The position numbers were made by a program, and so were the translations under genes. Positions 1 to 55,452 of a stretch of DNA of 55,452 bases are shown here, piece after piece. Under the pieces are notes generated by a model, which was given only the letters and a program-made list of their open reading frames with translations, was not told the origin of the DNA and did no database searches. Every line of letters begins with the position of its first letter. Position 1 is the stretch's first letter. Where the stretch lies: positions 1 through 55,452 of the IMG/VR virus record IMGVR_UViG_3300036859_000051. The stretch is one strand, 5' to 3'. Source of the stretch: a virus (taxonomy: Duplodnaviria; Caudoviricetes).

Positions 1-127
1 GCATTCATTCCGGCAAAAAGAGCAAGACGGAAACGGGAACTTGGCGCAAACGCAAGGGTATCGGCGACGACTATTTCAAGGCCATCGAAGCGGAATTGCG
101 CGCTCGCGGGATTGCCGCAATTCATAC
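1..127. repeat. 127-bp direct terminal repeat, left copy (circular assembly overlap)
   Basis: Identical to 55326-55452; an ORF reads through the junction in frame. Confidence 0.95.
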
Positions 128-488
128 CGGCCCAACGCCCGTTGCAATGCCGTCACCAACAATCGTCGCGGGTCCGACACCAACGCCAACACCCGTTGCA
201 ATGCCGACACCAACGCCCGTCGCGGCTCCGGCACCCGTACCAACTCCGGCGCCAATGCCAACACCCGTACCAACTCCGGCACCGGCACCCGTCGCATCGA
301 GCGAACCAACATTCCAGTCGGTTATGTTCGCAATCTCGCAAGGGATGACTAACGGAACAATAACCAACGAGTATCTTTCACTCGTGGCGCAACGATACGG
401 ATTGGCGAATAACTTCGGCGAGCTTCAACAGCGCACCGATCTTGTCCCGCAGATTTGGGCACAATTGCAGGTCGACGGGAAAGTTTGA
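1..488 (+). CDS. 3' part of junction-spanning Pro/Thr-rich phage protein (starts at 55064; 249 aa in total)
   Basis: Frame of ORF 96..488 is continuous with ATG 55064 across the overlap; PTPVAMP repeats; stop overlaps next ATG (TGATG). Confidence 0.85.
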   Translation, partial: IHSGKKSKTETGTWRKRKGIGDDYFKAIEAELRARGIAAIHTGPTPVAMPSPTIVAGPTPTPTPVAMPTPTPVAAPAPVPTPAPMPTPVPTPAPAPVASSEPTFQSVMFAISQGMTNGTITNEYLSLVAQRYGLANNFGELQQRTDLVPQIWAQLQVDGKV

Positions 489-1609
489 TGCTCAATATCG
501 ACGCGACACAACTCCCGCGCGTCCTAGTCTGCAACGGTTCAGTGTTGATGGAAGCTTCACCGGCTTCCATCAACACGCCGATTGAGGACGCACAAGAGGG
601 AACGGCAGCACATTTCATCGCGGCGTCCGTTTTGTCGGGTAAGTTCACCGATCCCCTTGAATGGGTTGATCGGCAGACACCAAACGGAATTTATGTTACG
701 CCTGACATGGGTGAACATGTCGCGACATTCACGAATTTCATTCAACATCGAAACGCGGCTATCCCCGGCCACATTTTTTATGTCGAAGCGAACATCGATT
801 TCGATATTCCCAACAGCGAGGTTGTAATTAGAGCGCGATCCGACGCGATCACTTACGACCCGGCAACTTGGACGCTCTACATTGATGATTTCAAGTTCGG
901 CTGGCGGATCATCGATCCTGTTGAGAATTGGACGTTGATCGCTTATGCGCTTGGTATTTGTCGCCGCGAAGGTTGGCAAGTCGCGCGTGTCGTCATGACG
1001 ATCCATCAGCCGCGCCCGTATCATCCGGACGGCAAACAACGTTCGTGGTCTATCAGCGGCGAAGAATTAGCCGCGTTCGGCATAACGCTTGCCGCGAAGC
1101 TATCCAATTTGACCAATGAACTTCGCACAAGCCCGCATTGTCACAAATGCCGCGCGCTCGCGACGTGTCACGCTGCATCGATGGCCGCTCAAAACTCTAT
1201 CGACGCGATAAGCATCCCGTTCCAAGACACCATCACGAATGACGTTCTGTCGTTTGAAATCTTCAACATGCGTCGCGCGCAAGACGCAATCAAAGACAAA
1301 CTCGGAGCTTATGAGGAACTAGCTAAGCATCGGATCAAAACTGGCGAACAAGTTCCGTCGCTTGCTGTCGAGCCAACGCTAGGCAATCGAGCATATGTCA
1401 AGGGTATTACACCCGAAACAATCGCTTTGTTGACCGGCAAACCGATTGACGAAATCACAACGCGGAAACCCATAACACCCGCCGCGTTGGAACGTATGGG
1501 AGTTTCAGAAGAAACGATCACCGCGTTCACCTATCGACCGCCAACCGGCGAGAAGCTGGTTAAGTTCAACCCGTCCAAAAAAGCACAAAAGCTTTTCGGG
1601 CAAAACTGA
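488..1609 (+). CDS. DUF2800 / Cas4-like PD-(D/E)xK exonuclease
   Basis: AQEGTAAH, E..D..DFKFG nuclease motifs, IHQPR, CHKC..C cluster; sits before SSB and polymerase. Confidence 0.8.
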   Translation: MLNIDATQLPRVLVCNGSVLMEASPASINTPIEDAQEGTAAHFIAASVLSGKFTDPLEWVDRQTPNGIYVTPDMGEHVATFTNFIQHRNAAIPGHIFYVEANIDFDIPNSEVVIRARSDAITYDPATWTLYIDDFKFGWRIIDPVENWTLIAYALGICRREGWQVARVVMTIHQPRPYHPDGKQRSWSISGEELAAFGITLAAKLSNLTNELRTSPHCHKCRALATCHAASMAAQNSIDAISIPFQDTITNDVLSFEIFNMRRAQDAIKDKLGAYEELAKHRIKTGEQVPSLAVEPTLGNRAYVKGITPETIALLTGKPIDEITTRKPITPAALERMGVSEETITAFTYRPPTGEKLVKFNPSKKAQKLFGQN

Positions 1610-1625
1610 AAGGAATAACTGAAAC

Positions 1626-2633
1626 ATGCCAGCCATTGAAATTCTCACCGGAACCGGACGGATCGTTGCCGGTCATCCGCGTAAACCACGCGTCCGGATG
1701 CAAGACGATGGCAAAACGCCCGCGCTCAATCCGGACGGTTCCAAAATTATTGAATACGGCTTTGGGTTCGCAATTCCGAAAGCGGAATGGGCGCCAATTG
1801 CAACAGCGATGGGGCAAGCGGCGAGCGGTGTTCCCGGTGCAAACGATCCGTCCTTCGCTTGGAAGTATCGCGACGGTGACACCGGTTTGGATGGTGACGG
1901 CAAGCCGTTGCGCGACAAACCCGGTTATGCCGGTTGCATGGTCATTTGGGTTTCAACGCGCATCCCCGATTTGATCAAAGTGTTCAAGCCGATCAACGCG
2001 ACGACTTGGCAAGAGCTAGCGGAAAACGAAGTCAAATGCGGTGACTATGTCCGTTGTCGACTTTCCATCGAAGGGCACGGCAAGAAACCCGGCGTAGCAA
2101 GTTCTCGACCCGGTCTTTACCTCAATCCGCAAGGTATCGAGTTTGTCGGATATGGTGAGCCGATCTTTACCGGCCCGGATGCGTCGTCAATGTTCGGCGG
2201 GGCACCTGCGGCTATCCTACCGCCCGGCGCGAGCGCAACGCCTGTAGCACCTTCCGGTAGTGTCGCCATGCCGTCCCCAGTCCCCGCAATGGCGCCCAAC
2301 GCAGCGCCCGCCATGCCGCCCGGCTATCCGTCGCCAACGCCGATGGTGGCGCCTAGCGCGGTCCCTACGCCAGCGGCAGCGCCCGCCCCTATTGCTCCCG
2401 TTGCGGTGCCCATCGCTCCGATCCCTGCCGCCTCGCCCGCCCCGGCGCCGACTGCATTCCCTTCTAGCGGTGTTGCACCCGCGCACGACTTCGTTAACAA
2501 TGCGGCAGGACGGCAACCCGTCGCGTTCGATCCGCAAACCGGTCGACCGGTCTATGGTTACACGCTCGATGCGACCGGCAAGAATTGGCCGATTTACGGC
2601 TACGATCCAGCGGGTAATCCCGTCTATCAGTAA
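1626..2633 (+). CDS. ssDNA-binding protein (DUF2815/gp2.5-like) with long Pro/Ala tail
   Basis: WKYRDGD, KPGYAG, GDYVR, PGLYLNP motifs; SD AAGGA; synteny. Confidence 0.7.
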   Translation: MPAIEILTGTGRIVAGHPRKPRVRMQDDGKTPALNPDGSKIIEYGFGFAIPKAEWAPIATAMGQAASGVPGANDPSFAWKYRDGDTGLDGDGKPLRDKPGYAGCMVIWVSTRIPDLIKVFKPINATTWQELAENEVKCGDYVRCRLSIEGHGKKPGVASSRPGLYLNPQGIEFVGYGEPIFTGPDASSMFGGAPAAILPPGASATPVAPSGSVAMPSPVPAMAPNAAPAMPPGYPSPTPMVAPSAVPTPAAAPAPIAPVAVPIAPIPAASPAPAPTAFPSSGVAPAHDFVNNAAGRQPVAFDPQTGRPVYGYTLDATGKNWPIYGYDPAGNPVYQ

Positions 2634-2720
2634 TCCGTCACGGGTCCAAAGCGTGATGGATGAAGGCGACGCGGTTTTGGAGGCGGAACCGCGTCGCTGT
2701 TTTTCTGAGACGGGGATTGA

Positions 2721-4718
2721 ATGACCGAAGCATATCCTTGGAACTCCATCGGATACGACATAGAAACGTTTCCGAATTGCTTCTTATTTACTTGGGCGTG
2801 GATAAGTAACCCCGAACAAAAGATGACATTCGAAATATCGTTCCGGCGCAACGATATTGTCGAGTTATTGGCCTTTTTGGAATTCTGTCGTGTCAACCAC
2901 GTCGAAATGGTCGGGTTTAACAATATAGCGTTTGATTATCCGGTTTGCCATTTCATCGTTATGAACGGTGTTTCCGTAACGGTCGAAGCGATATATGCGA
3001 AAGCAATGTCAATCATAAATGCGTATGACCGTTTCGAAAATACCATTTGGGAAAGCCATCGGCTTGCCCCTCAGATCGATCTATTCAAAATCCATCACTT
3101 CGACAATAAGGCTAAGACACAAAGTCTTAAAGGTCTCGAATTCAACATGCGATCTGCGTCCGTTCAGGAAATGCCGGTCGAGGCCGGAACGTTTCTGACC
3201 AGCGAAGAAATCGACATGTTGATTGGTTACAATCATCACGATGTAAGCGAGACAATTAAGTTCGCCATGATATCGGCAGAGAACGTCAAGTTCCGACGTG
3301 AAATGCAATCGCAGCTAGACGGCGATGTTCTCAATTTTAACGACACCAAAATTGGTAAGCAAATATTTGAACAACGGCTTGGCGATGAACTTTGTTATGA
3401 CCGTTCGAGCGGTCGCAAAGTTCCTCGACAAACGTATCGAGAAAAGATCATCGTCGGTGACATACTCTTTCCATACATCACCTTTGAACAACCTGAGTTT
3501 CGCCGCGTTCATGACTGGTTGCGAGCGCAAGTTATCACCGATACGAAAGGTGTGTTTACCGATCTGCAAGCGACGATAAACGGGTTCACGTTCCATTTCG
3601 GTACGGGCGGAATTCACGGATCGGTTGCACGAAAGAGGTATCAAGCCGATCAATACTTCACCATTTGGGACGTTGACGTTGCGGCATTGTATCCGTCCAT
3701 CGGGATTATCAATAATCTCGCTCCGGCGCATCTAGGACCGCGCTTCACCGAAGTTTGGTCTAGTATCGTTGCCGAGCGTAAGAAATGGCCTAAGGGCACG
3801 TCGCAGAACGCTAGTTTAAAACTCGCCAATAACGGTCCGTATGGCGACAGTGCGAATGATTATTCGCCTCTCAAAGACATACAATTCACCATGACGATTA
3901 CGATCAATGGTCAATTGTTGCTGTGTAAGCTAGCCGAAATGTTGATGGTCGTCCCGACGCTCACGATCATTCAAATCAATACCGATGGTGTCACATTCAT
4001 TGTAATGCGCACGTTCGAAGCGCAAGTTAAAACGGTTCTGAAAGCTTGGGAAGATTGGTCACGCCTCACGTTGGAAGAAGCGCGCTACGGGCGAATGTTT
4101 ATTCGTGACGTGAATAACTATATTGCTGAAACCGAAGGCGAGAAACCCAAGCTGAAACGTAAAGGCGCGTACGAGTATTACCCGACCGCCAAGGATATCA
4201 GCAACGCTAGTCCTAGCGCATGGCACAAAGATTTAAGCGGCCAAATCGTGCAACGCACCGCCGAAATGGCAATGCTTCATGACATACCGCCCGAAGTGTT
4301 TATCAACTGTCATGTCGACCCGTTTGATTTCATGTTGCGTGCCAAGGTCGACCGCCGTTCCGCATTGTTCATAGGCGACCAGAAGGTTCAGCGCATCACG
4401 CGATACTATGTTGCCAAGCGTGGCGCCGCTTTGACCAAGCGATCTCCGCCGACTGGCACACCCGGCGCATTCAAGTTCAAAAACGGATTGAACGTATATG
4501 AAAAGCTCGCGGTGCTGAAAGAGCTAGAGGAACGCGGAACGCCCGACGCATGGGACGAACGCATTCATACGAAAAACAAATCAACGTATGATGATCGGGA
4601 AATGTCGTTTGTGTCGGGTTGGTTGGTCGCGGAATGCAACGAAGCTGCAAAATTTGATTGGAACAACCTTGACCGACGTTGGTATATCGAGGAAGCTAAG
4701 AAATTGATCATTGAATGA
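2721..4718 (+). CDS. Family B DNA polymerase with 3'-5' exonuclease domain
   Basis: ExoI YDIET, ExoII FNNIAFD, ExoIII YNHHD; motif A DVAALYPS, motif B KLANNGPYG, motif C NTDG. Confidence 0.9.
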   Translation: MTEAYPWNSIGYDIETFPNCFLFTWAWISNPEQKMTFEISFRRNDIVELLAFLEFCRVNHVEMVGFNNIAFDYPVCHFIVMNGVSVTVEAIYAKAMSIINAYDRFENTIWESHRLAPQIDLFKIHHFDNKAKTQSLKGLEFNMRSASVQEMPVEAGTFLTSEEIDMLIGYNHHDVSETIKFAMISAENVKFRREMQSQLDGDVLNFNDTKIGKQIFEQRLGDELCYDRSSGRKVPRQTYREKIIVGDILFPYITFEQPEFRRVHDWLRAQVITDTKGVFTDLQATINGFTFHFGTGGIHGSVARKRYQADQYFTIWDVDVAALYPSIGIINNLAPAHLGPRFTEVWSSIVAERKKWPKGTSQNASLKLANNGPYGDSANDYSPLKDIQFTMTITINGQLLLCKLAEMLMVVPTLTIIQINTDGVTFIVMRTFEAQVKTVLKAWEDWSRLTLEEARYGRMFIRDVNNYIAETEGEKPKLKRKGAYEYYPTAKDISNASPSAWHKDLSGQIVQRTAEMAMLHDIPPEVFINCHVDPFDFMLRAKVDRRSALFIGDQKVQRITRYYVAKRGAALTKRSPPTGTPGAFKFKNGLNVYEKLAVLKELEERGTPDAWDERIHTKNKSTYDDREMSFVSGWLVAECNEAAKFDWNNLDRRWYIEEAKKLIIE

Positions 4719-5275
4719 AAGGCAAGATCATGAACCTGTTTCACCGCGCTCACCACGCTATTTTCGATCCGCTTCCAACAGAAGGCAACATCGTTCGTTT
4801 GATGGAACGCGGTCGACCGTTCCAACTTCCCGCGTCTCTCAAAGACGAGACGGATTATTCCGATATCGGATCAACCATCGCCAAAGCTGTAAAGGAAAAC
4901 ATCATCATGACCGCTCCGGAAATCGCCGTCGCCGAACAGCTTCGGCAGCAACTCGAAACCCTTCGTGAAACCATCACAGCCGGTCGTGATACATTGGTCA
5001 ATGAGCAAGCGGAAGCGGATAAGGAACACACCGCGCAAATTGCCCGGCTCAATGATGAAATCAAATCGCGAAACGAAGCGCATGACGAAGCGACCGCCGA
5101 CTATACCGCTCGGATCGCTGATACCGAACGCGCATTGCACGCTGTGAATGCAAGCATTTCCGATCTTGACGGAGCCGCCGCGCCCGCGCTCGCACCGCCC
5201 GTTGGCGTAGCCTTCGAAGAAGCGAAAAAGCCCGCCGCTAAAACGGGCAACGGCGACGTAACCATTACTACATGA
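4715..5275 (+). CDS. Coiled-coil hypothetical protein (alternative start 4907)
   Basis: ATGA overlaps at both ends; heptad-rich centre; internal SD AAGGA before ATG 4907. Confidence 0.7.
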   Translation: MKGKIMNLFHRAHHAIFDPLPTEGNIVRLMERGRPFQLPASLKDETDYSDIGSTIAKAVKENIIMTAPEIAVAEQLRQQLETLRETITAGRDTLVNEQAEADKEHTAQIARLNDEIKSRNEAHDEATADYTARIADTERALHAVNASISDLDGAAAPALAPPVGVAFEEAKKPAAKTGNGDVTITT

Positions 5276-5745
5276 TCAAAGGCGCCGTCATATCTCGCGA
5301 CGGCGTTTTTCGTTACGCACTGTGGCGTTATTGGGGCACCGGACGGCGGATCGTTTGTTTCGTCATGCTCAACCCTTCAACGGGCGATGCGAGCTTAGAC
5401 GATCCTACGATCCGCCGTTGCATTTCGTTCGCTCAACTGTGGGGTTATGACGGTCTAGTGATCGTCAATCTTCACGCTTTCCGATCCAGTGAGCCCAAGG
5501 ATTTGCGGCTAGCCGTTGACAGCATCGGACCGCTGAACCGGTTCTTCGTCGGCATAGCAGTCAACGAAGCGGAATTAATCATCTGCGCATGGGGCAATCA
5601 CGGCGCCTATCAAGCGCAAGATGCTGAAATGTTGACATGGCTTCGTCGCTTCAAGTTGAGCGCGCTTCGCATTTCTCGGGACGGATTTCCCGGTCATCCG
5701 CTCTATATCGAGCGCGACGCAAAAATTCTTCAATTTCCCTCTTGA
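5272..5745 (+). CDS. DUF1643 family protein
   Basis: FVMLNPST.D...DDPTIRRC, VNL.AFR, AWG, HPLY signature. Confidence 0.85.
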   Translation: MIKGAVISRDGVFRYALWRYWGTGRRIVCFVMLNPSTGDASLDDPTIRRCISFAQLWGYDGLVIVNLHAFRSSEPKDLRLAVDSIGPLNRFFVGIAVNEAELIICAWGNHGAYQAQDAEMLTWLRRFKLSALRISRDGFPGHPLYIERDAKILQFPS

Positions 5746-5771
5746 CGCGTCGACCGTGTCGGGCGTATATA
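5742..5771 (+). promoter_or_regulatory. sigma70-type early promoter (repeat family)
   Basis: TTGACG..TATATA with CGCGTCGACCG; -35 overlaps the upstream stop codon. Confidence 0.75.
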
Positions 5772-5796
5772 TCCGTTATCAACGACGGAGAACGAC

Positions 5797-6024
5797 ATGA
5801 CCGACACCTTGAACATTGAATGCACCATCGCAGGCGAGCAGTATAAGGTTTACGGCTTTGTGATGAACGGTCGTGTCGATTTCTTTTATTCGGTGCATCG
5901 GATCAATACCGGTTGGGCACACTTGAACAAGCGCGTTCATCATCACAAAATCACCCGTATTCGCGCCAAGCTCGCGACCAAAATCAACGCGTTTATCGAC
6001 GCCAACCAACCGAAGGGGAATTGA
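5797..6024 (+). CDS. Hypothetical early protein
   Basis: SD GGAG, directly after promoter. Confidence 0.75.
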   Translation: MTDTLNIECTIAGEQYKVYGFVMNGRVDFFYSVHRINTGWAHLNKRVHHHKITRIRAKLATKINAFIDANQPKGN

Positions 6025-6026
6025 AA

Positions 6027-6245
6027 ATGGCCGCAATGTACCGGGTCACTTTCTGTCACAAGCCGACCGGCAATCTGCAAGATATTTACCTATCGAGCGC
6101 TGACGCCAAGACGACTAAAACGGTCGACTTAAGGACGGCAAATCGGAAAGCTATCGCCAAAGCAAAGAAGCAAGCGCCGAAGAAACTCCGGTCATTCATC
6201 AAGTTGACCGATTACGTCGTTACCAACGTTCTTTGTGTGGGGTGA
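6027..6245 (+). CDS. Hypothetical basic protein
   Basis: SD AAGGGG before ATG 6027; tight packing. Confidence 0.7.
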   Translation: MAAMYRVTFCHKPTGNLQDIYLSSADAKTTKTVDLRTANRKAIAKAKKQAPKKLRSFIKLTDYVVTNVLCVG

Positions 6246-6251
6246 GGAATC

Positions 6252-6665
6252 ATGGGACGCAATATCAGATCACTCACCGTGGCGACCGTTGCACCCGCCG
6301 ATGCGCCTATGGCGCCACACCGCTATCAATACGAAGTGACGTTGCGCCCGGATGGTCAACCGGCCAAAGACCTTGATCTTTGCGACACGTTCGCGGAAAG
6401 GAAGGCGAACTATCCATATGTTACCGGTGAATTCGTTTGGATTGATCGCAACGGTGAAGCCGTCCGAGCGCACATTTTACATGTCGCTTATAACTTCAAT
6501 TATCCAGGCGAGCGACGCGAATATTACACTGTTCAACATGAGACCAAAACGGGCGAATGGTCAAAGAACTGGATCAGAGTTTATCCGGGCGACATCCAGC
6601 GAGGTTATCAACGCGCCGGACTTGCTTCCGACGTTGATCGTTGGGCACCGCTAAAAACCCCTTGA
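6252..6665 (+). CDS. Hypothetical protein
   Basis: SD GAGG; 137-aa ORF. Confidence 0.75.
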   Translation: MGRNIRSLTVATVAPADAPMAPHRYQYEVTLRPDGQPAKDLDLCDTFAERKANYPYVTGEFVWIDRNGEAVRAHILHVAYNFNYPGERREYYTVQHETKTGEWSKNWIRVYPGDIQRGYQRAGLASDVDRWAPLKTP

Positions 6666-6691
6666 CGATCCATCACGTCGGGCGTTATATG
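6662..6691 (+). promoter_or_regulatory. sigma70-type early promoter (repeat family)
   Basis: TTGACG..TATATG with CACGTCGGGCG spacer; -35 overlaps the upstream stop codon. Confidence 0.65.
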
Positions 6692-6717
6692 TCAGTGATC
6701 GAAAGGGAGTTACCGAA

Positions 6718-7050
6718 ATGATTAAACAGGATTGGATGATCATCGTAGCGGGTGAAGCACTTGTTGACGAACTTAGCGCCGAACAGAAACGCGTTGTTCC
6801 CTTCACCGGTTTTGGTTACGACAGCACTACCCTATGCGCGCATCAACGCGACGTTGCACAACGCGGCGTGATCGGCGTTGAAATCGTTCAATCTAATTAC
6901 GGTTATTCTGTTCGATATGATAGCGGATTGCAAAACTTCGGGCTTGTGCGTTCGGGAAAAGGCGTAACGCTCGAAAATGCCGAAACGTTCTGCCGCGAAT
7001 GGGTTGCGGCCGATCCCGCGCATCGTTACGCTTGGAGGCGAGCAAGATGA
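6718..7050 (+). CDS. Hypothetical protein
   Basis: SD AGGGAG after promoter. Confidence 0.75.
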   Translation: MIKQDWMIIVAGEALVDELSAEQKRVVPFTGFGYDSTTLCAHQRDVAQRGVIGVEIVQSNYGYSVRYDSGLQNFGLVRSGKGVTLENAETFCREWVAADPAHRYAWRRAR

Positions 7051-7304
7051 AAATGGATCATTGGAAGGAACCCAAGTTTCGCCGGTTCCTATTCGAATTC
7101 TTTGTGTTGCACGGTATCTGGATTTGCATCCGGTTACTGCGCAACGGGCCGGATCGGCGCAAAGCGTGCGACCGTGAAATTGCTGACTTCCGGTCAAACG
7201 CGTTGAATTGGCTGGATACGTTCGGCACACCGAGCGGCGAGCCCGAAAAACAAAAGGAATATCGCGAAAACGTTGAGTTTCCGCCGATCATTCGGAACGA
7301 TTGA
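7047..7304 (+). CDS. Hypothetical protein
   Basis: SD GGAGG, ATGA overlap. Confidence 0.65.
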   Translation: MKMDHWKEPKFRRFLFEFFVLHGIWICIRLLRNGPDRRKACDREIADFRSNALNWLDTFGTPSGEPEKQKEYRENVEFPPIIRND

Positions 7305-7305
7305 C

Positions 7306-8337
7306 ATGAAAGAACAATTCGAACGTCGCAACTTCCAAGGCAAGACGCTCAAAGTTATCGAGCGCGCCAACAGCATTATTGCTGAGTTTCAACGACAGAG
7401 GTTCAAGCTCACGGTGCGGCAACTCTTTTACCAGTTTGTCAGCAAAGATTGGTTGAAGAACACACCGCAGAACTACGAACGTCTCGGTTCAATCATTGAC
7501 GACGCGCGTAAGGCGGGGTTGATCGATTGGGACGCGATAGAGGATCGCGGCCGGTTCCTTCGCGCTCGCAACGTCTATGAGGATCAACCCGACTTCATAA
7601 ATCGCTTGGTCACCTACGAATTCGCCAAATACATTTGGGGCGACCAGCCGGTTTATTGCGAAGTGTGGATCGAAAAAGACGCCTTGATTGGCGTGATTCA
7701 ACGCGTTTGCTTCGAATACCGCGTCGCATATCTGGCGTGCAAAGGATACGCTTCATCGTCGGCAAAGTACGACGGCGCGCAACGGTTCAAGGAAAAGTTG
7801 AGAGAAGGCAAACGCTGTATTCTGTTCCACCTTGGCGACCATGATCCGTCCGGAATACAAATGACTGACGACAACGGTGATGCGCTCGCAACATACACGC
7901 GCGGGCTTGACGTTGAAGTGGTTCGGCTCGGATTGAACCTTGATCAAGTACGGGAATATGATCCGCCGCCGAATACCGCCAAGGAAAGCGATAGTCGGTT
8001 TGCCGGGTATGTCGAGCAATTCGGCTTCGAAGATTGTTGGGAGCTTGACGCGCTCCGGCCGCAGGTCATTGAACAACTGATCCGTGACGCCATCGAAGGT
8101 ATCTTAGATCACAACGCTTGGAACGCTGCGAAGGAACGCGAGGAAAAGGCACGTCAGCCGCTACGCCTCATATCCGAGCATTGGCCGGAAGTCGTGCGGT
8201 TCATCCGGTTCAAGGATACAGATACCGGTTACGTTGACGGCGGTGAAATCAACGTAAACGACATGTTGGCCGATCTTGAAGCGGGCGCCCCGGAACCCGA
8301 TCCGGATAGTGGCTTAGACACCGTCTTGCCGGAATAA
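7306..8337 (+). CDS. Spo11/TopoVI-A-like winged-helix + TOPRIM protein (Mini-A-like)
   Basis: TVRQLFY (putative catalytic Tyr), VWIEKDA, KGY, LGDHDPSG, WELDAL. Confidence 0.75.
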   Translation: MKEQFERRNFQGKTLKVIERANSIIAEFQRQRFKLTVRQLFYQFVSKDWLKNTPQNYERLGSIIDDARKAGLIDWDAIEDRGRFLRARNVYEDQPDFINRLVTYEFAKYIWGDQPVYCEVWIEKDALIGVIQRVCFEYRVAYLACKGYASSSAKYDGAQRFKEKLREGKRCILFHLGDHDPSGIQMTDDNGDALATYTRGLDVEVVRLGLNLDQVREYDPPPNTAKESDSRFAGYVEQFGFEDCWELDALRPQVIEQLIRDAIEGILDHNAWNAAKEREEKARQPLRLISEHWPEVVRFIRFKDTDTGYVDGGEINVNDMLADLEAGAPEPDPDSGLDTVLPE

Positions 8338-8341
8338 ATGA

Positions 8342-8368
8342 AACGCCCCGGTGTTGAGCCGGGGCGTT
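8342..8368. terminator. Hairpin terminator between convergent early and late units
   Basis: AACGCCCCGG-7nt-CCGGGGCGTT. Confidence 0.8.
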
Positions 8369-8369
8369 A

Positions 8370-8577
8370 GCATTGGTCCTAGGGAAGGATTTCGATGCGA
8401 CAGAACCCAAAATCAGGCTCCGAACTGTTGACCTCCAAAGTCAGTCATTCTTGTCACGTCGTTGCGTGACCGATAAACGCGCCCCATGCTTTTCGTAGGT
8501 CCCAAGGGTTACCGGTCCGAACCGGCCGCGTCCTCAACCAGTTTTGCCCCTTCCACAAGGGGAAAGGGTCCGACTAT
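8370..8577 (-). ncRNA. Candidate structured non-coding RNA downstream of the lysis genes
   Basis: No credible ORF; five hairpins plus long-range helices, several needing G-U pairs available only on the minus strand. Confidence 0.45.
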
Positions 8578-9045
8578 CTAAGCCCCGTCCGGCTTCCCTG
8601 TCAAGCGCTCTAGCAACGTGCGTCCCTTGGCAATTGCCTTCGACTTGATGACACTCGCGGCAGTCACGCGAGCCGATACACGGTCCGCGATTTGGACGCC
8701 GAAGAACGAAAGTAAAATCGCGCCTTCCCATTCATCGAACGGCGCCGGGAACTTCGCGATCCGTAAACCGAGCGCGAAACACGTATCGAGCCCGACAAGC
8801 AAAAGATGAAGGGTAAATGTTCCGGCGATCAACGCGGTGATCAACCGCATTTCCCAATGCCCGGCCGTCGCCAAACGAATTTCCTTGGCGGTCGCGCGAA
8901 CGTCGGCGCGTTCCTCCGCTGCCCGACGTTCAGCATCGTTCATTGCGGCCATCTTGGCGCGTTCGTGTTCCTGCCACGCGCCTAGAACCTTATCGGCCAA
9001 GCCGCCTGTTAACAGATTGCCGAGCCAACCAAGAAACCCCATCAT
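8578..9045 (-). CDS. Holin-like membrane protein
   Basis: N-terminal amphipathic helix plus two hydrophobic segments; in the lysis cassette. Confidence 0.6.
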   Translation of the reverse strand: MMGFLGWLGNLLTGGLADKVLGAWQEHERAKMAAMNDAERRAAEERADVRATAKEIRLATAGHWEMRLITALIAGTFTLHLLLVGLDTCFALGLRIAKFPAPFDEWEGAILLSFFGVQIADRVSARVTAASVIKSKAIAKGRTLLERLTGKPDGA

Positions 9046-9383
9046 TGACCGCCGTGTTCAGCGGGTTCGGTAGCGTTGACCGATTTTGCTTCGGCAACTT
9101 CCACCTTGTTGCCGATCATCGCGGTTGATCGCATCTTCAAAATCATACCGTTGATTTGGACGGCAAGATTAAGAACCACGACGGCGGCCAACATTCGACC
9201 GGGCGACAGGTTAAGCGTCGGCAACAGCGGTAAAACGTTGGGCGCCAATACCGCGACAAGCGCGATCACCGTTGTCACGGCGCCGACAATGTAGTTCCAA
9301 ATCTCTTTGGAGCGCCACCAACGTTTGACCGTGATCCCGCCAATCGTAATGGTGGAAACATCAACGGTATCTGACTTAGCCAT
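9042..9383 (-). CDS. Two-TM holin-like protein
   Basis: KRWWRSK followed by two hydrophobic helices; follows the endolysin. Confidence 0.65.
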   Translation of the reverse strand: MAKSDTVDVSTITIGGITVKRWWRSKEIWNYIVGAVTTVIALVAVLAPNVLPLLPTLNLSPGRMLAAVVVLNLAVQINGMILKMRSTAMIGNKVEVAEAKSVNATEPAEHGGQ

Positions 9384-10362
9384 TTTTCTTCCCCCGCCCA
9401 AATAGCGACGCAAGGAACGCTATCAGCGCTGCTAGAAGCCCGGCAAGTCCTGTCGGGGCGGATGCACCGGGAAGTGGCGCCGGGACCGGTGCGGGCGCCT
9501 CCACAGTCGGTTGTGGGGCTGCGGGAGCGGCATTAAGCGCGGCGAGTGTCTTTTCCCCTACAACGCCGTCCGCAATGAGCCCTGCGGCTTTCTGAAACTC
9601 AACGACGGCAAGTTCCGTCCCGTCGCCGAACTTCCCATCAAGCAAGCCGCCGACGTAGAACCCATGCGCTTGCAACTGTTGTTGCACCAAGAGAACATAT
9701 TGACCCTTCGAACCATTACGAAGCCAAGTTGAATTTTCCATCGGAACAACCTGCGAAGTTGGTGAGTGAAGAAAGTTCATCGCACGTTCGGTGAACTTCT
9801 GACGATCCGCCAATCCCAACGATCCGCCTTGGATTGCTTTTGTCAACCCCGGAAGGTTGTCGTTTATGACATACGCGGCGCATTTGTGGTCTTGCCAGTA
9901 GACGCAAAACGCTTCCAACGCGGTTGGGAATTTGCGGAGATAATCGGGGTGTTCGGCATACATCAAACCGACCGCCCGATAATTGTCGTAGAACGTCGTC
10001 TGTCCAAGCCCCGAGCCTCGATAGCGCCAACCGTCGCCGGGTTGCACATTCCCAAATCGCCCGCCGTACACTTTGTTCGCGAGTGCCTCCGGGTTGCGAA
10101 CAAATGGTTGTGCCGCTGCGTCGCTCGGAAACCGCGCGGGCCATATCCGCCGCAGTCGAGCGGTCGACGTGTAATATAGGTTTTCTTCCAACCGGTTGAA
10201 ACCCTGTGTCTCACACGCCGATTGTCCGAAGAACCAAGCGACTTCTTTGGGATCGGTGATCCCGTATTTCGTCAAGATCGATTGGTTATCGACAATGGCG
10301 CTAACGATGGCTCCGGATGCGCCCGGCGCGATGGCGAACAAGAATTGCGGAGTGATTTTCAT
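9376..10362 (-). CDS. Endolysin: GH19 domain + peptidoglycan-binding domain + C-terminal hydrophobic tail
   Basis: GQSACETQGF..LEENLYY, LANKVYG, GDGWRYRGSG; DGKFG.GTE.AV..FQ...GL.ADGVVG. Confidence 0.9.
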   Translation of the reverse strand: MKITPQFLFAIAPGASGAIVSAIVDNQSILTKYGITDPKEVAWFFGQSACETQGFNRLEENLYYTSTARLRRIWPARFPSDAAAQPFVRNPEALANKVYGGRFGNVQPGDGWRYRGSGLGQTTFYDNYRAVGLMYAEHPDYLRKFPTALEAFCVYWQDHKCAAYVINDNLPGLTKAIQGGSLGLADRQKFTERAMNFLHSPTSQVVPMENSTWLRNGSKGQYVLLVQQQLQAHGFYVGGLLDGKFGDGTELAVVEFQKAAGLIADGVVGEKTLAALNAAPAAPQPTVEAPAPVPAPLPGASAPTGLAGLLAALIAFLASLFGRGKKNG

Positions 10363-10369
10363 GATAGGT

Positions 10370-10753
10370 TTAACTCCAATATTTATCGTCGGTGTAATCC
10401 AACGGAATTGGATCAAGCTTCTCGATTTCGTTGGATCGGGAACGCAAGTGTTTAATTTCCGCCCATTGCGCCATAAGCGAAGTGTTCATTTGCTGCAACT
10501 CAGTCGGCCAACCTTTCGGATCGGCGCCATATAGCTGCATCGCTTCCGCATTCATCGCGAGAGCATTGCGTTGCTTGTAATCAGGCATGATCAATTCAAT
10601 TCGTCGCCCGGCTTCCGCTTTAACTTGTTCGAATTTAATTGAGTGCGGAGCGCCGTCGATGGCCTGCTGTGCGAGGATCGCCGCCTCTTCCTCCGGAGTG
10701 GCATCGCGTTCGTCCAGCTTACCAGTCATCGCATCAAATCTAGTGATCCTCAT
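10370..10753 (-). CDS. Tail fibre assembly/chaperone-like protein
   Basis: Follows the fibre; VKAEAGRRI..KQRN..DYTDDKYW pattern. Confidence 0.6.
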   Translation of the reverse strand: MRITRFDAMTGKLDERDATPEEEAAILAQQAIDGAPHSIKFEQVKAEAGRRIELIMPDYKQRNALAMNAEAMQLYGADPKGWPTELQQMNTSLMAQWAEIKHLRSRSNEIEKLDPIPLDYTDDKYWS

Positions 10754-12981
10754 CCGCGTAATCCCTCGATCTGATAGAAGCCGGTGATGTTCCCGCTACC
10801 GGGAATGAACCGCAGCGCGTCTTGCGCCGCAGCTGTCTGATGGTGGACCGAGAGAATGCCACGATAGCGGTTACCATCAGATGATTTACCGTTCATATGC
10901 ACTCTTATGATTGTCTCTGTGGCTTTGTTAAACTGGTGTATATCAATCTCAAACGTCCAGCCATCCGTATTGGATAAGTTACCCAAATAGAGCAGAACAG
11001 CATCATCCCCGCCACTATTAGCCCCCGTTGGCGTAGCAGCATTGCTAGCTTGATAGTCAACCAGCCGATTGTAGTTTGCACCAGCATCGTAAGTCGTGCC
11101 GATACCAACTCGCATCTTCAAAGAGACGCTGTTCGTGGCGGGTATAATGTAACCCTGTACGCGCAGGATACGAAACGCACTCAGTCCAGTGAAGTCATGC
11201 TGCGCGGCAGCGGACACGGCACCATTAAAAATGGTTTCCCAAGTAGTTTCATATTCAAGTGCTGTTGCACCCGAATTGACACGTAGTTTTTGGCCGGCCG
11301 TGCCAATTGCTAAACGATCCCATTCCGTTGATCCACGAACAAGAATATCACCTGTAGCTTGCGAGGCGGGCGACGGAACACGTTTTCCTTCAACAGCCAT
11401 GAAACCAGCCGCACCGCGTGATAATGTCGTGTCCGACGCTGCGCCAAGTTCAACCGTTGCGAACTGTGGGTTAGAAGAAGTACCTAATCCTACGTCCGAC
11501 GCAGTCAAAGCAAGGATCGTTTTGACGTTCGCCGCCGACAAATCTTCCGGATCGCCGGTACCCGCAGTGAGACGGCCTTTAATTGTGTTGACCGCCATAT
11601 TCGCGAGCTTGGCATTCGTGACAACATCGTTGTCGATTGCCCAAGCCAAACCTGAGCCCGAAACGGTAATGTCGCCTTTGTCACCGTCCGCAACGCCCGA
11701 TGCGACGGCACCAGCAATGGCGTCGTTAACCCATTCCGTTGTGGCAATCTTAGTCGTATCGTCTGAACCCGAAGGCGTCGGCGCGGTTGGTGTACCGGTG
11801 AACGCGGGCGATGCGAGATTGGCTTTCAAATCGAGCGCGGTTTGTTGCGCCGTGGATACGGGCTTGTCTACATCGGACGTATTATCGACGTTACCGAGCC
11901 CAACATCGCCTTTGACAAGCGCAAGGATCGTCTTGACGTTTGCCGCCGACAAATCTTCCGGATCACCAGTTGACCCGGTGACGCGACCTTTAATCGTATT
12001 TGCCGCCATGTTGGCGAGCTTGGCGTTCGTGATCGCATCATCGGCAATGCCCGCCGTTGCAACCGTACCAAAACCAAGCGACGTTCCCGAACGTCTGAGA
12101 ACTTCACCGTCGTTGGCCGCTGCAATGTCGGCAACATCGGCAGTCGCATTGCCGGTCACACCAACGACCGATAAAGCCGCGCCTTGCCGGAATTTTGCGT
12201 TGGTAACCGCGTTGGCAGCAATACCAGCCGTTGCGACCGTACCAAAGCCAAGTGCCGTTCCCGAACGACGAAGAACCTCACCGTCGTTGGCCGCCGCAAT
12301 GTCGGCGGGAACACCACTCGAATTAGCAGACCGACCGATCACCGACAACGCGGCACTATCACGAAGCTTGGCGCTTGTTATAGCCGCGTCGGCTATACCC
12401 GCCGTTGCGACCGTACCGAAACCAAGCGACGTTCCCGAACGACGAAGAACCTCACCATCATTCGACGCTGCGATATCGGCAACATCACCCGTCGAATTGG
12501 CGGATCGCCCGATAACAGTTAATGCCGTGCCTTGCCGCAACTTCGCATCGGTGACAGCATTCGCAGCAATGCCCGCCGTCGCAACCGTACCGAAACCAAG
12601 CGACGTTCCCGAACGTCTGAGAACTTCGCCATCATTAGACGCGGCGATATCCGCAACGTTGCCTGTCGAATTCGATGCGCGCCCGATCACGGTCAAAGCC
12701 GCGCCTTGCCGCAACTTGGCATCCGTCACGGAATTGTCGGCAAGCGACGCAGTCGGGAATGTTCCATCGGCCAACGCGTAAAGCGAAATCCAAGCGGTGT
12801 TTCCGCTGTTCCGCATTTTCATGTAGCCGGAAGTCGTATCCGCCCAAAACATGAAAGCGAACGTGACGGAAGGCGCGGACGTGCCAGAATTATTCGATGC
12901 GATGGCGCCTAGGACAGCGTTGATATCCGCGCGAACGGTTGACCCGCTGCCGTTCGCGATATCATAGTCATGTTGCGCCAT
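10750..12981 (-). CDS. Long tail fibre with internal repeats
   Basis: MAQHDY..VRADIN anchor domain; Gly/Ala/Thr-rich repeats; VGLGNVDNTSD..KPVS and SPAFTGTPTAPT fibre motifs. Confidence 0.85.
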   Translation of the reverse strand: MAQHDYDIANGSGSTVRADINAVLGAIASNNSGTSAPSVTFAFMFWADTTSGYMKMRNSGNTAWISLYALADGTFPTASLADNSVTDAKLRQGAALTVIGRASNSTGNVADIAASNDGEVLRRSGTSLGFGTVATAGIAANAVTDAKLRQGTALTVIGRSANSTGDVADIAASNDGEVLRRSGTSLGFGTVATAGIADAAITSAKLRDSAALSVIGRSANSSGVPADIAAANDGEVLRRSGTALGFGTVATAGIAANAVTNAKFRQGAALSVVGVTGNATADVADIAAANDGEVLRRSGTSLGFGTVATAGIADDAITNAKLANMAANTIKGRVTGSTGDPEDLSAANVKTILALVKGDVGLGNVDNTSDVDKPVSTAQQTALDLKANLASPAFTGTPTAPTPSGSDDTTKIATTEWVNDAIAGAVASGVADGDKGDITVSGSGLAWAIDNDVVTNAKLANMAVNTIKGRLTAGTGDPEDLSAANVKTILALTASDVGLGTSSNPQFATVELGAASDTTLSRGAAGFMAVEGKRVPSPASQATGDILVRGSTEWDRLAIGTAGQKLRVNSGATALEYETTWETIFNGAVSAAAQHDFTGLSAFRILRVQGYIIPATNSVSLKMRVGIGTTYDAGANYNRLVDYQASNAATPTGANSGGDDAVLLYLGNLSNTDGWTFEIDIHQFNKATETIIRVHMNGKSSDGNRYRGILSVHHQTAAAQDALRFIPGSGNITGFYQIEGLRG
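12040..12738 (-). repeat. Four tandem 174-bp (58-aa) repeats in the fibre
   Basis: DGEVLRRSGT.LGFGTVATAGIA x4; DNA anchors near 12062, 12236, 12410, 12584. Confidence 0.9.
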
Positions 12982-13581
12982 TTATTCCCAACCTTGCGTC
13001 AAATCGAGCGACGCCAATTTTTCTGGCGTATCGGCGGACAAGATCACGTCGGACCACTCGAATTCTTTGTTGAACGCACGTTGATGCTTTTCGCGGATAA
13101 GACGGATCAACGCTATCACGTCGTCACGATTGAATGAGACAAACGCACCCGGCCCGACACGCCAACGCGTACGCCATTCTTTGTCAGTGTCACGGCTTTC
13201 GATTTCCGCTGCAACCAACGCGGTCAAACTGTTCATCGAACTATCAACTTTAACGCCGCGTAGTTCGACACCGCCGTTTTGAGACGCTTGTCTCAAATAT
13301 TGAATTTTAAGATAGGCTTGTGTGCGCTGTTCTTCGAATGTTAAAACCGATTGTTCCGGTTCGGGGATCGGCTCGGGTTCGGGCGGCTCGATTATCTCGA
13401 ATTTGCCGCGCCCTTCTTTGACGATCCGTTCAACAAAGTAATGTGCGGTTGGAGCCGGAACGCCAACCGTCTTAGTGTGATCCTTCAATTCTTGCTGGAA
13501 CGTGGCGATGGCTTCACGCAATGCAGCTTCACCGCCGATCACGTCCAATTCTTCCCGGTGAATTTGAAACTTAGTGACCAT
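12982..13581 (-). CDS. Tail fibre chaperone (DUF4376-like C-terminus)
   Basis: Lies between the fibres; GGV...G.KVDS, W....FV, AF.KE, DL..GW; SD GGAG. Confidence 0.65.
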   Translation of the reverse strand: MVTKFQIHREELDVIGGEAALREAIATFQQELKDHTKTVGVPAPTAHYFVERIVKEGRGKFEIIEPPEPEPIPEPEQSVLTFEEQRTQAYLKIQYLRQASQNGGVELRGVKVDSSMNSLTALVAAEIESRDTDKEWRTRWRVGPGAFVSFNRDDVIALIRLIREKHQRAFNKEFEWSDVILSADTPEKLASLDLTQGWE

Positions 13582-13582
13582 T

Positions 13583-14599
13583 TCAAACTCCCGCGTACAC
13601 GACGTAATTAACGATGATTGTCGGTTGCGTATTCGTATGAGCGCCATCACCGCCCGCATTCGACACGCTCACACCGCGCGTGCCCGAACCGAACACACTA
13701 TCGCCCGTTGAAAAATCGGTTTCCGGTGAACCCGAATGATTGGCACCATATCGACTGTTCGCGCTCATGGATGCACTATGCGCGTGCGCCGGTATCATTG
13801 ATAATGTGAGTGTGACGGTTTGCGCGCCGCCCGCCGCGCCCAACGTGGCGCCATTGATACCCGCCCCGCCCGTCGTCAAACGGTTCGCAGCGGAGCCGCC
13901 CATATCGTCGCGACCAGCACCAACACGACCACGCTTGTCGATCACCCCAAACGTTGTTGACCCATCACCCGCGCCGTACGTTGTGCCTGTTGCGGCGAAT
14001 AATGCTGCATACGTTGTGCGATCAAGATTTTGACCATTTGCCCAAACACATTTATCAGGCAATGTTGTGCCAGAATATTCGATAATCTCGCCAACGAAAT
14101 GTCCATTGACTAGAACACCATCGACTTGGAAACCGCCTGATCCCGGAACTACATTGAGCCCGCCCGATCCCGTTTGCGTTACGGTAGCGGCACCATTCGC
14201 GCCAGTCGCGCGAGCGATACGCAAACGATAATCTTCCGATCCCGCTGCGTCCGGATGGAAATCGATATTCGATCCGACTTCCATTCCACCGCCCGTAGCA
14301 ATACGGGGAATACGCGCGGTCGTTCCAAACCAATCACCCGATACCGCCACAGCCAATGCGGCGTCATCAAGGGTAAATGACGAACCAACGATTGACGCGA
14401 TGGTGATCCAACCCGAATTTGCCGGGTTGCGCATCTTAAGCAATGAATTTGTGGTGTCCGCCCAAAACATAAAAGCGAACGTGACGGACGGCGCGGACGC
14501 TCCGCTATTCTGCGACGCCATCGCTTCGGCGAGCGCGTTGATATCGGCGCGTACGGTCGCGCCCGGCGCATTAGCGATGTTGTAATCATGTTGCGACAT
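13583..14599 (-). CDS. Short tail fibre with tail-collar domain
   Basis: Same anchor (MSQHDY..VRADIN); NGQ...RTTYAALF...GTTYGAGDGSTTF..D.RGR; H.N.QP. Confidence 0.85.
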   Translation of the reverse strand: MSQHDYNIANAPGATVRADINALAEAMASQNSGASAPSVTFAFMFWADTTNSLLKMRNPANSGWITIASIVGSSFTLDDAALAVAVSGDWFGTTARIPRIATGGGMEVGSNIDFHPDAAGSEDYRLRIARATGANGAATVTQTGSGGLNVVPGSGGFQVDGVLVNGHFVGEIIEYSGTTLPDKCVWANGQNLDRTTYAALFAATGTTYGAGDGSTTFGVIDKRGRVGAGRDDMGGSAANRLTTGGAGINGATLGAAGGAQTVTLTLSMIPAHAHSASMSANSRYGANHSGSPETDFSTGDSVFGSGTRGVSVSNAGGDGAHTNTQPTIIVNYVVYAGV

Positions 14600-14614
14600 T
14601 GTCGCCCGCCCCTA

Positions 14615-14938
14615 TCAGCGCGGACGCGCTGCAAATTCTTCGTCTCGACGCCGTAGCTCTTGGTTATACCACGCCAACCATTCCTTACATTCGAACGGCG
14701 CTGCGTCCCCCATCGCTTCGATTATTTTGGCGATGATCATTTCTGTCGAATACGGCTGACGCGTACCGACCTTTCCGAACCCATGACCAAGCGGAATGAA
14801 CGTGCCTTGGGCTTCGTCCCATTTGTAGCGGCCATCGGTCGGAAGATCACCCGGTTCGACGCCGGGTTCATCGTCTGCCACTTGCTTGGTGCCAACTAGG
14901 CGTTTGTTCGTATCCAGTACCGCGACGATTTTCGTCAT
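14615..14938 (-). CDS. Hypothetical tail-associated protein
   Basis: Coupled to the tail tip gene. Confidence 0.7.
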   Translation of the reverse strand: MTKIVAVLDTNKRLVGTKQVADDEPGVEPGDLPTDGRYKWDEAQGTFIPLGHGFGKVGTRQPYSTEMIIAKIIEAMGDAAPFECKEWLAWYNQELRRRDEEFAARPR

Positions 14939-17900
14939 TAGACGACTTCCTCCGCATCAACGCCTAGTTCGGTCACTGCTATATTAAAATCATGATTGTA
15001 GGAAGTAAGAACCGCCTTAAACTTACAACCTCTTGCGTGCACTTCCATGCTATCGAAACGTTGCCACGCACCCCACGTCGGCGATCCGGACGGATCATCG
15101 TCGGTCAATGCCACGTAAACGATGCAATCGGCTTCGGCAGTGTTCTCACCATCGAAATCGGCGCGCGTATCGATATCTTCGGACCAACTATCAATTAGAT
15201 CGTTGACACCAAAAACACCGGCAAGAATGCGTAAAGTAATACGCATTTTACTCACCACACCGAAGTCAAAACCAAACTCGAATTCGTATTCACCAACAGT
15301 GATTTCCGAGGTTCCACCGAACGCGTCAATATCCGCTTCGGCATCAATATCAGGAATGTCATCCCATTGACCGGCACCGCCAATCTTCAACGCAATTCCG
15401 TCAACTGTCGTATTTGTTTTGACACCACCAAATGACGGAGCTTCATCGATACTGTCGACAGGCGCATAAGTGAGAACGCTAGCTTGCGCCGCGTCGACCA
15501 TGACAACGTCGGATTGGTTACCAGCGTCGTCAAACACCTTGCACATATAAGTGCCGGGGCGAAGCGGTAACGTTGCGAACAATGACTTCGCTTGCGCCGC
15601 TTGACCGATGGAAGTTGAATTCGACCAACTAGGCGTCGGATCGGCGGAATGTCTAAAACGTACCTCACCGCCGAAAATTACGTCTAGTTCGCGCGGCGCA
15701 TCCCAACGCAGGAACGCTTGGCCGCCGAATGTTGAGATAGTGAGATTGACCAGCGGGTCTGGATTGGTCGATTTACCAACGACACGATGGTTGCTTATGT
15801 AAGACCAATCACCGGGCAAACGACCGGGTACGATCCAACGCAAGCGAACATCGAAATATTCACCCGTCCGAACGTCGCCAATCATAGCTTCATTACCGAT
15901 GAAGCTATCGACTTGCGCCGCGCTATAAGGCTCACCTGTTGTTGACGGACGAATTTGAATATCGAGTGTGCCATCCTGATCGGTGAGCGGTTGGACCTTT
16001 ACCGCAATATGCACCGAGAGACTTTCACCCGAACCGACTGTCAGAACGCTTTCATCGGACCGCACGCTTTCAACAACCACGTCGGGAACCGATGCAATCG
16101 GTGTGAGCTTGCTATCAAACGCGGGGATCGGGCTTGCGTCAATGTTATAAACAACCTCACGATACGGAACAGCGGTGATTGTCGCGTCATACAGATCACC
16201 AACCGGATCAATATCAATGATCAAAGCGTCATCGGTTTCGCTACCGAGCACGCCGAAACCGAAAAGATCACCGGCCGATGGTGCATCGATGGCCGGAATA
16301 GGTGAGGCAAATTCGATGTTCGTTTGAACCCCTTCGTTCGTCACGATCTGAGCGGTTACCGCGACGTTCGCAACGGTCCGAATAGATACACCGTAATTAA
16401 CCGAAGCTTCCATCGGCAAAGGTGTATCGACAACAGCACTAATAGCGTTGCCATCAATATCAAGTTCAACTGATTTGAAACGTCCGCCCGGCCCGATGCC
16501 AATCATAATCACGTCATGCGTGAGTTTGATCACGTCGCCGCGCTTATAAACAAAACGTTCCATGTCTTGGACGAACGTAAATTGTTCCGGGCGATGCACC
16601 GCTACTGCCGCCGCAAAGCGCGCGTGCTTGGTGATTAATGCCGGGCTTGTCACACCGGGATAATTAGCCGTTTCAAATTTTGTCGCGGTTTCTTCGTTGT
16701 ATCCATCGAGATACACGCGAAGTTCATCAGTGCGATAATCTTGTTCCTCATTTTGAAATGTAATGCGGATCGCGTGCGGCTTATCGAGGAACGCTTTGTT
16801 CGCCGTGAACCCACGCGAATTGCGTGGTGTGACATGTGAGACCGGCGACTTAGGTTCATCAATAACAACGGACCATTTGCCATCGATGTTGGTTTGTGCG
16901 GCCCGACCGGCCGAAGCGATATCACCGAGCAAATCAGGAAATGATGATCTGAAATCGCGAAACTGATTAAACTCAAAACCATGATCGTTACAAAATTCGG
17001 CCCAATACGACAACATCGTTAAATCAAGCGCCGCGTCGGGATAAGGAACCTGCAACGAATAGCTTTGATAAGCGTAGCGATACAAGCTCGCGGGATTACT
17101 CGTCGCGCGCATGATCCATGACGTTGTGTCAATATCCCAATCGAGGCAAACGCGTTGACCAATGATGCTGAAATCATCGATCACACCGTTTAGTTGATCT
17201 GTCGCTTTGATCCGAAGTGCGATCAAAGCGACCGGAACAGGCGAACGAACCGGGCTTTCGTTAGTAATAGCTCGCAACGCGGACCAAACAAGAGCGTCGC
17301 GAATATTCTCGTCACTCGTGTCAGTTGTCAGGCGACGAATGCGAATGTCGTATTGACCGCGACCCTCAGACGGAGCGAAGGTGAAACCATGACGGATGGC
17401 GTTGGTGCGCCGTTGCGTGAACGATACCTGACTAAACGTTAACCCATCGGTATCCGTCCAAGACGATGGAAAAGTCTTGGTGCCATTATCCGGAATTGGT
17501 TGCCAATCATTGGCACCTGAAACGCTATATTCAAATTCAGCAACAACCGTTCTATTGGAGCGCGTTCCATCCGGCGCGATTGTAACAAGCCCTTCGGCAA
17601 ACAGCACGTCGACGCTTATCCGATCCGCGTTCGGTCCGGACGTGCGCGTTGTGTAGCCGTCCGCCTCATTTAAACGGATTTGGAAATTGTCTTGCTGAAC
17701 CGTATCGGGGAAAATCGAAATCGGATCGTCGGTATCGTACCCTTCGCGAAACTCGATTTCATAATCGCTGAAAGACGACAACAAGCTTTCAGCGATCTTT
17801 GCCGACGCTTCGTCAAATTCTATCGGGCCAACACCGCAATGAAGTAGCAAATTCAAATATTGATCGTCACCGACAATATCAGTGTATGGTGCAGCCGCGA

Positions 17901-18483
17901 GTTTAGGCACAATACGCATCCGCCCGAACAAGTCACCAACGACACCGAAGGGATCGGAAACGTTGCGAGCGTTCTCGATAAACGTCGTAGTGCCGTCACT
18001 TGTCTGCGATGCACCGTTAGACGTTGGCGCCGAGTTGCGAGGCGGGATTAGGGCGTTGACAAGCAACATGCCGCCAAGCCCGATAACCGCCTGCCCCGCT
18101 GCCGCGCCGAACGCCCCTGTAAGCCCCACGGCTCCCGCTAGAGGCCCGCCAAAAGCGAGCGCTGCCGCCGCCACGGCAATCAACAGAACGTTGCGCGCGA
18201 TATCCTTACCGCCGCCATCACCGCCCCTTGGCGGCACATAGGCGCGGATCGTGATTAGGGTTCCGGCCTTGGGGCGTACGACCGCCCATTTCGAGCGCGG
18301 AACATACCAATCATTGATGTAGATATGAGCCGCCCGACGCAACACCGGATCGGGTTGGACGTACTCGAAAATATGTTCAATTGTTTGATCGGGCGTTACC
18401 GTATAATCAACGGTCCGGACGCTAAGCGGATTGGTTGCCGCAACAACTCTAGCAACGGCTTTTGTGTCTAAAGTATCCAGCAT
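14938..18483 (-). CDS. Tail tip / host-specificity protein (lambda gpI+gpJ-like)
   Basis: 1181 aa; N-terminal ubiquitin-like and hydrophobic segment, TSNPA, GQYDIRIRR, FN3-like C-terminal part; synteny. Confidence 0.85.
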   Translation of the reverse strand: MLDTLDTKAVARVVAATNPLSVRTVDYTVTPDQTIEHIFEYVQPDPVLRRAAHIYINDWYVPRSKWAVVRPKAGTLITIRAYVPPRGGDGGGKDIARNVLLIAVAAAALAFGGPLAGAVGLTGAFGAAAGQAVIGLGGMLLVNALIPPRNSAPTSNGASQTSDGTTTFIENARNVSDPFGVVGDLFGRMRIVPKLAAAPYTDIVGDDQYLNLLLHCGVGPIEFDEASAKIAESLLSSFSDYEIEFREGYDTDDPISIFPDTVQQDNFQIRLNEADGYTTRTSGPNADRISVDVLFAEGLVTIAPDGTRSNRTVVAEFEYSVSGANDWQPIPDNGTKTFPSSWTDTDGLTFSQVSFTQRRTNAIRHGFTFAPSEGRGQYDIRIRRLTTDTSDENIRDALVWSALRAITNESPVRSPVPVALIALRIKATDQLNGVIDDFSIIGQRVCLDWDIDTTSWIMRATSNPASLYRYAYQSYSLQVPYPDAALDLTMLSYWAEFCNDHGFEFNQFRDFRSSFPDLLGDIASAGRAAQTNIDGKWSVVIDEPKSPVSHVTPRNSRGFTANKAFLDKPHAIRITFQNEEQDYRTDELRVYLDGYNEETATKFETANYPGVTSPALITKHARFAAAVAVHRPEQFTFVQDMERFVYKRGDVIKLTHDVIMIGIGPGGRFKSVELDIDGNAISAVVDTPLPMEASVNYGVSIRTVANVAVTAQIVTNEGVQTNIEFASPIPAIDAPSAGDLFGFGVLGSETDDALIIDIDPVGDLYDATITAVPYREVVYNIDASPIPAFDSKLTPIASVPDVVVESVRSDESVLTVGSGESLSVHIAVKVQPLTDQDGTLDIQIRPSTTGEPYSAAQVDSFIGNEAMIGDVRTGEYFDVRLRWIVPGRLPGDWSYISNHRVVGKSTNPDPLVNLTISTFGGQAFLRWDAPRELDVIFGGEVRFRHSADPTPSWSNSTSIGQAAQAKSLFATLPLRPGTYMCKVFDDAGNQSDVVMVDAAQASVLTYAPVDSIDEAPSFGGVKTNTTVDGIALKIGGAGQWDDIPDIDAEADIDAFGGTSEITVGEYEFEFGFDFGVVSKMRITLRILAGVFGVNDLIDSWSEDIDTRADFDGENTAEADCIVYVALTDDDPSGSPTWGAWQRFDSMEVHARGCKFKAVLTSYNHDFNIAVTELGVDAEEVV

Positions 18484-18856
18484 GACGCTTTGCCCAACCT
18501 ATCGTGTCCAAACGCTCGCATACCGTACCAATCCCGCGTCGACTGTGTATCATTTGACCGCGATCAATCACCAACGCCACATGTGATTGAAACCGGCTAA
18601 CGCTAAACAACGACACGTCACCAACCATCGGCTTAGTGGTTTCGATCCACTGTTGTTTTTCCGTGTCAACAACCGCGTTCAATTCAGCGAATGAGACACC
18701 CGGAACATAATCGTCGGACAACGTTGAAATCGTGGCGTCGAATAACTCACGATACGCGACAAACACCAAACCCCAACAATCCCAACCATCCCAATCGCGA
18801 CCGCATTCGAGGAACGGAACATCGATAGCTTTCGCGATGAATTCCTTTAACTGCAA
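18449..18856 (-). CDS. NlpC/P60 tail protein
   Basis: GRDWDGWDCWGLV, HVALV, MIHS. Confidence 0.9.
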   Translation of the reverse strand: MQLKEFIAKAIDVPFLECGRDWDGWDCWGLVFVAYRELFDATISTLSDDYVPGVSFAELNAVVDTEKQQWIETTKPMVGDVSLFSVSRFQSHVALVIDRGQMIHSRRGIGTVCERLDTIGWAKRHAGYFRHKSRC

Positions 18857-18857
18857 C

Positions 18858-19322
18858 TTAGAACAAGCCGGGATATTCGGACGGGGTAAATGACCGTTGC
18901 GGATATTGTTCGCGCATCATGTCATCAACGCTCAATTCGCCGCTAACAGTCATCGTGTCGTATTTGGCATTGCGTAGGGTAAAAACGGGATACTCTTGTT
19001 CGACCGCGTCAAGATCATCGATCCGAATGACGCTGATCGCAACCGTTGGGGGTGAAGTCAATTGCCGGATCACTTGCCCGATTTCACGCGACACATTCGC
19101 AATCGTCAATGTCGCTGATAGAGACGCTTTGTCACGATCTTTTGGCAACATCACCTTGAATGGATACGCTATGTAAAGCTCACCATTTGACGTAACGTTT
19201 TCAGTGTTATTGACGAACCGAAGCGGATCGGCCAAATCGGCATGATCGATAACCAGCAATTCAAGAAAGCCGCCACCTTCTTGTGCAAAGACTTGGGCAC
19301 GCGCGGTATCGGAAATCGTCAC
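18858..19322 (-). CDS. Minor tail protein (DUF1833-like)
   Basis: I.H.DL..PLRFVNN, Y.AYPF...LP, FTP..YPGLF. Confidence 0.8.
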   Translation of the reverse strand: MTISDTARAQVFAQEGGGFLELLVIDHADLADPLRFVNNTENVTSNGELYIAYPFKVMLPKDRDKASLSATLTIANVSREIGQVIRQLTSPPTVAISVIRIDDLDAVEQEYPVFTLRNAKYDTMTVSGELSVDDMMREQYPQRSFTPSEYPGLF

Positions 19323-19684
19323 GGCAACACTTCCAAATCAAGCGTTGCGGACCAACGTCGATTATCACCCGCGCCACTCACTGTGAACGTTGGCCCTTCC
19401 TCACTGCGGAACCGAAATGAGACGGTTGTATCATCCTTGGGATCAACCCAATTGAACGACAGCGTTCCTTCTACAAGATCGTCAACATAGAACGCATCGA
19501 AGATTGCACGTTCGGCGTGCGTCATGACAACCGGGATCGATACGTTGCGGATTGATGTTGTATACCGACGCCGCACGATGGCCGGTCCAACTTCCACGTC
19601 CGAACGTATTTTCGCACCGACGCGTTGATCGGTCGCGCCGGTGAGTTTCAAGACATTCGCAAGATCGCTCGGCCAATCGACCAT
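19319..19684 (-). CDS. Distal tail protein
   Basis: WP..L, GP...RRR.T, F.AFY...L..G...F.W.DP; follows the tape measure gene. Confidence 0.75.
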   Translation of the reverse strand: MVDWPSDLANVLKLTGATDQRVGAKIRSDVEVGPAIVRRRYTTSIRNVSIPVVMTHAERAIFDAFYVDDLVEGTLSFNWVDPKDDTTVSFRFRSEEGPTFTVSGAGDNRRWSATLDLEVLP

Positions 19685-21943
19685 TTATCGCGCTTTCGTG
19701 GCGTTCTTAGAGCCAAAAGCGCGTTGGTGCGCTTTGTTCGTTTGGGATGTTGTATCACCGATCAATCGCGCGTTGATACGATCAATCGTCACTATCAAAG
19801 AACCGTCGTCACCAACCGCTGTTGATGCGTCAACCTGATCGGACACGTTGTTGTTGATGATCGGCTGAACATATACAACGTTCACATGATCGTTTGCGAC
19901 GTTGACCACACCTAGCGAGCCATCGCCCGCGCGACGCAGCGGCATGATTGCTTCCGGCCCGCTTTCGGCCATCTTGCTCAAACCGCCACCATTGAGAAGC
20001 ATAGTCGGCGAAGTCATGACGGTTCCGGCCGCGTGACCCGGCAAGCCGAACATTCCATTCCCGCTGAAACCATAGGTCGCGGCACCGGTCAAACCCTTAC
20101 CAACGCCAAGCCCGCCACCGAACAATGATCCGATGATCCCGTTGAGCGCGTTGTCTAGCACCATGTCCATAAGCTTATCGGCAAGATTACCAAGCGCATT
20201 GGTCAACGCGTCGATTGCGCTTTTACCGTGCATGATATCGCTGAAAAATGATTTGAACGCTTGGCCCGCTGTGTCCATGACGGATTGACGAAGATCATCG
20301 ATCTTTTCTTGCGTAGCTTCGGCCGCGTCACGAATGGCTTTCAAACCATCTTTCACAGCTTTGCCCGATCCGGACGCAACGCCGTCAAGCGCGGTTCCGA
20401 GGTTACCGGTCGCAACGGTCGTGACTGTCGTTGCGGTTGACAGTTGACCATAAGCATCCGTCAACTGTTTGACGTAATCGGTTGTTTGGATCGCTGCGAC
20501 CGCTGCGTCACGTTGGGCCGCTGCCGATGCAACCGCCGCCGCTTGTGCGTTTTCGAGCAACGGGATTTGACCCGACTTAGGATCGATGAAACCGATACCC
20601 GCCGCGATCCCTGCGGTCATGGGATTGACTTTGACTTGTGCGATCAAAAAATTCAATCCGTCAATCGCACCTTTCACCATCGCGTTAACGCCAGTGATAA
20701 CGAGATTGACCGCGCCAATCACCGCCGCACCGATGATGTTCGGAAAGTTGTTGAATACAAATTTGATATCCTCGAACGCGGTCATGAATGACCGAATGAG
20801 GAAGTTTCCAGCGCTCTTAACTATAGCCTCCAAGTCGACACCAAACACATTCTTGATATCGTCTCGAAACGCCCAAATTAGTGTGATAATACCGGTGATT
20901 GCTACGGCAAGAGCGAGCAAGGGATTTGCCATGATCGCAGCGGTTAGAGCGACAACACCCGCGACCGCGCCATCAAATAGCGCCGTCGCCAAACCCCAAA
21001 CACCCGCTATGATCGCCGGTCCGAAAGCGACGGCAAGCGCCGGGCCAACGACGCTGATTAAATCCCCCAACACACCGACGTGTTGAACAACAAAAGCGAT
21101 GCCTTGTGCAAGCCCGAGAAAAATGGCACCCAAGGTTGGCGCGATGAACGCGATGAATTGATTGAATGCACCTTGGATCGAATATCCAAGTCGACTGAAA
21201 TTGTCATTCATATCTTCGATCTGCAATCCCTGAATATCAGTGATCGCCAAACCGAATTGTTTCACGTCGGACGCTGCTTTGCGAATTTGGTCCCCGCCTT
21301 CGCCAAGCAATCCAATCAACATTCCGCCGCGATCCCCTAATGCGGCGAGGGTCGCAGTTACATCGGACGTTGAGAAATTCAATTCCTTCATTCGATCTGC
21401 GATCAAAGCAAATCGTTCATCAATGGGAAGCGCGGCGAGTTCCTTCGCGGAAACACCGAGACGCTTGAACACCCCTTCATTGCCTTTACCGGCCGCGATA
21501 GCCGCACCTAGGACGCGATTGTTACGACGCGTTGCCATCGCAAGAGCGTCAACCGACACGCCCGCTAAATCGCCCGCAACCGACAACGCTTGCATCTGTT
21601 CAACAGTTGATCCAACAGCACGCGCCGCTTTCGATACATCATCGAGCGCGTGAGCCGTACCAACAATTTTTTGGATCAATGCTTGCGCGGTGAATGCGGC
21701 GGCAAACCCCGCCGCGATCTGCCCAAGCGTCGACGTAAGAGCGCGACCAACGCCCGACGTGAACCCTTGTAAGGTACGCATGAATTTGGAAACGTAGCCG
21801 CTTCCGCGATCCATCGTCCTATTGAGTTTTTCGGTTTCGGTTTCCGCCGCTTTCGTCGCCGGAACCAACTCCCGAAGTGCAGTCTTGGCACCCTTCAATT
21901 CAGCGGTGTCAGCAATGAAACCAATTTCAGCAATATCGGTCAT
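19685..21943 (-). CDS. Tape measure protein
   Basis: 752 aa, Ala/Gly-rich helical; MAESGPEAIMPL.R..DGSLGV C-terminal motif. Confidence 0.9.
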   Translation of the reverse strand: MTDIAEIGFIADTAELKGAKTALRELVPATKAAETETEKLNRTMDRGSGYVSKFMRTLQGFTSGVGRALTSTLGQIAAGFAAAFTAQALIQKIVGTAHALDDVSKAARAVGSTVEQMQALSVAGDLAGVSVDALAMATRRNNRVLGAAIAAGKGNEGVFKRLGVSAKELAALPIDERFALIADRMKELNFSTSDVTATLAALGDRGGMLIGLLGEGGDQIRKAASDVKQFGLAITDIQGLQIEDMNDNFSRLGYSIQGAFNQFIAFIAPTLGAIFLGLAQGIAFVVQHVGVLGDLISVVGPALAVAFGPAIIAGVWGLATALFDGAVAGVVALTAAIMANPLLALAVAITGIITLIWAFRDDIKNVFGVDLEAIVKSAGNFLIRSFMTAFEDIKFVFNNFPNIIGAAVIGAVNLVITGVNAMVKGAIDGLNFLIAQVKVNPMTAGIAAGIGFIDPKSGQIPLLENAQAAAVASAAAQRDAAVAAIQTTDYVKQLTDAYGQLSTATTVTTVATGNLGTALDGVASGSGKAVKDGLKAIRDAAEATQEKIDDLRQSVMDTAGQAFKSFFSDIMHGKSAIDALTNALGNLADKLMDMVLDNALNGIIGSLFGGGLGVGKGLTGAATYGFSGNGMFGLPGHAAGTVMTSPTMLLNGGGLSKMAESGPEAIMPLRRAGDGSLGVVNVANDHVNVVYVQPIINNNVSDQVDASTAVGDDGSLIVTIDRINARLIGDTTSQTNKAHQRAFGSKNATKAR

Positions 21944-22353
21944 TTGCGCCCTTTGCTCGACAATCCCGCTCGACGCTTTTCGGCTTCTTCGGTTGCCACC
22001 GCGCTAGCGTATTCGAGTTCACCCGCCATTGCCTCGCAATACGCCATATCCATTGATTTGAGAATGGCAAACTCGTGCGGATAAACAATGGTTTTCATCG
22101 CGTCTCGCCACGCGATGAAGTCTTGCCAAGTAATGCGATTGACGCGACCATCACCAATACGGTTCACACCGTTTGATATATCATCGAACCAATCGAGCAA
22201 ATATTGACCACCGCCCGGAACGTCCCATTCGGGAACTTCCGCGCCGAAACGTTCATTGCGTTCGGCGCGGGTTTCGCCGTCTTTGCCGGGCGTTAGATAC
22301 CGCGCCCGGCAAAACACCACATACGCTAGATCGGCAGTCAGGACCGAAAAAAA
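21940..22353 (-). CDS. Tail assembly chaperone extension (gpT-like), reached by -1 frameshift
   Basis: Open from the T7 run at 22347-22353 in the -1 frame of the upstream chaperone; ITWQD..AW motif. Confidence 0.75.
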   Translation of the reverse strand, partial: FFSVLTADLAYVVFCRARYLTPGKDGETRAERNERFGAEVPEWDVPGGGQYLLDWFDDISNGVNRIGDGRVNRITWQDFIAWRDAMKTIVYPHEFAILKSMDMAYCEAMAGELEYASAVATEEAEKRRAGLSSKGRK

Positions 22354-22730
22354 TGCGATTGTTCCGCCAACGCATCATCGATCTGTGATCTGATCCAAGT
22401 GACCGCGACAATCTTCGCAACGTTGGCAGGCGTGAACCCAAGTTGTTCACCGCCAAACGAACCTTTCCTCCCGTCCGCGTCGGCGGTCCATTCCCAACCG
22501 ACAATCGTTGACGAGATTAAACGTTCGGTATTTTCCTCAATTTCTTCGGCGGTGAGAACCTTGCCGCGTGCGCGTTTCTTCATCACTTGGTCTGTGACGT
22601 TGCGCTCAACAGCTTTGAATTTATCGTCATTGGTTCCGGCAAGCTCAATCGTCAAACCAATCAAGTTCCCCGTTCTAGGATGCTTGATCGGCAGTTTGAA
22701 CGTTACCGGCACAACTTCCGAGATATCCAT
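22338..22730 (-). CDS. Tail assembly chaperone (gpG-like)
   Basis: HP.TG...G..I...G, IVGW, FTP.N, W...QID; ends in a slippery T run. Confidence 0.85.
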   Translation of the reverse strand: MDISEVVPVTFKLPIKHPRTGNLIGLTIELAGTNDDKFKAVERNVTDQVMKKRARGKVLTAEEIEENTERLISSTIVGWEWTADADGRKGSFGGEQLGFTPANVAKIVAVTWIRSQIDDALAEQSHFFRS

Positions 22731-22747
22731 TTGACTTCCCTTTCATG

Positions 22748-22776
22748 AAAAAAAGGCGCGGGTTTCGCCGCGCCTT
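22748..22776 (-). terminator. Intrinsic terminator after the major tail gene
   Basis: GGCGCGG/CCGCGCC stem followed by T7 on the minus strand. Confidence 0.85.
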
Positions 22777-22801
22777 CCGGTCTAAACTTCGTCTTGCCGG
22801 A

Positions 22802-23275
22802 CTATGCGGCTTCAACCACGACTTCGGCTTGTGTGCATCCGAGCTTGAAAACTTCCAAGTCGAAATCCTCGCTACGTCCCATTGGGCGCGTCGGACCGCC
22901 GACAACAGCACGATTATAGATGCGCGTCGGTGTCGTACCGCCCGAAGGCAAATCATTGCGCTCGACTTTGAACGCCATGACACCACTGTTGGACGGGGCG
23001 CCGAAAGTGCGCAAGATATCCTGCCCGGCGTCGGCGGCATTGCGGAGAACTTCAACCTCAGGATCACCCGCGTTGGTGTTCCCTTTGCCCTTCTGAATTA
23101 CATCATCGGCCCAAGTGTCATATGACACGATATTGGTGTTTGCGCCGAGTTCACCGACGCTGCCGATCCCGCCGACTTCAACCCAAGTCAACGCAGCGAA
23201 CCCCGTCGCGTCCAACGCCGTCGGTTGCGCTGTGGCGCAAACGTACAATTTCGATTTCTTGTTGGTTCCGGACAT
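22802..23275 (-). CDS. Major tail tube protein
   Basis: LTWVEVG.I.SVGE.G, K.KG..NAG, DAGQ..L; synteny. Confidence 0.85.
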   Translation of the reverse strand: MSGTNKKSKLYVCATAQPTALDATGFAALTWVEVGGIGSVGELGANTNIVSYDTWADDVIQKGKGNTNAGDPEVEVLRNAADAGQDILRTFGAPSNSGVMAFKVERNDLPSGGTTPTRIYNRAVVGGPTRPMGRSEDFDLEVFKLGCTQAEVVVEAA

Positions 23276-23293
23276 GTCGAGCGCCCCTTTTGG

Positions 23294-23701
23294 CTAGCCG
23301 AAGCATTGATAACGGATAGATACCGGAACAAATGTTTCGTGTCCATTGGTTGCCTCACTCAATACTGACGGTTTTTCCTGAATTTCAACAAGCGCGTTGC
23401 CTTCTCTGAACTGTCGACCCTTCCGAAAATACGTCGACAACGCACTACCGATAGTTGTCAATGGAATTGAACCCACGTCGGGCGCTCCGAACATATCGAT
23501 TTGTAACACCCCTTGGAACAACGTTTCATCACCCCAAGCCAGATTATTGACGGGATTTCGGAAATGCGTCGCGCGAAGATATCGGCCATCGGACGGCGGA
23601 TTAAAAACACGGTTCGGAACCTGCAACGGCAAATCCCCAACTTGAAACGCTGCCTCAATCGCTGCGTTCATCAAAGCTGTCTCGATATCGACTTCAATCA
23701 T
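23294..23701 (-). CDS. Tail terminator (DUF4128-like)
   Basis: PN..F.PP...YL, GVLQI, VPVSI.Y. Confidence 0.75.
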   Translation of the reverse strand: MIEVDIETALMNAAIEAAFQVGDLPLQVPNRVFNPPSDGRYLRATHFRNPVNNLAWGDETLFQGVLQIDMFGAPDVGSIPLTTIGSALSTYFRKGRQFREGNALVEIQEKPSVLSEATNGHETFVPVSIRYQCFG

Positions 23702-24141
23702 TTTCCGATCCGATCTGCCAACCGAGTTGCGACACTCGCAACGATCTGCGACCAACGTTGAACACCGAGACGCAAGAAAGCATCTTTCGCTTCACGAAAC
23801 TTTGCGTAATTCGCCGTCCAACCGAAATAAAAACGCCCGCCCAAATCAAGGCGAGCAATCGTCAAGACGACATTGTTCGGAACTTCCGAACCGTCGTCAT
23901 AATGCAAGGGTTCATCGCTTTCAGGACGCGACGGGCCGACAGGCATTCCAGTAAGCGACCCTTGACCACTCGCGCGCATGAAGCCGGTATCGATGCGCAT
24001 CCTACCGCCTTTAGCCATCGGTTGCTGCACAACTTCGACAAGCTCTTGAAGCGATTGCTTCGCCACAGCATCCAATCGCTGTTCGGTTTCGGTAACAAAT
24101 TCCTCAACCGATACTGTTGCCGATTTCTTAGCGCGGGGCAT
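23698..24141 (-). CDS. HK97 gp10-like tail completion protein
   Basis: DTGFMRAS, WTANYA...E. Confidence 0.75.
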   Translation of the reverse strand: MPRAKKSATVSVEEFVTETEQRLDAVAKQSLQELVEVVQQPMAKGGRMRIDTGFMRASGQGSLTGMPVGPSRPESDEPLHYDDGSEVPNNVVLTIARLDLGGRFYFGWTANYAKFREAKDAFLRLGVQRWSQIVASVATRLADRIGK

Positions 24142-25172
24142 TATTCGACACCCGCCAAAAAATCGACACGATGACGAACCACACAGCGACAATTAATCAC
24201 TTCTTCGGGCGGGGCACCTAGCGAGAAATCACCGGGGAACATCATCCGCGCACCGGACGGGGAAACGAACGGTTCATCCATCCCCACGGTTTGACCGTCC
24301 ATCGCGGCGTGCGTATCGCGCGTGCGGTTATCGCCCGACGCATCCCATACCCGCACGACGGCAGACTGTTGGATCAAACCATCATCAACCGCTTGTTGGA
24401 AAGCTTCGTTCGCAGAATGGTTCATCGATTGCAACGCTTCGGTACGACCGATGTTCTCACCGCGCAATTGCAACAGACTGTCAGCATATCGACCGGTTAG
24501 ACGCGTGATCGTATCAACATCAAGCGGAACCCCGGTATCAATCGACTTTTGAACGATGCTATCAAATCGTTTGTCACGTCGCGTTCGGCTGAACCAACTG
24601 TAAGCAGTTTCAGGATCGGCCAATTCACGACGGGCATTCGCAACCCAACTCGATTGATTACCGGTCAAACCAACAATGCCGCCCGTTCGCCGTTTTGTTA
24701 TCGGATCAATCCGACCAACGATATCGAGCGCAACAACACGCGGATTTCGACCTTGTTGAACACCATAAGAAACGGTATTTTGAATTGCGATGCGTTGTTC
24801 ATCACGGATCGCGCTCACAAGTTGTGAGGAATGGTCGCGCAACCATGCTTCGGCGCGACTATTGCGAACATCGAAACGAAACACCGCACGATTTGTGCCA
24901 AGACGCGGAAACGAATTGGCAGTCAAAACACCGCCCGTTTCAAACGCATTTTCAATCATCGCTGTGATCGGACGCATCGCGGCTTGCGAGAGCCCCAACG
25001 CTTCAAACGCGGCAGTTACGTCACCTAGCTCGATTGCTTTGATCACATTCGCAAGAATTGTCGTGTCGCGGATTTCCGCAATCGCCGACAGAAACGCGTT
25101 ACGGATCGCCGGGGAAAAGCGATCCATTAAAGCGAGTAAACGTTTCTCGCGAGCGAGCGGGCGACGTGCCAT
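24141..25172 (-). CDS. Head morphogenesis protein (Mu gpF/SPP1 gp7-like)
   Basis: I.RTE, W....D.RTR.TH..MDGQ, FPGD, INCRC. Confidence 0.9.
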   Translation of the reverse strand: MARRPLAREKRLLALMDRFSPAIRNAFLSAIAEIRDTTILANVIKAIELGDVTAAFEALGLSQAAMRPITAMIENAFETGGVLTANSFPRLGTNRAVFRFDVRNSRAEAWLRDHSSQLVSAIRDEQRIAIQNTVSYGVQQGRNPRVVALDIVGRIDPITKRRTGGIVGLTGNQSSWVANARRELADPETAYSWFSRTRRDKRFDSIVQKSIDTGVPLDVDTITRLTGRYADSLLQLRGENIGRTEALQSMNHSANEAFQQAVDDGLIQQSAVVRVWDASGDNRTRDTHAAMDGQTVGMDEPFVSPSGARMMFPGDFSLGAPPEEVINCRCVVRHRVDFLAGVE

Positions 25173-25173
25173 A

Positions 25174-25536
25174 TTACTTTCGAGCGATGAAAACCAACAC
25201 GACAGGCGTTCCAGCGGCGGGAATTTTTACGATGTTGACCACGCGCAAAGGCTGACCATCGATTTCCAAGATATCGGCCATGCTAACCGATAGAGCCGCA
25301 GCGTTAACCGACGATGTAACTTGCTTGTCCGAACCAACAGCTAGGCCACGGTCAATATAGGTTTTCTCAACACCCTTCGCGACCGCACCGGGTAGAACCG
25401 TCGCGACTTCGGACGGGGTGCCGGGATTATAAACCGGACCGGTTCCCTTGGTGAGCTTGATAACCCGGATTACGCCTTGATTGAATTGCGCTAGGACGCC
25501 TGCGGCGATGCCCTGCATGTCATCATAGAAGCCCAT
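25174..25536 (-). CDS. Head-tail joining (stopper) protein
   Basis: FYD.M...A..L..F.QG, D...IDG, PAAG; synteny. Confidence 0.7.
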   Translation of the reverse strand: MGFYDDMQGIAAGVLAQFNQGVIRVIKLTKGTGPVYNPGTPSEVATVLPGAVAKGVEKTYIDRGLAVGSDKQVTSSVNAAALSVSMADILEIDGQPLRVVNIVKIPAAGTPVVLVFIARK

Positions 25537-25609
25537 CGGCGTTAACCCTTTTGAAACTGGTGCGAGGCTATAACGACCGCCTCACTCCCGCAAGAAAGGT
25601 TTTCCACAA

Positions 25610-25807
25610 ATGACCGACGATCTTATTGAAAAAATGACCACGCTCATCATAACCGACACCGATATTGAAAGCGCTATTCGAACCCTGCTTTTATGCGGTT
25701 TTTCACCGTTGGTAATCGATGCACATTTTGACCTTGCGTTTGAACGCGCTCGAAAATTTCGCACAACATGGAACAAACCTATTGACCGCCGAATTTCCAT
25801 CGTATAG
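25610..25807 (+). CDS. Hypothetical protein (island 1)
   Basis: SD AAAGG; fills the gap between late genes. Confidence 0.55.
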   Translation: MTDDLIEKMTTLIITDTDIESAIRTLLLCGFSPLVIDAHFDLAFERARKFRTTWNKPIDRRISIV

Positions 25808-25810
25808 ATC
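25782..25810 (+). promoter_or_regulatory. Putative sigma70 promoter
   Basis: TTGACC-17-TAGATC, then leader hairpin TACGGAAACGTTCCGTA and SD AAGGA. Confidence 0.5.
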
Positions 25811-25851
25811 ACAAACTACGGAAACGTTCCGTAACGAAAGGAAAGTCAAGA

Positions 25852-26364
25852 ATGCGCAGTCTAGTAACCTGTTACCTCGCTATGTCGAGCATCGCTTTTG
25901 CTGCGGCCGAAAAGGCTAGCGGCGCCGCCAAGGCTCCCAACGCGCCCACGCCGATCAACACGCCCGCCGCCAATGCTTCGGCTCCCAATGCTTCGGCTCC
26001 GGCCGCACCGACGAACACCGTTGTTACGAAAATCCGTGCCGACGTTCCGTTGCCGCCCAAGAAATCAGGCGGTCGCGGCGGTCAGACGATCTACGATTTC
26101 GACAAGCTGGAAATCGGGCAGTCGTTCGGCGTCGTCGGCAAGACGATCAAGGGCATGGCGTCGACCGTTTCGAGCGCCAACAAGCGTTTCACCGAGGAAG
26201 TCAAGGATGCCGAGGGCAACGTCGTCATGATTGACGATCCCAAGAAGCCCGGCACCAAGAAGGCGGTCACCAAGCAGACCCGCAAGTTCATCTGTGGTAC
26301 GGTCACGCCGACCGAAGATGATCCGGCGACCGTTCGTGTTTGGCGCGTTCCGCTCGATTACTAA
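25852..26364 (+). CDS. Small basic putative DNA-binding protein with N-terminal leader (island 1)
   Basis: VPLP...GRG...YDFDKLEIGQSF, STVSSANKR, VRVWR; strongly biased codons; own terminator. Confidence 0.75.
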   Translation: MRSLVTCYLAMSSIAFAAAEKASGAAKAPNAPTPINTPAANASAPNASAPAAPTNTVVTKIRADVPLPPKKSGGRGGQTIYDFDKLEIGQSFGVVGKTIKGMASTVSSANKRFTEEVKDAEGNVVMIDDPKKPGTKKAVTKQTRKFICGTVTPTEDDPATVRVWRVPLDY

Positions 26365-26390
26365 TCACCCCGCCAAGGGTGCGCCACGGG

Positions 26391-26422
26391 AGCCCCGGCC
26401 GCAATGCCGGGGTTTCTGTTTT
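26391..26422 (+). terminator. Intrinsic terminator
   Basis: CCCCGGC/GCCGGGG stem followed by TTTCTGTTTT. Confidence 0.8.
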
Positions 26423-26424
26423 GA

Positions 26425-26988
26425 TTAGTGTCGAATAGACCGCAACGGATCGAACGGGTAAATAGGCGAATTTCCCGGCGTGCCGGAACCTAGCATCGTT
26501 GCCCCGCTCAATGACCCGCCGCCGCCATTTATCAGGATCGGTGCTAAGATGCGATCCACAGCCGGGATTGAGACTTGATAGGCGCTTGCATCAGCAACGC
26601 CGCGATAGGTCACCGCAACCGCGCCTGAGACAGATACCGAGGCGATCTGCGACCCTTCGGTCACGTCGATTAGCAGCGATCCCGGTGAAACGACCTGTCG
26701 CAACGCTACTTCATACGTCGCATATTCGACTTCGACCGGCGTCACGTCACTAGCGATACTGTTGCCAGCACTATCGAACATGTTGACGCGAGGAAACTCA
26801 CGCACTTGATCACGCGCACCGGTTTTCCAACCGGGGAATGATGTTCGATACTTTCCATCAATCCATTCGGACGCAATGACAAGCGCTGCTTGCTTCGTTG
26901 CGGTTTCCGCGTCCGCCCAAGCCGTGTTGCCACGTTCAGCATGATACGCGTCGGCGCCCGCAATGGAACCGTAAATTGGCGTTGTCAT
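26425..26988 (-). CDS. Head-tail adaptor (DnaT-like annotated family)
   Basis: ADAYH..RGN.AW, AL..AS.WID, Q..EFPR, V.YATYE.AL. Confidence 0.8.
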   Translation of the reverse strand: MTTPIYGSIAGADAYHAERGNTAWADAETATKQAALVIASEWIDGKYRTSFPGWKTGARDQVREFPRVNMFDSAGNSIASDVTPVEVEYATYEVALRQVVSPGSLLIDVTEGSQIASVSVSGAVAVTYRGVADASAYQVSIPAVDRILAPILINGGGGSLSGATMLGSGTPGNSPIYPFDPLRSIRH

Positions 26989-27038
26989 ATCATCCCCTCG
27001 GAATGTCGGGGCGCCCGAAAGCGCCCCGGTCGACGCGG

Positions 27039-27401
27039 TTACGTCGTGACGGTGATTTCCGCCGCCGCCGCAAGTTCCGCCGTATCAAACGGCGTTTCGT
27101 TCAGCTTCTTTCCGTCCTTATCGGAAAGATAGAACTTGCCGTTTTCTTCGATGGTGTAGCGATCACCATCGGGCGCATTCTTACCACCCTTGCCGCCCTT
27201 GCCGCCCTTGCCGGTCGACGGCGGCGGATCATCGGCGATCTTCGGCGGAGTGTAATTCGCGGGAGTACGATGCGAATTCGGCGATAGCTCATCATGCTTC
27301 GGATCGAAATCCGCTTCGTTGATCCGAACTTCGCCAACACCCGGTCGATTGACGATCACGGTCGGAACCGCTTCGTCCGAAAACAATGTCTTATAGTCCA
27401 T
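27039..27401 (-). CDS. Small head-region protein, paralog of 28881..29405
   Basis: INEADFDPKH motif; SD AAGGA. Confidence 0.75.
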   Translation of the reverse strand: MDYKTLFSDEAVPTVIVNRPGVGEVRINEADFDPKHDELSPNSHRTPANYTPPKIADDPPPSTGKGGKGGKGGKNAPDGDRYTIEENGKFYLSDKDGKKLNETPFDTAELAAAAEITVTT

Positions 27402-27422
27402 CGCAGCTTTCCTTTCCGATGG

Positions 27423-27953
27423 TTAAGCCGTCCGAGCGAGCAAGCCCAAGACGTAGTTATTGATCGCTCCGGCGCTATTGGCAATCCGCAAAATGTCAGC
27501 GGTCGCAGCGGTGATGGTGCCGAGCCCGGAAGCATGGGGCGACGCAAGCAATAGGAAGCCGCCCGGCTTGATGGGACCGATCTTCGGCGTCGTGCCCGAC
27601 AGGAACCCGAGGAACGGATTTGAGCCGCCGCCAATGGTCAAATCCGTCGTGTTGACGGTGTCCGTATCGAGACGCGGCCGGTTGAACACCAGCAAGGCAA
27701 CCAATTCAGCCGCTGTGATCGTTGCACCGAACGCATCGGTCAACACGCCCGCTAGGTCAATATCGTCGTCGGTCGCGCTTGCGACCTGACGTTGTGCGAG
27801 ATAGCCAAGATCGGCTTTACCGACCGTTGTCCCGACCTGTAGCGCTTGCATCAATTCGATTTCAGCGGCCCATTGGGGATTTTGCCCCATGACCGCCGTA
27901 CCTTGCCCGGCCATCGCGAGCCGGAACGATAGAGACGATGAAAGAAGCGTCAT
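27423..27953 (-). CDS. Putative virion structural protein
   Basis: Ala/Gly/Thr-rich beta-type sequence, DLAG.LTDAFG.T; in the late operon. Confidence 0.65.
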   Translation of the reverse strand: MTLLSSSLSFRLAMAGQGTAVMGQNPQWAAEIELMQALQVGTTVGKADLGYLAQRQVASATDDDIDLAGVLTDAFGATITAAELVALLVFNRPRLDTDTVNTTDLTIGGGSNPFLGFLSGTTPKIGPIKPGGFLLLASPHASGLGTITAATADILRIANSAGAINNYVLGLLARTA

Positions 27954-27968
27954 TCTTAATCCCCGTTG

Positions 27969-28424
27969 TTAAAGACCGATTATCAGTCGAATGAGTTGAG
28001 CAAGTAACGCACGCGCCCAAAAAAACAGCGCGACCAACGTTCCGAACGTGACGACACCCGTTCCCAAAATCGCATAGAAGATATTACGCATGATTTTGAC
28101 CGTTTCTAACAAAGGTGTCGCTTCGTTCTTAAACTCGACACTTGCGGCGATTAACGGCAGATGCGTTTCTCGGAAATCACTTTCGAAGCGATGAAAATTC
28201 TTTGCGACACCATTCGCCACGTCACGAACTTGGGCAATGGTCGCAGTGGTCACTTTTAATTCACCGCCCATTTCCCCAAGTGTTTTGGTTGTTTCTAATT
28301 GGACGCGAACCGCTTCGTCTAATTTGTCGTGAATTACTCTGCGACTGGCTTCCGCATGTCGTGTTTCAGCCGAGAGTGCACCGAGTTCACGCATTATATC
28401 GTTATTTGAAACAAGCTCAGTCAT
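27969..28424 (-). CDS. Coiled-coil protein with C-terminal TM helix
   Basis: IFYAILGTGVVTFGTLVALFFW; coupled to the upstream gene. Confidence 0.7.
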   Translation of the reverse strand: MTELVSNNDIMRELGALSAETRHAEASRRVIHDKLDEAVRVQLETTKTLGEMGGELKVTTATIAQVRDVANGVAKNFHRFESDFRETHLPLIAASVEFKNEATPLLETVKIMRNIFYAILGTGVVTFGTLVALFFWARALLAQLIRLIIGL

Positions 28425-28792
28425 TATGTTTTAGCCTGATCAATGACGCGTTGCGCTTCTTCGTCTTTTTCCATTTGACGCCCGGCTTGCAAACCCGACG
28501 CGTGAGACGTATGAGCCGTTTCAATACCCGCTGCCGTCGCGTCCACGGTCGCACGCTCGGCAAGTTTCGTTTCGGCTTGCGCTAAATTGCGTTGCGCTTC
28601 GATGCGTTCCAACATTCCATCGGTTTTAATGTCTAACGCGGCTTGACCTTCAATTAACTTGTCTTGTCCTTTGCGAAGCTTACGACCGTTTAGAACATTC
28701 AAAATCATTGCAATCGCGGTGACGATAACACCTACCGGTGTCAGAACTTGCCCAATCGCGCTCAACAAAGAGATAATCGACGGAATGTTCAT
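28424..28792 (-). CDS. N-terminal TM + coiled-coil protein
   Basis: Hydrophobic first ~35 aa, then RKLRK and heptads. Confidence 0.7.
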   Translation of the reverse strand: MNIPSIISLLSAIGQVLTPVGVIVTAIAMILNVLNGRKLRKGQDKLIEGQAALDIKTDGMLERIEAQRNLAQAETKLAERATVDATAAGIETAHTSHASGLQAGRQMEKDEEAQRVIDQAKT

Positions 28793-28830
28793 GCACAAAG
28801 CATAGGCAATGCTTCGGTCTATAAGTCAAC

Positions 28831-28860
28831 AAAAAACGCCCCGAATTAACGGGACGTTTT
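28831..28860 (-). terminator. Intrinsic terminator after the capsid-linked unit
   Basis: AAAACGTCCCG..CGGGGCGTTTTTT on the minus strand. Confidence 0.8.
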
Positions 28861-28880
28861 ACTCGCGTCGACCGTACGAA

Positions 28881-29405
28881 TTACTTGTGATGTTTAGTCG
28901 GATGCGCAAACGCCGCAACCGCCGCGTTCGGATCATCATAGCGATCATCTGAAAGTGGTTCACCATGCGACGTAACAACGCCGTATTTGCCGCCCTTGAA
29001 CCGCGCCGTGAAGATTTGACCGTTATCGATCAATTCTTCTTTCTTCGCAACCTTGGGATTTTCAGGGTTGGCTTTCGCCGCGTCACCAATAGCCGTCGCG
29101 GGAAGCTGGTTGTTCTCAGCCTCGCTAATCGCGTTGGTCGAACCATGCGCACCGCCCGTATTGCCGGGCAGATTACGGCTAGGCGGATTGCGAGCGACAG
29201 GAACCAAACCGGGCGCGTCCGCTAGTTCAGGATCACCCGCGACTGAATTCAACACGCTGTCAGCCGTGGTTCCGAGATACACAGCGGCAACGGCCGGAAT
29301 ACGCGAACCACGCGCCAAACGCATGAAAGAAGGATCGAAAGAGCTTTCGGCGATTGTCGCCGGTCCTTTTTCACCAACGATGGTGACTTCGTTACGTGAC
29401 AACAT
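28881..29405 (-). CDS. Small head-region protein, paralog of 27039..27401
   Basis: IAESSFDP motif; SD AAGG. Confidence 0.75.
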   Translation of the reverse strand: MLSRNEVTIVGEKGPATIAESSFDPSFMRLARGSRIPAVAAVYLGTTADSVLNSVAGDPELADAPGLVPVARNPPSRNLPGNTGGAHGSTNAISEAENNQLPATAIGDAAKANPENPKVAKKEELIDNGQIFTARFKGGKYGVVTSHGEPLSDDRYDDPNAAVAAFAHPTKHHK

Positions 29406-29481
29406 TTGTTTCGCCTTTTTATTCGTTGAAGCGGGGGATTTGTTAAACGTCCGAAATCCATCAATGTTCCAAACGAACCGC

Positions 29482-29510
29482 TTGACATATCATCGCGTCG
29501 GGCATATCTT
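29482..29510 (+). promoter_or_regulatory. sigma70-type early promoter (repeat family)
   Basis: TTGACA-17-TATCTT with CGCGTCGGGC spacer. Confidence 0.75.
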
Positions 29511-29538
29511 GGACGGGTCAACATGAAAGGGATTGACT

Positions 29539-29784
29539 ATGTTCCTCAAACTTCACAAGCGAAACGGATACGGTTCCGAGAGTGCCAAGGGCACGCCTGT
29601 TTTGGTCGAAACGACGAATATAATTCGCGTAACTCCAATCAACACCGGCGGTTCGATTATCCTATGGATTGGCGACGAGACTTTGGAAGTTTACGAAAGT
29701 CTCGATACGATTTTTAACGCGTCCGGCGACGAACTCGAAAACCTCATTCAAGGTGAAATCGGATCGGTGAACCGCGATGGCTAA
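29539..29784 (+). CDS. Hypothetical protein (island 2)
   Basis: SD AAGGGA; V.ES...I motif. Confidence 0.75.
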   Translation: MFLKLHKRNGYGSESAKGTPVLVETTNIIRVTPINTGGSIILWIGDETLEVYESLDTIFNASGDELENLIQGEIGSVNRDG

Positions 29785-30040
29785 AGAACGCTTCAATATC
29801 ACCTTGTTGTCGGCATTCAACAATCGTCGCAGCCTTGGCGAAGCAACCAAAGCGCCGACCGATCCGGACGATCCGGCGCCCGATCTAACCTTGATCGTCG
29901 CGGCGAACCTCGCTTACAATGAACACCCGCGCAAGTTGTGGCGTGAATACTCATACGAACAACAAGCGATGTATATCAGCAACGCAACGTTTTTGATCGT
30001 CAACATTCTGCGTTGGACGCGCGAATACGGTTACAACTGA
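29777..30040 (+). CDS. Hypothetical protein (island 2)
   Basis: Overlap-coupled ORF. Confidence 0.7.
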   Translation: MAKERFNITLLSAFNNRRSLGEATKAPTDPDDPAPDLTLIVAANLAYNEHPRKLWREYSYEQQAMYISNATFLIVNILRWTREYGYN

Positions 30041-30042
30041 CC

Positions 30043-30234
30043 ATGCGCGCGATCATCGAAGTCAAGACGTGGGACGGCAAAAACGATCAACGCGAAGTCA
30101 CCGGCTTCAACGTCGCGGATTGTTTGAACAAGGTAGTTCCCGCGCTCGATACAATGTCGGATCATGTATCGATGGAATGGACCACCGTCCAAATTACCAT
30201 CACACGACCGGTTCCATTCTCACGAAGCAAATGA
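30043..30234 (+). CDS. Hypothetical protein (island 2)
   Basis: Tight packing up to the terminator. Confidence 0.65.
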   Translation: MRAIIEVKTWDGKNDQREVTGFNVADCLNKVVPALDTMSDHVSMEWTTVQITITRPVPFSRSK

Positions 30235-30261
30235 AAAACGGGCGGTCATTGACCGCCCGTT
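30235..30261. terminator. Terminator between the capsid gene and island 2
   Basis: AACGGGCGGTCA-T-TGACCGCCCGTT palindrome, T tract on the minus strand. Confidence 0.8.
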
Positions 30262-30286
30262 CCGCCCCTAGTTGCGTTGACCGTGA

Positions 30287-31531
30287 TTAGCCAAGCAACA
30301 GCGCGATATGCTCACGCTTCGTCGCTTCAACGCCCCAAGCCGCCGCGACTTCATACCGAACCTTGCGGTATCCGGCATAAACGCGAACTTCGAACACCAA
30401 GCCGGAGCGCGGATCGACAAGCATCATGCTGTCAATTGCCGCGTCACCACCGCTCGGAAGGGCGGGCGGGCGGATGGCGAGTTGCATCGCATTCGGAGTG
30501 AACGCAACGTTCGCGTCGTAGCTGTTACCAACGGTGATTGCCGTGGTTGACGCAGGGATCGCGACACGCAAACCGGGTTCGGCAATCACGATGTTGCCGC
30601 CGTTCGAAACATCGGCGTCACCAGTGACCACAACGTATTTATTGGTATCACCAGCGAATGTGATCACGTCGCCCGCAACAATCGTTCCCGTACCGGCCGA
30701 TGCGAGCGCGATGGTCGTCGCACCAACAGCGAAACCAGCGTTTGTGGTCGTTGCCGACGCGCCGGTTCCCTTGGTATGGTGAACCGCCTGCGCGCTTTCC
30801 TTGATGTTGATACCGGAAAGGTTGATCAACGTGCCATCCGTCAAGGTCATTGACGTTCCGGCTTCGTTGGCTTTGGTCAACTGCGTCAGTGAACGCAGAT
30901 TGGCGCCCATCGACGTATTGCCGACCAACTGCCGCCCCGTACCCGGAGCGCCGTTGTCATCAAGGATTTTGCGGACCTGTGCGGCGTCGCCAACGCCGGG
31001 TGTCGCGCCGAACGGTGCGGTTCCGGCGATACCATAGGCACGCGACGCGTTTGCCGCAGCTTCGACGGCCAAATCACTTTCGATTTCGTTGACGATCCCG
31101 CGCAACGCTTGGGCAAACATGTCCGCCTGAACGGACAATGCGCCGGGACCGTTGGCGTTCAGTCCCTTTTCTTCCTCGCCGACGAAACCGAATTCGTAAG
31201 CGCGCGACTTGCTGATGGTCATTGTCCCATAGTCAACCGTCTGATCGGTTGGTTCGGGGATCGCCATCGCAGGCGTGATGTTGACGCCGTTCGCGGCGCG
31301 GGTCTTGTGATATTTGACCGCCTGCCCAACCGCCGCACGCTCGGCACCCGAGTTACGCGAAACGGAAGGGATGAAGCCGACAAGTTCACGAGACACCACG
31401 TCAAGACCAGCGTACAGATCGGGGATTAGCCCGGTCAACGTGTTGGCGTGGAAGGCGATGGGTTCGACGGCAAGCGCCGAAGTGGAAAGCGCCGCGAGCG
31501 TGATCGCGGCAAGTAGAGTGTGCGAGCGCAT
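30287..31531 (-). CDS. Major capsid protein (P22-coat-like) with N-terminal leader
   Basis: ANTLTGLIPDLY..LDVVSRELVGFIP, DP.SGL.FEV..Y, AAWGV; SD GGGG before ATG 31531; biased codons; own terminator. Confidence 0.9.
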   Translation of the reverse strand: MRSHTLLAAITLAALSTSALAVEPIAFHANTLTGLIPDLYAGLDVVSRELVGFIPSVSRNSGAERAAVGQAVKYHKTRAANGVNITPAMAIPEPTDQTVDYGTMTISKSRAYEFGFVGEEEKGLNANGPGALSVQADMFAQALRGIVNEIESDLAVEAAANASRAYGIAGTAPFGATPGVGDAAQVRKILDDNGAPGTGRQLVGNTSMGANLRSLTQLTKANEAGTSMTLTDGTLINLSGINIKESAQAVHHTKGTGASATTTNAGFAVGATTIALASAGTGTIVAGDVITFAGDTNKYVVVTGDADVSNGGNIVIAEPGLRVAIPASTTAITVGNSYDANVAFTPNAMQLAIRPPALPSGGDAAIDSMMLVDPRSGLVFEVRVYAGYRKVRYEVAAAWGVEATKREHIALLLG

Positions 31532-31616
31532 GGATAGCCCCATTTGAATGGATTGATGATTGCGGCATCCACCGCGAGCGCCGCAGATCATCCGATCAAT
31601 GCGGCTCCAAAAGATG

Positions 31617-31666
31617 CTAACATGTTAGTTGTTATTCGCGAGATTATGTCAAGCAATCTCGCGAAA
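31617..31666 (-). promoter_or_regulatory. Putative capsid promoter/operator
   Basis: TTGACA (31647-31652) inside an 11-bp inverted repeat; palindrome CTAACATGTTAG at 31617-31628. Confidence 0.55.
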
Positions 31667-31672
31667 AAATTG

Positions 31673-32611
31673 TTAACTCGCGAAGGCGAGCGCGGACCAA
31701 GTTGGTTGCGCTTTGGTGCCCACATTCATGTAAAGCACCTTACCAGTGATATCGGTATAGCGCGAACCCGGCCCGGCGAACCCTTCACCGGTCGCGACGG
31801 GATCACCATCGGTGTAATTGACCGGCGCACCCGATCCGAGAAGTTCGCAAACATCACCAACCGAGAAGCGCAATTCAGCCTTGTCAACGGTGAATGGTTC
31901 GCCATCGTCGGTGTAATGCGGCGAACCATCGTCTTTCAAATCCAAACCGTAATCAACACCCGATCCGGCATTGTTGTTGAGCATCCGGACGCCGAACGCA
32001 GACTTCGCGCGCGTGACGGATGATGGATCATCGCCATCGATCACAGCGGCAACGATGGCATCGGCACCAACCGATCCGTCCATGATAATTCCCATCAACG
32101 CGGCAGTCGGATAATCCGACGCGTGCGCAACGACGGAATACGCGCCGACCATACCGCCTAGATAGTTGCCTTCACCGGCAATTGCGTCACCCATGATGTT
32201 GCCCATCATCGGCGCAAGAAACTTTGGATCGGTGCCGTCGTTGGAACCTGCATCATCGGCAACGGTCAAATCGGCGGCAATGACCTGATAGCTTTCGCCG
32301 GTTCCATCATACTCAACTGCTTGTTCGCTCGATGCTGCAACAGCTTCGGAGCTTGTTGGAAAATCAACAGCCGCCTCGCTCCAATCGACCGATCCGTTTT
32401 CAACGACAATGTCAAACCGCTGACGCGATGAATATGGTCCGAACGTGGCGGTTTCACCGGCCGCGATACTTGTCGGGCGACCGGGTTCCTCACCCGATCC
32501 GGAACCGAGTGCCCACACCTTTGCAGCGGACACAGCGGCGGCAACAACGGTCAACTGCCGCGTTGCCTCCAATGTAACGACTTCATGCGAATTCTGTCGG
32601 ATTGTGGTCAT
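31673..32611 (-). CDS. Acidic putative head decoration/fibre protein
   Basis: Between scaffold and capsid genes; FGPY motif; GS.YTD.T...LY.N.GT...PTW tail; SD AAGGGG. Confidence 0.6.
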   Translation of the reverse strand: MTTIRQNSHEVVTLEATRQLTVVAAAVSAAKVWALGSGSGEEPGRPTSIAAGETATFGPYSSRQRFDIVVENGSVDWSEAAVDFPTSSEAVAASSEQAVEYDGTGESYQVIAADLTVADDAGSNDGTDPKFLAPMMGNIMGDAIAGEGNYLGGMVGAYSVVAHASDYPTAALMGIIMDGSVGADAIVAAVIDGDDPSSVTRAKSAFGVRMLNNNAGSGVDYGLDLKDDGSPHYTDDGEPFTVDKAELRFSVGDVCELLGSGAPVNYTDGDPVATGEGFAGPGSRYTDITGKVLYMNVGTKAQPTWSALAFAS

Positions 32612-32675
32612 GGGCCGCCCCTTTTGATGATCCATCCGGGTTAAGCGCTTCGTTTGAAAAAGTCAAACAAAGCTG

Positions 32676-32704
32676 TTGACAACCTATCGCGTCGACCGTA
32701 TATA
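32676..32704 (+). promoter_or_regulatory. sigma70-type early promoter (repeat family)
   Basis: TTGACA-17-TATATA with CGCGTCGACCG. Confidence 0.85.
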
Positions 32705-32731
32705 AAACGCATTGAAAACGGAGCCTCCGCC

Positions 32732-33013
32732 ATGAGCATCAAACCAACAATCATCTGGAAAAAGAAAAACGGACCGGGTCATTTCGCCGTTCTCGGGACG
32801 ATCCGCGTCGGCGCAACCGAACGATCCATTACCAAAGGGCATCTTTGGACGTGTTCCGTTATTTTGCCCGGTATCGCGATTGGTGGAGCTTATCGATATC
32901 ACACCAACGAAACGGACGCGCAAAAGATCGTTGAACTTGCGATCAACAAATGGTTCGCCGCAATCGAGCCGTCGCTCACCGTTATCAAAGAAGCGGAAGA
33001 AGCCGATGACTAA
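32732..33013 (+). CDS. Hypothetical protein (island 3)
   Basis: SD GGAG after promoter. Confidence 0.75.
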   Translation: MSIKPTIIWKKKNGPGHFAVLGTIRVGATERSITKGHLWTCSVILPGIAIGGAYRYHTNETDAQKIVELAINKWFAAIEPSLTVIKEAEEADD

Positions 33014-33203
33014 AAGCTACGAACAAGCGTTTCTCGAAAGTCTCGCGTCCGAATATCAAGAGGACGCCGCGCAAGCATATCGTGAATTCGAAATCATAAG
33101 AGAACGGCAACCATATCGAACGCGCCAACTAATCACGTATCAACAGATCACGCGCTATCGGTATGCCGAAGCAAGAAAGACATTATGGAAATGTCTAGGA
33201 TGA
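33006..33203 (+). CDS. Hypothetical protein (island 3)
   Basis: Overlap-coupled ORF. Confidence 0.7.
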   Translation: MTKSYEQAFLESLASEYQEDAAQAYREFEIIRERQPYRTRQLITYQQITRYRYAEARKTLWKCLG

Positions 33204-33529
33204 TTAAACCCACCTTCGCGATGTTCGTTGAATATTGCGAACAACGAAAACTACCCACGTCCGAATGGGTGTTTGAACCCGGCATCCGTATTTACGTCCG
33301 CAAGGGTTGGCGTCCGCGACATGGCGATTATGTTCTAGCGAACATGGAAGCGACGACACCCGGCAAAGGTGCGTTGACCAAATTTCTCGATACATGGGAA
33401 CCTAAATACCAATTCAGTGTCGAGCAAATTCTAAACGAACGCTTGATCCCTTATTTCGAGCGTCGCGGCTACGTTTACGAAAGCGGCAAGTTCCCCGGCT
33501 CACTTTGTATGATCGGCCCGAAATCATGA
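33200..33529 (+). CDS. Small GNAT-fold-like protein (island 3)
   Basis: LANME...PGKG.LT..L and N.RL..YFERRGY resemble GNAT motifs A and B. Confidence 0.5.
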   Translation: MIKPTFAMFVEYCEQRKLPTSEWVFEPGIRIYVRKGWRPRHGDYVLANMEATTPGKGALTKFLDTWEPKYQFSVEQILNERLIPYFERRGYVYESGKFPGSLCMIGPKS

Positions 33530-33807
33530 ACCCCGATGCGCGATATCATTGGATCGAAGAATATTTAAGAAATCGATCACACAACGATTTTGTTGATGTT
33601 CTAAATCGCGACTTCGTTGACGATTACGCGCGAGCGACAGGCGTCCCGTTAATGGTGCAAATGTATGGCGCCGCGAAATGCCCAACACTCGGGCGTGACC
33701 TAGCACACATGGCGAAAAATAATCGCCTGCGTCGTTCGCGTAGCGGTATCGAAGGAATGGCGGGAATGGGGTTTCCGCGTTGGGTTTGGATTTACAGATT
33801 ACCATGA
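33526..33807 (+). CDS. Hypothetical protein, possible winged helix (island 3)
   Basis: ATGA overlap; L..M....L.R...W...Y.L ending. Confidence 0.65.
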   Translation: MNPDARYHWIEEYLRNRSHNDFVDVLNRDFVDDYARATGVPLMVQMYGAAKCPTLGRDLAHMAKNNRLRRSRSGIEGMAGMGFPRWVWIYRLP

Positions 33808-34025
33808 TGACCGGTTTCGCTGTTGTCGACATGCTCACTCGTCGCGTAATCATCGAATGCTTCACACTCGAAACGCTCGATCTGATCATGGCAGGTCGCA
33901 ATGCACAGTTCATCGCGATCATGACGGACGCCACGGTTTATAATCCGCCACTGAGTTTCAATGAAATCTTCATCGGTGTTAATTGGTTGAAGAATTTTCG
34001 GGTCTTGACAGATCGACCGCGTTGA
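33804..34025 (+). CDS. Hypothetical protein (island 3)
   Basis: ATGA overlap. Confidence 0.55.
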   Translation: MMTGFAVVDMLTRRVIIECFTLETLDLIMAGRNAQFIAIMTDATVYNPPLSFNEIFIGVNWLKNFRVLTDRPR

Positions 34026-34033
34026 GATATAAT
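34005..34033 (+). promoter_or_regulatory. Perfect-consensus sigma70 promoter (repeat family)
   Basis: TTGACA-17-TATAAT; spacer contains ATCGACCGCGT. Confidence 0.9.
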
Positions 34034-34064
34034 CAGCGCGTCGAATTGGAAAGGAACCACGAGA

Positions 34065-34337
34065 ATGTCAATCACAATCGTTCAGGGTAAACCGGCGAAG
34101 TCGCACAATGGCGAAGCGTACTCAACGCGTCGCATGGGAAAAGTAATCCCGCTTATTGATCGCACTTGGAACGAACTCACCAAAGCGCAACAAAGCAGCG
34201 TTTTATTCGGCGATGGTTGTGGGCATCCGAGCAACCGTCCTAAGTCGAGCGCACAAGCTCGCAAATGGATTTACACGGTACGCACCGATACCGGCACAAT
34301 CTACGGTCACAATCCGGGTTGGGGGTTCGCACTATGA
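34065..34337 (+). CDS. Hypothetical protein (island 3)
   Basis: SD AAGGA after promoter. Confidence 0.75.
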   Translation: MSITIVQGKPAKSHNGEAYSTRRMGKVIPLIDRTWNELTKAQQSSVLFGDGCGHPSNRPKSSAQARKWIYTVRTDTGTIYGHNPGWGFAL

Positions 34338-34579
34338 GACTAATCCGCATTCCAAAAGTTTTCTACAACGATCACGTTGCGCGCGATCTTCCGGCGCCAC
34401 CTATCGAACGCAAAACCCGTCGTCATTACTACATCGATTGCGATCATCCTCATATTGGTGAATTGGAGGATGACGCGGTCCATTACTCGGACGCAACGAC
34501 TTGGGGAAACGGAATAGAGCAAGGCGGGATCGAACGTTCCGCCCGCGCTACACTAAACGCGATCCGTGAGGCGGGTTGA
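34334..34579 (+). CDS. Hypothetical protein (island 3)
   Basis: SD GGGGG, ATGA overlap. Confidence 0.7.
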   Translation: MRLIRIPKVFYNDHVARDLPAPPIERKTRRHYYIDCDHPHIGELEDDAVHYSDATTWGNGIEQGGIERSARATLNAIREAG

Positions 34580-34679
34580 TGCGCTCCCGCCGATCATTCG
34601 CAATTCGTTGGGGATTATGCCGAAGCGACATGCTCGCATGGGCGGTTCGCGGTCGACAAACTTTTCGTTGAAATAGCTG

Positions 34680-34741
34680 TTGACAATCGACCGCGTCGAC
34701 CGTATATAACAATCATTGACGCGGCAATCCCGCCGCGTCAA
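34680..34741 (+). promoter_or_regulatory. sigma70-type early promoter plus leader stem-loop
   Basis: TTGACA-17-TATATA; 10-bp stem TTGACGCGGC/GCCGCGTCAA at 34716-34741. Confidence 0.85.
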
Positions 34742-34758
34742 AACCGGAGGGTCCGCCC

Positions 34759-34932
34759 ATGTTCGCAGTCCGTTTCGTCATCGTTGCCGTTTCCACCGAC
34801 GGTTCGGAGCTTGAATTGTTCCGTTGGACGCGTGACGCAACGTCGGGCATCGAACGCGCCAAGCGCGAAGGCGTTCAGTTTTTCGGCGAAGCATGGCTAG
34901 CCAGTGTAACCATCATCGCGCGGGAGGTATGA
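34759..34932 (+). CDS. 57-aa hypothetical protein (below the ORF-track cutoff)
   Basis: SD GGAGG; MFAVRFVIVAVSTDG...IIAREV; follows promoter. Confidence 0.75.
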   Translation: MFAVRFVIVAVSTDGSELELFRWTRDATSGIERAKREGVQFFGEAWLASVTIIAREV

Positions 34933-34936
34933 GCGG

Positions 34937-35245
34937 ATGCAACTTAATTGGCTCACCATTTGCCCGTCGAATTCCCGCGAACATTTGGTTCGCGGGACCG
35001 AACTAGAAATGGCATTTGTGCCGGGCACTGCGTCACGTCTTGCGATCTACACCGTTCGCACATACGACCGCGACGGTTACGACGTGCGGTATCGTGTCCG
35101 CGATGCTGGCAGGATTTCGGACGCCGACGTTCGCGCGGGTAAGCGCCCGCCCATCATCGGCGAATTTGCCACGATGGATGAATTAGAAATCGCGATTGAA
35201 AACACGCGCAAAGCGCATCCAGAAGCTTTTCAATTTCCCGATTGA
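34937..35245 (+). CDS. Hypothetical protein (island 3)
   Basis: SD GGAGG. Confidence 0.75.
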   Translation: MQLNWLTICPSNSREHLVRGTELEMAFVPGTASRLAIYTVRTYDRDGYDVRYRVRDAGRISDADVRAGKRPPIIGEFATMDELEIAIENTRKAHPEAFQFPD

Positions 35246-35270
35246 CAATCGACCGCGTCGACCGTATATA
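35242..35270 (+). promoter_or_regulatory. sigma70-type early promoter (repeat family)
   Basis: 29 bp identical to 34680-34708. Confidence 0.85.
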
Positions 35271-35297
35271 TCGGGTATCAACAACGGAGTAAATGAA

Positions 35298-35612
35298 ATG
35301 TCCATCGGTTTTCGCGCTTACTTCTTTGATACCAACGGGGTTGAATTGTCCAAGCATCCGCTGAATGGCATGACGTGGTGTCAGACTTTTGGCTCACCCA
35401 AGATCAATGGTACGTTCTGCCATACGCGCCGGACGGGCGTTCGGATCGCGCGTTACGCGGATTTGAAGGGAACCAAAGGTGAAGTCACCTTAACTCCGGC
35501 CAACGTTCGCGAATACTTCGGCAACGTTGAACGTGTCGGTGTCAAAGTTTGGTACAGCCCGGAAAGCTCCGAAAAGTTCTGGATTTACGCTGATCCGGAA
35601 ACCAAGGCATAA
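35298..35612 (+). CDS. Hypothetical protein (island 3)
   Basis: SD GGAG after promoter. Confidence 0.75.
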   Translation: MSIGFRAYFFDTNGVELSKHPLNGMTWCQTFGSPKINGTFCHTRRTGVRIARYADLKGTKGEVTLTPANVREYFGNVERVGVKVWYSPESSEKFWIYADPETKA

Positions 35613-35667
35613 ACCAATCCTCCGCGAGCCGGGGCGCGTCGTCCCCGGCAGAAAGGTTCACTCCAAC

Positions 35668-36156
35668 ATGAGATACAACGATCAATCAACCGACGTGACA
35701 CGTTGGACGACGACCAAGCTCTTTCGTCGGCTTCGCGAGACTGCCAATCTCACCACGTTTGGCGTAGATCAGAACGAAATCGCCGCGACTTACAAAGTCG
35801 GCTGGCACGATCAAGTCAACAAGGATCAACCACGCATTGACGATTTCATTCGCGAACAAACCCGCGTTTATCGGCAGTCATGGCTTGATCCGATCATTGA
35901 CGAACTTGAACGTCGCTTTGGAGCGTCACCGGCAACCGTGTTGACCACACAGGTTCGCATCATTGCTTTGACCGGTGAGCGCCTTCCGAACGGTGAATAC
36001 AGTGCAAGGTTTTTCGTTCGAGGGATGAAAGGTGACACCCCTTACAATGCATTTGGACCGGGCGTTGAATTCGACACTCACGAAGCCGCCGAAGCTGCGA
36101 TCATAACTCACAACAAAGAAATGCCTGAACGTCAATTGGATTTGGTGAAGCCATGA
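35668..36156 (+). CDS. Hypothetical protein (island 3)
   Basis: SD AAAGG after hairpin 35628-35649. Confidence 0.75.
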   Translation: MRYNDQSTDVTRWTTTKLFRRLRETANLTTFGVDQNEIAATYKVGWHDQVNKDQPRIDDFIREQTRVYRQSWLDPIIDELERRFGASPATVLTTQVRIIALTGERLPNGEYSARFFVRGMKGDTPYNAFGPGVEFDTHEAAEAAIITHNKEMPERQLDLVKP

Positions 36157-36359
36157 CTGACCCTGCCAACAAACCACCACCGAACAATGCCGGACGCCGA
36201 CAAGTCGATACAATCGACTTTACACCGAAGTGGCGAAGCATCCTACCAATGTTGTTGGTCACATTGCGTGATGGCACGCCAGAAGGTCAACGGATGGCAA
36301 CGGAAGAACTAGAGCGGATGGCCGATGCTGCCGACGCTCATTTGAAGGCAACCAAATAA
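36153..36359 (+). CDS. Hypothetical protein (island 3)
   Basis: ATGA overlap; TID.TP.W..IL...EL.RMA..AD. Confidence 0.7.
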   Translation: MTDPANKPPPNNAGRRQVDTIDFTPKWRSILPMLLVTLRDGTPEGQRMATEELERMADAADAHLKATK

Positions 36360-36398
36360 AATAAGAAACGGGGCGACCCCTCCGCCGAAGTCGCCCCG
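36360..36398 (-). terminator. Terminator between the scaffold gene and island 3
   Basis: CGGGGCGAC/GTCGCCCCG stem with T-rich tail on the minus strand. Confidence 0.7.
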
Positions 36399-36433
36399 CC
36401 ATTGACACGCACGCTGAAAGGTAAGCGGCGCCG

Positions 36434-37291
36434 TCAATCCTCGATAGTCGCTTTGCCTTGTGACATTTCCGAAGCGATCTTCGCGCGCTCCGGCGAATTC
36501 AGCGGCAAGGCGTCGAATTCGGCCCGCTTCATTACCCGCTTACCGCCCGGTCCAACACCGCCCTTGCCATCGTTGCCCGAGCCAGAATTGTTGGCGCCCT
36601 TCAAGACGGCATTCTTGTTCGGATACTCGTTGACGATGATTTCCATCGCTTCATCGAACGTCGCGACTTCCCCGGCACGCTGCGTTGAATAGAGCGGCCC
36701 GGAACCATCCGCCTTCATCGCAACGACACGATCATTTTCGATCTTGAAGCGATTGCCGAACGTCGCTTGAGCGATATCAGACGGGATGGTCAATTTCTCG
36801 GTGATGAATTTCGATCCGCCGAACGCCGACGCGACTAGGACGCCGTGAAGCTTGCTTTCGTATGTGTCGCCACGCTTCGTTGCATCAGCGAGCTTTGTTT
36901 CATACGACTTGGCGACTTCCGCGCGAACTTCGTCAACCTTGCCCGCGTCAATGAGCGTCTTGTCTTTCAGCTTGCCGACCGTAGCAATCGCTTCCGCCGC
37001 TGCCTTAGCGTCGGTAACGCCCGCGTCGGTGAATTCCTTAACCTTGGCTTCGGCCGTCTCGGCACGCTGCCTATGGCCCATCGCTTCGCCGTTGAGACGC
37101 GTAATCGTGTCACCTGCAACAGTCTGCTCGACACCGGCCGCCGTGATCCATATCGGATTGCCGTCCTTCGTTTCAAACTTCCCGTCAGCGTCGGTTTTCC
37201 ATTTGCCCTTGTCACCGTCGAAAAACCCGACACGAGAAATACGCATCGAACGCCCGATCCATGCGAGCGGAACCCCTTTGAACGTAATCAT
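36434..37291 (-). CDS. Capsid scaffolding protein (DUF6651-like)
   Basis: DG.P, I.RLNGEA..HR, LIDAG.V, F..SKFI..K, A.FDEA, GSG; follows the portal; SD GAGGT. Confidence 0.85.
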   Translation of the reverse strand: MITFKGVPLAWIGRSMRISRVGFFDGDKGKWKTDADGKFETKDGNPIWITAAGVEQTVAGDTITRLNGEAMGHRQRAETAEAKVKEFTDAGVTDAKAAAEAIATVGKLKDKTLIDAGKVDEVRAEVAKSYETKLADATKRGDTYESKLHGVLVASAFGGSKFITEKLTIPSDIAQATFGNRFKIENDRVVAMKADGSGPLYSTQRAGEVATFDEAMEIIVNEYPNKNAVLKGANNSGSGNDGKGGVGPGGKRVMKRAEFDALPLNSPERAKIASEMSQGKATIED

Positions 37292-37338
37292 ACCTCAGTC
37301 ACCTTTCATTGCGCGTCGCGCGCTTGCACCGGTTGGCG

Positions 37339-38910
37339 TCACGCCCCGGCATTCGGCAGAACAGGCGGAACCACCTGCTTAATGGGAAGCCCGGTTATTG
37401 GATCAACCTCCCCTTCATCTTCGGTCGGACCTTCGTCCAAAATTGCTTGTTCTTCATCGTCCGGATCAAAATCCGGTGAGAGGATATCCCGACGCTTTAG
37501 TTCCTTCCAAAGCGTCCGCTGCGACAAATCACCGGCCGCCCGAGCATCTTTCAGCGCCGTGACAGCAACCGCGCCGTTGTCACCGTCAACATCGAAATCG
37601 GTGAATACCTTCGTATTGATCTTTTCAACCATTTCGTCGCGCGGCAGACCGTACCACATGGCCGTAAGGATCAACGCGTTATCAAGCGCATCCTCCAAAC
37701 CAAATGCCCACATTTGGACAGCGGAATTTCCCTTCTTTCCGGCAACCGCAGCCGTGATGACCGTGATGTTCCCCGATTGCGCGGTGAGCGGATTGCGCCC
37801 TAGCTCGCGAAGCTGGTTGATTGTCTTTTCAACATCGCTTTGGAGGAACGTTAGCGACTGTGCGGACGGTTCGATCAACTCCCATGATCCGACATTGCCG
37901 TTGCCATCGGTAGGCGCGTAAAGGACGCGCATCGGCCCGACGTTGACCGGCTTGGTTGTTCCATCCGGGTTCTTATCGGGTTTGACACCGTTGCCCGTAA
38001 GCATCGGATAAGCGGTAAGCGTTTTGATCCATTTCAATCCGCTTTCCTGCAAATACAATTCGATTTGCAAATCCGCTGCGTCTCGCATTGGCGGATGAAC
38101 GAACCAAGTGCGACCATTGCGACGACCCGTCACAAACGCCACCATCGGAATTACACCGATGGTGAAAACACCTTGATCGATCTGATACCAAATGGTTGGT
38201 TGACCGACACCGGTCGGAAGCTTGCTTTTGTCTTGCTCCCATAGCTCCCAACGGGCGCCTAATTCGTCTCGGATCATGATCCGAATATGGTTGGGATCGC
38301 CCGGTTCCATGATCCGCATGTAAGTCAATTCTTCGTTCCCGGCAATCACGGCGGATTGCGCTTCAAGAACGTTGATTGCTTTGACATGCGACCAAAACGG
38401 CCGAATACCGGATTTCCGTTCTTCCTCTATCGAGCGCGGCGCGGTCGACACTGGAACTTTCGGATAGTCAACGAAAATCCAATCGATAGCGTCGTTGATC
38501 CCGTTGAAAAACGTCGCAGCGGCAAACACGGTGAGATTGTTGTTCGCGCCATCAACGTTGCCGATGAAGTCGGTCAACTGTTCAGGCAACGTGCCTAATG
38601 TCTCGTCTGTCGCGACTTCATTTTCGAAAGGTTTCGATGCGAGCCCTTCAACAACATCACGATAAATGTTGGTGAATTTGGTGAGCGACAAACGGAATTT
38701 GTATTCCGTATCCGGTTCGTTGGGAAATTTCGGCAGATATTTTTCGCCCGCGTCGCGGATCGCTTTGGCGCCACGAACGATGGTGTCAACTTGCTCCCAA
38801 TACGGGCACATAGCGGCATGATCTACAGACGATTTGTCTAGGTTCTCACGCTGCGTCGCGGACAGTGCCGTTTCGCCATCGAAGAACGCGACCCGCTCAA
38901 TTCGCGCCAT
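37339..38910 (-). CDS. Portal protein (DUF4055-like)
   Basis: YLPKFP.E....Y..RL....F.N, PP..D.A.L; follows TerL. Confidence 0.9.
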   Translation of the reverse strand: MARIERVAFFDGETALSATQRENLDKSSVDHAAMCPYWEQVDTIVRGAKAIRDAGEKYLPKFPNEPDTEYKFRLSLTKFTNIYRDVVEGLASKPFENEVATDETLGTLPEQLTDFIGNVDGANNNLTVFAAATFFNGINDAIDWIFVDYPKVPVSTAPRSIEEERKSGIRPFWSHVKAINVLEAQSAVIAGNEELTYMRIMEPGDPNHIRIMIRDELGARWELWEQDKSKLPTGVGQPTIWYQIDQGVFTIGVIPMVAFVTGRRNGRTWFVHPPMRDAADLQIELYLQESGLKWIKTLTAYPMLTGNGVKPDKNPDGTTKPVNVGPMRVLYAPTDGNGNVGSWELIEPSAQSLTFLQSDVEKTINQLRELGRNPLTAQSGNITVITAAVAGKKGNSAVQMWAFGLEDALDNALILTAMWYGLPRDEMVEKINTKVFTDFDVDGDNGAVAVTALKDARAAGDLSQRTLWKELKRRDILSPDFDPDDEEQAILDEGPTEDEGEVDPITGLPIKQVVPPVLPNAGA

Positions 38911-40684
38911 AACTGCCCATCACCGCAATCGCAAAATCAGTTGGTAACGGGAAATACGCCATAACAATAGCGTCCGCAAGATTAGGTGACTTTGTATTAT
39001 CCGGTTTTTTGTCAATAACCATTTTCAACGATCCGGACGAAAAACCACGCGTTGGTTGCGCCAACTCTGTTTTGACTTGGGCAATCAACGGTATCTTGCT
39101 ATCCAGCGAGATTAACATATCGACCGGATATCGAATGGTCGGATCGGTCACGCATTGATAAGTATGCCAACACCGCGTCCGCAGCGACCACCACGCTTGC
39201 GCCTTCAAGTTGTAGTAGAAATCTTTATTCAGCGGGCTTTCATCATCATCTTCAATCACTCGAAAGAAAGGATTGAGAACTTTAGCGCCCGCGTTCCAAG
39301 GAACTAGCTTTGGAAACTGTTCCCATTCCTTCAAATACTCCGGACGAAGGAAAGAACCATTCGGTGTCCGCTTCGGATCGAACAATTCTTCAACGAAGCG
39401 GTTCCACTCCGATTTGACCGTTGAGCCAACACCGATGCAATCATATTGGCACTCGATACCGGGATGCTCGCGCAACTCAGCAACCGTGTTGCGCGTCGTC
39501 ACACCAACGTCACGCGATCCCCATTCTTTACACACTCGGAGGATGATCGATTGACGTTTGGCGAGCGCGTTTCGGTCAATACCACCGTCCGCCACGTCAA
39601 GCGCCGCACCCCAATTGTTCGACTTCGCTTCATCGGCGAGCCAAGGCAGCTTGATATGTGCGTCAACAATGGCTTCGATCCATTCACCGGGAATGACCGT
39701 GTTCGCTACGGACGCGGCATAATTCCGATCCACTTCCTGCGCAAAGATATGTTCCAATCCTTCGTTGATGTATCGAGCTTTGCGCCGGTCATACCATTCT
39801 TGCGTTTTTTCCGGATGATCGCGCCAATCAATGATGAATTTGCGCGTCATACCCTTTTCGAACACCGCGTCAGGCGTCCAAGTCTGCGCGGCTTGGGCGC
39901 GTCGATAAAACACGTTGCCCATGCCGTTGACCGACGACACGTCGATTTGAACGTTCGTGTTGTCGCCTAGCGCCGCTTCGATCTTCTCCGGTCGTTCGTA
40001 ATGTGCACTCTCGTCTTTGAAGTAGATCGATTTACGACCGCCGCGCCCAATTTCATCACCACTTTCACCCGCGATGGTTGAGCCATTCGCCGGGTTCAAC
40101 AATTTCATGTATGTCGAGTGTTTTTTCGGATCGAAACCGACTGGTAAGAACACGTCGGGCAAACGCGAGACGAGTAATCTAATCTTTTCAAAAATGCTGT
40201 CGGGAATACCGAGCTTGTCAACCAAATCTTCTTTGCGCGATCCCCAACCAATCGCAATGTTGTCAGCAAACAACCACGCTGCAACAGACCATGCGCAGAA
40301 TTCCCATGTCACACCTACGTCACGGCATTTTTCAACAATGCCGTTTTCTTGATCGGTCATGCACCCATTGAGAAACGTCAACAGATCGGCTTGGCGTGGA
40401 AAGAAGATGAAGGGCATCCATTTCAACCCTTCCGTTTTTCGCGGATTGAACGTATCCATCCAATCCATGATGAATTCGCCATAATGTTCCGGCTTGGCGT
40501 AATACGCCTTTGCCCCGGCGAGCTTTATGGGATCGTTTCTTAGCTCAGCGAGCTTCCGCAAGCGCCACGCATAGACGGCACGGTAATCAGGCGGCCAATG
40601 CTCATGCGGCACCACGCGCGGGCGCCATGGCACCACGGAAAGCGATCTAGGACGACGTGCCCACGCGAACAGATCAATCGTCAC
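38897..40684 (-). CDS. terL: Terminase large subunit
   Basis: PRQ, EKCRDVG.TW, YFKDE, ALDVADGG.D, YD.IGVG, SPNLADA. Confidence 0.92.
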   Translation of the reverse strand: MTIDLFAWARRPRSLSVVPWRPRVVPHEHWPPDYRAVYAWRLRKLAELRNDPIKLAGAKAYYAKPEHYGEFIMDWMDTFNPRKTEGLKWMPFIFFPRQADLLTFLNGCMTDQENGIVEKCRDVGVTWEFCAWSVAAWLFADNIAIGWGSRKEDLVDKLGIPDSIFEKIRLLVSRLPDVFLPVGFDPKKHSTYMKLLNPANGSTIAGESGDEIGRGGRKSIYFKDESAHYERPEKIEAALGDNTNVQIDVSSVNGMGNVFYRRAQAAQTWTPDAVFEKGMTRKFIIDWRDHPEKTQEWYDRRKARYINEGLEHIFAQEVDRNYAASVANTVIPGEWIEAIVDAHIKLPWLADEAKSNNWGAALDVADGGIDRNALAKRQSIILRVCKEWGSRDVGVTTRNTVAELREHPGIECQYDCIGVGSTVKSEWNRFVEELFDPKRTPNGSFLRPEYLKEWEQFPKLVPWNAGAKVLNPFFRVIEDDDESPLNKDFYYNLKAQAWWSLRTRCWHTYQCVTDPTIRYPVDMLISLDSKIPLIAQVKTELAQPTRGFSSGSLKMVIDKKPDNTKSPNLADAIVMAYFPLPTDFAIAVMGSYGAN

Positions 40685-40869
40685 GGATAGTCGCCGAACA
40701 AGCTGCGTCGATTGCTATTAGCGACGTGCAAGAAAATGTCCGTGTCGATTTGATGGAACACGTACATCACGCATGGCAAACCCGTTGCGGGATGACGAGA
40801 TAGTTGCGCATTCTCCGGCCCAAACGTGAGCATCACCCGAACACCCGGCGCTATGATGAAAGTGATCAA
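40681..40869 (-). CDS. Hypothetical protein
   Basis: GTGA overlaps on both sides. Confidence 0.6.
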   Translation of the reverse strand: MITFIIAPGVRVMLTFGPENAQLSRHPATGLPCVMYVFHQIDTDIFLHVANSNRRSLFGDYP

Positions 40870-41126
40870 AATTTTGATCCCTTCGTCTTAGGCAATACGC
40901 CCAAGCGCTGCAACAGGTTGTAGACCGGGCGAAAGAGGATCATGAGGAATACCGCGAACGCCAAGATCGGTGCAAGCCATCCCATTTCTTGCTGAACCGC
41001 CTGCGTCGTCACGCAATCCAGCAACGCACCATCGGAGCCGCCATCGTCATGGATCGTGCAACACGTCGCGAAATTGATCTTACCAATAGCATCGGGAAAG
41101 CCGGTGCATCCGTCGGTTTCAATCAT
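40866..41126 (-). CDS. Small PLA2-motif membrane protein
   Basis: TDGCT..PD, CCTIHD, D..L.DCV, then one TM helix. Confidence 0.55.
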   Translation of the reverse strand: MIETDGCTGFPDAIGKINFATCCTIHDDGGSDGALLDCVTTQAVQQEMGWLAPILAFAVFLMILFRPVYNLLQRLGVLPKTKGSKF

Positions 41127-41347
41127 TCACCATATTCCCTCAAAACATGCCGATAAATCCAAGCTTCAATCGTGTCACGATCTTCATCGGTCAACGTGAC
41201 CGTTCGACCACTCTCATATTCCCAAGCATCAATTACTGATGCGCCTTCTCCCTGCCATTTCCAATCGATATCGATCAATGGCCCGACACCATCGATTTGC
41301 CACAGCGGGGACGCGTAAGGCTTGGTGATGATCGGACGGATGGTCAT
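41123..41347 (-). CDS. Hypothetical protein
   Basis: ATGA overlaps on both sides. Confidence 0.7.
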   Translation of the reverse strand: MTIRPIITKPYASPLWQIDGVGPLIDIDWKWQGEGASVIDAWEYESGRTVTLTDEDRDTIEAWIYRHVLREYGE

Positions 41348-41772
41348 TCGCGCCAATCCACTTTGCGCAGACGCTTCGACAGCGACGAATAGATTGTCGG
41401 ATAGTCGCAAAGAACGATCCGACCTTCATACATGCCGAAGTTCTCCCGTTTAATGTCCATGATCCATGATGGAAGCTTTTCCGGCAAGGCGCCATGCAAC
41501 GGTTTCGCACGTTTTTGCAGTAACACCGCGCCGTTGCTCGATATCGCAACGCATGGTGCGAGCCATCGATTGTAATCCGGCATTTCGCTTAATTCATTCC
41601 AATTTTGCCACTCCGCCACGTTGGAAAAGCTTTGGGCGTTTGGTTCGATCTTGACGACTAATGTCGGATCGATCCGACAATTAAACACATGTCGGTGAAT
41701 ACCGCGACCGATCTTCTTACCGAGTAAAACGGTCGACAATTCACGCAATATGAATTCGCTTAACGGTTTCAT
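41344..41772 (-). CDS. Minimal protein-kinase-like protein
   Basis: IGRG..R.VF, VVK, N..EW, DIKRENFG, CDY in canonical order. Confidence 0.7.
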   Translation of the reverse strand: MKPLSEFILRELSTVLLGKKIGRGIHRHVFNCRIDPTLVVKIEPNAQSFSNVAEWQNWNELSEMPDYNRWLAPCVAISSNGAVLLQKRAKPLHGALPEKLPSWIMDIKRENFGMYEGRIVLCDYPTIYSSLSKRLRKVDWRE

Positions 41773-42056
41773 TTCGGCGCGTTCCCCACGGATACTCTAA
41801 TCGGCGGATGCGCGACGCCAACCAACGTTACATAGATCGGTGCACCCTTGGCGAGTGCGTCAAGTTCATCGGGCGTTGGGAACCACACAGTTTGCATCGT
41901 CGGACACACACCGTTGACCGGATTGAACCCCATGACATGCAACATATGAGGAAGATCGCCAAGGTTCTGCGCTTCTTCACGAACCGGCAAACCATGATAA
42001 CCTTGCGACTTACCCAACACGCGTTGAGCGCCTTCAATTCGACCAATGTGCATCAC
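41769..42056 (-). CDS. Hypothetical phage protein
   Basis: W.PTP.EL..L..GA......G..HPP; overlap-coupled. Confidence 0.75.
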   Translation of the reverse strand: MMHIGRIEGAQRVLGKSQGYHGLPVREEAQNLGDLPHMLHVMGFNPVNGVCPTMQTVWFPTPDELDALAKGAPIYVTLVGVAHPPIRVSVGNAPK

Positions 42057-42310
42057 ATCGCCTCCAATTCACGAATACGACGCTTTACCGCGCTCATGAT
42101 CTGCTTACCGTCTTTTTCATGATGTTTGCTGTGCGCGGTGCAAATCACACCAATCGACTTACCAGCAAGCACTACGCGACGATGCTTCGTTCCGGGTTCA
42201 ATGGACCACGGCCACGGCAGCGTTGACAGGTATTCGCGCAACTCACGCTCAACCTTCGAGACATGGCCCTTAGGCGTTCCCGGCACCGCTCCAATTCCAG
42301 CATATCTCAT
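42053..42310 (-). CDS. Small basic protein, weak HicA-like pattern
   Basis: W.IE.G.KH..V.L.G; ATGA overlap with TerS. Confidence 0.55.
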   Translation of the reverse strand: MRYAGIGAVPGTPKGHVSKVERELREYLSTLPWPWSIEPGTKHRRVVLAGKSIGVICTAHSKHHEKDGKQIMSAVKRRIRELEAM

Positions 42311-42990
42311 GACGCTTCATCCTCTCTCAATGATTGTGCATAAGCTTCGGCGGCTTGTTCGGCCGTCATGTTTTGATCGATCTTAGTCGAACTATTCGGC
42401 GCGTTGACCTGCGTAATTTTCAATTGTTCCGGCGCATACAATCCAAGACGCTTCATCGCTTTGTCAAGAGCGCTTAATTTGTCGTGCAACTTGAATTTGA
42501 ATTTCTTGACTTCGCGCGCACCATCGCCGCGACCTTCCATATAGGTTTCGACCGTGATTTCACCGACCGCTGCCATTTGTTCGCGCGTCACTTCATGAAA
42601 ATCAAAGATCGGTTCACCACTCGACCGATCAATGAAATCATCAATATTGGCATAAGCGATCTTTGCGACTTCCGCTAGAACGCGATCCGCCGTTAAATTC
42701 CATTCTTCCGATTTGATCTTCATCCGCTCGGCAATGGCAGCTTGCACCATCGGGCGTTTGATGAAGTCGAGCGCACGCGCTCCGGCCGCGCTAAGCCCTT
42801 GCTTGGAGCCATCGGCGAACACAGGGAAAGCGGCTAATGCCGATCCGGTCGCGTCATCCGTTGCGACATACGCATCAACGAAAGCACGTTCAGTCGGTCG
42901 CAATTGATCGTATGCCGTGCGGAACTCAGCAACCGGCGCAATCGCATCGATCAAAATATCATTAGCCATATCGTTGACAGTCTTAACCAT
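42307..42990 (-). CDS. terS: Terminase small subunit (start uncertain)
   Basis: FVDAY, P.V..AI, TADRVL.E...IA.ANI.D, K.KLHDK..AL. Confidence 0.85.
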   Translation of the reverse strand: MVKTVNDMANDILIDAIAPVAEFRTAYDQLRPTERAFVDAYVATDDATGSALAAFPVFADGSKQGLSAAGARALDFIKRPMVQAAIAERMKIKSEEWNLTADRVLAEVAKIAYANIDDFIDRSSGEPIFDFHEVTREQMAAVGEITVETYMEGRGDGAREVKKFKFKLHDKLSALDKAMKRLGLYAPEQLKITQVNAPNSSTKIDQNMTAEQAAEAYAQSLREDEAS

Positions 42991-43041
42991 GTTTGATCCG
43001 TTTCGGACGCGCAACCCGAATGATCACGCGTCCGATTTGGT

Positions 43042-43974
43042 TTAGTTGCTGTTCTGCGTCTCAAGTAGATGCGCCTCATCGATATCGGCGCCTGTCGTGC
43101 CATCACCCTTGTCAGGCACAACACCCGGCGCCCGAACGACCCAACGATCCGTCGGAGAACGCACGATCACAATGTTCACGCCCGACGCTGCCGTGACACG
43201 TATCCGACCATCTGCCGTCAACGTCAACCCGCCGTCGTCGGCAACGAACAAATCGACCGCATTGACACCGCCCAAGTCGAGCAACGGAATGCCTTCGTGA
43301 TCGGCATTGAGCCCGGCGCGAAGATGCTCCCTCGCACCTTCGGCTTTCCAATGCTCGACATGAGCGTCCCAAGCGTCGCGGCCAATCTTGATCGGTTGAT
43401 CGAAATAGAACGGTTCCGTCTCGGGCATGGCAAGTTCCGCAACACCCTTCAACGTCGCGTCCGCAGCGGCTTCACCGGTCGCATCGATCAAACTCGATAT
43501 GTTTGCCCCGCGTGCAACATAGGTATCCTCGGCAACCGACATAAAACCGTGCTTAGCCGCCTCACGAATAGCGTTGTCGTAATGCTCCGCCGCGCCCTTG
43601 TCACCAACAACGGCATTCGCGAACGCTGTGACACCTTCGTAAAGCTTGATTGCGCCCGCATGTTCGATCAATACATCGTTTCGAACACGTTCACGATCCG
43701 CAGCAAGCAATTCAGGTTCCGGCGCCTTCGGATCGATCAACGCTATCTTGATCGCTACAGCATCGGAAAGATCGGCTTGGCCCTTGGCATATCCAGCACC
43801 AATGGCCGCTTCAAACCATTGCACGGCTAATGACTTAAAATCCGCCGACGCCTGATCACCATCCGTCGTTTCAACGATCTTAACAAACGCATCGGCCCAT
43901 TTGGACGCATCGGTTCCGATCACGTCAATCGCAGCCGGTTCATCGGTGTTCGATATCTTCTGTGGCTTCTTCAT
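43042..43974 (-). CDS. Acidic hypothetical protein, first gene of the late arm
   Basis: SD AAAGGA before ATG 43974; DA..WA..F......WF..AI motif. Confidence 0.7.
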   Translation of the reverse strand: MKKPQKISNTDEPAAIDVIGTDASKWADAFVKIVETTDGDQASADFKSLAVQWFEAAIGAGYAKGQADLSDAVAIKIALIDPKAPEPELLAADRERVRNDVLIEHAGAIKLYEGVTAFANAVVGDKGAAEHYDNAIREAAKHGFMSVAEDTYVARGANISSLIDATGEAAADATLKGVAELAMPETEPFYFDQPIKIGRDAWDAHVEHWKAEGAREHLRAGLNADHEGIPLLDLGGVNAVDLFVADDGGLTLTADGRIRVTAASGVNIVIVRSPTDRWVVRAPGVVPDKGDGTTGADIDEAHLLETQNSN

Positions 43975-44180
43975 TTGGTCAAATCCTTTCCATTGTTGAC
44001 CGTCGAACTCGTTATCAGCGTTCGCCACGTTTTTCAACGTCGCGACAACCGAACTCCCCTGCGCTGTGATACCCGATTAAGCCGATCAAGATTGTAATCT
44101 CGACCTACTCAATAGGGTAACTAACATGTTAGTATTCTAGCATCCTAGCATTTTACAGCCTCATTTCGGTAACTGCGGCA

Positions 44181-44397
44181 ACTTCATCAACTTTCACCAA
44201 GATCGTGAAGTCGTTTAAGCCCGGAAATCCGGGCGTTTCGGACGCCACTTCATCAACTTCATCAACTTTCTATATCTAGAGAAGAGAGATAAAGAAGGGG
44301 GAGCGCGTATCCCACGGGGGAATAGGCGGAAACCACTTGAAGTTGGCGAAGTTGATGAAGTCGCCTTGATTTCCGGGGCTTTCCGAACTTCATCAAC
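44181..44397. repeat. Iteron-like ACTTCATCA repeats within a large imperfect inverted repeat; candidate replication origin
   Basis: Direct copies at 44181, 44247, 44256, 44387; inverted copy at 44353; purine-rich spacer; adjacent to the primase-helicase gene. Confidence 0.7.
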
Positions 44398-46765
44398 GAT
44401 TAATGTTGCTGCTGCTTGGTGAAGCATACCCTTGCGCCGGGGCATAATCTGCAACCATCATCCTCGCATCAATCGCATAAAGATTTGGTTGTTTCATATC
44501 TTCCTCAAAAAAGTTTTTACCGGCTCGACCGATCAACGTATATCCCATGTTCTTAAGGGCATGACCAATCGCATGTGGCGACACCTTCAACCCTTCTTCA
44601 CGCAACAATTTGCCTACCGCCGCGCTGGAAATCCATCCGCCACGAAAGCCCGCGCGACCCTCGCTTACCGCTTCCGCAACCATCTGTTCGACCCTACCAC
44701 GCGACTGTATGATCGCCGCTTGTGTGCTGGACGTGATCGGCGCGCGGTGTGCGGCGCCCTTCGGATCGAACTCCGCATCAATCGGTGAGTGTTGCAAATA
44801 GTACGTCACGTACGCCGCGCCTTTGTCGCGCAACCAATCGTAAAGACGCGGAAAATAATCGCCGACCATCCCGAGCCGTTGCATATCTCCCAACGATTGC
44901 ACAGCCGAATAAAAGATCGCGTATCGTCTATCATTGACGCTGATCGGGATCGCGTCTTGATAGTTGGTGAACATCAACCAATTCGCAACGTTATCCTCTG
45001 TCTCTTGGTCGACACCCTTACCTTGTATCTCGATGCGTTCTTCGGTGATCATCGGCTTCAACACTTCAACCATGTCGCGCTTTTCGTCGACTTTGATTTC
45101 GTCGGCAATGATCAAAAGTTTCGAGCGCATCCAAGCGTTGAATTTACCGCCGCCTTCCGTCAATTCCTTCGCATTCGGCGCGTGAACGTATATCGAGCCG
45201 AGCGCATAGGTCATGACATATTTGAATATCCCTTTGCCCGCGCCTTCGCTCGATTGGATCAGCGGCGCCCAAAACGCTTTCACGCCCGGCCGCTGAACAC
45301 AGTGCCTCAGAAAGTTGAGCAAGATGGCGCGATCCCGCATATCGGGCAGCAATCGGCCTAGATGATCCAAAAACGGCGACACGTCGCCCGGCTCGCTGAT
45401 CACCACGGCGGGCTTATACGTATTGACCGCGCGACGCCCAAGTTCATCAACGATGATTTCACCCGGCGCTTTATACGGTAGGAACCTGATCCCGTCGACT
45501 TTGGGTATCTGAAACACTTGACCGCGTGTCGCAGCTTTCCAAGGTTCATCGGTCGTCTTTTCATTCGAAGCATCCATTACGAACACTTTGCCGCCGTACT
45601 TCGCGTTGAACTTGGTGCTGTCCATGAACCGGCCGCTTGGTGTCAGGATACGCCCCATATTCTCAATCAACACGCAACCGGCGAAGTATTCAGCCTGTTC
45701 GCTTGGTGTCAGAAACACCGGACGATGATTGAGCCCCGATGTTGCTACCGGGACGGGCGTCCCAACAGGATCAACACCGCTATTGCTAACATCACCGTTG
45801 ACAGCGTGTTGAACACTTCCATTACTATCAGGAACTCCAACGGTTGAACCATTGCCAAACATCCTTTCGAGCTTCGCGCCACTATATGTTTCGAGATATG
45901 ACCATCCGGTTTTCGTGTCGCGGATCGAACGCCAAAGCTTATCGTTCTCCGCAACATCGTTGCCCGGATATCGAGCGCACCATTCATCCCATTTGGTTCG
46001 CGCTTCAACTTCACCGAACGGGAACGACGCCGTCTTATATGCGGCGGTGAGCTTCAACCATTCGTCACGTCCAAGCGTACCCGGATCGATTTTATTGAGC
46101 GCGTAGATCGCCCATTCAAACGTTGGTGCCGCTGATGCTCCAAGCTCTTTGCGTTCAACACCACCGCTGCCCGTCGACGCTTGGACCGACGACAACTCCC
46201 ATTCGAGCGCGCCGACATTATACGTCACGCCCGATCCCGCGATCATGCCGACCATCGTCGGTGCGGTTGGGTTCTTCATATGCACTGTGCCGGGCAATCG
46301 CATCACGCGCGGCGGATCAATGACCTTTGGATCGCTGCCCCACAACGTCACAAGCTTTCGTTGGATCGTTTCGAACCGCGTGTTGTCCGCATACGGCTCA
46401 ACGCGCCAATACTCGTGATGTTTGCCCGGCGATGTTACGACGGTAAATGTCGGCGGCAATGACCAACCACGCATCGCATGATAAACATGCCAATCGGTGT
46501 CGCCATCGCTATCGGTGAAGTGCGCGCGGATCGATACGACGTTGGCCGCGTCGCGACCGTGCCCGTCAAGTTCGTTGATGACTAGGAATATCCCGTACCC
46601 TTGACCGTTATATAAGTCGAGCGAGGGAGCGACTTGCTCTAGCGTACCTCGCAACGGGATGCCCGGTCGACCTTTATCAACATCATGGATCGCGCGGAAA
46701 TCCCATACACCCGATGGATCGCCCAACGCGGCAAGGAACGCTTGGATCGCAACAGTATCTATCAC
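44393..46765 (-). CDS. Primase-helicase (RepB-like primase, PriCT-2, SF3-type helicase)
   Basis: F.DSD, TSPGKHH.YW, D..RVMRLPG..H.K; W..W; EGAGKG, ADE, TNY, DRRY; GTG start overlaps the upstream stop. Confidence 0.88.
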   Translation of the reverse strand: MIDTVAIQAFLAALGDPSGVWDFRAIHDVDKGRPGIPLRGTLEQVAPSLDLYNGQGYGIFLVINELDGHGRDAANVVSIRAHFTDSDGDTDWHVYHAMRGWSLPPTFTVVTSPGKHHEYWRVEPYADNTRFETIQRKLVTLWGSDPKVIDPPRVMRLPGTVHMKNPTAPTMVGMIAGSGVTYNVGALEWELSSVQASTGSGGVERKELGASAAPTFEWAIYALNKIDPGTLGRDEWLKLTAAYKTASFPFGEVEARTKWDEWCARYPGNDVAENDKLWRSIRDTKTGWSYLETYSGAKLERMFGNGSTVGVPDSNGSVQHAVNGDVSNSGVDPVGTPVPVATSGLNHRPVFLTPSEQAEYFAGCVLIENMGRILTPSGRFMDSTKFNAKYGGKVFVMDASNEKTTDEPWKAATRGQVFQIPKVDGIRFLPYKAPGEIIVDELGRRAVNTYKPAVVISEPGDVSPFLDHLGRLLPDMRDRAILLNFLRHCVQRPGVKAFWAPLIQSSEGAGKGIFKYVMTYALGSIYVHAPNAKELTEGGGKFNAWMRSKLLIIADEIKVDEKRDMVEVLKPMITEERIEIQGKGVDQETEDNVANWLMFTNYQDAIPISVNDRRYAIFYSAVQSLGDMQRLGMVGDYFPRLYDWLRDKGAAYVTYYLQHSPIDAEFDPKGAAHRAPITSSTQAAIIQSRGRVEQMVAEAVSEGRAGFRGGWISSAAVGKLLREEGLKVSPHAIGHALKNMGYTLIGRAGKNFFEEDMKQPNLYAIDARMMVADYAPAQGYASPSSSNINR

Positions 46766-46968
46766 CGGATGGCGTCCACGATGATAGCGCGTGCCTCTTG
46801 CAACGCGTCCCATTGGTCGACAATATCAGTGGCCCAACGCCGTCCGCGCCTGCCCGGTATAAGTCGACCTTTTGGAAACTCTAGGTCACGTATCCAACGA
46901 TGGATCGTCCATCGCTCGACATTGAACCGTGCGCATAAGTCGCGCATGGTCAATTCGTTGTCAGACAT
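46762..46968 (-). CDS. AlpA/excisionase-like HTH protein
   Basis: LT..DLC.RF.V.R.TI.RW.....FP........RW....V..W. Confidence 0.85.
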   Translation of the reverse strand: MSDNELTMRDLCARFNVERWTIHRWIRDLEFPKGRLIPGRRGRRWATDIVDQWDALQEARAIIVDAIR

Positions 46969-47021
46969 GCGGAAAACCCCGATACTAGCACAAGCGCTAT
47001 CTGCTTCGACCTGACGCCGTC

Positions 47022-47050
47022 AACACACATTCACACACTTTCACACACTT
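47022..47050. repeat. 10-bp-period direct repeats in the divergent intergenic region
   Basis: AACACACAT TCACACACTT TCACACACTT. Confidence 0.7.
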
Positions 47051-47109
47051 AGTTATTGCGACGCAGCGCACCGTCTGTTATTCATCGCGAAACAAGGGGA
47101 ACTCCGCAC

Positions 47110-47334
47110 ATGACATGGACCGTTATTCTCGCCGGAGCATTGTTCGGCATCATATTGCTATTGATCGGCCGCGTGATCCACAACAACGGCAAAGCCGAAG
47201 GACGCCGCGAAGCCGAACAAGAAATGTATTCAAAAATCTCAGCGGCCGAAGCGAAAGCATGGAAACACGGTCACGACGCGGGCATTTGGTCCGTCAAGCG
47301 TCTCGTCGCTGAGTTGGAGCCCAAACCAAGATGA
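47110..47334 (+). CDS. Small N-anchored membrane protein
   Basis: SD AGGGG; N-terminal TM. Confidence 0.7.
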   Translation: MTWTVILAGALFGIILLLIGRVIHNNGKAEGRREAEQEMYSKISAAEAKAWKHGHDAGIWSVKRLVAELEPKPR

Positions 47335-47471
47335 CCGCCATATCCGAACTTGATAAACTCTTGCGTGACATGGAAACCATCGCGACAAATCAAACTCTGC
47401 CGTCACGGAAAAAATTACGCGAATGGATCAAAATTCTTCGTGTGACAATTACCAAAATTCGACCAATATGA
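47331..47471 (+). CDS. 46-aa hypothetical protein (below the ORF-track cutoff)
   Basis: SD GGAG; ATGA overlaps at both ends; MTAISELDK...KIRPI. Confidence 0.6.
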   Translation: MTAISELDKLLRDMETIATNQTLPSRKKLREWIKILRVTITKIRPI

Positions 47472-47698
47472 CGTACGATGAAGCGCTTGAAATCGCCAAG
47501 CAAGGCAAACCTGTCAAACGTCGACTTTGGCGAACCTTCGTTCTCAACACGCGCCCAAGCCGGATAATGAAAGGTAAAGAGCGTGTCGAGCATCCGACCA
47601 AACGCGACTTGGTAATCACCACATTGGACGACGTGCGAGGCGAGCGCTATCGACCAACGACATTCGACAAAAAAGCGATGGATTGGGAAAATGCCTGA
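47468..47698 (+). CDS. Hypothetical protein (DUF2829-like)
   Basis: MT..EAL...KQG..V.R..W ... P...D..A.DW. Confidence 0.65.
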   Translation: MTYDEALEIAKQGKPVKRRLWRTFVLNTRPSRIMKGKERVEHPTKRDLVITTLDDVRGERYRPTTFDKKAMDWENA

Positions 47699-47948
47699 CG
47701 GATACGGACGCGGCACTCGCGAGCAATTTGCCGCACCCTTGAGTGATCAAAAATTGGCCGATTTGATCGCTTCCCATCAACGCAATTCGGCCATTGATTA
47801 CGCCAATGCGCGTGACCTTCGTGACGATCCGTTCGGCAAACCCTTCGGAAGTTACGAATACCGCGTCGGCTTCTGGTTTAAGCTTGGCGCCGATGAAGCC
47901 GCCGAAGCTCGGGCATTGCTCGACATACTGTTGGCACGTAAGTCATGA
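47691..47948 (+). CDS. Hypothetical protein
   Basis: Overlap-coupled ORF. Confidence 0.65.
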   Translation: MPDGYGRGTREQFAAPLSDQKLADLIASHQRNSAIDYANARDLRDDPFGKPFGSYEYRVGFWFKLGADEAAEARALLDILLARKS

Positions 47949-48352
47949 CCGCGATCCGTATCATCGGCTGCGGTAGCCACGTCGCGTTCAAGGTTGATCC
48001 CCATCGCGTCAAGGAATATTTAGACGTTAATCTCGTTACGATACTCACGTCTCATTTCGGACGGATACCCGCTTGGCATATCGACGTGATCGCAGAAGGT
48101 GGAGCGGACGGCGGGGATCGCGGGTTCAAACTGTTCGCCGAAGCGAATGGCATCAATCATATCCAGATGCGAGCGGAATGGGCACGCTATGGATGGAGCG
48201 CCGGACCAAAACGCAATCGAGAAATGTTTAATACGATTATTCCGCATATCGTCATAGCGTTTCCGGGCGGACCCGGAACACACAACATGTGTGACTATGC
48301 TGAACGGCAAGGTTGCTTGGTTCACCGCATCACAGGGGATTTTAAACCATGA
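47945..48352 (+). CDS. SLOG family (DUF2493/YspA-like) protein
   Basis: EGGA.G.D, A.W..YG.SAGP.RN.EM, VIAFPGG.GT.NM. Confidence 0.85.
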   Translation: MTAIRIIGCGSHVAFKVDPHRVKEYLDVNLVTILTSHFGRIPAWHIDVIAEGGADGGDRGFKLFAEANGINHIQMRAEWARYGWSAGPKRNREMFNTIIPHIVIAFPGGPGTHNMCDYAERQGCLVHRITGDFKP

Positions 48353-48762
48353 CCTATTATATCAACCTCCGCACCGACCAAGGCGTCCCGGTCGACTTCC
48401 TCACAGTTGACGAACAAGCTTTCGCAATCCTCGCCACGGCGCAAACCATCGTCCGTTATGAAGATGAAACTTATCGCCACGTCGGCGCCGGATCGGATGG
48501 CGAGGGAAATCAATGGCTCGAATTCCATCGCTCATCACTCGTGAGTTTAATCAAGCTATCCCGCAATAGCGAACCGATATTTTATTTGAAAGAACGTAAA
48601 CCGGTCGCATGGTTATACGAACAAGCACAAGCGCGCGAATATGCCGATGGTTTCGACAAACCGCCGACCGGTTGGTCCCATTGGTCGACGCGTCTCCTAT
48701 CTTTCACCAAACCAAACGTTCCCGACGGATCGATCCGAAATCTGACGCCGTTGTATGAATGA
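48349..48762 (+). CDS. Hypothetical protein
   Basis: SD AGGGG; PVAW...PLY motif. Confidence 0.7.
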   Translation: MTYYINLRTDQGVPVDFLTVDEQAFAILATAQTIVRYEDETYRHVGAGSDGEGNQWLEFHRSSLVSLIKLSRNSEPIFYLKERKPVAWLYEQAQAREYADGFDKPPTGWSHWSTRLLSFTKPNVPDGSIRNLTPLYE

Positions 48763-48951
48763 GCCCAAGCGTCCGCAACAAACGACGTGATCCACCGTGA
48801 TGGCGACCGCGTTGACGTAATCCGTCGTTTTGAACGTGAGAATTTTACCCGATCTTGACGTTTCATCACTACGCGGAAAAAACTTAGTATGCTTCTGCGC
48901 ACCACTTCCTTGTCATGGCGATGCCATTTTGAAAAAGGCAAACCAACGTAC

Positions 48952-48981
48952 TTGACAACGCCGAACGTATCGGGATAGCGT
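48952..48981 (+). promoter_or_regulatory. Putative sigma70 promoter
   Basis: CTTGACA..TAGCGT upstream of SD AAGGGA. Confidence 0.5.
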
Positions 48982-49005
48982 CACGCTGTCATGAATTGAA
49001 AGGGA

Positions 49006-49281
49006 ATGACAATGAGACCTAAGACCGCGAAAGCAGAATTCGAGCGCGTCAATGAACTTGCGCTTGATCTTGCAACCGATCTTCATCGCATTGATGAAAA
49101 CGTTCGCAATCATTTGGGTTGGTCCGACGACGTAACCACACCGCTTGCTTATGCTCGCCAATTTGCGGCATTAGCGGCTTACGCCGCGTCGCTGTCGCAA
49201 GCCATGTTGATCAAACTTGCGATGGATGAAGATCGCGAAGCACTCAGAAAGACGTTGACCAATGCAAACCCTGAAACTTGA
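49006..49281 (+). CDS. Hypothetical protein
   Basis: SD AAGGGA. Confidence 0.7.
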   Translation: MTMRPKTAKAEFERVNELALDLATDLHRIDENVRNHLGWSDDVTTPLAYARQFAALAAYAASLSQAMLIKLAMDEDREALRKTLTNANPET

Positions 49282-49501
49282 AAATCCCGAAAGCGGCCTC
49301 GTCAGTCAATCCATCGGAATTTCCGAAGCGGTTTACGCTCAATTATCCGGCGAATGCCCGATCTTGATGAAAGATGGCACTTACTACACATACCACGATG
49401 CCGACGACGACAGCATCACCTACATCGCAACTCGGGTATTCATCGCATCCGGCGATGGCTCGATTTCGGAACTCGGTTGGTCGTCCAACATTATTAAGTG
49501 A
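49262..49501 (+). CDS. Hypothetical protein
   Basis: Overlap-coupled ORF. Confidence 0.65.
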   Translation: MQTLKLENPESGLVSQSIGISEAVYAQLSGECPILMKDGTYYTYHDADDDSITYIATRVFIASGDGSISELGWSSNIIK

Positions 49502-49506
49502 GAGAC

Positions 49507-50181
49507 ATGATTAAGCTTCCGCCGTCCAACCTACCGTGGCAAGCCGTCGCAAAAGACGGATACGCCAAACTCGATTTGTCTTTGGTGGCCGGATCACATT
49601 CTTTCGCGATCCGACGCAACGGACCAAGCAGCGATCCGCCCGGCGCATTCGTTGTGTGGCATAACGAGAACCGCATTTCGGATCGTCACCACATGCAACG
49701 GCCGGAAGCCATCGCCGAAGCCGAACGGTATTTTTACAGCTTGGCGGAGTTTGCCGGTGCGACCGCTGCCAAGTTTATATCCGTCGCCATCGAGCGCGGA
49801 CGCCAAGCACACCGCGACGGTATGAGCATCTATGCCAACCCCTTCGGTGCGGAAGCGCCTGTAGAACGCGCGCAATGGATCGAAGGATGGTTGCAGGCGT
49901 TCGGCGGCATGGTGAGCGCGAAGGTTATCAACGCGCTCACCGCGACCACGCAAGCCAATGCGCAATTGGAAGCCGATAACACCTATCTCGTCGCAATGGC
50001 CCGTACTCTGAAAGTCGGGATCAAATACGCGACTGAGGAACTTCCCAAAAAAGACGGGATCAAGTTTCTCAGCGAATGGATCGTATCGGACGATCTAGAC
50101 GCATTCACCGCGCGTTGGCCGGGTTGGGTTCCCTATCGCAACGCAAATGCCGTGCCGCCCGCTCCGAAGTTGGATAGCTGA
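49507..50181 (+). CDS. Protein with an internal RMF-like motif
   Basis: A.ERG.QA...G.S...NPF......R.QW..GW..A. Confidence 0.65.
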   Translation: MIKLPPSNLPWQAVAKDGYAKLDLSLVAGSHSFAIRRNGPSSDPPGAFVVWHNENRISDRHHMQRPEAIAEAERYFYSLAEFAGATAAKFISVAIERGRQAHRDGMSIYANPFGAEAPVERAQWIEGWLQAFGGMVSAKVINALTATTQANAQLEADNTYLVAMARTLKVGIKYATEELPKKDGIKFLSEWIVSDDLDAFTARWPGWVPYRNANAVPPAPKLDS

Positions 50182-50183
50182 TT

Positions 50184-50672
50184 ATGACCGACGATTTCAG
50201 CGGGTTCAAAGCAACCGAATGGGCAACTGTCGAAGGGCATTTAACAAAAATGCTCTTGTCGGATGGATCAATGCTGTGGATCGTGCCCAACGATCCCGAA
50301 TACCCATCCGGCTTTCAGGTTCTTCAACACGCCATGATCGGAGGCTCGCACGTTGTTCCCCTAACCGACATGCTGCCCTATCGTGCCGGGGCGCTGGAAT
50401 GGGCGCGGCGATGGCTCGCGGATCGCGGCTTGACGACGGTCCCGACGCAGGAACAGCGCGAGCGCTACGCAGCTTTAGGGATCGATGTTGACAAACCCGC
50501 TAGTTCCAGCGGCGAACGGAAAACCGATTGGGTCACACCCGCGTCATGGTATGAACCACGCAACAAGCGATCCGCTAAATCCGAACCGGTCGCGGCAACA
50601 CCGCCCGACTTCGATCCCGTCGCGTTCGCCGAGAAACTTACGGAGCAATTGAAAGGTGACGGCAATGAATAA
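50184..50672 (+). CDS. Hypothetical protein
   Basis: 162-aa ORF, tight packing. Confidence 0.7.
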   Translation: MTDDFSGFKATEWATVEGHLTKMLLSDGSMLWIVPNDPEYPSGFQVLQHAMIGGSHVVPLTDMLPYRAGALEWARRWLADRGLTTVPTQEQRERYAALGIDVDKPASSSGERKTDWVTPASWYEPRNKRSAKSEPVAATPPDFDPVAFAEKLTEQLKGDGNE

Positions 50673-50856
50673 GTGGCGCATTCGACCGCATCGGTTACCA
50701 AATTCCCCAAAGCGAGGATTTGAATTAATCGATCCGTCAAAACGGGTTTATTCTTACTTCGTTCCGTCAATACCGCTCGCGATGTATCTAATCGAACGGT
50801 CAATTGAAGCGAAACGATATGCTTTATATACCCTCGCACACGCCCGAGCGATCTAA
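50665..50856 (+). CDS. Hypothetical protein
   Basis: SD AAGGTG. Confidence 0.6.
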   Translation: MNKWRIRPHRLPNSPKRGFELIDPSKRVYSYFVPSIPLAMYLIERSIEAKRYALYTLAHARAI

Positions 50857-51147
50857 ATGGCACTCCCGACAACACCCGCCATGTGGGAGCTATTACGCCA
50901 ATCGGTGCAACGCAGCTTACGCGATGATCCGCTGCAATTAAGTATCGAGATATTCGACAAGACATTACTTCGCTACAGTCGGAACAATTTCGCATGGTTC
51001 GCGCCGTGGCGTGACAAATTCCGGCGACCTGACATGTCACAGATGCTTGACGATATCGAGCGCGCAACCGAAACTCTTGACCCAAAGCCAATACGCGTGA
51101 TAATTATTGATCGTCATCGCTACACTACCGATTTGAACATGTCATGA
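50857..51147 (+). CDS. Hypothetical protein
   Basis: Abuts the upstream stop. Confidence 0.65.
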   Translation: MALPTTPAMWELLRQSVQRSLRDDPLQLSIEIFDKTLLRYSRNNFAWFAPWRDKFRRPDMSQMLDDIERATETLDPKPIRVIIIDRHRYTTDLNMS

Positions 51148-51371
51148 GCCTACCGACTTGTCCGAAATGCGGTTCAGCAAACATCGGTTGGGGCTTCCCC
51201 ATCCCGAATGGTCATGATCGATGCAATAATTGTGGGCACGTCGCGGTTGTAGCAGACTTCCACAAACCAGCAAATCGCCCGCTCATAGTTCCGGCAAGAC
51301 GGAAAATACCCGTCATGACCGCCGATCCTCCGCCGATCCCTCAATCCCGCATGTGGTGGCTAAATGATTGA
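51144..51371 (+). CDS. Zinc-ribbon protein
   Basis: CPKCGS...CNNCG. Confidence 0.7.
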   Translation: MSLPTCPKCGSANIGWGFPIPNGHDRCNNCGHVAVVADFHKPANRPLIVPARRKIPVMTADPPPIPQSRMWWLND

Positions 51372-51677
51372 TCACGCTCTATCAAGATCGGCGAGAGACA
51401 AATAACGCGTCCGGTCCTCTCGCGACAAATGCGCGACTGCGTCATGTTGATCTAAAATCAATCGGGCGATAACCATCACGTCGTCACGTTCGATGGCGGC
51501 GGATATCACGGCTTGCCGCAATGAGTTGGGCGCCTCGAAATAGTAGCGAACGCCTGTGTGCGCGCGGTTCAGGGCGTTGGCAACCCGTCGACCGGTGACG
51601 GCGTCAAGCCCATGCGCTCCCGCCATCTTGAGCCCCGCTGTGATGATCTGTTCACGGCTTAAATCGCCCCGCTTCAT
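51372..51677 (-). CDS. TetR-like HTH protein
   Basis: REQII.AG..M....GL.AVT.R.VA..L......V.YYF. Confidence 0.8.
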   Translation of the reverse strand: MKRGDLSREQIITAGLKMAGAHGLDAVTGRRVANALNRAHTGVRYYFEAPNSLRQAVISAAIERDDVMVIARLILDQHDAVAHLSREDRTRYLSLADLDRA

Positions 51678-52066
51678 TTCTCGCCTCGCAAGATACGGTC
51701 GATATCATCCGGACCCGTCGCAAATCCGGCTAGACCGCCGTATTGCCTGACAATGTTGTGCCATGCAAGTTGCGCGTGCGCCCGATGATCGCCCGGCGTC
51801 ATGTGCCAGTCGCTAGCCTTGCTTTCGACGGCTAGGAATTGACCGATCACCGTTCCGATCATGTCGGGCGTAATGAATACCGGGTTAATCCCGATCAAAT
51901 CGGACGACTTGAAATTACGGTTCAATTCTTCACTGTCGTTACCAAGCCCGAACCGGATCAATCGACCGTTTTCATCGTAGCAAGCACCATTATTGTTCCG
52001 CCAGTTGACCCGTCCAAGCTCCGAGAGACGAAGCCGCAACCGTTGTTGAACCGGTGTCTCTTTCAT
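51674..52066 (-). CDS. VRR-NUC-like nuclease
   Basis: E..VQ, WRNN.GA, SSDLIG, F.AVE.K, Q..W...V...GG.AGF. Confidence 0.85.
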   Translation of the reverse strand: MKETPVQQRLRLRLSELGRVNWRNNNGACYDENGRLIRFGLGNDSEELNRNFKSSDLIGINPVFITPDMIGTVIGQFLAVESKASDWHMTPGDHRAHAQLAWHNIVRQYGGLAGFATGPDDIDRILRGEK

Positions 52067-52254
52067 TTGCGTCTAGCCATTCTCGGAAGCACCACGCGTT
52101 TCAGATATTCGTTTTCAAAATGCTTACCTAACTCGGCTTCAATCGACAACGGTCCGTCGCATATCATCACGTACCACTTTCGACCACGCTTCTTAAGTAT
52201 TGCCGGAATGTGACTGACACGATTTTGATATGCTTCCGGTTCTTTAGTTTTCAC
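52063..52254 (-). CDS. Hypothetical protein
   Basis: Overlaps both neighbours. Confidence 0.6.
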   Translation of the reverse strand: MKTKEPEAYQNRVSHIPAILKKRGRKWYVMICDGPLSIEAELGKHFENEYLKRVVLPRMARRK

Positions 52255-53914
52255 GTTGCGCGATCCAATTCATAATCTGCGCTCGCAACGTATCCATATC
52301 GAGCTTTGGCAATCCAAGCGCGGACGCCACGTCGACACCGCCCGTCGCATGATAGAAGCGTCGATATAACTCACTGTCGGTTTGACCAACCGCGCGACCA
52401 TGACCAGCCCATAAAGCGATAGCGTTGGCAAGAGATTGACGCGCCGCGATCCGCTCATGTGCCTTGCCCGCTTGGAACTTGCCGAGCCCATCCGAATTTG
52501 TCGCGGCTGCCACCTTGGCCCATATTTCTTCCGGTGTCTCGATGATCGATGCGCTACGAAGCTTGGCAAGCGTTTCAGCATCAAGCAACGTCAGATCGCC
52601 GTCAACCAACTTAATATCGCGACCGCCGCCCATAGGAACCGGCATATACCCACAGTATGGGCATTTGTGCTTTGTTGCTTCGTATTGCTTGACGCACTTG
52701 ACGCACGTTTTTAGCGGCATGTCGTCCGGATCAAACTCACGTTTCGCCCGACGCTCACGATTGGCAAGTGACCAAACACGTGGTTTATCCGGATAGCCGA
52801 ACCGATGCGAATTGCCGACGTGATCGATTACCAATCCCGCGCGTTTACCCGGCATTGGTCGCAACACGCGTCCGAACTGTTGCAGGTAAACGCCTAATGA
52901 CGCGGTTGGTCGCGCCATGCTAACCACATATAGACCGGGTAAATCGAACCCCTCACCGAACAAATCGACGTTCACGAGTTGCCAGAGTTGCCCGGCTCTA
53001 AAACGACGGACGTATTCGGATCGCAGGGCATCCGGTGTCTTGCCGGTGACGACAACAGCGGGAATGCCGTACTGTTGAAATTTGATGGCAATTTCGGTTG
53101 CCGTGTCAACGTCGGTCGCGAAGGTAATTCCTGACTTGCCATATGCGAACCGAATGTAATGCTCGACAACGTCACCGACGATATGAGAGTTTTGCGACGC
53201 CTCGCGCAATTGCTTTGGTGAGAAATCGCCACTGTCGGTGATCTTCAACGCTGCAACATCAAGATCACTTTCGGGTTGCGCTATCTCATATTCGGATAGT
53301 GCCCCCATGTTGATCAAATCACGCGTTGACGGGCCAATGACCATCTTTCCGAACACGCCCGATCCGCCGTTCGCTTTGTCACCGATCCCGTTGCCGTCCG
53401 CTCGATTAGGTGTCGCGGTCACACCGAGGCCGAACGCGTTGGGGAACATCGAAACGACGTAACCCCATTTGTTATTTGTCAAGACGTGGTGCGCTTCATC
53501 TATCGTCCATCGCTTGACTTGCTTTGCCCAATCGGCTAACGCGTCATGCCGGGATTTGAGCGTATCCACGCCCGCGACGGCGGTCGACGCCGTAGGATCA
53601 ACGAAAGAGCGCCCGAACTCGCGACGATGCTCCGCAGCGATGAAACCGATCACGTCTTTTGGTGCTATGATGCGATGGAACACGCCGAACCGCGCGACGT
53701 GTAATGACATTTGCGATACCAACTCTTGCCGGTGAGCTATGACGACGTTTTGTCCCGGTGTGGTCGCATCGTCCGCCGCATGTTGACCGACAATGACACT
53801 CTTGCCGCCACCTGTAGGAACCACGTCGACCACATGTCGAATACCCGATTGCCAAGCAGCATAATTCGCCGCGTGAACTTCGCGTTGATAGGGGCGAAGC
53901 TCCGGACGCGTCAT
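52244..53914 (-). CDS. SF2 DEAH helicase with C-terminal zinc finger
   Basis: LRPYQ, PTGGGKS, DEAHH, TATP, EGFD.P, QQFGRVLR, CVKC..CPYC. Confidence 0.92.
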   Translation of the reverse strand: MTRPELRPYQREVHAANYAAWQSGIRHVVDVVPTGGGKSVIVGQHAADDATTPGQNVVIAHRQELVSQMSLHVARFGVFHRIIAPKDVIGFIAAEHRREFGRSFVDPTASTAVAGVDTLKSRHDALADWAKQVKRWTIDEAHHVLTNNKWGYVVSMFPNAFGLGVTATPNRADGNGIGDKANGGSGVFGKMVIGPSTRDLINMGALSEYEIAQPESDLDVAALKITDSGDFSPKQLREASQNSHIVGDVVEHYIRFAYGKSGITFATDVDTATEIAIKFQQYGIPAVVVTGKTPDALRSEYVRRFRAGQLWQLVNVDLFGEGFDLPGLYVVSMARPTASLGVYLQQFGRVLRPMPGKRAGLVIDHVGNSHRFGYPDKPRVWSLANRERRAKREFDPDDMPLKTCVKCVKQYEATKHKCPYCGYMPVPMGGGRDIKLVDGDLTLLDAETLAKLRSASIIETPEEIWAKVAAATNSDGLGKFQAGKAHERIAARQSLANAIALWAGHGRAVGQTDSELYRRFYHATGGVDVASALGLPKLDMDTLRAQIMNWIAQREN

Positions 53915-54360
53915 TTCTTCCGCTTCATGCTCAACGGTACGATCACACCGACCGTGTAAAAGCCATTCGTGGCGGGTCCGATGATCCCGGTGTTGTCTGC
54001 GCTCGGATCGGCGACGACTTCACCGTTCAACACGATAACCGCGTGGTTATTGCCGCGTCGCGACAAACCACATAGTACGATATACGTGTCTCGATACATG
54101 AACTTAATGCTTTCGAGCATCCAACGAACAGTTGGAACCGCCTTGCCATTAAAATGCGTTTCGGACCAAGCCAAACCGCGCAAGGCTAAAAAAGTGTCGA
54201 CCGCCGTCCAACTCGCTTGAATATCACGATTTCCAGTTTCAAAAAAATGCGGAACATCGGTAATCGGTAAATCAAGTAGCGACGCCATCACCGCACGAAA
54301 ACAATCCCCATACGTTCCGTTTGCCGGATCATGTGCGACGGTTGTTTTGATTGGCGTCAT
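53911..54360 (-). CDS. Putative papain/C39-like cysteine peptidase
   Basis: GDC..A..ASLL, NHAVIV, V.DP (possible Cys-His-Asp triad). Confidence 0.5.
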   Translation of the reverse strand: MTPIKTTVAHDPANGTYGDCFRAVMASLLDLPITDVPHFFETGNRDIQASWTAVDTFLALRGLAWSETHFNGKAVPTVRWMLESIKFMYRDTYIVLCGLSRRGNNHAVIVLNGEVVADPSADNTGIIGPATNGFYTVGVIVPLSMKRKK

Positions 54361-54962
54361 TTGATCCACTCCGGAACTGTTGCGGGTTCGATCCCATCGC
54401 TTTTGCTGAGGAACACGCCTAACCAATTCGGATCAACAGTGTCGCGACAAATGATCGGTTGACTGTCGTCAAATAGACGCGGCAAAACAATCCGACCCGA
54501 TGGTGCGGCGCGAGCCATCAACGCCAAATCGTCCGGATTGAATACGATGGAGCCCACAGCTTTTTTCGGTGTCTCAGGAATGAGACCGCGCCACTCCGGG
54601 TATTGACCGATCACCATTGCATTGCCCGGATAAAAATAACCCGTTGTGATCGTCGCGACCGCCCAACTTTCCGACACGATGTTGATTTCTAATCGACCAT
54701 CGTTAGCCATTGCCAGATTACAAGGATTAATCAAATCAAGAGTGATATTAACCGACCCATCCGGTTCAGCAACATTCTTGTCGATTAACTCACACACCAA
54801 GATTTTGTGATTGCTCGCAACAACCAACCGTTTACCGTTTCGATGCTCGACACGGACGCTCCGCAACATGTCAATCGGTGACTTGATTTCTTCATCCGGT
54901 CCGGACCGCAGCGCGGCAACACTCAACCGGGCGAAAACATCGGCGGGGATGATGAACGTCAT
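54357..54962 (-). CDS. Sliding-clamp (beta)-like protein
   Basis: LRSVRVE.....VVASNHKIL and GQYPEWRGLIP resemble beta-clamp L.GV..E...VATDGHRL and G.FPDY..VIP. Confidence 0.55.
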   Translation of the reverse strand: MTFIIPADVFARLSVAALRSGPDEEIKSPIDMLRSVRVEHRNGKRLVVASNHKILVCELIDKNVAEPDGSVNITLDLINPCNLAMANDGRLEINIVSESWAVATITTGYFYPGNAMVIGQYPEWRGLIPETPKKAVGSIVFNPDDLALMARAAPSGRIVLPRLFDDSQPIICRDTVDPNWLGVFLSKSDGIEPATVPEWIK

Positions 54963-54990
54963 GTGAATTGGTTTCCGGATTTGACCGCAG

Positions 54991-55033
54991 TGTTAGAATT
55001 TCGCTTGACGGGTTGTCAACACCTATCTAAAAC
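54991..55033. promoter_or_regulatory. Overlapping divergent promoters for the two replication arms
   Basis: TTGAC-GGGTT-GTCAA (55005-55019) provides a -35 on each strand; TAAAAC lies 17 bp downstream on +. Confidence 0.55.
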
Positions 55034-55063
55034 CAATTGCCCTAACCGAAAGGATTTTTTCGC

Positions 55064-55452
55064 ATGAAATATACCATGACGATTGAAGGTGATCCGTCGC
55101 AATCTCGCGACCGGCGCGTTCTCCGTGAATTGATGGCGCTGTTGCATGGATCGACCGCGACCGGATTAACGGCTGATCTTCCCGGCTCAGCCGGTTTCGA
55201 TATGACCACGTCACCAATCCCTGATCCCAATCCCGACGACGTTGACGACGACGAAGCCGAGACACTACCCGTCGCAAACGTCGCGCCCGGTGAAGTCGAT
55301 AGTTCCGGCTTGCCTTGGGATGCTCGCATTCATTCCGGCAAAAAGAGCAAGACGGAAACGGGAACTTGGCGCAAACGCAAGGGTATCGGCGACGACTATT
55401 TCAAGGCCATCGAAGCGGAATTGCGCGCTCGCGGGATTGCCGCAATTCATAC
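55064..55452 (+). CDS. 5' part of the junction-spanning protein (continues to 488)
   Basis: SD AAGGA; MKYTMTIEG...DSSGLPWDARIHS.......GTWR. Confidence 0.85.
   Translation, partial: MKYTMTIEGDPSQSRDRRVLRELMALLHGSTATGLTADLPGSAGFDMTTSPIPDPNPDDVDDDEAETLPVANVAPGEVDSSGLPWDARIHSGKKSKTETGTWRKRKGIGDDYFKAIEAELRARGIAAIH
55326..55452. repeat. 127-bp direct terminal repeat, right copy
   Basis: Identical to 1-127. Confidence 0.95.

What the first reader, a model, noticed from the sequence alone, without database searches (positions are those of the whole stretch)
31445..31531. Major capsid protein carries a 28-aa signal-peptide-like leader ending IAFH before ANTL
Seen: MRSHTLLAAITLAALSTSALA-VEPIAFH precedes ANTLTGLIP. 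There is no ATG between 31531 and ANTL, and an SD lies before 31531. The leader has a basic/hydrophobic/A-x-A layout like a Sec signal, and its IAFH-A end resembles the VAFF-D and VGFF-D motifs of portal and scaffold. Inference: the family core probably starts at ANTL (recalled, needs checking), so the leader would be removed. It could be the same processing tag, or it could tether assembly to the membrane.
Basis: partly seen in the sequence, partly recalled or inferred. Interest (0 to 1): 0.75.

Follow-up and report, generated by a model that had tools for sequence, protein, structure and literature searches.

The report
Shared leader tag on virion proteins
This uncultured phage's capsid protein really does start with a 28-residue signal-peptide-like leader, but the leader is one copy of a portable tag that the phage group also puts on scaffold, portal and tail-tube proteins, probably a removable assembly tag whose cutting enzyme is unknown.

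Summary
The capsid gene (30287-31531, minus strand) opens with 28 codons that lie outside the family core. The core starts exactly at ANTL (PHROG 283; a P22-type coat fold).

The leader is no oddity of this genome. Of 120 sequences (the window's own protein and its 119 nearest cluster representatives), 117 carry a basic, acid-free, hydrophobic leader. It usually ends in small residue, Ala, then Tyr/Phe/His just before ANTLT.

In the same clade, leaders with like ends sit on four other unrelated proteins:
- the scaffold
- the portal
- a DUF7303 protein
- the major tail protein (in relatives, not in this window)

Neck and adaptor proteins have none. Leader ends are more alike within a genome than between genomes.

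Many leaders are too short or too polar to be Sec signals, and these proteins must stay in the cytoplasm. I therefore read the leader as a removable assembly tag, most like the staphylococcal 80alpha/Prp leaders, and not as an export signal.

- Prp and an extended L27 are absent from the phage and from five Rhizobiales genomes.
- No head protease was found.
- A conserved papain-like gene (53911-54360) is only a weak candidate.

Cleavage itself is untested. Unchecked earlier notes of this scan describe similar leader systems on other DNA.

The parts
31448..31531 (-). Capsid leader: 28 codons (Met1-His28). It has a basic start, 17 uncharged hydrophobic residues, ALA, then VEPIAFH.
   Evidence: sequence; outside the PHROG 283 core; 117 of 120 sequences carry a leader; start codon and SD; AF2: pLDDT about 50, helix 5-16, not packed on the core.
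30287..31447 (-). Major capsid protein core, a P22-type coat, starting at ANTLT.
   Evidence: PHROG 283, E 4e-91; model, mean pLDDT 84.4; Foldseek: P22 procapsid coat 8i1v, E 1e-15, TM 0.58-0.62; also Sf6 and CUS-3.
38881..38910 (-). Portal leader, 10 codons (MARIERVAFF), followed by DGE.
   Evidence: P106B and X2_24 portals carry leaders that end TAF and AAY. By my reading, 7 of 16 informative clade loci have a portal leader.
37220..37291 (-). Scaffold leader, up to 24 codons ending RVGFF before DGDKGKW. The start is either the ATG at 37291 (AAAGGTG 8 nt upstream) or the ATG at 37246 (Met16).
   Evidence: (DUF6651, PHROG 784/206 from residue 30). Scaffold leaders occur in 19 of 20 informative short-leader loci and in 0 of 25 other loci.
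25852..25899 (+). Leader (16 codons, MRSLVTCYLAMSSIAF) of the DUF7303 protein gene 25852..26364.
   Evidence: (PF23978, E 1.9e-18). Homologues carry an aromatic-ended leader in 6 of 12 genomes.
29777..29818 (+). Possible fifth tag: 14 codons (MAKERFNITLLSAF, then NN) at the start of an 87-aa ORF of unknown function.
   Evidence: pattern scan. No family and no homologue in related loci. Uncertain.
53911..54360 (-). Papain-fold-like 149-aa protein with invariant Cys20, His106 and Asp/Asn118. A weak candidate for the leader peptidase.
   Evidence: PHROG 5845, unknown function; Atlas structural neighbours C39_2, C39, C10 and Gln_amidase, TM 0.55-0.61; conserved triad; distribution. Against.

Best explanation
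The 28 residues are the capsid's copy of a portable N-terminal tag. This phage lineage (kin of the Rhizobium phages P106B and RHph_X2_24, genus Rigallicvirus) fuses the tag to its main building blocks: capsid, scaffold, portal, a DUF7303 protein and, in most relatives, the tail tube.

The tag has three parts:
- Met plus one to three basic residues
- an acid-free hydrophobic or amphipathic stretch of variable length
- a recognisable end: small residue, Ala/Gly, Tyr/Phe/His, followed by Ala/Asp/Asn and Asn/Gly/Pro

I infer that one factor reads this end and that the tag is clipped after (or next to) the aromatic residue. That would give a mature capsid starting ANTL (or HANTL), the same N-terminus that leaderless relatives get by Met removal. 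Before removal the tag may hold the subunits on a chaperone or on the membrane and so control assembly, as proposed for the 80alpha leaders.

Shown: the tag exists, is translated, is clade-wide, sits on non-homologous virion proteins, and its end co-varies within genomes.

Inferred: cleavage, its exact site, and the enzyme. The enzyme could be a host protease or an unrecognised phage one. The papain-like gene at 53911-54360 is a weak candidate, about 0.1-0.15.
For: 1. Clade-wide feature. 117 of 120 sequences (the window's own and its 119 nearest cluster representatives) have a leader. The residue before ANTLT is Tyr/His/Phe in 88 of 117, and 21 more have an aromatic two residues earlier. The residue before that is Ala in 86 of 117. 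Of 104 leaders of at most 32 residues, 97 have net charge +1 to +3 and 94 have no acidic residue.

2. One origin. On a quick ML tree of 70 capsid cores the short-leader rows form one group of 23 (22 with a leader plus L066, which has lost it; SH-aLRT 99).

3. The start is real. All 22 short-leader rows tested have an ATG 13-28 codons upstream with anti-SD pairing of -3.2 to -7.1 kcal/mol, and none has a start codon at the junction.

4. The same kind of leader sits on other proteins.
- Scaffold: 19 of 20 informative clade loci against 0 of 25 others.
- Major tail protein: 13 of 16 clade rows. P106B_28 aligns to the window's tail protein from its residue 13 (53% identity, E 7e-52).
- Portal: 7 of 16.
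- DUF7303: 6 of 12.
- Adaptor, head-closure, MuF, Neck1, tail-terminator and chaperone proteins: none.

5. Leader ends of different proteins are more alike within a genome. Identity at P5-P2 is 0.48 against a null of 0.24, reached by 0 of 5000 shuffles.

6. Not generally Sec-competent. Only 38 of 112 leaders have a 10-residue Kyte-Doolittle window of 2.0 or more. Some are 10-13 residues long or have Arg/Glu mid-leader.

7. The AF2 model leaves residues 1-29 as a low-confidence appendage (pLDDT about 50) on a confident core.

8. Precedent. The 80alpha capsid and scaffold leaders (13 and 14 residues) are cut between Phe and Ala by host Prp. The same motif occurs on the tail protein of phi13 (PMC5744158, passages read).
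Against: - No cleavage data exist for any member.
- No protease was identified. The six-frame genome search found no Prp (PF04327), S26, S78 or C39. Pfam and PHROG scans of about 50 ORFs found no head protease.
- Five Rhizobiales genomes have no Prp over the cut-off, and their L27 starts without an extension. The known mechanism therefore cannot simply be transferred.
- The papain-like candidate lies in the replication arm. Two phages that carry it have no tags (Me-ZS1 and MW202621.1).
- The window's own capsid leader is far more hydrophobic than a mere recognition tag needs.
- Junction positions and the table behind one search were curated by eye.
- Gene-caller starts of metagenomic proteins are uncertain.
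Confidence: 0.5

Rival explanations
1. It is a working Sec-type signal peptide. The capsid precursor is targeted to SecYEG and cut by host signal peptidase I after Ala21 (ALA, then VEP), or after an A-x-A that includes the aromatic residue in relatives.
For: - The window leader has a basic n-region, 17 uncharged residues and ALA. Its Kyte-Doolittle window of 2.62 is among the top five of 112.
- Many relatives end A-Y-A, A-F-A or A-H-A if the Ala of ANTL or ANSN is counted.
- Elsewhere in the family, long leaders look like canonical signals.
Against: - Capsid, scaffold, portal and tail tube must meet terminase, DNA and ATP in the cytoplasm (established knowledge).
- 74 of 112 leaders fall below a Kyte-Doolittle window of 2.0.
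- Tags of 10-13 residues (MARIERVAFF here; tail-tube tags of L015 and L018) cannot span a membrane.
- Where Asp, Asn or Glu follows the aromatic residue there is no A-x-A after it.
- A conserved aromatic residue and genome-specific leader ends are not signal-peptidase requirements.
- No SignalP run was possible.
Confidence: 0.12
2. The leader is not removed. It is a retained N-terminal helix that helps folding or assembly, for instance by bundling with the like helices of scaffold and portal, by binding a chaperone, or by binding the membrane surface. It stays in the particle.
For: - No protease was found (and the family scans).
- A helix is predicted for residues 5-16.
- Within-genome similarity of leader ends also fits mutual recognition.
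- In 80alpha the scaffold leader is needed but its cleavage is not (PMC5744158).
Against: - Members of the clade that lack the capsid leader exist (L066, P0097, P0105, P0113), so the core assembles without it.
- The tag also sits on the tail tube, which never meets the scaffold.
- Hundreds of hydrophobic N-termini at the P22-type N-arm, which faces the procapsid interior (recalled), would be an unusual load.
- The conserved junction looks like a site rather than a packing surface.
Confidence: 0.25
3. It is an artefact. Translation really starts near ANTL at a non-canonical codon, and the upstream open frame is untranslated.
For: A TTG codon encodes Leu32. Pfam gives no N-terminal boundary.
Against: - There is no SD before the junction (+0.1 kcal/mol), while the ATG at 31531 has one (-4.7).
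- The frame is open, with a Met at a matching distance, in 117 of 120 sequences.
- A peptide-level motif is conserved (Pro, then Ile, His and Ala-Tyr at fixed spacing).
- ANTLT is kept through synonymous codon changes in P106B, X2_24 and the window.
Confidence: 0.03

Closest known systems
N-terminal leaders of Staphylococcus phage 80alpha capsid and scaffold proteins, cut by the host protease Prp (which also trims ribosomal protein L27)
   Same: Short N-terminal leaders are shared by non-homologous virion proteins: capsid and scaffold, and a tail protein in a related phage. The junction is an aromatic residue followed by Ala. There is no phage head protease. The capsid leader appears dispensable, since it has been lost in some clade members (PMC5744158).
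   Different: - The hosts are alphaproteobacteria. Five of five Rhizobiales genomes lack Prp over the cut-off and have an unextended L27.
- The phage has no Prp.
- The leaders are longer, basic and hydrophobic, and often look like Sec signals.
- The portal is tagged too.
- Cleavage has not been shown.
Sec-type signal peptides cut by signal peptidase I
   Same: An n-region, h-region and c-region layout, with small residues near the end. The window leader would probably be called a signal peptide by eye.
   Different: The cargo is cytoplasmic virion proteins. Many family leaders are too short or too polar. An aromatic residue is conserved at the end, and leader ends co-vary within genomes.
Phage T4 capsid-targeting sequences and gp21 prohead-protease sites; the HK97 delta domain (recalled, no call)
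   Same: One cleavage or targeting motif is shared by capsid, scaffold and internal proteins.
   Different: No prohead protease gene was found. The tail tube is tagged in relatives, which a head-loading signal does not explain. The coat is P22-type, with a separate scaffold.
Phage P22, Sf6 and CUS-3 coat proteins
   Same: They are the best structural matches to the core (8i1v, E 1e-15, TM about 0.6). A separate scaffold gene is also present.
   Different: As far as I recall, P22-type coats are not proteolytically processed and carry no leader. Here a leader precedes the N-arm.
C39 double-glycine leader peptidases of bacteriocin exporters (for the candidate gene 53911-54360)
   Same: A small papain-like fold by Atlas structure neighbours (TM 0.59-0.61). 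Cys, His and Asp/Asn fall in the matching order and are invariant or nearly so.
   Different: There is no HMM match to PF03412, even at E 10, and no PDB sequence match with a 100-sequence profile. The leaders have no Gly-Gly. The gene lies in the replication module and also occurs in phages without tags.

Membership tests
P22-type major capsid protein (PHROG 283) | Full-length profile match | tested here: met
   E 4e-91, residues 29-414 against profile positions 2-383 of 385.
P22-type major capsid protein (PHROG 283) | HK97-like fold with the P22-type insertion domain | tested here: met
   AF2 model with mean pLDDT 84.4. Foldseek finds P22 procapsid coat 8i1v at E 1e-15, TM 0.58-0.62.
Sec signal peptide (signal peptidase I type) | Basic n-region, an h-region of about 10 or more hydrophobic residues, small residues at -3 and -1 | tested here: met
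   For the window leader: MRSH, 17 uncharged residues, ALA then V, and a Kyte-Doolittle window of 2.62. This was a home-made measure; SignalP was not available.
Sec signal peptide (signal peptidase I type) | The property is kept across orthologous leaders | tested here: not met
   Only 38 of 112 leaders reach a Kyte-Doolittle window of 2.0. Some have Arg mid-leader, and some tags are 10-13 residues long.
Sec signal peptide (signal peptidase I type) | The cargo works outside the cytoplasm | not testable with these tools
   Established knowledge says tailed-phage heads and tails assemble in the cytoplasm. No localisation data exist.
80alpha/Prp-type virion protein leader | One short N-terminal leader shared by the capsid, the scaffold and other virion proteins | tested here: met
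80alpha/Prp-type virion protein leader | The host has Prp (PF04327) and an L27 that carries the same leader | tested here: not met
   None of 5 Rhizobiales genomes is over the cut-off for PF04327. L27 starts MAHKKAGG in all 5. These genomes stand in for the unknown host.
80alpha/Prp-type virion protein leader | The leader is cleaved at the aromatic/Ala junction | not testable with these tools
   This needs virion N-terminal sequencing or mass spectrometry.
T4/HK97-type prohead-protease maturation | A prohead protease gene in the head module | tested here: not met
   No S78 in the six-frame search. No protease PHROG or Pfam family on the head-module ORFs.
C39-like leader peptidase (gene 53911-54360) | Papain-like fold with a Cys/His/Asp triad | tested here: inconclusive
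   Atlas structural neighbours at TM 0.55-0.61. Cys20 and His106 are invariant and Asp/Asn118 is conserved in 16 sequences. No HMM or PDB sequence match.
C39-like leader peptidase (gene 53911-54360) | It occurs with tagged substrates and not without them | tested here: not met
   Present in 8 of 8 informative complete clade genomes and in 0 of 5 leaderless relatives. But also present in Me-ZS1 and MW202621.1, which show no tags, and in only 1 of 4 long-leader genomes.

The most novel reading that the evidence does not exclude
The hydrophobic or amphipathic tags are true membrane-parking signals. Coat, scaffold, portal and tail-tube precursors would be held at the inner membrane and become competent for assembly only when the tag is clipped. 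That would be a membrane-gated assembly switch in a tailed phage.

The evidence does not exclude this.
- The tags are basic, acid-free and hydrophobic.
- On the quick tree, the same capsid family shows longer membrane-segment-like N-termini at four separate places, and in 5 of 43 informative bacterial-genome loci.
- Two of those forms (L096, L098) have two hydrophobic segments, which would leave the capsid domain in the cytoplasm.
Probability: 0.15. Interest if true: 0.85.

Novelty: new variant of a known kind. Interest (0 to 1): 0.62.

Why it matters
P22-type coats are the textbook case of capsids that mature without proteolysis. A whole clade of such phages tags the coat, scaffold, portal and tail tube with one removable-looking leader. 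At least 117 protein clusters at 90% identity carry it, and two cultured Rhizobium/Sinorhizobium phages are among them.

If the tag is clipped, a second, Gram-negative version of the 80alpha/Prp principle exists, with an unknown protease. That enzyme would be a handle on how phages time assembly, and perhaps on how host factors are recruited.

There is a practical side. Signal-peptide predictors would probably call these virion proteins secreted, which would mislead annotation. P106B and RHph_X2_24 make the question directly testable.

Tried and rejected
- Prp route. PF04327 is absent from the phage and below the cut-off in 5 Rhizobiales genomes. Their L27 is unextended. A direct Prp mechanism is rejected.
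- Phage signal peptidase, HK97-type protease and the C39 HMM: no six-frame match.
- Pfam and PHROG scans of about 50 window ORFs found no head protease. The only peptidase family was NlpC/P60, in the tail gene 18449-18856.
- Papain-like gene 53911-54360. I followed it as a leader-peptidase candidate. Its distribution fits the clade, but that is confounded by phylogeny. It lies beside replication genes. Me-ZS1 and MW202621.1 have it without tags. I demoted it to a weak candidate.
- Complex prediction of that protein with capsid residues 1-60 returned 'no answer' (score 0.00). This is no evidence either way.
- The first structure job was sent without an alignment and gave a useless model (pLDDT 38). 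The second job used alignment A1.
- Rfam search of the capsid 5' region: nothing.
- Literature. Searches found no report of leaders on these phages' virion proteins. The 'RHph' search returned only unrelated papers among the 10 listed. PMC3426561 and PMC5463345 (passages read) held nothing relevant. The original P106B paper is not in the library, and supplements are closed. Virion proteomics there could bear on cleavage.
- One search used an anchor one residue off, so its leader strings lack their last residue, and it dropped 5 of 120 sequences. One search corrected both.
- The tree is the quick version. The careful search did not finish. Sixteen of 86 rows were dropped because my anchor pattern missed them (L003-L005, L019, L023, L026, L034, L037, L043, L046, L054, L073, L081, L083-L085).
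Full report
**What is there.**
The window is a complete 55,452-bp virus record with direct terminal repeats. On the minus strand, ORF 30287..31531 encodes a 414-residue protein. It starts MRSHTLLAAITLAALSTSALAVEPIAFH and continues ANTLTGLIPDLY.

PHROG 283 ('major head protein') matches residues 29-414 to profile positions 2-383 of 385 (E 4e-91). Pfam has no model for it. An AlphaFold2 model built on 96 homologues (mean pLDDT 84.4) matches the P22 procapsid coat protein (8i1v, E 1e-15, TM 0.58-0.62), and also Sf6 and CUS-3. The core is therefore a P22-type coat that starts exactly at ANTL. Residues 1-28 are an add-on. In the model they have pLDDT of about 50, with a helix at 5-16 and coil up to the N-arm helix at 33-49.

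**The start codon.**
In-frame start codons upstream of the core lie 28, 32 and 48 codons before it, and none lies nearer. The ATG at 31531 has a partial SD (-4.7 kcal/mol against the anti-SD). The ANTL junction has none (+0.1).

The ATG 48 codons upstream sits inside a conserved non-coding element (see 'In passing'). In P106B the matching ATG is in another frame. The nearest homologues also begin at the Met that corresponds to 31531.

**The leader is a clade character.**
The closest isolates are Rhizobium phage vB_RglS_P106B (64.5% identity) and RHph_X2_24 (63%, host Sinorhizobium), both in genus Rigallicvirus. Their annotated capsid genes carry leaders of 22 and 25 residues that end ...SGAYAS and ...HLSAYAS before ANTLT.

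I examined 120 sequences: the window's own protein and its 119 nearest cluster representatives from the 5.8-billion-protein collection (62-81% identity).
- 117 have a leader and 3 start at the core.
- The last leader residue is Tyr (63), His (17) or Phe (8), so 88 of 117 are aromatic or His.
- A further 21 have the aromatic residue two positions earlier; 8 have neither.
- The residue before the last is Ala in 86 of 117.
- The first core residue is Ala (94), Asp (15) or Glu (6).
- Of the 104 leaders of at most 32 residues, 97 have net charge +1 to +3 and 94 have no acidic residue.

A motif recurs in which Pro is followed at fixed spacing by Ile, His and Ala-Tyr. More distant relatives start Met-core. 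These include HK639, CGphi29, DMCA, Me-ZS1, qsb1 and 54 of the 86 rows (85 loci plus the window) that I classified.

On a quick ML tree (70 of 86 rows; 16 dropped, see Tried and rejected) the short-leader rows form one group of 23 with SH-aLRT 99. It contains one secondary loss, L066. All 22 short-leader rows tested have an ATG with an SD 13-28 codons upstream and no start codon at the junction.

**It is one copy of a shared tag.**
In the window:
- The portal begins MARIERVAFF, then DGE.
- The scaffold has ...MRISRVGFF, then DGD. Its PHROG and Pfam match begins at residue 30.
- The DUF7303 protein (25852..26364, plus strand) begins MRSLVTCYLAMSSIAF, then AAA.

In P106B five proteins carry leaders that end Thr/Ser-Ala-Phe (Gly-Ala-Tyr in the capsid), followed by Ala or Asn and then Asn, Ser or Gly. 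They are the portal, scaffold, capsid, the DUF7303 homologue P106B_17 and P106B_28. P106B_28 is the major tail protein. It aligns to the window's tail protein (53% identity, E 7e-52) from its residue 13, whereas the window protein starts at its own residue 1.

Across the fetched loci (read by eye from the translations):

| Protein | Loci with a leader |
|---|---|
| Scaffold | 19 of 20 informative short-leader loci; 0 of 25 other loci |
| Major tail protein | 13 of 16 clade rows (not in the window) |
| Portal | 7 of 16 informative loci |
| DUF7303 | 6 of 12 genomes |
| Adaptor Ad1, head closure, MuF, Neck1, tail terminator, tail chaperone | none |

L066 keeps the scaffold leader although its capsid leader is lost.

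Leader ends of different proteins are more alike within a genome than between genomes. In a hand-curated table of 14 genomes, identity at P5-P2 is 0.48 against a shuffled mean of 0.24, reached by 0 of 5000 shuffles. That points to a common, genome- or host-specific reader of the leader end, or to exchange between leaders within a genome.

**Signal peptide or tag?**
The window's capsid leader alone would pass for a Sec signal. It has a basic start and 17 uncharged residues, and its best 10-residue Kyte-Doolittle window (2.62) is among the top five of 112. It also has ALA followed by V.

As a family property this fails.
- Only 38 of 112 leaders reach 2.0 (median 1.7).
- Many leaders have Arg in the middle (the type ...ILLARRAPMIGHLSAY).
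- Several tags have only 10-13 residues.
- Signal peptidase I does not require the conserved aromatic residue.
- Where Asp or Asn follows that residue there is no A-x-A after it.
- The tagged proteins must work in the cytoplasm.

I therefore rank true export low (0.12).

**Closest known system.**
The closest known system is 80alpha. Its capsid and scaffold lose 13 and 14 N-terminal residues to the host protease Prp, which cuts between Phe and Ala and also trims L27. Capsid cleavage is dispensable, the scaffold leader is required, and the same motif sits on the tail protein of phi13 (PMC5744158, passages read).

The same classes of protein are tagged here, and the junction is again an aromatic residue followed by Ala. 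The mechanism cannot be the same one. PF04327 is absent from the phage. In five Rhizobiales genomes it stays below the cut-off, and their L27 begins without an extension.

**The search for a protease.**
No S26, S78 or C39 HMM match turned up in six frames. Pfam and PHROG scans of about 50 ORFs found no head protease.

Among the genes shared with P106B, one stood out: 53911..54360, 149 residues, PHROG 5845 of unknown function. The points in its favour are these.
- The ESM Atlas model of this protein (pTM 0.90) has structural neighbours that are papain-fold peptidases: C39_2 (TM 0.59), C39 (0.61), C10 (0.56) and Gln_amidase (0.55).
- Cys20 and His106 are invariant, and Asp/Asn118-Pro119 is conserved, in 16 homologues.
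- The gene is present in 8 of 8 informative complete clade genomes. The ninth contig, G009, ends exactly beside that region.
- It is absent from all 5 leaderless relatives tested.

The points against it are stronger.
- The family is huge: 6,347 representative clusters at E up to 0.001.
- It has no Pfam or PDB sequence match, even with a 100-sequence profile.
- It sits next to helicase or polymerase genes, not in the head module.
- It occurs in 73 phage records of very different kinds.
- Both outgroup phages I checked carry it without any tags. They are Me-ZS1, which has a homologous capsid, and MW202621.1.
- Only 1 of 4 long-leader genomes has it.

I keep it as a weak candidate only. A complex prediction gave no verdict (see Tried and rejected).

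**Longer hydrophobic extensions elsewhere in the family.**
Eight leaderless-clade loci (L030, L036, L041, L044, L048, L051, L052, L057) have capsid N-terminal extensions of about 35-60 residues. These start with a canonical-looking signal or membrane segment, and the scaffolds in those loci are untagged. They fall at four places on the tree.

Five of 43 informative loci from bacterial genomes show similar extensions. Two of them, from Verrucomicrobia (L096, L098), have two hydrophobic segments. Under that reading the tags park precursors at the membrane and clipping releases them. A closed shell could not form with N-arms anchored outside it, so this reading still needs cleavage.

**Verdict.**

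My odds:
- a removable shared tag cut by an unidentified specific protease: 0.5
- a retained helix: 0.25
- Sec/signal peptidase: 0.12
- an artefact: 0.03

I found no paper that describes this.

Earlier unchecked notes of this scan describe the same portal/scaffold motif, the DUF7303 leader and the orphan peptidase on this window. They also describe a relative with tagged scaffold, capsid and tail tube, and leader-plus-small-cysteine-protease pairs in other phages. I treated these as leads, not as evidence.

**In passing.**
The capsid 5' leader RNA (31557..31603, minus strand) lies downstream of a TTGACA box. It holds two hairpins with invariant GGAU loops. In 16 aligned loci, 7 of the 9 predicted pairs show compensatory changes. 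It has no Rfam match.

Noticed in passing
window 31557-31603 (minus strand), with a TTGACA box near 31650: Two tandem hairpins with invariant GGAU loops lie in the 5' leader of the capsid mRNA, separated by GCGGCGC. They are conserved in 16 aligned clade loci, and 7 of the 9 predicted pairs show compensatory changes. There is no Rfam match. This may be an operator for a late regulator or a processing site.
   Followed up: partly
L030, L036, L041, L044, L048, L051, L052, L057 (viral contigs); L088, L096, L098, L110, L123 (bacterial genomes): upstream of the capsid core: In otherwise leaderless branches the capsid has an N-terminal extension of 35-60 residues with signal- or membrane-segment-like stretches. 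L096 and L098 have two such segments. The extensions fall at four places on the quick tree, yet several of them are alike in sequence. The scaffolds there are untagged.
   Followed up: partly
window 53911-54360 (minus strand): A small papain-fold-like protein with a conserved Cys/His/Asp set sits between replication genes. It belongs to a very large unannotated phage family (6,347 representative clusters) that also occurs in actinophages and jumbo phages. Its function is unknown.
   Followed up: partly
window 25852-26364 (plus strand): A DUF7303 protein is encoded antisense to the head genes. It has a tag-like leader, a Pro/Ala-rich linker and a basic C-terminal domain. Homologues in P106B and X2_24 are tagged too. 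Its role in the particle is unknown.
   Followed up: partly
window 29777-30040 (plus strand): An 87-aa ORF starts with a 14-residue tag-like peptide that ends SAF before NN. It has no family and no homologue in the related loci.
   Followed up: no
window 27969-28798 (minus strand): Two small ORFs lie between the capsid and adaptor genes, one with a C-terminal and one with an N-terminal hydrophobic segment. They have no homologues in the related loci (tblastn).
   Followed up: no
window 31673-32635 (minus strand): A 320-aa ORF lies directly upstream of the capsid gene. It has no Pfam or PHROG family and no counterpart in P106B.
   Followed up: no
window 32654-36359 (plus strand): About 3.7 kb of small plus-strand genes separates the scaffold gene from the capsid gene. 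P106B and X2_24 also have a few opposite-strand ORFs at this position.
   Followed up: no

Follow-up and report, generated by a model that had tools for sequence, protein, structure and literature searches.

Portal, scaffold and capsid proteins of a phage clade share an N-terminal leader that looks like a removable assembly tag

Few self-assembling proteins have been studied as closely as those that make up the heads and tails of tailed phages. Two such proteins raise a question in the virus sequence IMGVR_UViG_3300036859_000051, a stretch of 55,452 nucleotides that is referred to here, as a whole, as the window. Its portal and its scaffold carry the same 11-residue stretch, RIERVAFFDGE in the former and RISRVGFFDGD in the latter, with 8 of the 11 residues identical. 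What is such a stretch doing on both proteins? Judging from its pattern among homologs, it resembles a cleavable assembly tag, of a type so far undescribed in phages of Gram-negative bacteria.

In the portal ORF (37339-38910, minus strand), the stretch directly follows the initial M-A, while in the scaffold ORF (36434-37291, minus strand) it occupies residues 17-27. The initial annotation had reported the eight shared residues, which were found again on both ORFs. It had also placed the scaffold copy near the N-terminus; this is correct for residues 17-27, though the copy does not lie at the very N-terminus. Five of the eight shared residues use different codons (CGA/CGT, CGG/CGT, TTC/TTT, GAT/GAC and GGC/GGT), the same pairs as noted earlier. 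When the N-terminal 60 residues of every ORF of at least 110 amino acids (99 in total) were compared without supervision, the portal-scaffold pair scored 42 and was topped only by two paralogous fibre-like genes. For internal stretches, which served as the null, the 99.9th percentile was 31.7 and the highest score 36. The likeness exceeds chance. A tight motif, [IV][AG]F[FH][DA], matched three times in the six-frame ORFs of at least 60 amino acids, at the N-termini of portal, scaffold and capsid, a count that is not independent, as the motif was derived from those three proteins themselves. The features are collected in Table 1.

Table 1. Leaders, the proteins that carry them and a candidate peptidase in the window
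Feature	Position	Strand	Description
Portal leader	38872..38910	-	Codons 1-13; M-A plus the 11-residue shared stretch; upstream of the PHROG portal match
Portal remainder	37339..38871	-	DUF4055, phrog_145
Scaffold leader	37211..37291	-	Codons 1-27; residues 1-15 conserved, shared stretch at 37211-37243
Scaffold remainder	36434..37210	-	DUF6651, phrog_784 / phrog_206 head scaffolding protein
Capsid leader	31445..31531	-	29 codons; basic start, hydrophobic middle (2.58), end I-A-F-H-A before N-T-L-T
Major capsid remainder	30287..31444	-	phrog_283
Leader-like part of the DUF7303 gene	25852..25905	+	First 18 codons, end I-A-F-A-A
Candidate leader peptidase (weak)	53911..54360	-	149 amino acids; predicted C39-like papain fold

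The leaders of portal and capsid must be translated, because neither gene has an alternative start before its conserved core. The portal frame opens three codons upstream of the ATG and its next start, M34, falls within the core; in the capsid, no start codon occurs between 31531 and the core. The concern that the true starts might lie downstream of the motif is thus dispelled for these two proteins. For the scaffold, the start codon is most likely the one at 37291 rather than the second ATG (37246), since residues 1-15 are retained in the homologs P0122, P0124, P0131, P0132, P0163 and P0174, three of which are without Met at the second position. The second ATG had been suggested by the match to phage RHph_X2_24 and was set aside on account of these same conserved residues.

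The leaders lie outside the recognised domains. The PHROG portal match begins at residue 20, and the PHROG major head match likewise starts downstream of the capsid leader. The portal matches Pfam DUF4055 with 61.2 bits (curated cut-off 25) and the scaffold matches DUF6651 with 100.7 bits (cut-off 27). In the AlphaFold2 model of the scaffold, the first three 10-residue blocks have pLDDT values of 53, 57 and 59 and the fold begins at about residue 30; the scaffold leader is predicted to be disordered. Its hydropathy is 1.38. In the DUF7303 gene (25852-26364, plus strand), the leader-like start is followed by an Ala/Pro-rich linker and a basic domain.

Is the leader a peculiarity of this one phage? 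Among the best homologs of each protein, a looser form of the motif stands before the core in 81 of 120 portals, 91 of 120 scaffolds and 108 of 120 capsids, the calls resting on regular expressions written by the analyst and the related phages being non-independent samples. The 13 protein pairs were matched solely by equal length of the parent sequence. A strict form, A[FY][DANE][NGSPT], lies upstream of the core in 54, 54 and 65 of the same 120 each, and elsewhere in these portals, scaffolds and capsids it occurs 10 times in 49,082, 31 times in 18,293 and 5 times in 34,623 residues. The common ending reads small-[FY]-[D/A/N/E]-[N/G/S/P], so that the motif first proposed, [IV][AG]F[FHA][DA], was too tight. 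The place before the conserved N/G/S is taken by Asp, Glu or Asn in most portals and scaffolds (D in 41% of portals, D in 56% and E in 14% of scaffolds) and by Ala in 77% of capsids, where the junction is mostly A-Y-A followed by N. A helix-prone stretch lies some 8-10 residues upstream of the junction, and portals have a linker of variable length, about 17-47 residues, between leader and core. Two portal homologs, P0008 and P0009, carry the same kind of leader as the window.

From these alignments, the leader appears as an addition, absent from the Pfam and PHROG cores and from leaderless relatives. The latter (CGphi29, HK639, L004, L005 and others) start directly after the junction: their scaffolds begin at the W-K that follows the motif and their capsids at M-[A/P/S]-N-T-L-T. 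It was also considered that the scaffold stretch might correspond to the M-K-L-K start of leaderless DUF6651 proteins. In a wider set, the W-K downstream of the motif proved to be the counterpart of this M-K-L-K, and the scaffold leader is therefore read as an addition. By sequence, the leader-bearing clade comprises the window phage, the Rhizobium phages P106B and RHph_X2_24 and many (hundreds of) uncultured relatives. In this clade, the leader is found on the capsid, the scaffold and usually the portal, and in relatives on the tail tube (P106B, where this protein is P106B_28, and L016-L019, L022, L032, L036 and G121) and the DUF7303 protein (6 of 19 relatives, by eye); in L028, the DUF7303 leader has the same ending as that phage's portal leader. 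The initial annotation's view of a head-protein leader thus stands for portal, scaffold and capsid and is too narrow for the other two. A reading free of gene calls in 55 phages gave the leader on both portal and scaffold in 24, on neither in 20, on the scaffold alone in 10 and on the portal alone in 1. Of 76 prophage loci in reference genomes, 39 had a readable capsid N-terminus, of which 1 (L153) bears the leader, 8 another long extension and about 30 none. A scan of viral contigs with the portal protein alone returned two loci, both leaderless, and G121 is a clade member whose head module is cut off.

Portal and scaffold genes are neighbours and 23 of the 33 bases of the stretch agree, which could be put down to chance, to recent duplication or gene conversion of adjacent DNA, to a shared RNA element or to misplaced starts. 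Such readings are scarcely credible. The leaders are conserved in hundreds of homologs, the starts have no alternatives as described above, and portal and scaffold share 29 of 64 codons, with 28.3 expected. Since there is no excess of shared codons, gene conversion and an RNA element are ruled out, and the leaders appear to be maintained through selection on the protein rather than on the DNA, as had been argued from the synonymous differences. When portal and scaffold leaders were re-paired between phages, 0 of 100,000 re-pairings reached the within-phage likeness, also with the core omitted. As far as sequence can show, all four readings are refuted. The co-variation of capsid and scaffold leaders is weak, the observed score being reached by 3,305 and 1,029 of 100,000 re-pairings.

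A comparable arrangement is known from staphylococcal phages. To our knowledge, these phages and the protease Prp are the only documented case of shared clip-off leaders without a classical head protease. Prp is a host cysteine protease that also trims ribosomal protein L27, a protein that was linked to 80alpha by scanning the host proteome for the motif. In phage 80alpha, the leaders of capsid and scaffold are cut by Prp, and the same motif is present on a tail protein of phi13 (PMC5744158). The L27-type cut motif is given as (D/N)LQ(F/L)F followed by A (PMC9405229). Here, as there, a short add-on leader stands on unrelated virion proteins, among them capsid and scaffold and, in relatives, a tail protein (here the tail tube), with an aromatic residue at the putative cut and no recognisable phage head protease. 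The differences are that the junction is of another type, that the portal is tagged too, and that the leaders are longer and often hydrophobic, with removal being a prediction. Conservation in homologs, the position upstream of the cores and this resemblance uphold the earlier idea of an 80alpha-like leader, though not the narrow motif attached to it.

It is proposed that the leader is, on balance, probably a removable assembly tag of the 80alpha kind, with another motif and with an enzyme that is neither Prp nor a known head protease. The clade adds to its virion proteins a leader whose start is basic, whose middle is hydrophobic to a varying degree and whose end is the conserved junction; a single factor, most likely a protease, would recognise this junction on all of them. 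The cut would fall after the aromatic residue or one residue later. The leader lengths fit such cleavage, because the residues past the cut site would match the N-termini of leaderless capsids and tail tubes. The added resemblance between portal and scaffold ahead of the junction suggests a further role in docking: the portal would copy the scaffold's tag, so that one and the same partner could bind both while the procapsid is assembled.

Alternatively, the flexible leader may never be cut. The portal would then mimic the scaffold's N-terminus, both would bind a phage-specific site, and the portal would be built into the scaffold-nucleated procapsid. The predicted disorder of the leader and the variable portal linker suit this reading, as does the strong co-variation of portal with scaffold against the weak one of capsid with scaffold, which fits a portal-scaffold-specific role better than one common enzyme. 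In 80alpha, moreover, the scaffold leader is required for assembly and its cleavage is dispensable (PMC5744158), so an assembly tag may work uncut. An uncut leader nevertheless leaves unexplained why the tail-tube and DUF7303 proteins bear it and why the junction falls exactly where leaderless homologs start, and a hydrophobic tail of 25 residues on each capsid or tube subunit would seem costly. This reading is possible, though unlikely. A third reading takes the leaders for true Sec-type signal peptides, which would target the inner membrane and be cut by host signal peptidase I. The start is basic in 56 of 65, 82 of 91 and 97 of 106 leaders, and on a crude hydropathy scale a hydrophobic window of at least 2.0 occurs in 19, 49 and 45 of them, as compared with 2, 0 and 0 of 120 control stretches. 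The small residues at many junctions, the common A-Y-A of capsids before N and the classic layout of the window's capsid leader agree with it. However, the portal leader of the window lacks a hydrophobic stretch (maximum 8-residue hydropathy 0.33), and most portal and scaffold junctions have Asp or Glu before the putative cut, which signal peptidase I rejects. Phage heads are, besides, built and filled in the cytoplasm. Secretion is accordingly a very improbable destination.

Other shared or trimmed N-termini resemble the removable tag proposed here in part. The capsid targeting sequence of T4 internal proteins is removed by the prohead protease gp21; it is likewise a short shared N-terminal tag that acts in head assembly and is then clipped. 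It differs in its junction and in tagging cargo, whereas here portal, coat and tail tube are concerned, and it needs a prohead protease, of which none was recognised here in the S78, S49 and ClpP scans (the S77 control being silent). The portals of lambda and P2 also lose a short N-terminal piece during head maturation, but to their own phage-encoded proteases, and we know of no leader described for them as shared with scaffold and tail tube.

Which enzyme, then, might remove the leader? As stated initially, no prohead protease is recognisable: profiles of Prp, S78, S49, ClpP, S26 and C39 had no match in six-frame scans of the window, and Pfam and PHROG scans of 33 window ORFs gave no known head protease; for the S77 profile (T4 gp21), the control was silent. 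Known head proteases of these families and signal peptidase were set aside as products of the window. Prp (PF04327) was found neither in the window nor in any of 81 genomes of Hyphomicrobiales, the order of Phyllobacterium, with positive controls in Bacillus, Thermotoga and Lactococcus, and on this sample it was rejected as the leader enzyme. The earlier supposition of a host group not known to use Prp agrees with these genomes from the presumed host order.

A candidate is the product of 53911-54360, singled out earlier. By its model (pLDDT 92.7, pTM 0.87), it has a papain-like C39-type fold, in which a helix begins at Cys20 and His106 and Asp118 lie on the following strands; Cys20, His106 and Asp/Asn118-Pro119 are invariant across 12 sequences. 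Its best structural matches, ComA (Z 8.8, rmsd 3.0, 113 residues aligned), PCAT1 (8.2) and LahT150 (8.1), are peptidase domains that act on bacteriocin leaders, although unmatched models commonly reach a best Z of about 8 as well. The best Foldseek E was 0.016; no match was obtained in Pfam at E 0.05 or in NCBIfam, and a six-frame PF03412 scan was negative at E 0.1. Like the helix-prone phage leaders, the Cys-His-Asp/Asn set recalls the double-glycine system, but there is no ABC transporter, and Gly-Gly is absent from the portal and capsid junction logos, appearing after the motif in some scaffolds. Of 15 leader-bearing records, 12 have a homolog (in P106B, P106B_57), as does 1 of 15 leaderless ones; the three misses are one contig cut at the locus and two records 44-70% complete. 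Since a close homolog of a helicase is distributed in the same way, the association may reflect shared ancestry, from which the leader link cannot be separated. The peptidase gene sits within the replication module. Homologs also occur in G108, G114 and G116, phages with other head types, where an unsupervised search for shared N-termini gave nothing above the null. A complex predicted for the peptidase with scaffold residues 1-50 scored 0.33, a weak value (best of three controls 0.00). This mark was attained by 58 of 80 complexes of known structure, as it was by 2 of 110 mismatched pairs; scores of 0.60 or below comprised 7 of those 80 and both mismatched pairs. At least 28% of contacts agreed between runs, with a partner pLDDT of at least 54, and since C39-leader complexes have already been solved, the prediction may reflect memorised structures. 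That this peptidase removes the leaders, as a special case of the removable tag, is a tentative and rather unlikely proposal. Doubtful as a whole is the fuller picture, in which five or more unrelated virion families (coat, scaffold, portal, tail tube and DUF7303) would share a signal-peptide-like tag clipped by it, with the portal copying the scaffold's version so as to be incorporated into the head. If true, a stand-alone enzyme of a kind known from bacteriocin leaders, and so far not for virus building, would serve a type of virion maturation without precedent in phage biology.

Searches among solved structures by sequence gave nothing for capsid or scaffold and two weak portal matches (E 0.0025), and NCBIfam assigned no family to the five proteins searched. 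In literature searches, which covered subscription journals thinly, no papers were found on DUF6651; by titles, none on vB_RglS_P106B or Rigallicvirus concerned virion proteins and the 80alpha/Prp work alone was relevant to such leaders. A removable tag would extend the 80alpha-like logic to phages infecting Gram-negative soil bacteria, with a different motif, more proteins and no known enzyme. It would also bear on portal recruitment into the procapsid, an old open question, as the portal is among the tagged proteins. The Rhizobium phages P106B (on R. gallicum) and RHph_X2_24 are cultured members, which makes the system directly testable. For annotation, the leaders matter in two ways: secretion predictors would call such coat and tail proteins exported, and start callers would trim the leaders.

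The portal protein of the window starts with M-A-RIERVAFFDGE, and the scaffold carries RISRVGFFDGD at residues 17-27. The 8/11 identity claimed in the initial annotation was confirmed, and so were the different codons at five of the eight common residues. All 99 long ORFs were compared in an unsupervised manner over their first 60 residues; this pair scored 42 and exceeded every control comparison between internal stretches (maximum 36). The family-profile matches begin after the shared stretch, from residue 20 in the portal and residue 30 in the scaffold. A later portal start cannot remove the stretch, because the next start codon, M34, sits inside the conserved core. The scaffold ORF has two ATGs; the first, at 37291, is likely the translation start, since its 15 extra residues are kept in six homologs, three of which lack Met where the second ATG lies. 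AlphaFold2 modelled the scaffold leader with low confidence (pLDDT 53-59) and detached from the fold, which begins at about residue 30.

The window is a complete virus record of 55,452 bases with terminal repeats. Its closest cultured relatives are the Rhizobium phages RHph_X2_24 (portal 50% identity) and vB_RglS_P106B (47%), of the genus Rigallicvirus, and the Salicola phage CGphi29 is a more distant one. Between the scaffold and major capsid genes lies a block of small plus-strand genes. Two minus-strand ORFs also found there matched no Pfam or PHROG family, and at their position P106B and RHph_X2_24 carry only small reversed genes.

Features of the window discussed in the text
Feature	Position	Strand	Remarks
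Large terminase	38897-40684	-	
Portal	37339-38910	-	DUF4055, phrog_145
Scaffold	36434-37291	-	DUF6651, phrog_784 and phrog_206 'head scaffolding protein'
ORF between scaffold and capsid genes	33524-33934	-	136 aa
ORF between scaffold and capsid genes	31673-32635	-	320 aa
Major capsid	30287-31531	-	phrog_283
DUF7303 protein	25852-26364	+	
Tail-tube homolog	22802-23275	-	157 aa
NlpC/P60 domain protein	18449-18856	-	among tail genes
Endolysin-like protein	9376-10416	-	peptidoglycan-binding domain
C39-like peptidase	53911-54360	-	

Judged from the homologous sequences, the leader is a family-wide feature of portal, scaffold and capsid. Among the best 120 homologs of each protein passing the E-value limits (of 950 portals, 221 scaffolds and 7,988 capsids), the loose junction pattern was present in 81, 91 and 108, and the strict one in 54, 54 and 65, respectively. 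Elsewhere in the same sequences, the strict pattern is 60 to 100 times rarer for portal and capsid and about 7 times rarer for scaffold. The common junctions are P-[R/V]-A-[F/Y]-[D/A]-[N/S]-G in portals, [A/P/R]-[R/A/V]-A-[F/Y]-[D/E/N]-[N/P/G]-G-K in scaffolds and A-Y-[A/D]-N-T-L in capsids. Leaderless homologs open just past this junction, the capsids with M-[A/P/S]-N-T-L-T and the scaffolds with M-(P)-W-K or M-K-L-K. A check free of gene calls covered 80 viral contigs around capsid homologs, with frames read from the preceding stop codon. With 13 further portal-scaffold protein pairs, matched by equal length of the source sequence, 55 phages were obtained; the motif occurs on both proteins in 24, on neither in 20, on the scaffold only in 10 and on the portal only in one. 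Most leaders start basic, with K/R within the first eight residues (56/65 portal, 82/91 scaffold and 97/106 capsid leaders), and about half contain a hydrophobic stretch of signal-peptide strength. In the window, the capsid leader reaches this strength (hydropathy 2.58) and the portal leader does not (0.33). A different capsid extension of 55-60 residues, with a membrane-span-like stretch and ending G-[A]-N-T-L-T, was seen in prophage loci (L098, L106, L117, L118, L120, L138, L154, L160), mostly beta-proteobacterial and verrucomicrobial, and in viral contigs (L046, L057, L058).

Within a phage, the portal and scaffold leaders resemble each other closely. Over 24 phages, the mean BLOSUM62 score was 20.25 vs 4.93 (sd 1.94) after re-pairing, and 11.0 vs -1.55 when the core was excluded; in 100,000 re-pairings the observed score was never reached. 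Recent copying or an RNA signal could be ruled out as the source of this likeness, as in the 13 phages with DNA the same codon was used at 29 of 64 identical residues, where the codon usage of these genes would give 28.3. Because re-pairings never reach the observed likeness and codon sharing equals expectation, selection at the protein level, for which the initial annotation had argued, maintains it. The capsid and scaffold leaders co-vary weakly (observed values reached by 3,305 and 1,029 of 100,000 re-pairings; 21 phages). That portal and scaffold are so strongly coupled suggests an additional role in assembly for the upstream part of the tag, in which the portal mimics the scaffold.

The leader has the hallmarks of a processing leader, and its cleavage is predicted: it is N-terminal, the fold does not need it, each protein gains or loses it separately, and its conserved residues lie at the boundary to the mature part. 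A cut beside the aromatic residue would leave proteins that match the leaderless forms in length, with one residue ahead of N-T-L-T in the capsid and eight ahead of L-Y-V-C-A-T in the tail tube. The closest precedent is Staphylococcus phage 80alpha, in which host Prp cuts the capsid and scaffold leaders after Phe and the scaffold leader is essential for assembly while cleavage is not; a phi13 tail protein is headed by the same motif (PMC5744158). The L27-type Prp motif, as given in PMC9405229, differs from the junction described here, and Prp was found neither in the window nor in the 81 genomes sampled from Hyphomicrobiales, the order to which relatives of the known hosts belong. By motif and gene content, therefore, the window's system is not of the 80alpha/Prp family. 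No published description of these leaders was found in the literature searched.

As for the enzyme, searches of the window for HK97-type, lambda-type and ClpP-type proteases and signal peptidase found none, in line with the earlier view that no prohead protease is recognisable. The C39-like peptidase, already named as a candidate in the initial annotation, seems an improbable remover of the leaders. Its confident structure model matches C39 leader-peptidase domains best, 12 sequences all keep Cys20, His106 and Asp/Asn118, and homologs occur in 12/15 leader-bearing vs 1/15 leaderless records; the neighbouring helicase has the same distribution. Complex prediction gave slight support (0.33 vs 0.00 for controls). 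Of 64 further homologs, about half are in other genomic contexts; this capsid type was present in only 8 of 46 additional records; and three complete outsiders with a homolog (G108, G114, G116) share no N-terminal leaders. The peptidase family is widely distributed among uncultured phages whose head types are unrelated (L184-L247 and the same three outsiders), so removing leaders is probably not its function, or not its only one. Its carriers include a 67.7-kb phage that encodes a 4,468-aa protein and a lambda-like prophage that has an S49-type protease of its own. Another carrier, the 77.7-kb phage G111, has two adjacent genes (56798-57676 and 57700-58554, loci L262), possibly paralogs, whose products are identical over their first 14 residues; this stretch ends D-L-Q-L-F, in agreement with the L27/Prp cleavage motif.

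The leader is also present on other proteins. Two further P106B proteins, the putative tail-tube protein (P106B_28) and a small one encoded on the opposite strand (P106B_17), share the leader of that phage's portal and scaffold. A rule-based scan gave 61 matches in 3,616 ORFs vs 18 with shuffled N-termini, and found tail-tube leaders ending A-F-A-N in loci L016, L017/L018, L019, L022, L032 and L036; the peptidase-homolog record G121 has a tail-tube leader too. The window's tail-tube homolog has no leader; it is shorter than the 263-aa P106B_28 and is continued by an overlapping frame (22675-23067), so the gene may contain a frameshift or encode a shorter protein. P106B_17 belongs to the DUF7303 family, in which the leader is present in the window copy and, as judged by eye, in 6/19 relatives. 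The window gene lies within the head-tail module, on the opposite strand, and encodes the leader, an Ala/Pro-rich linker and a basic conserved domain; its product may be packaged as an internal protein or secreted.
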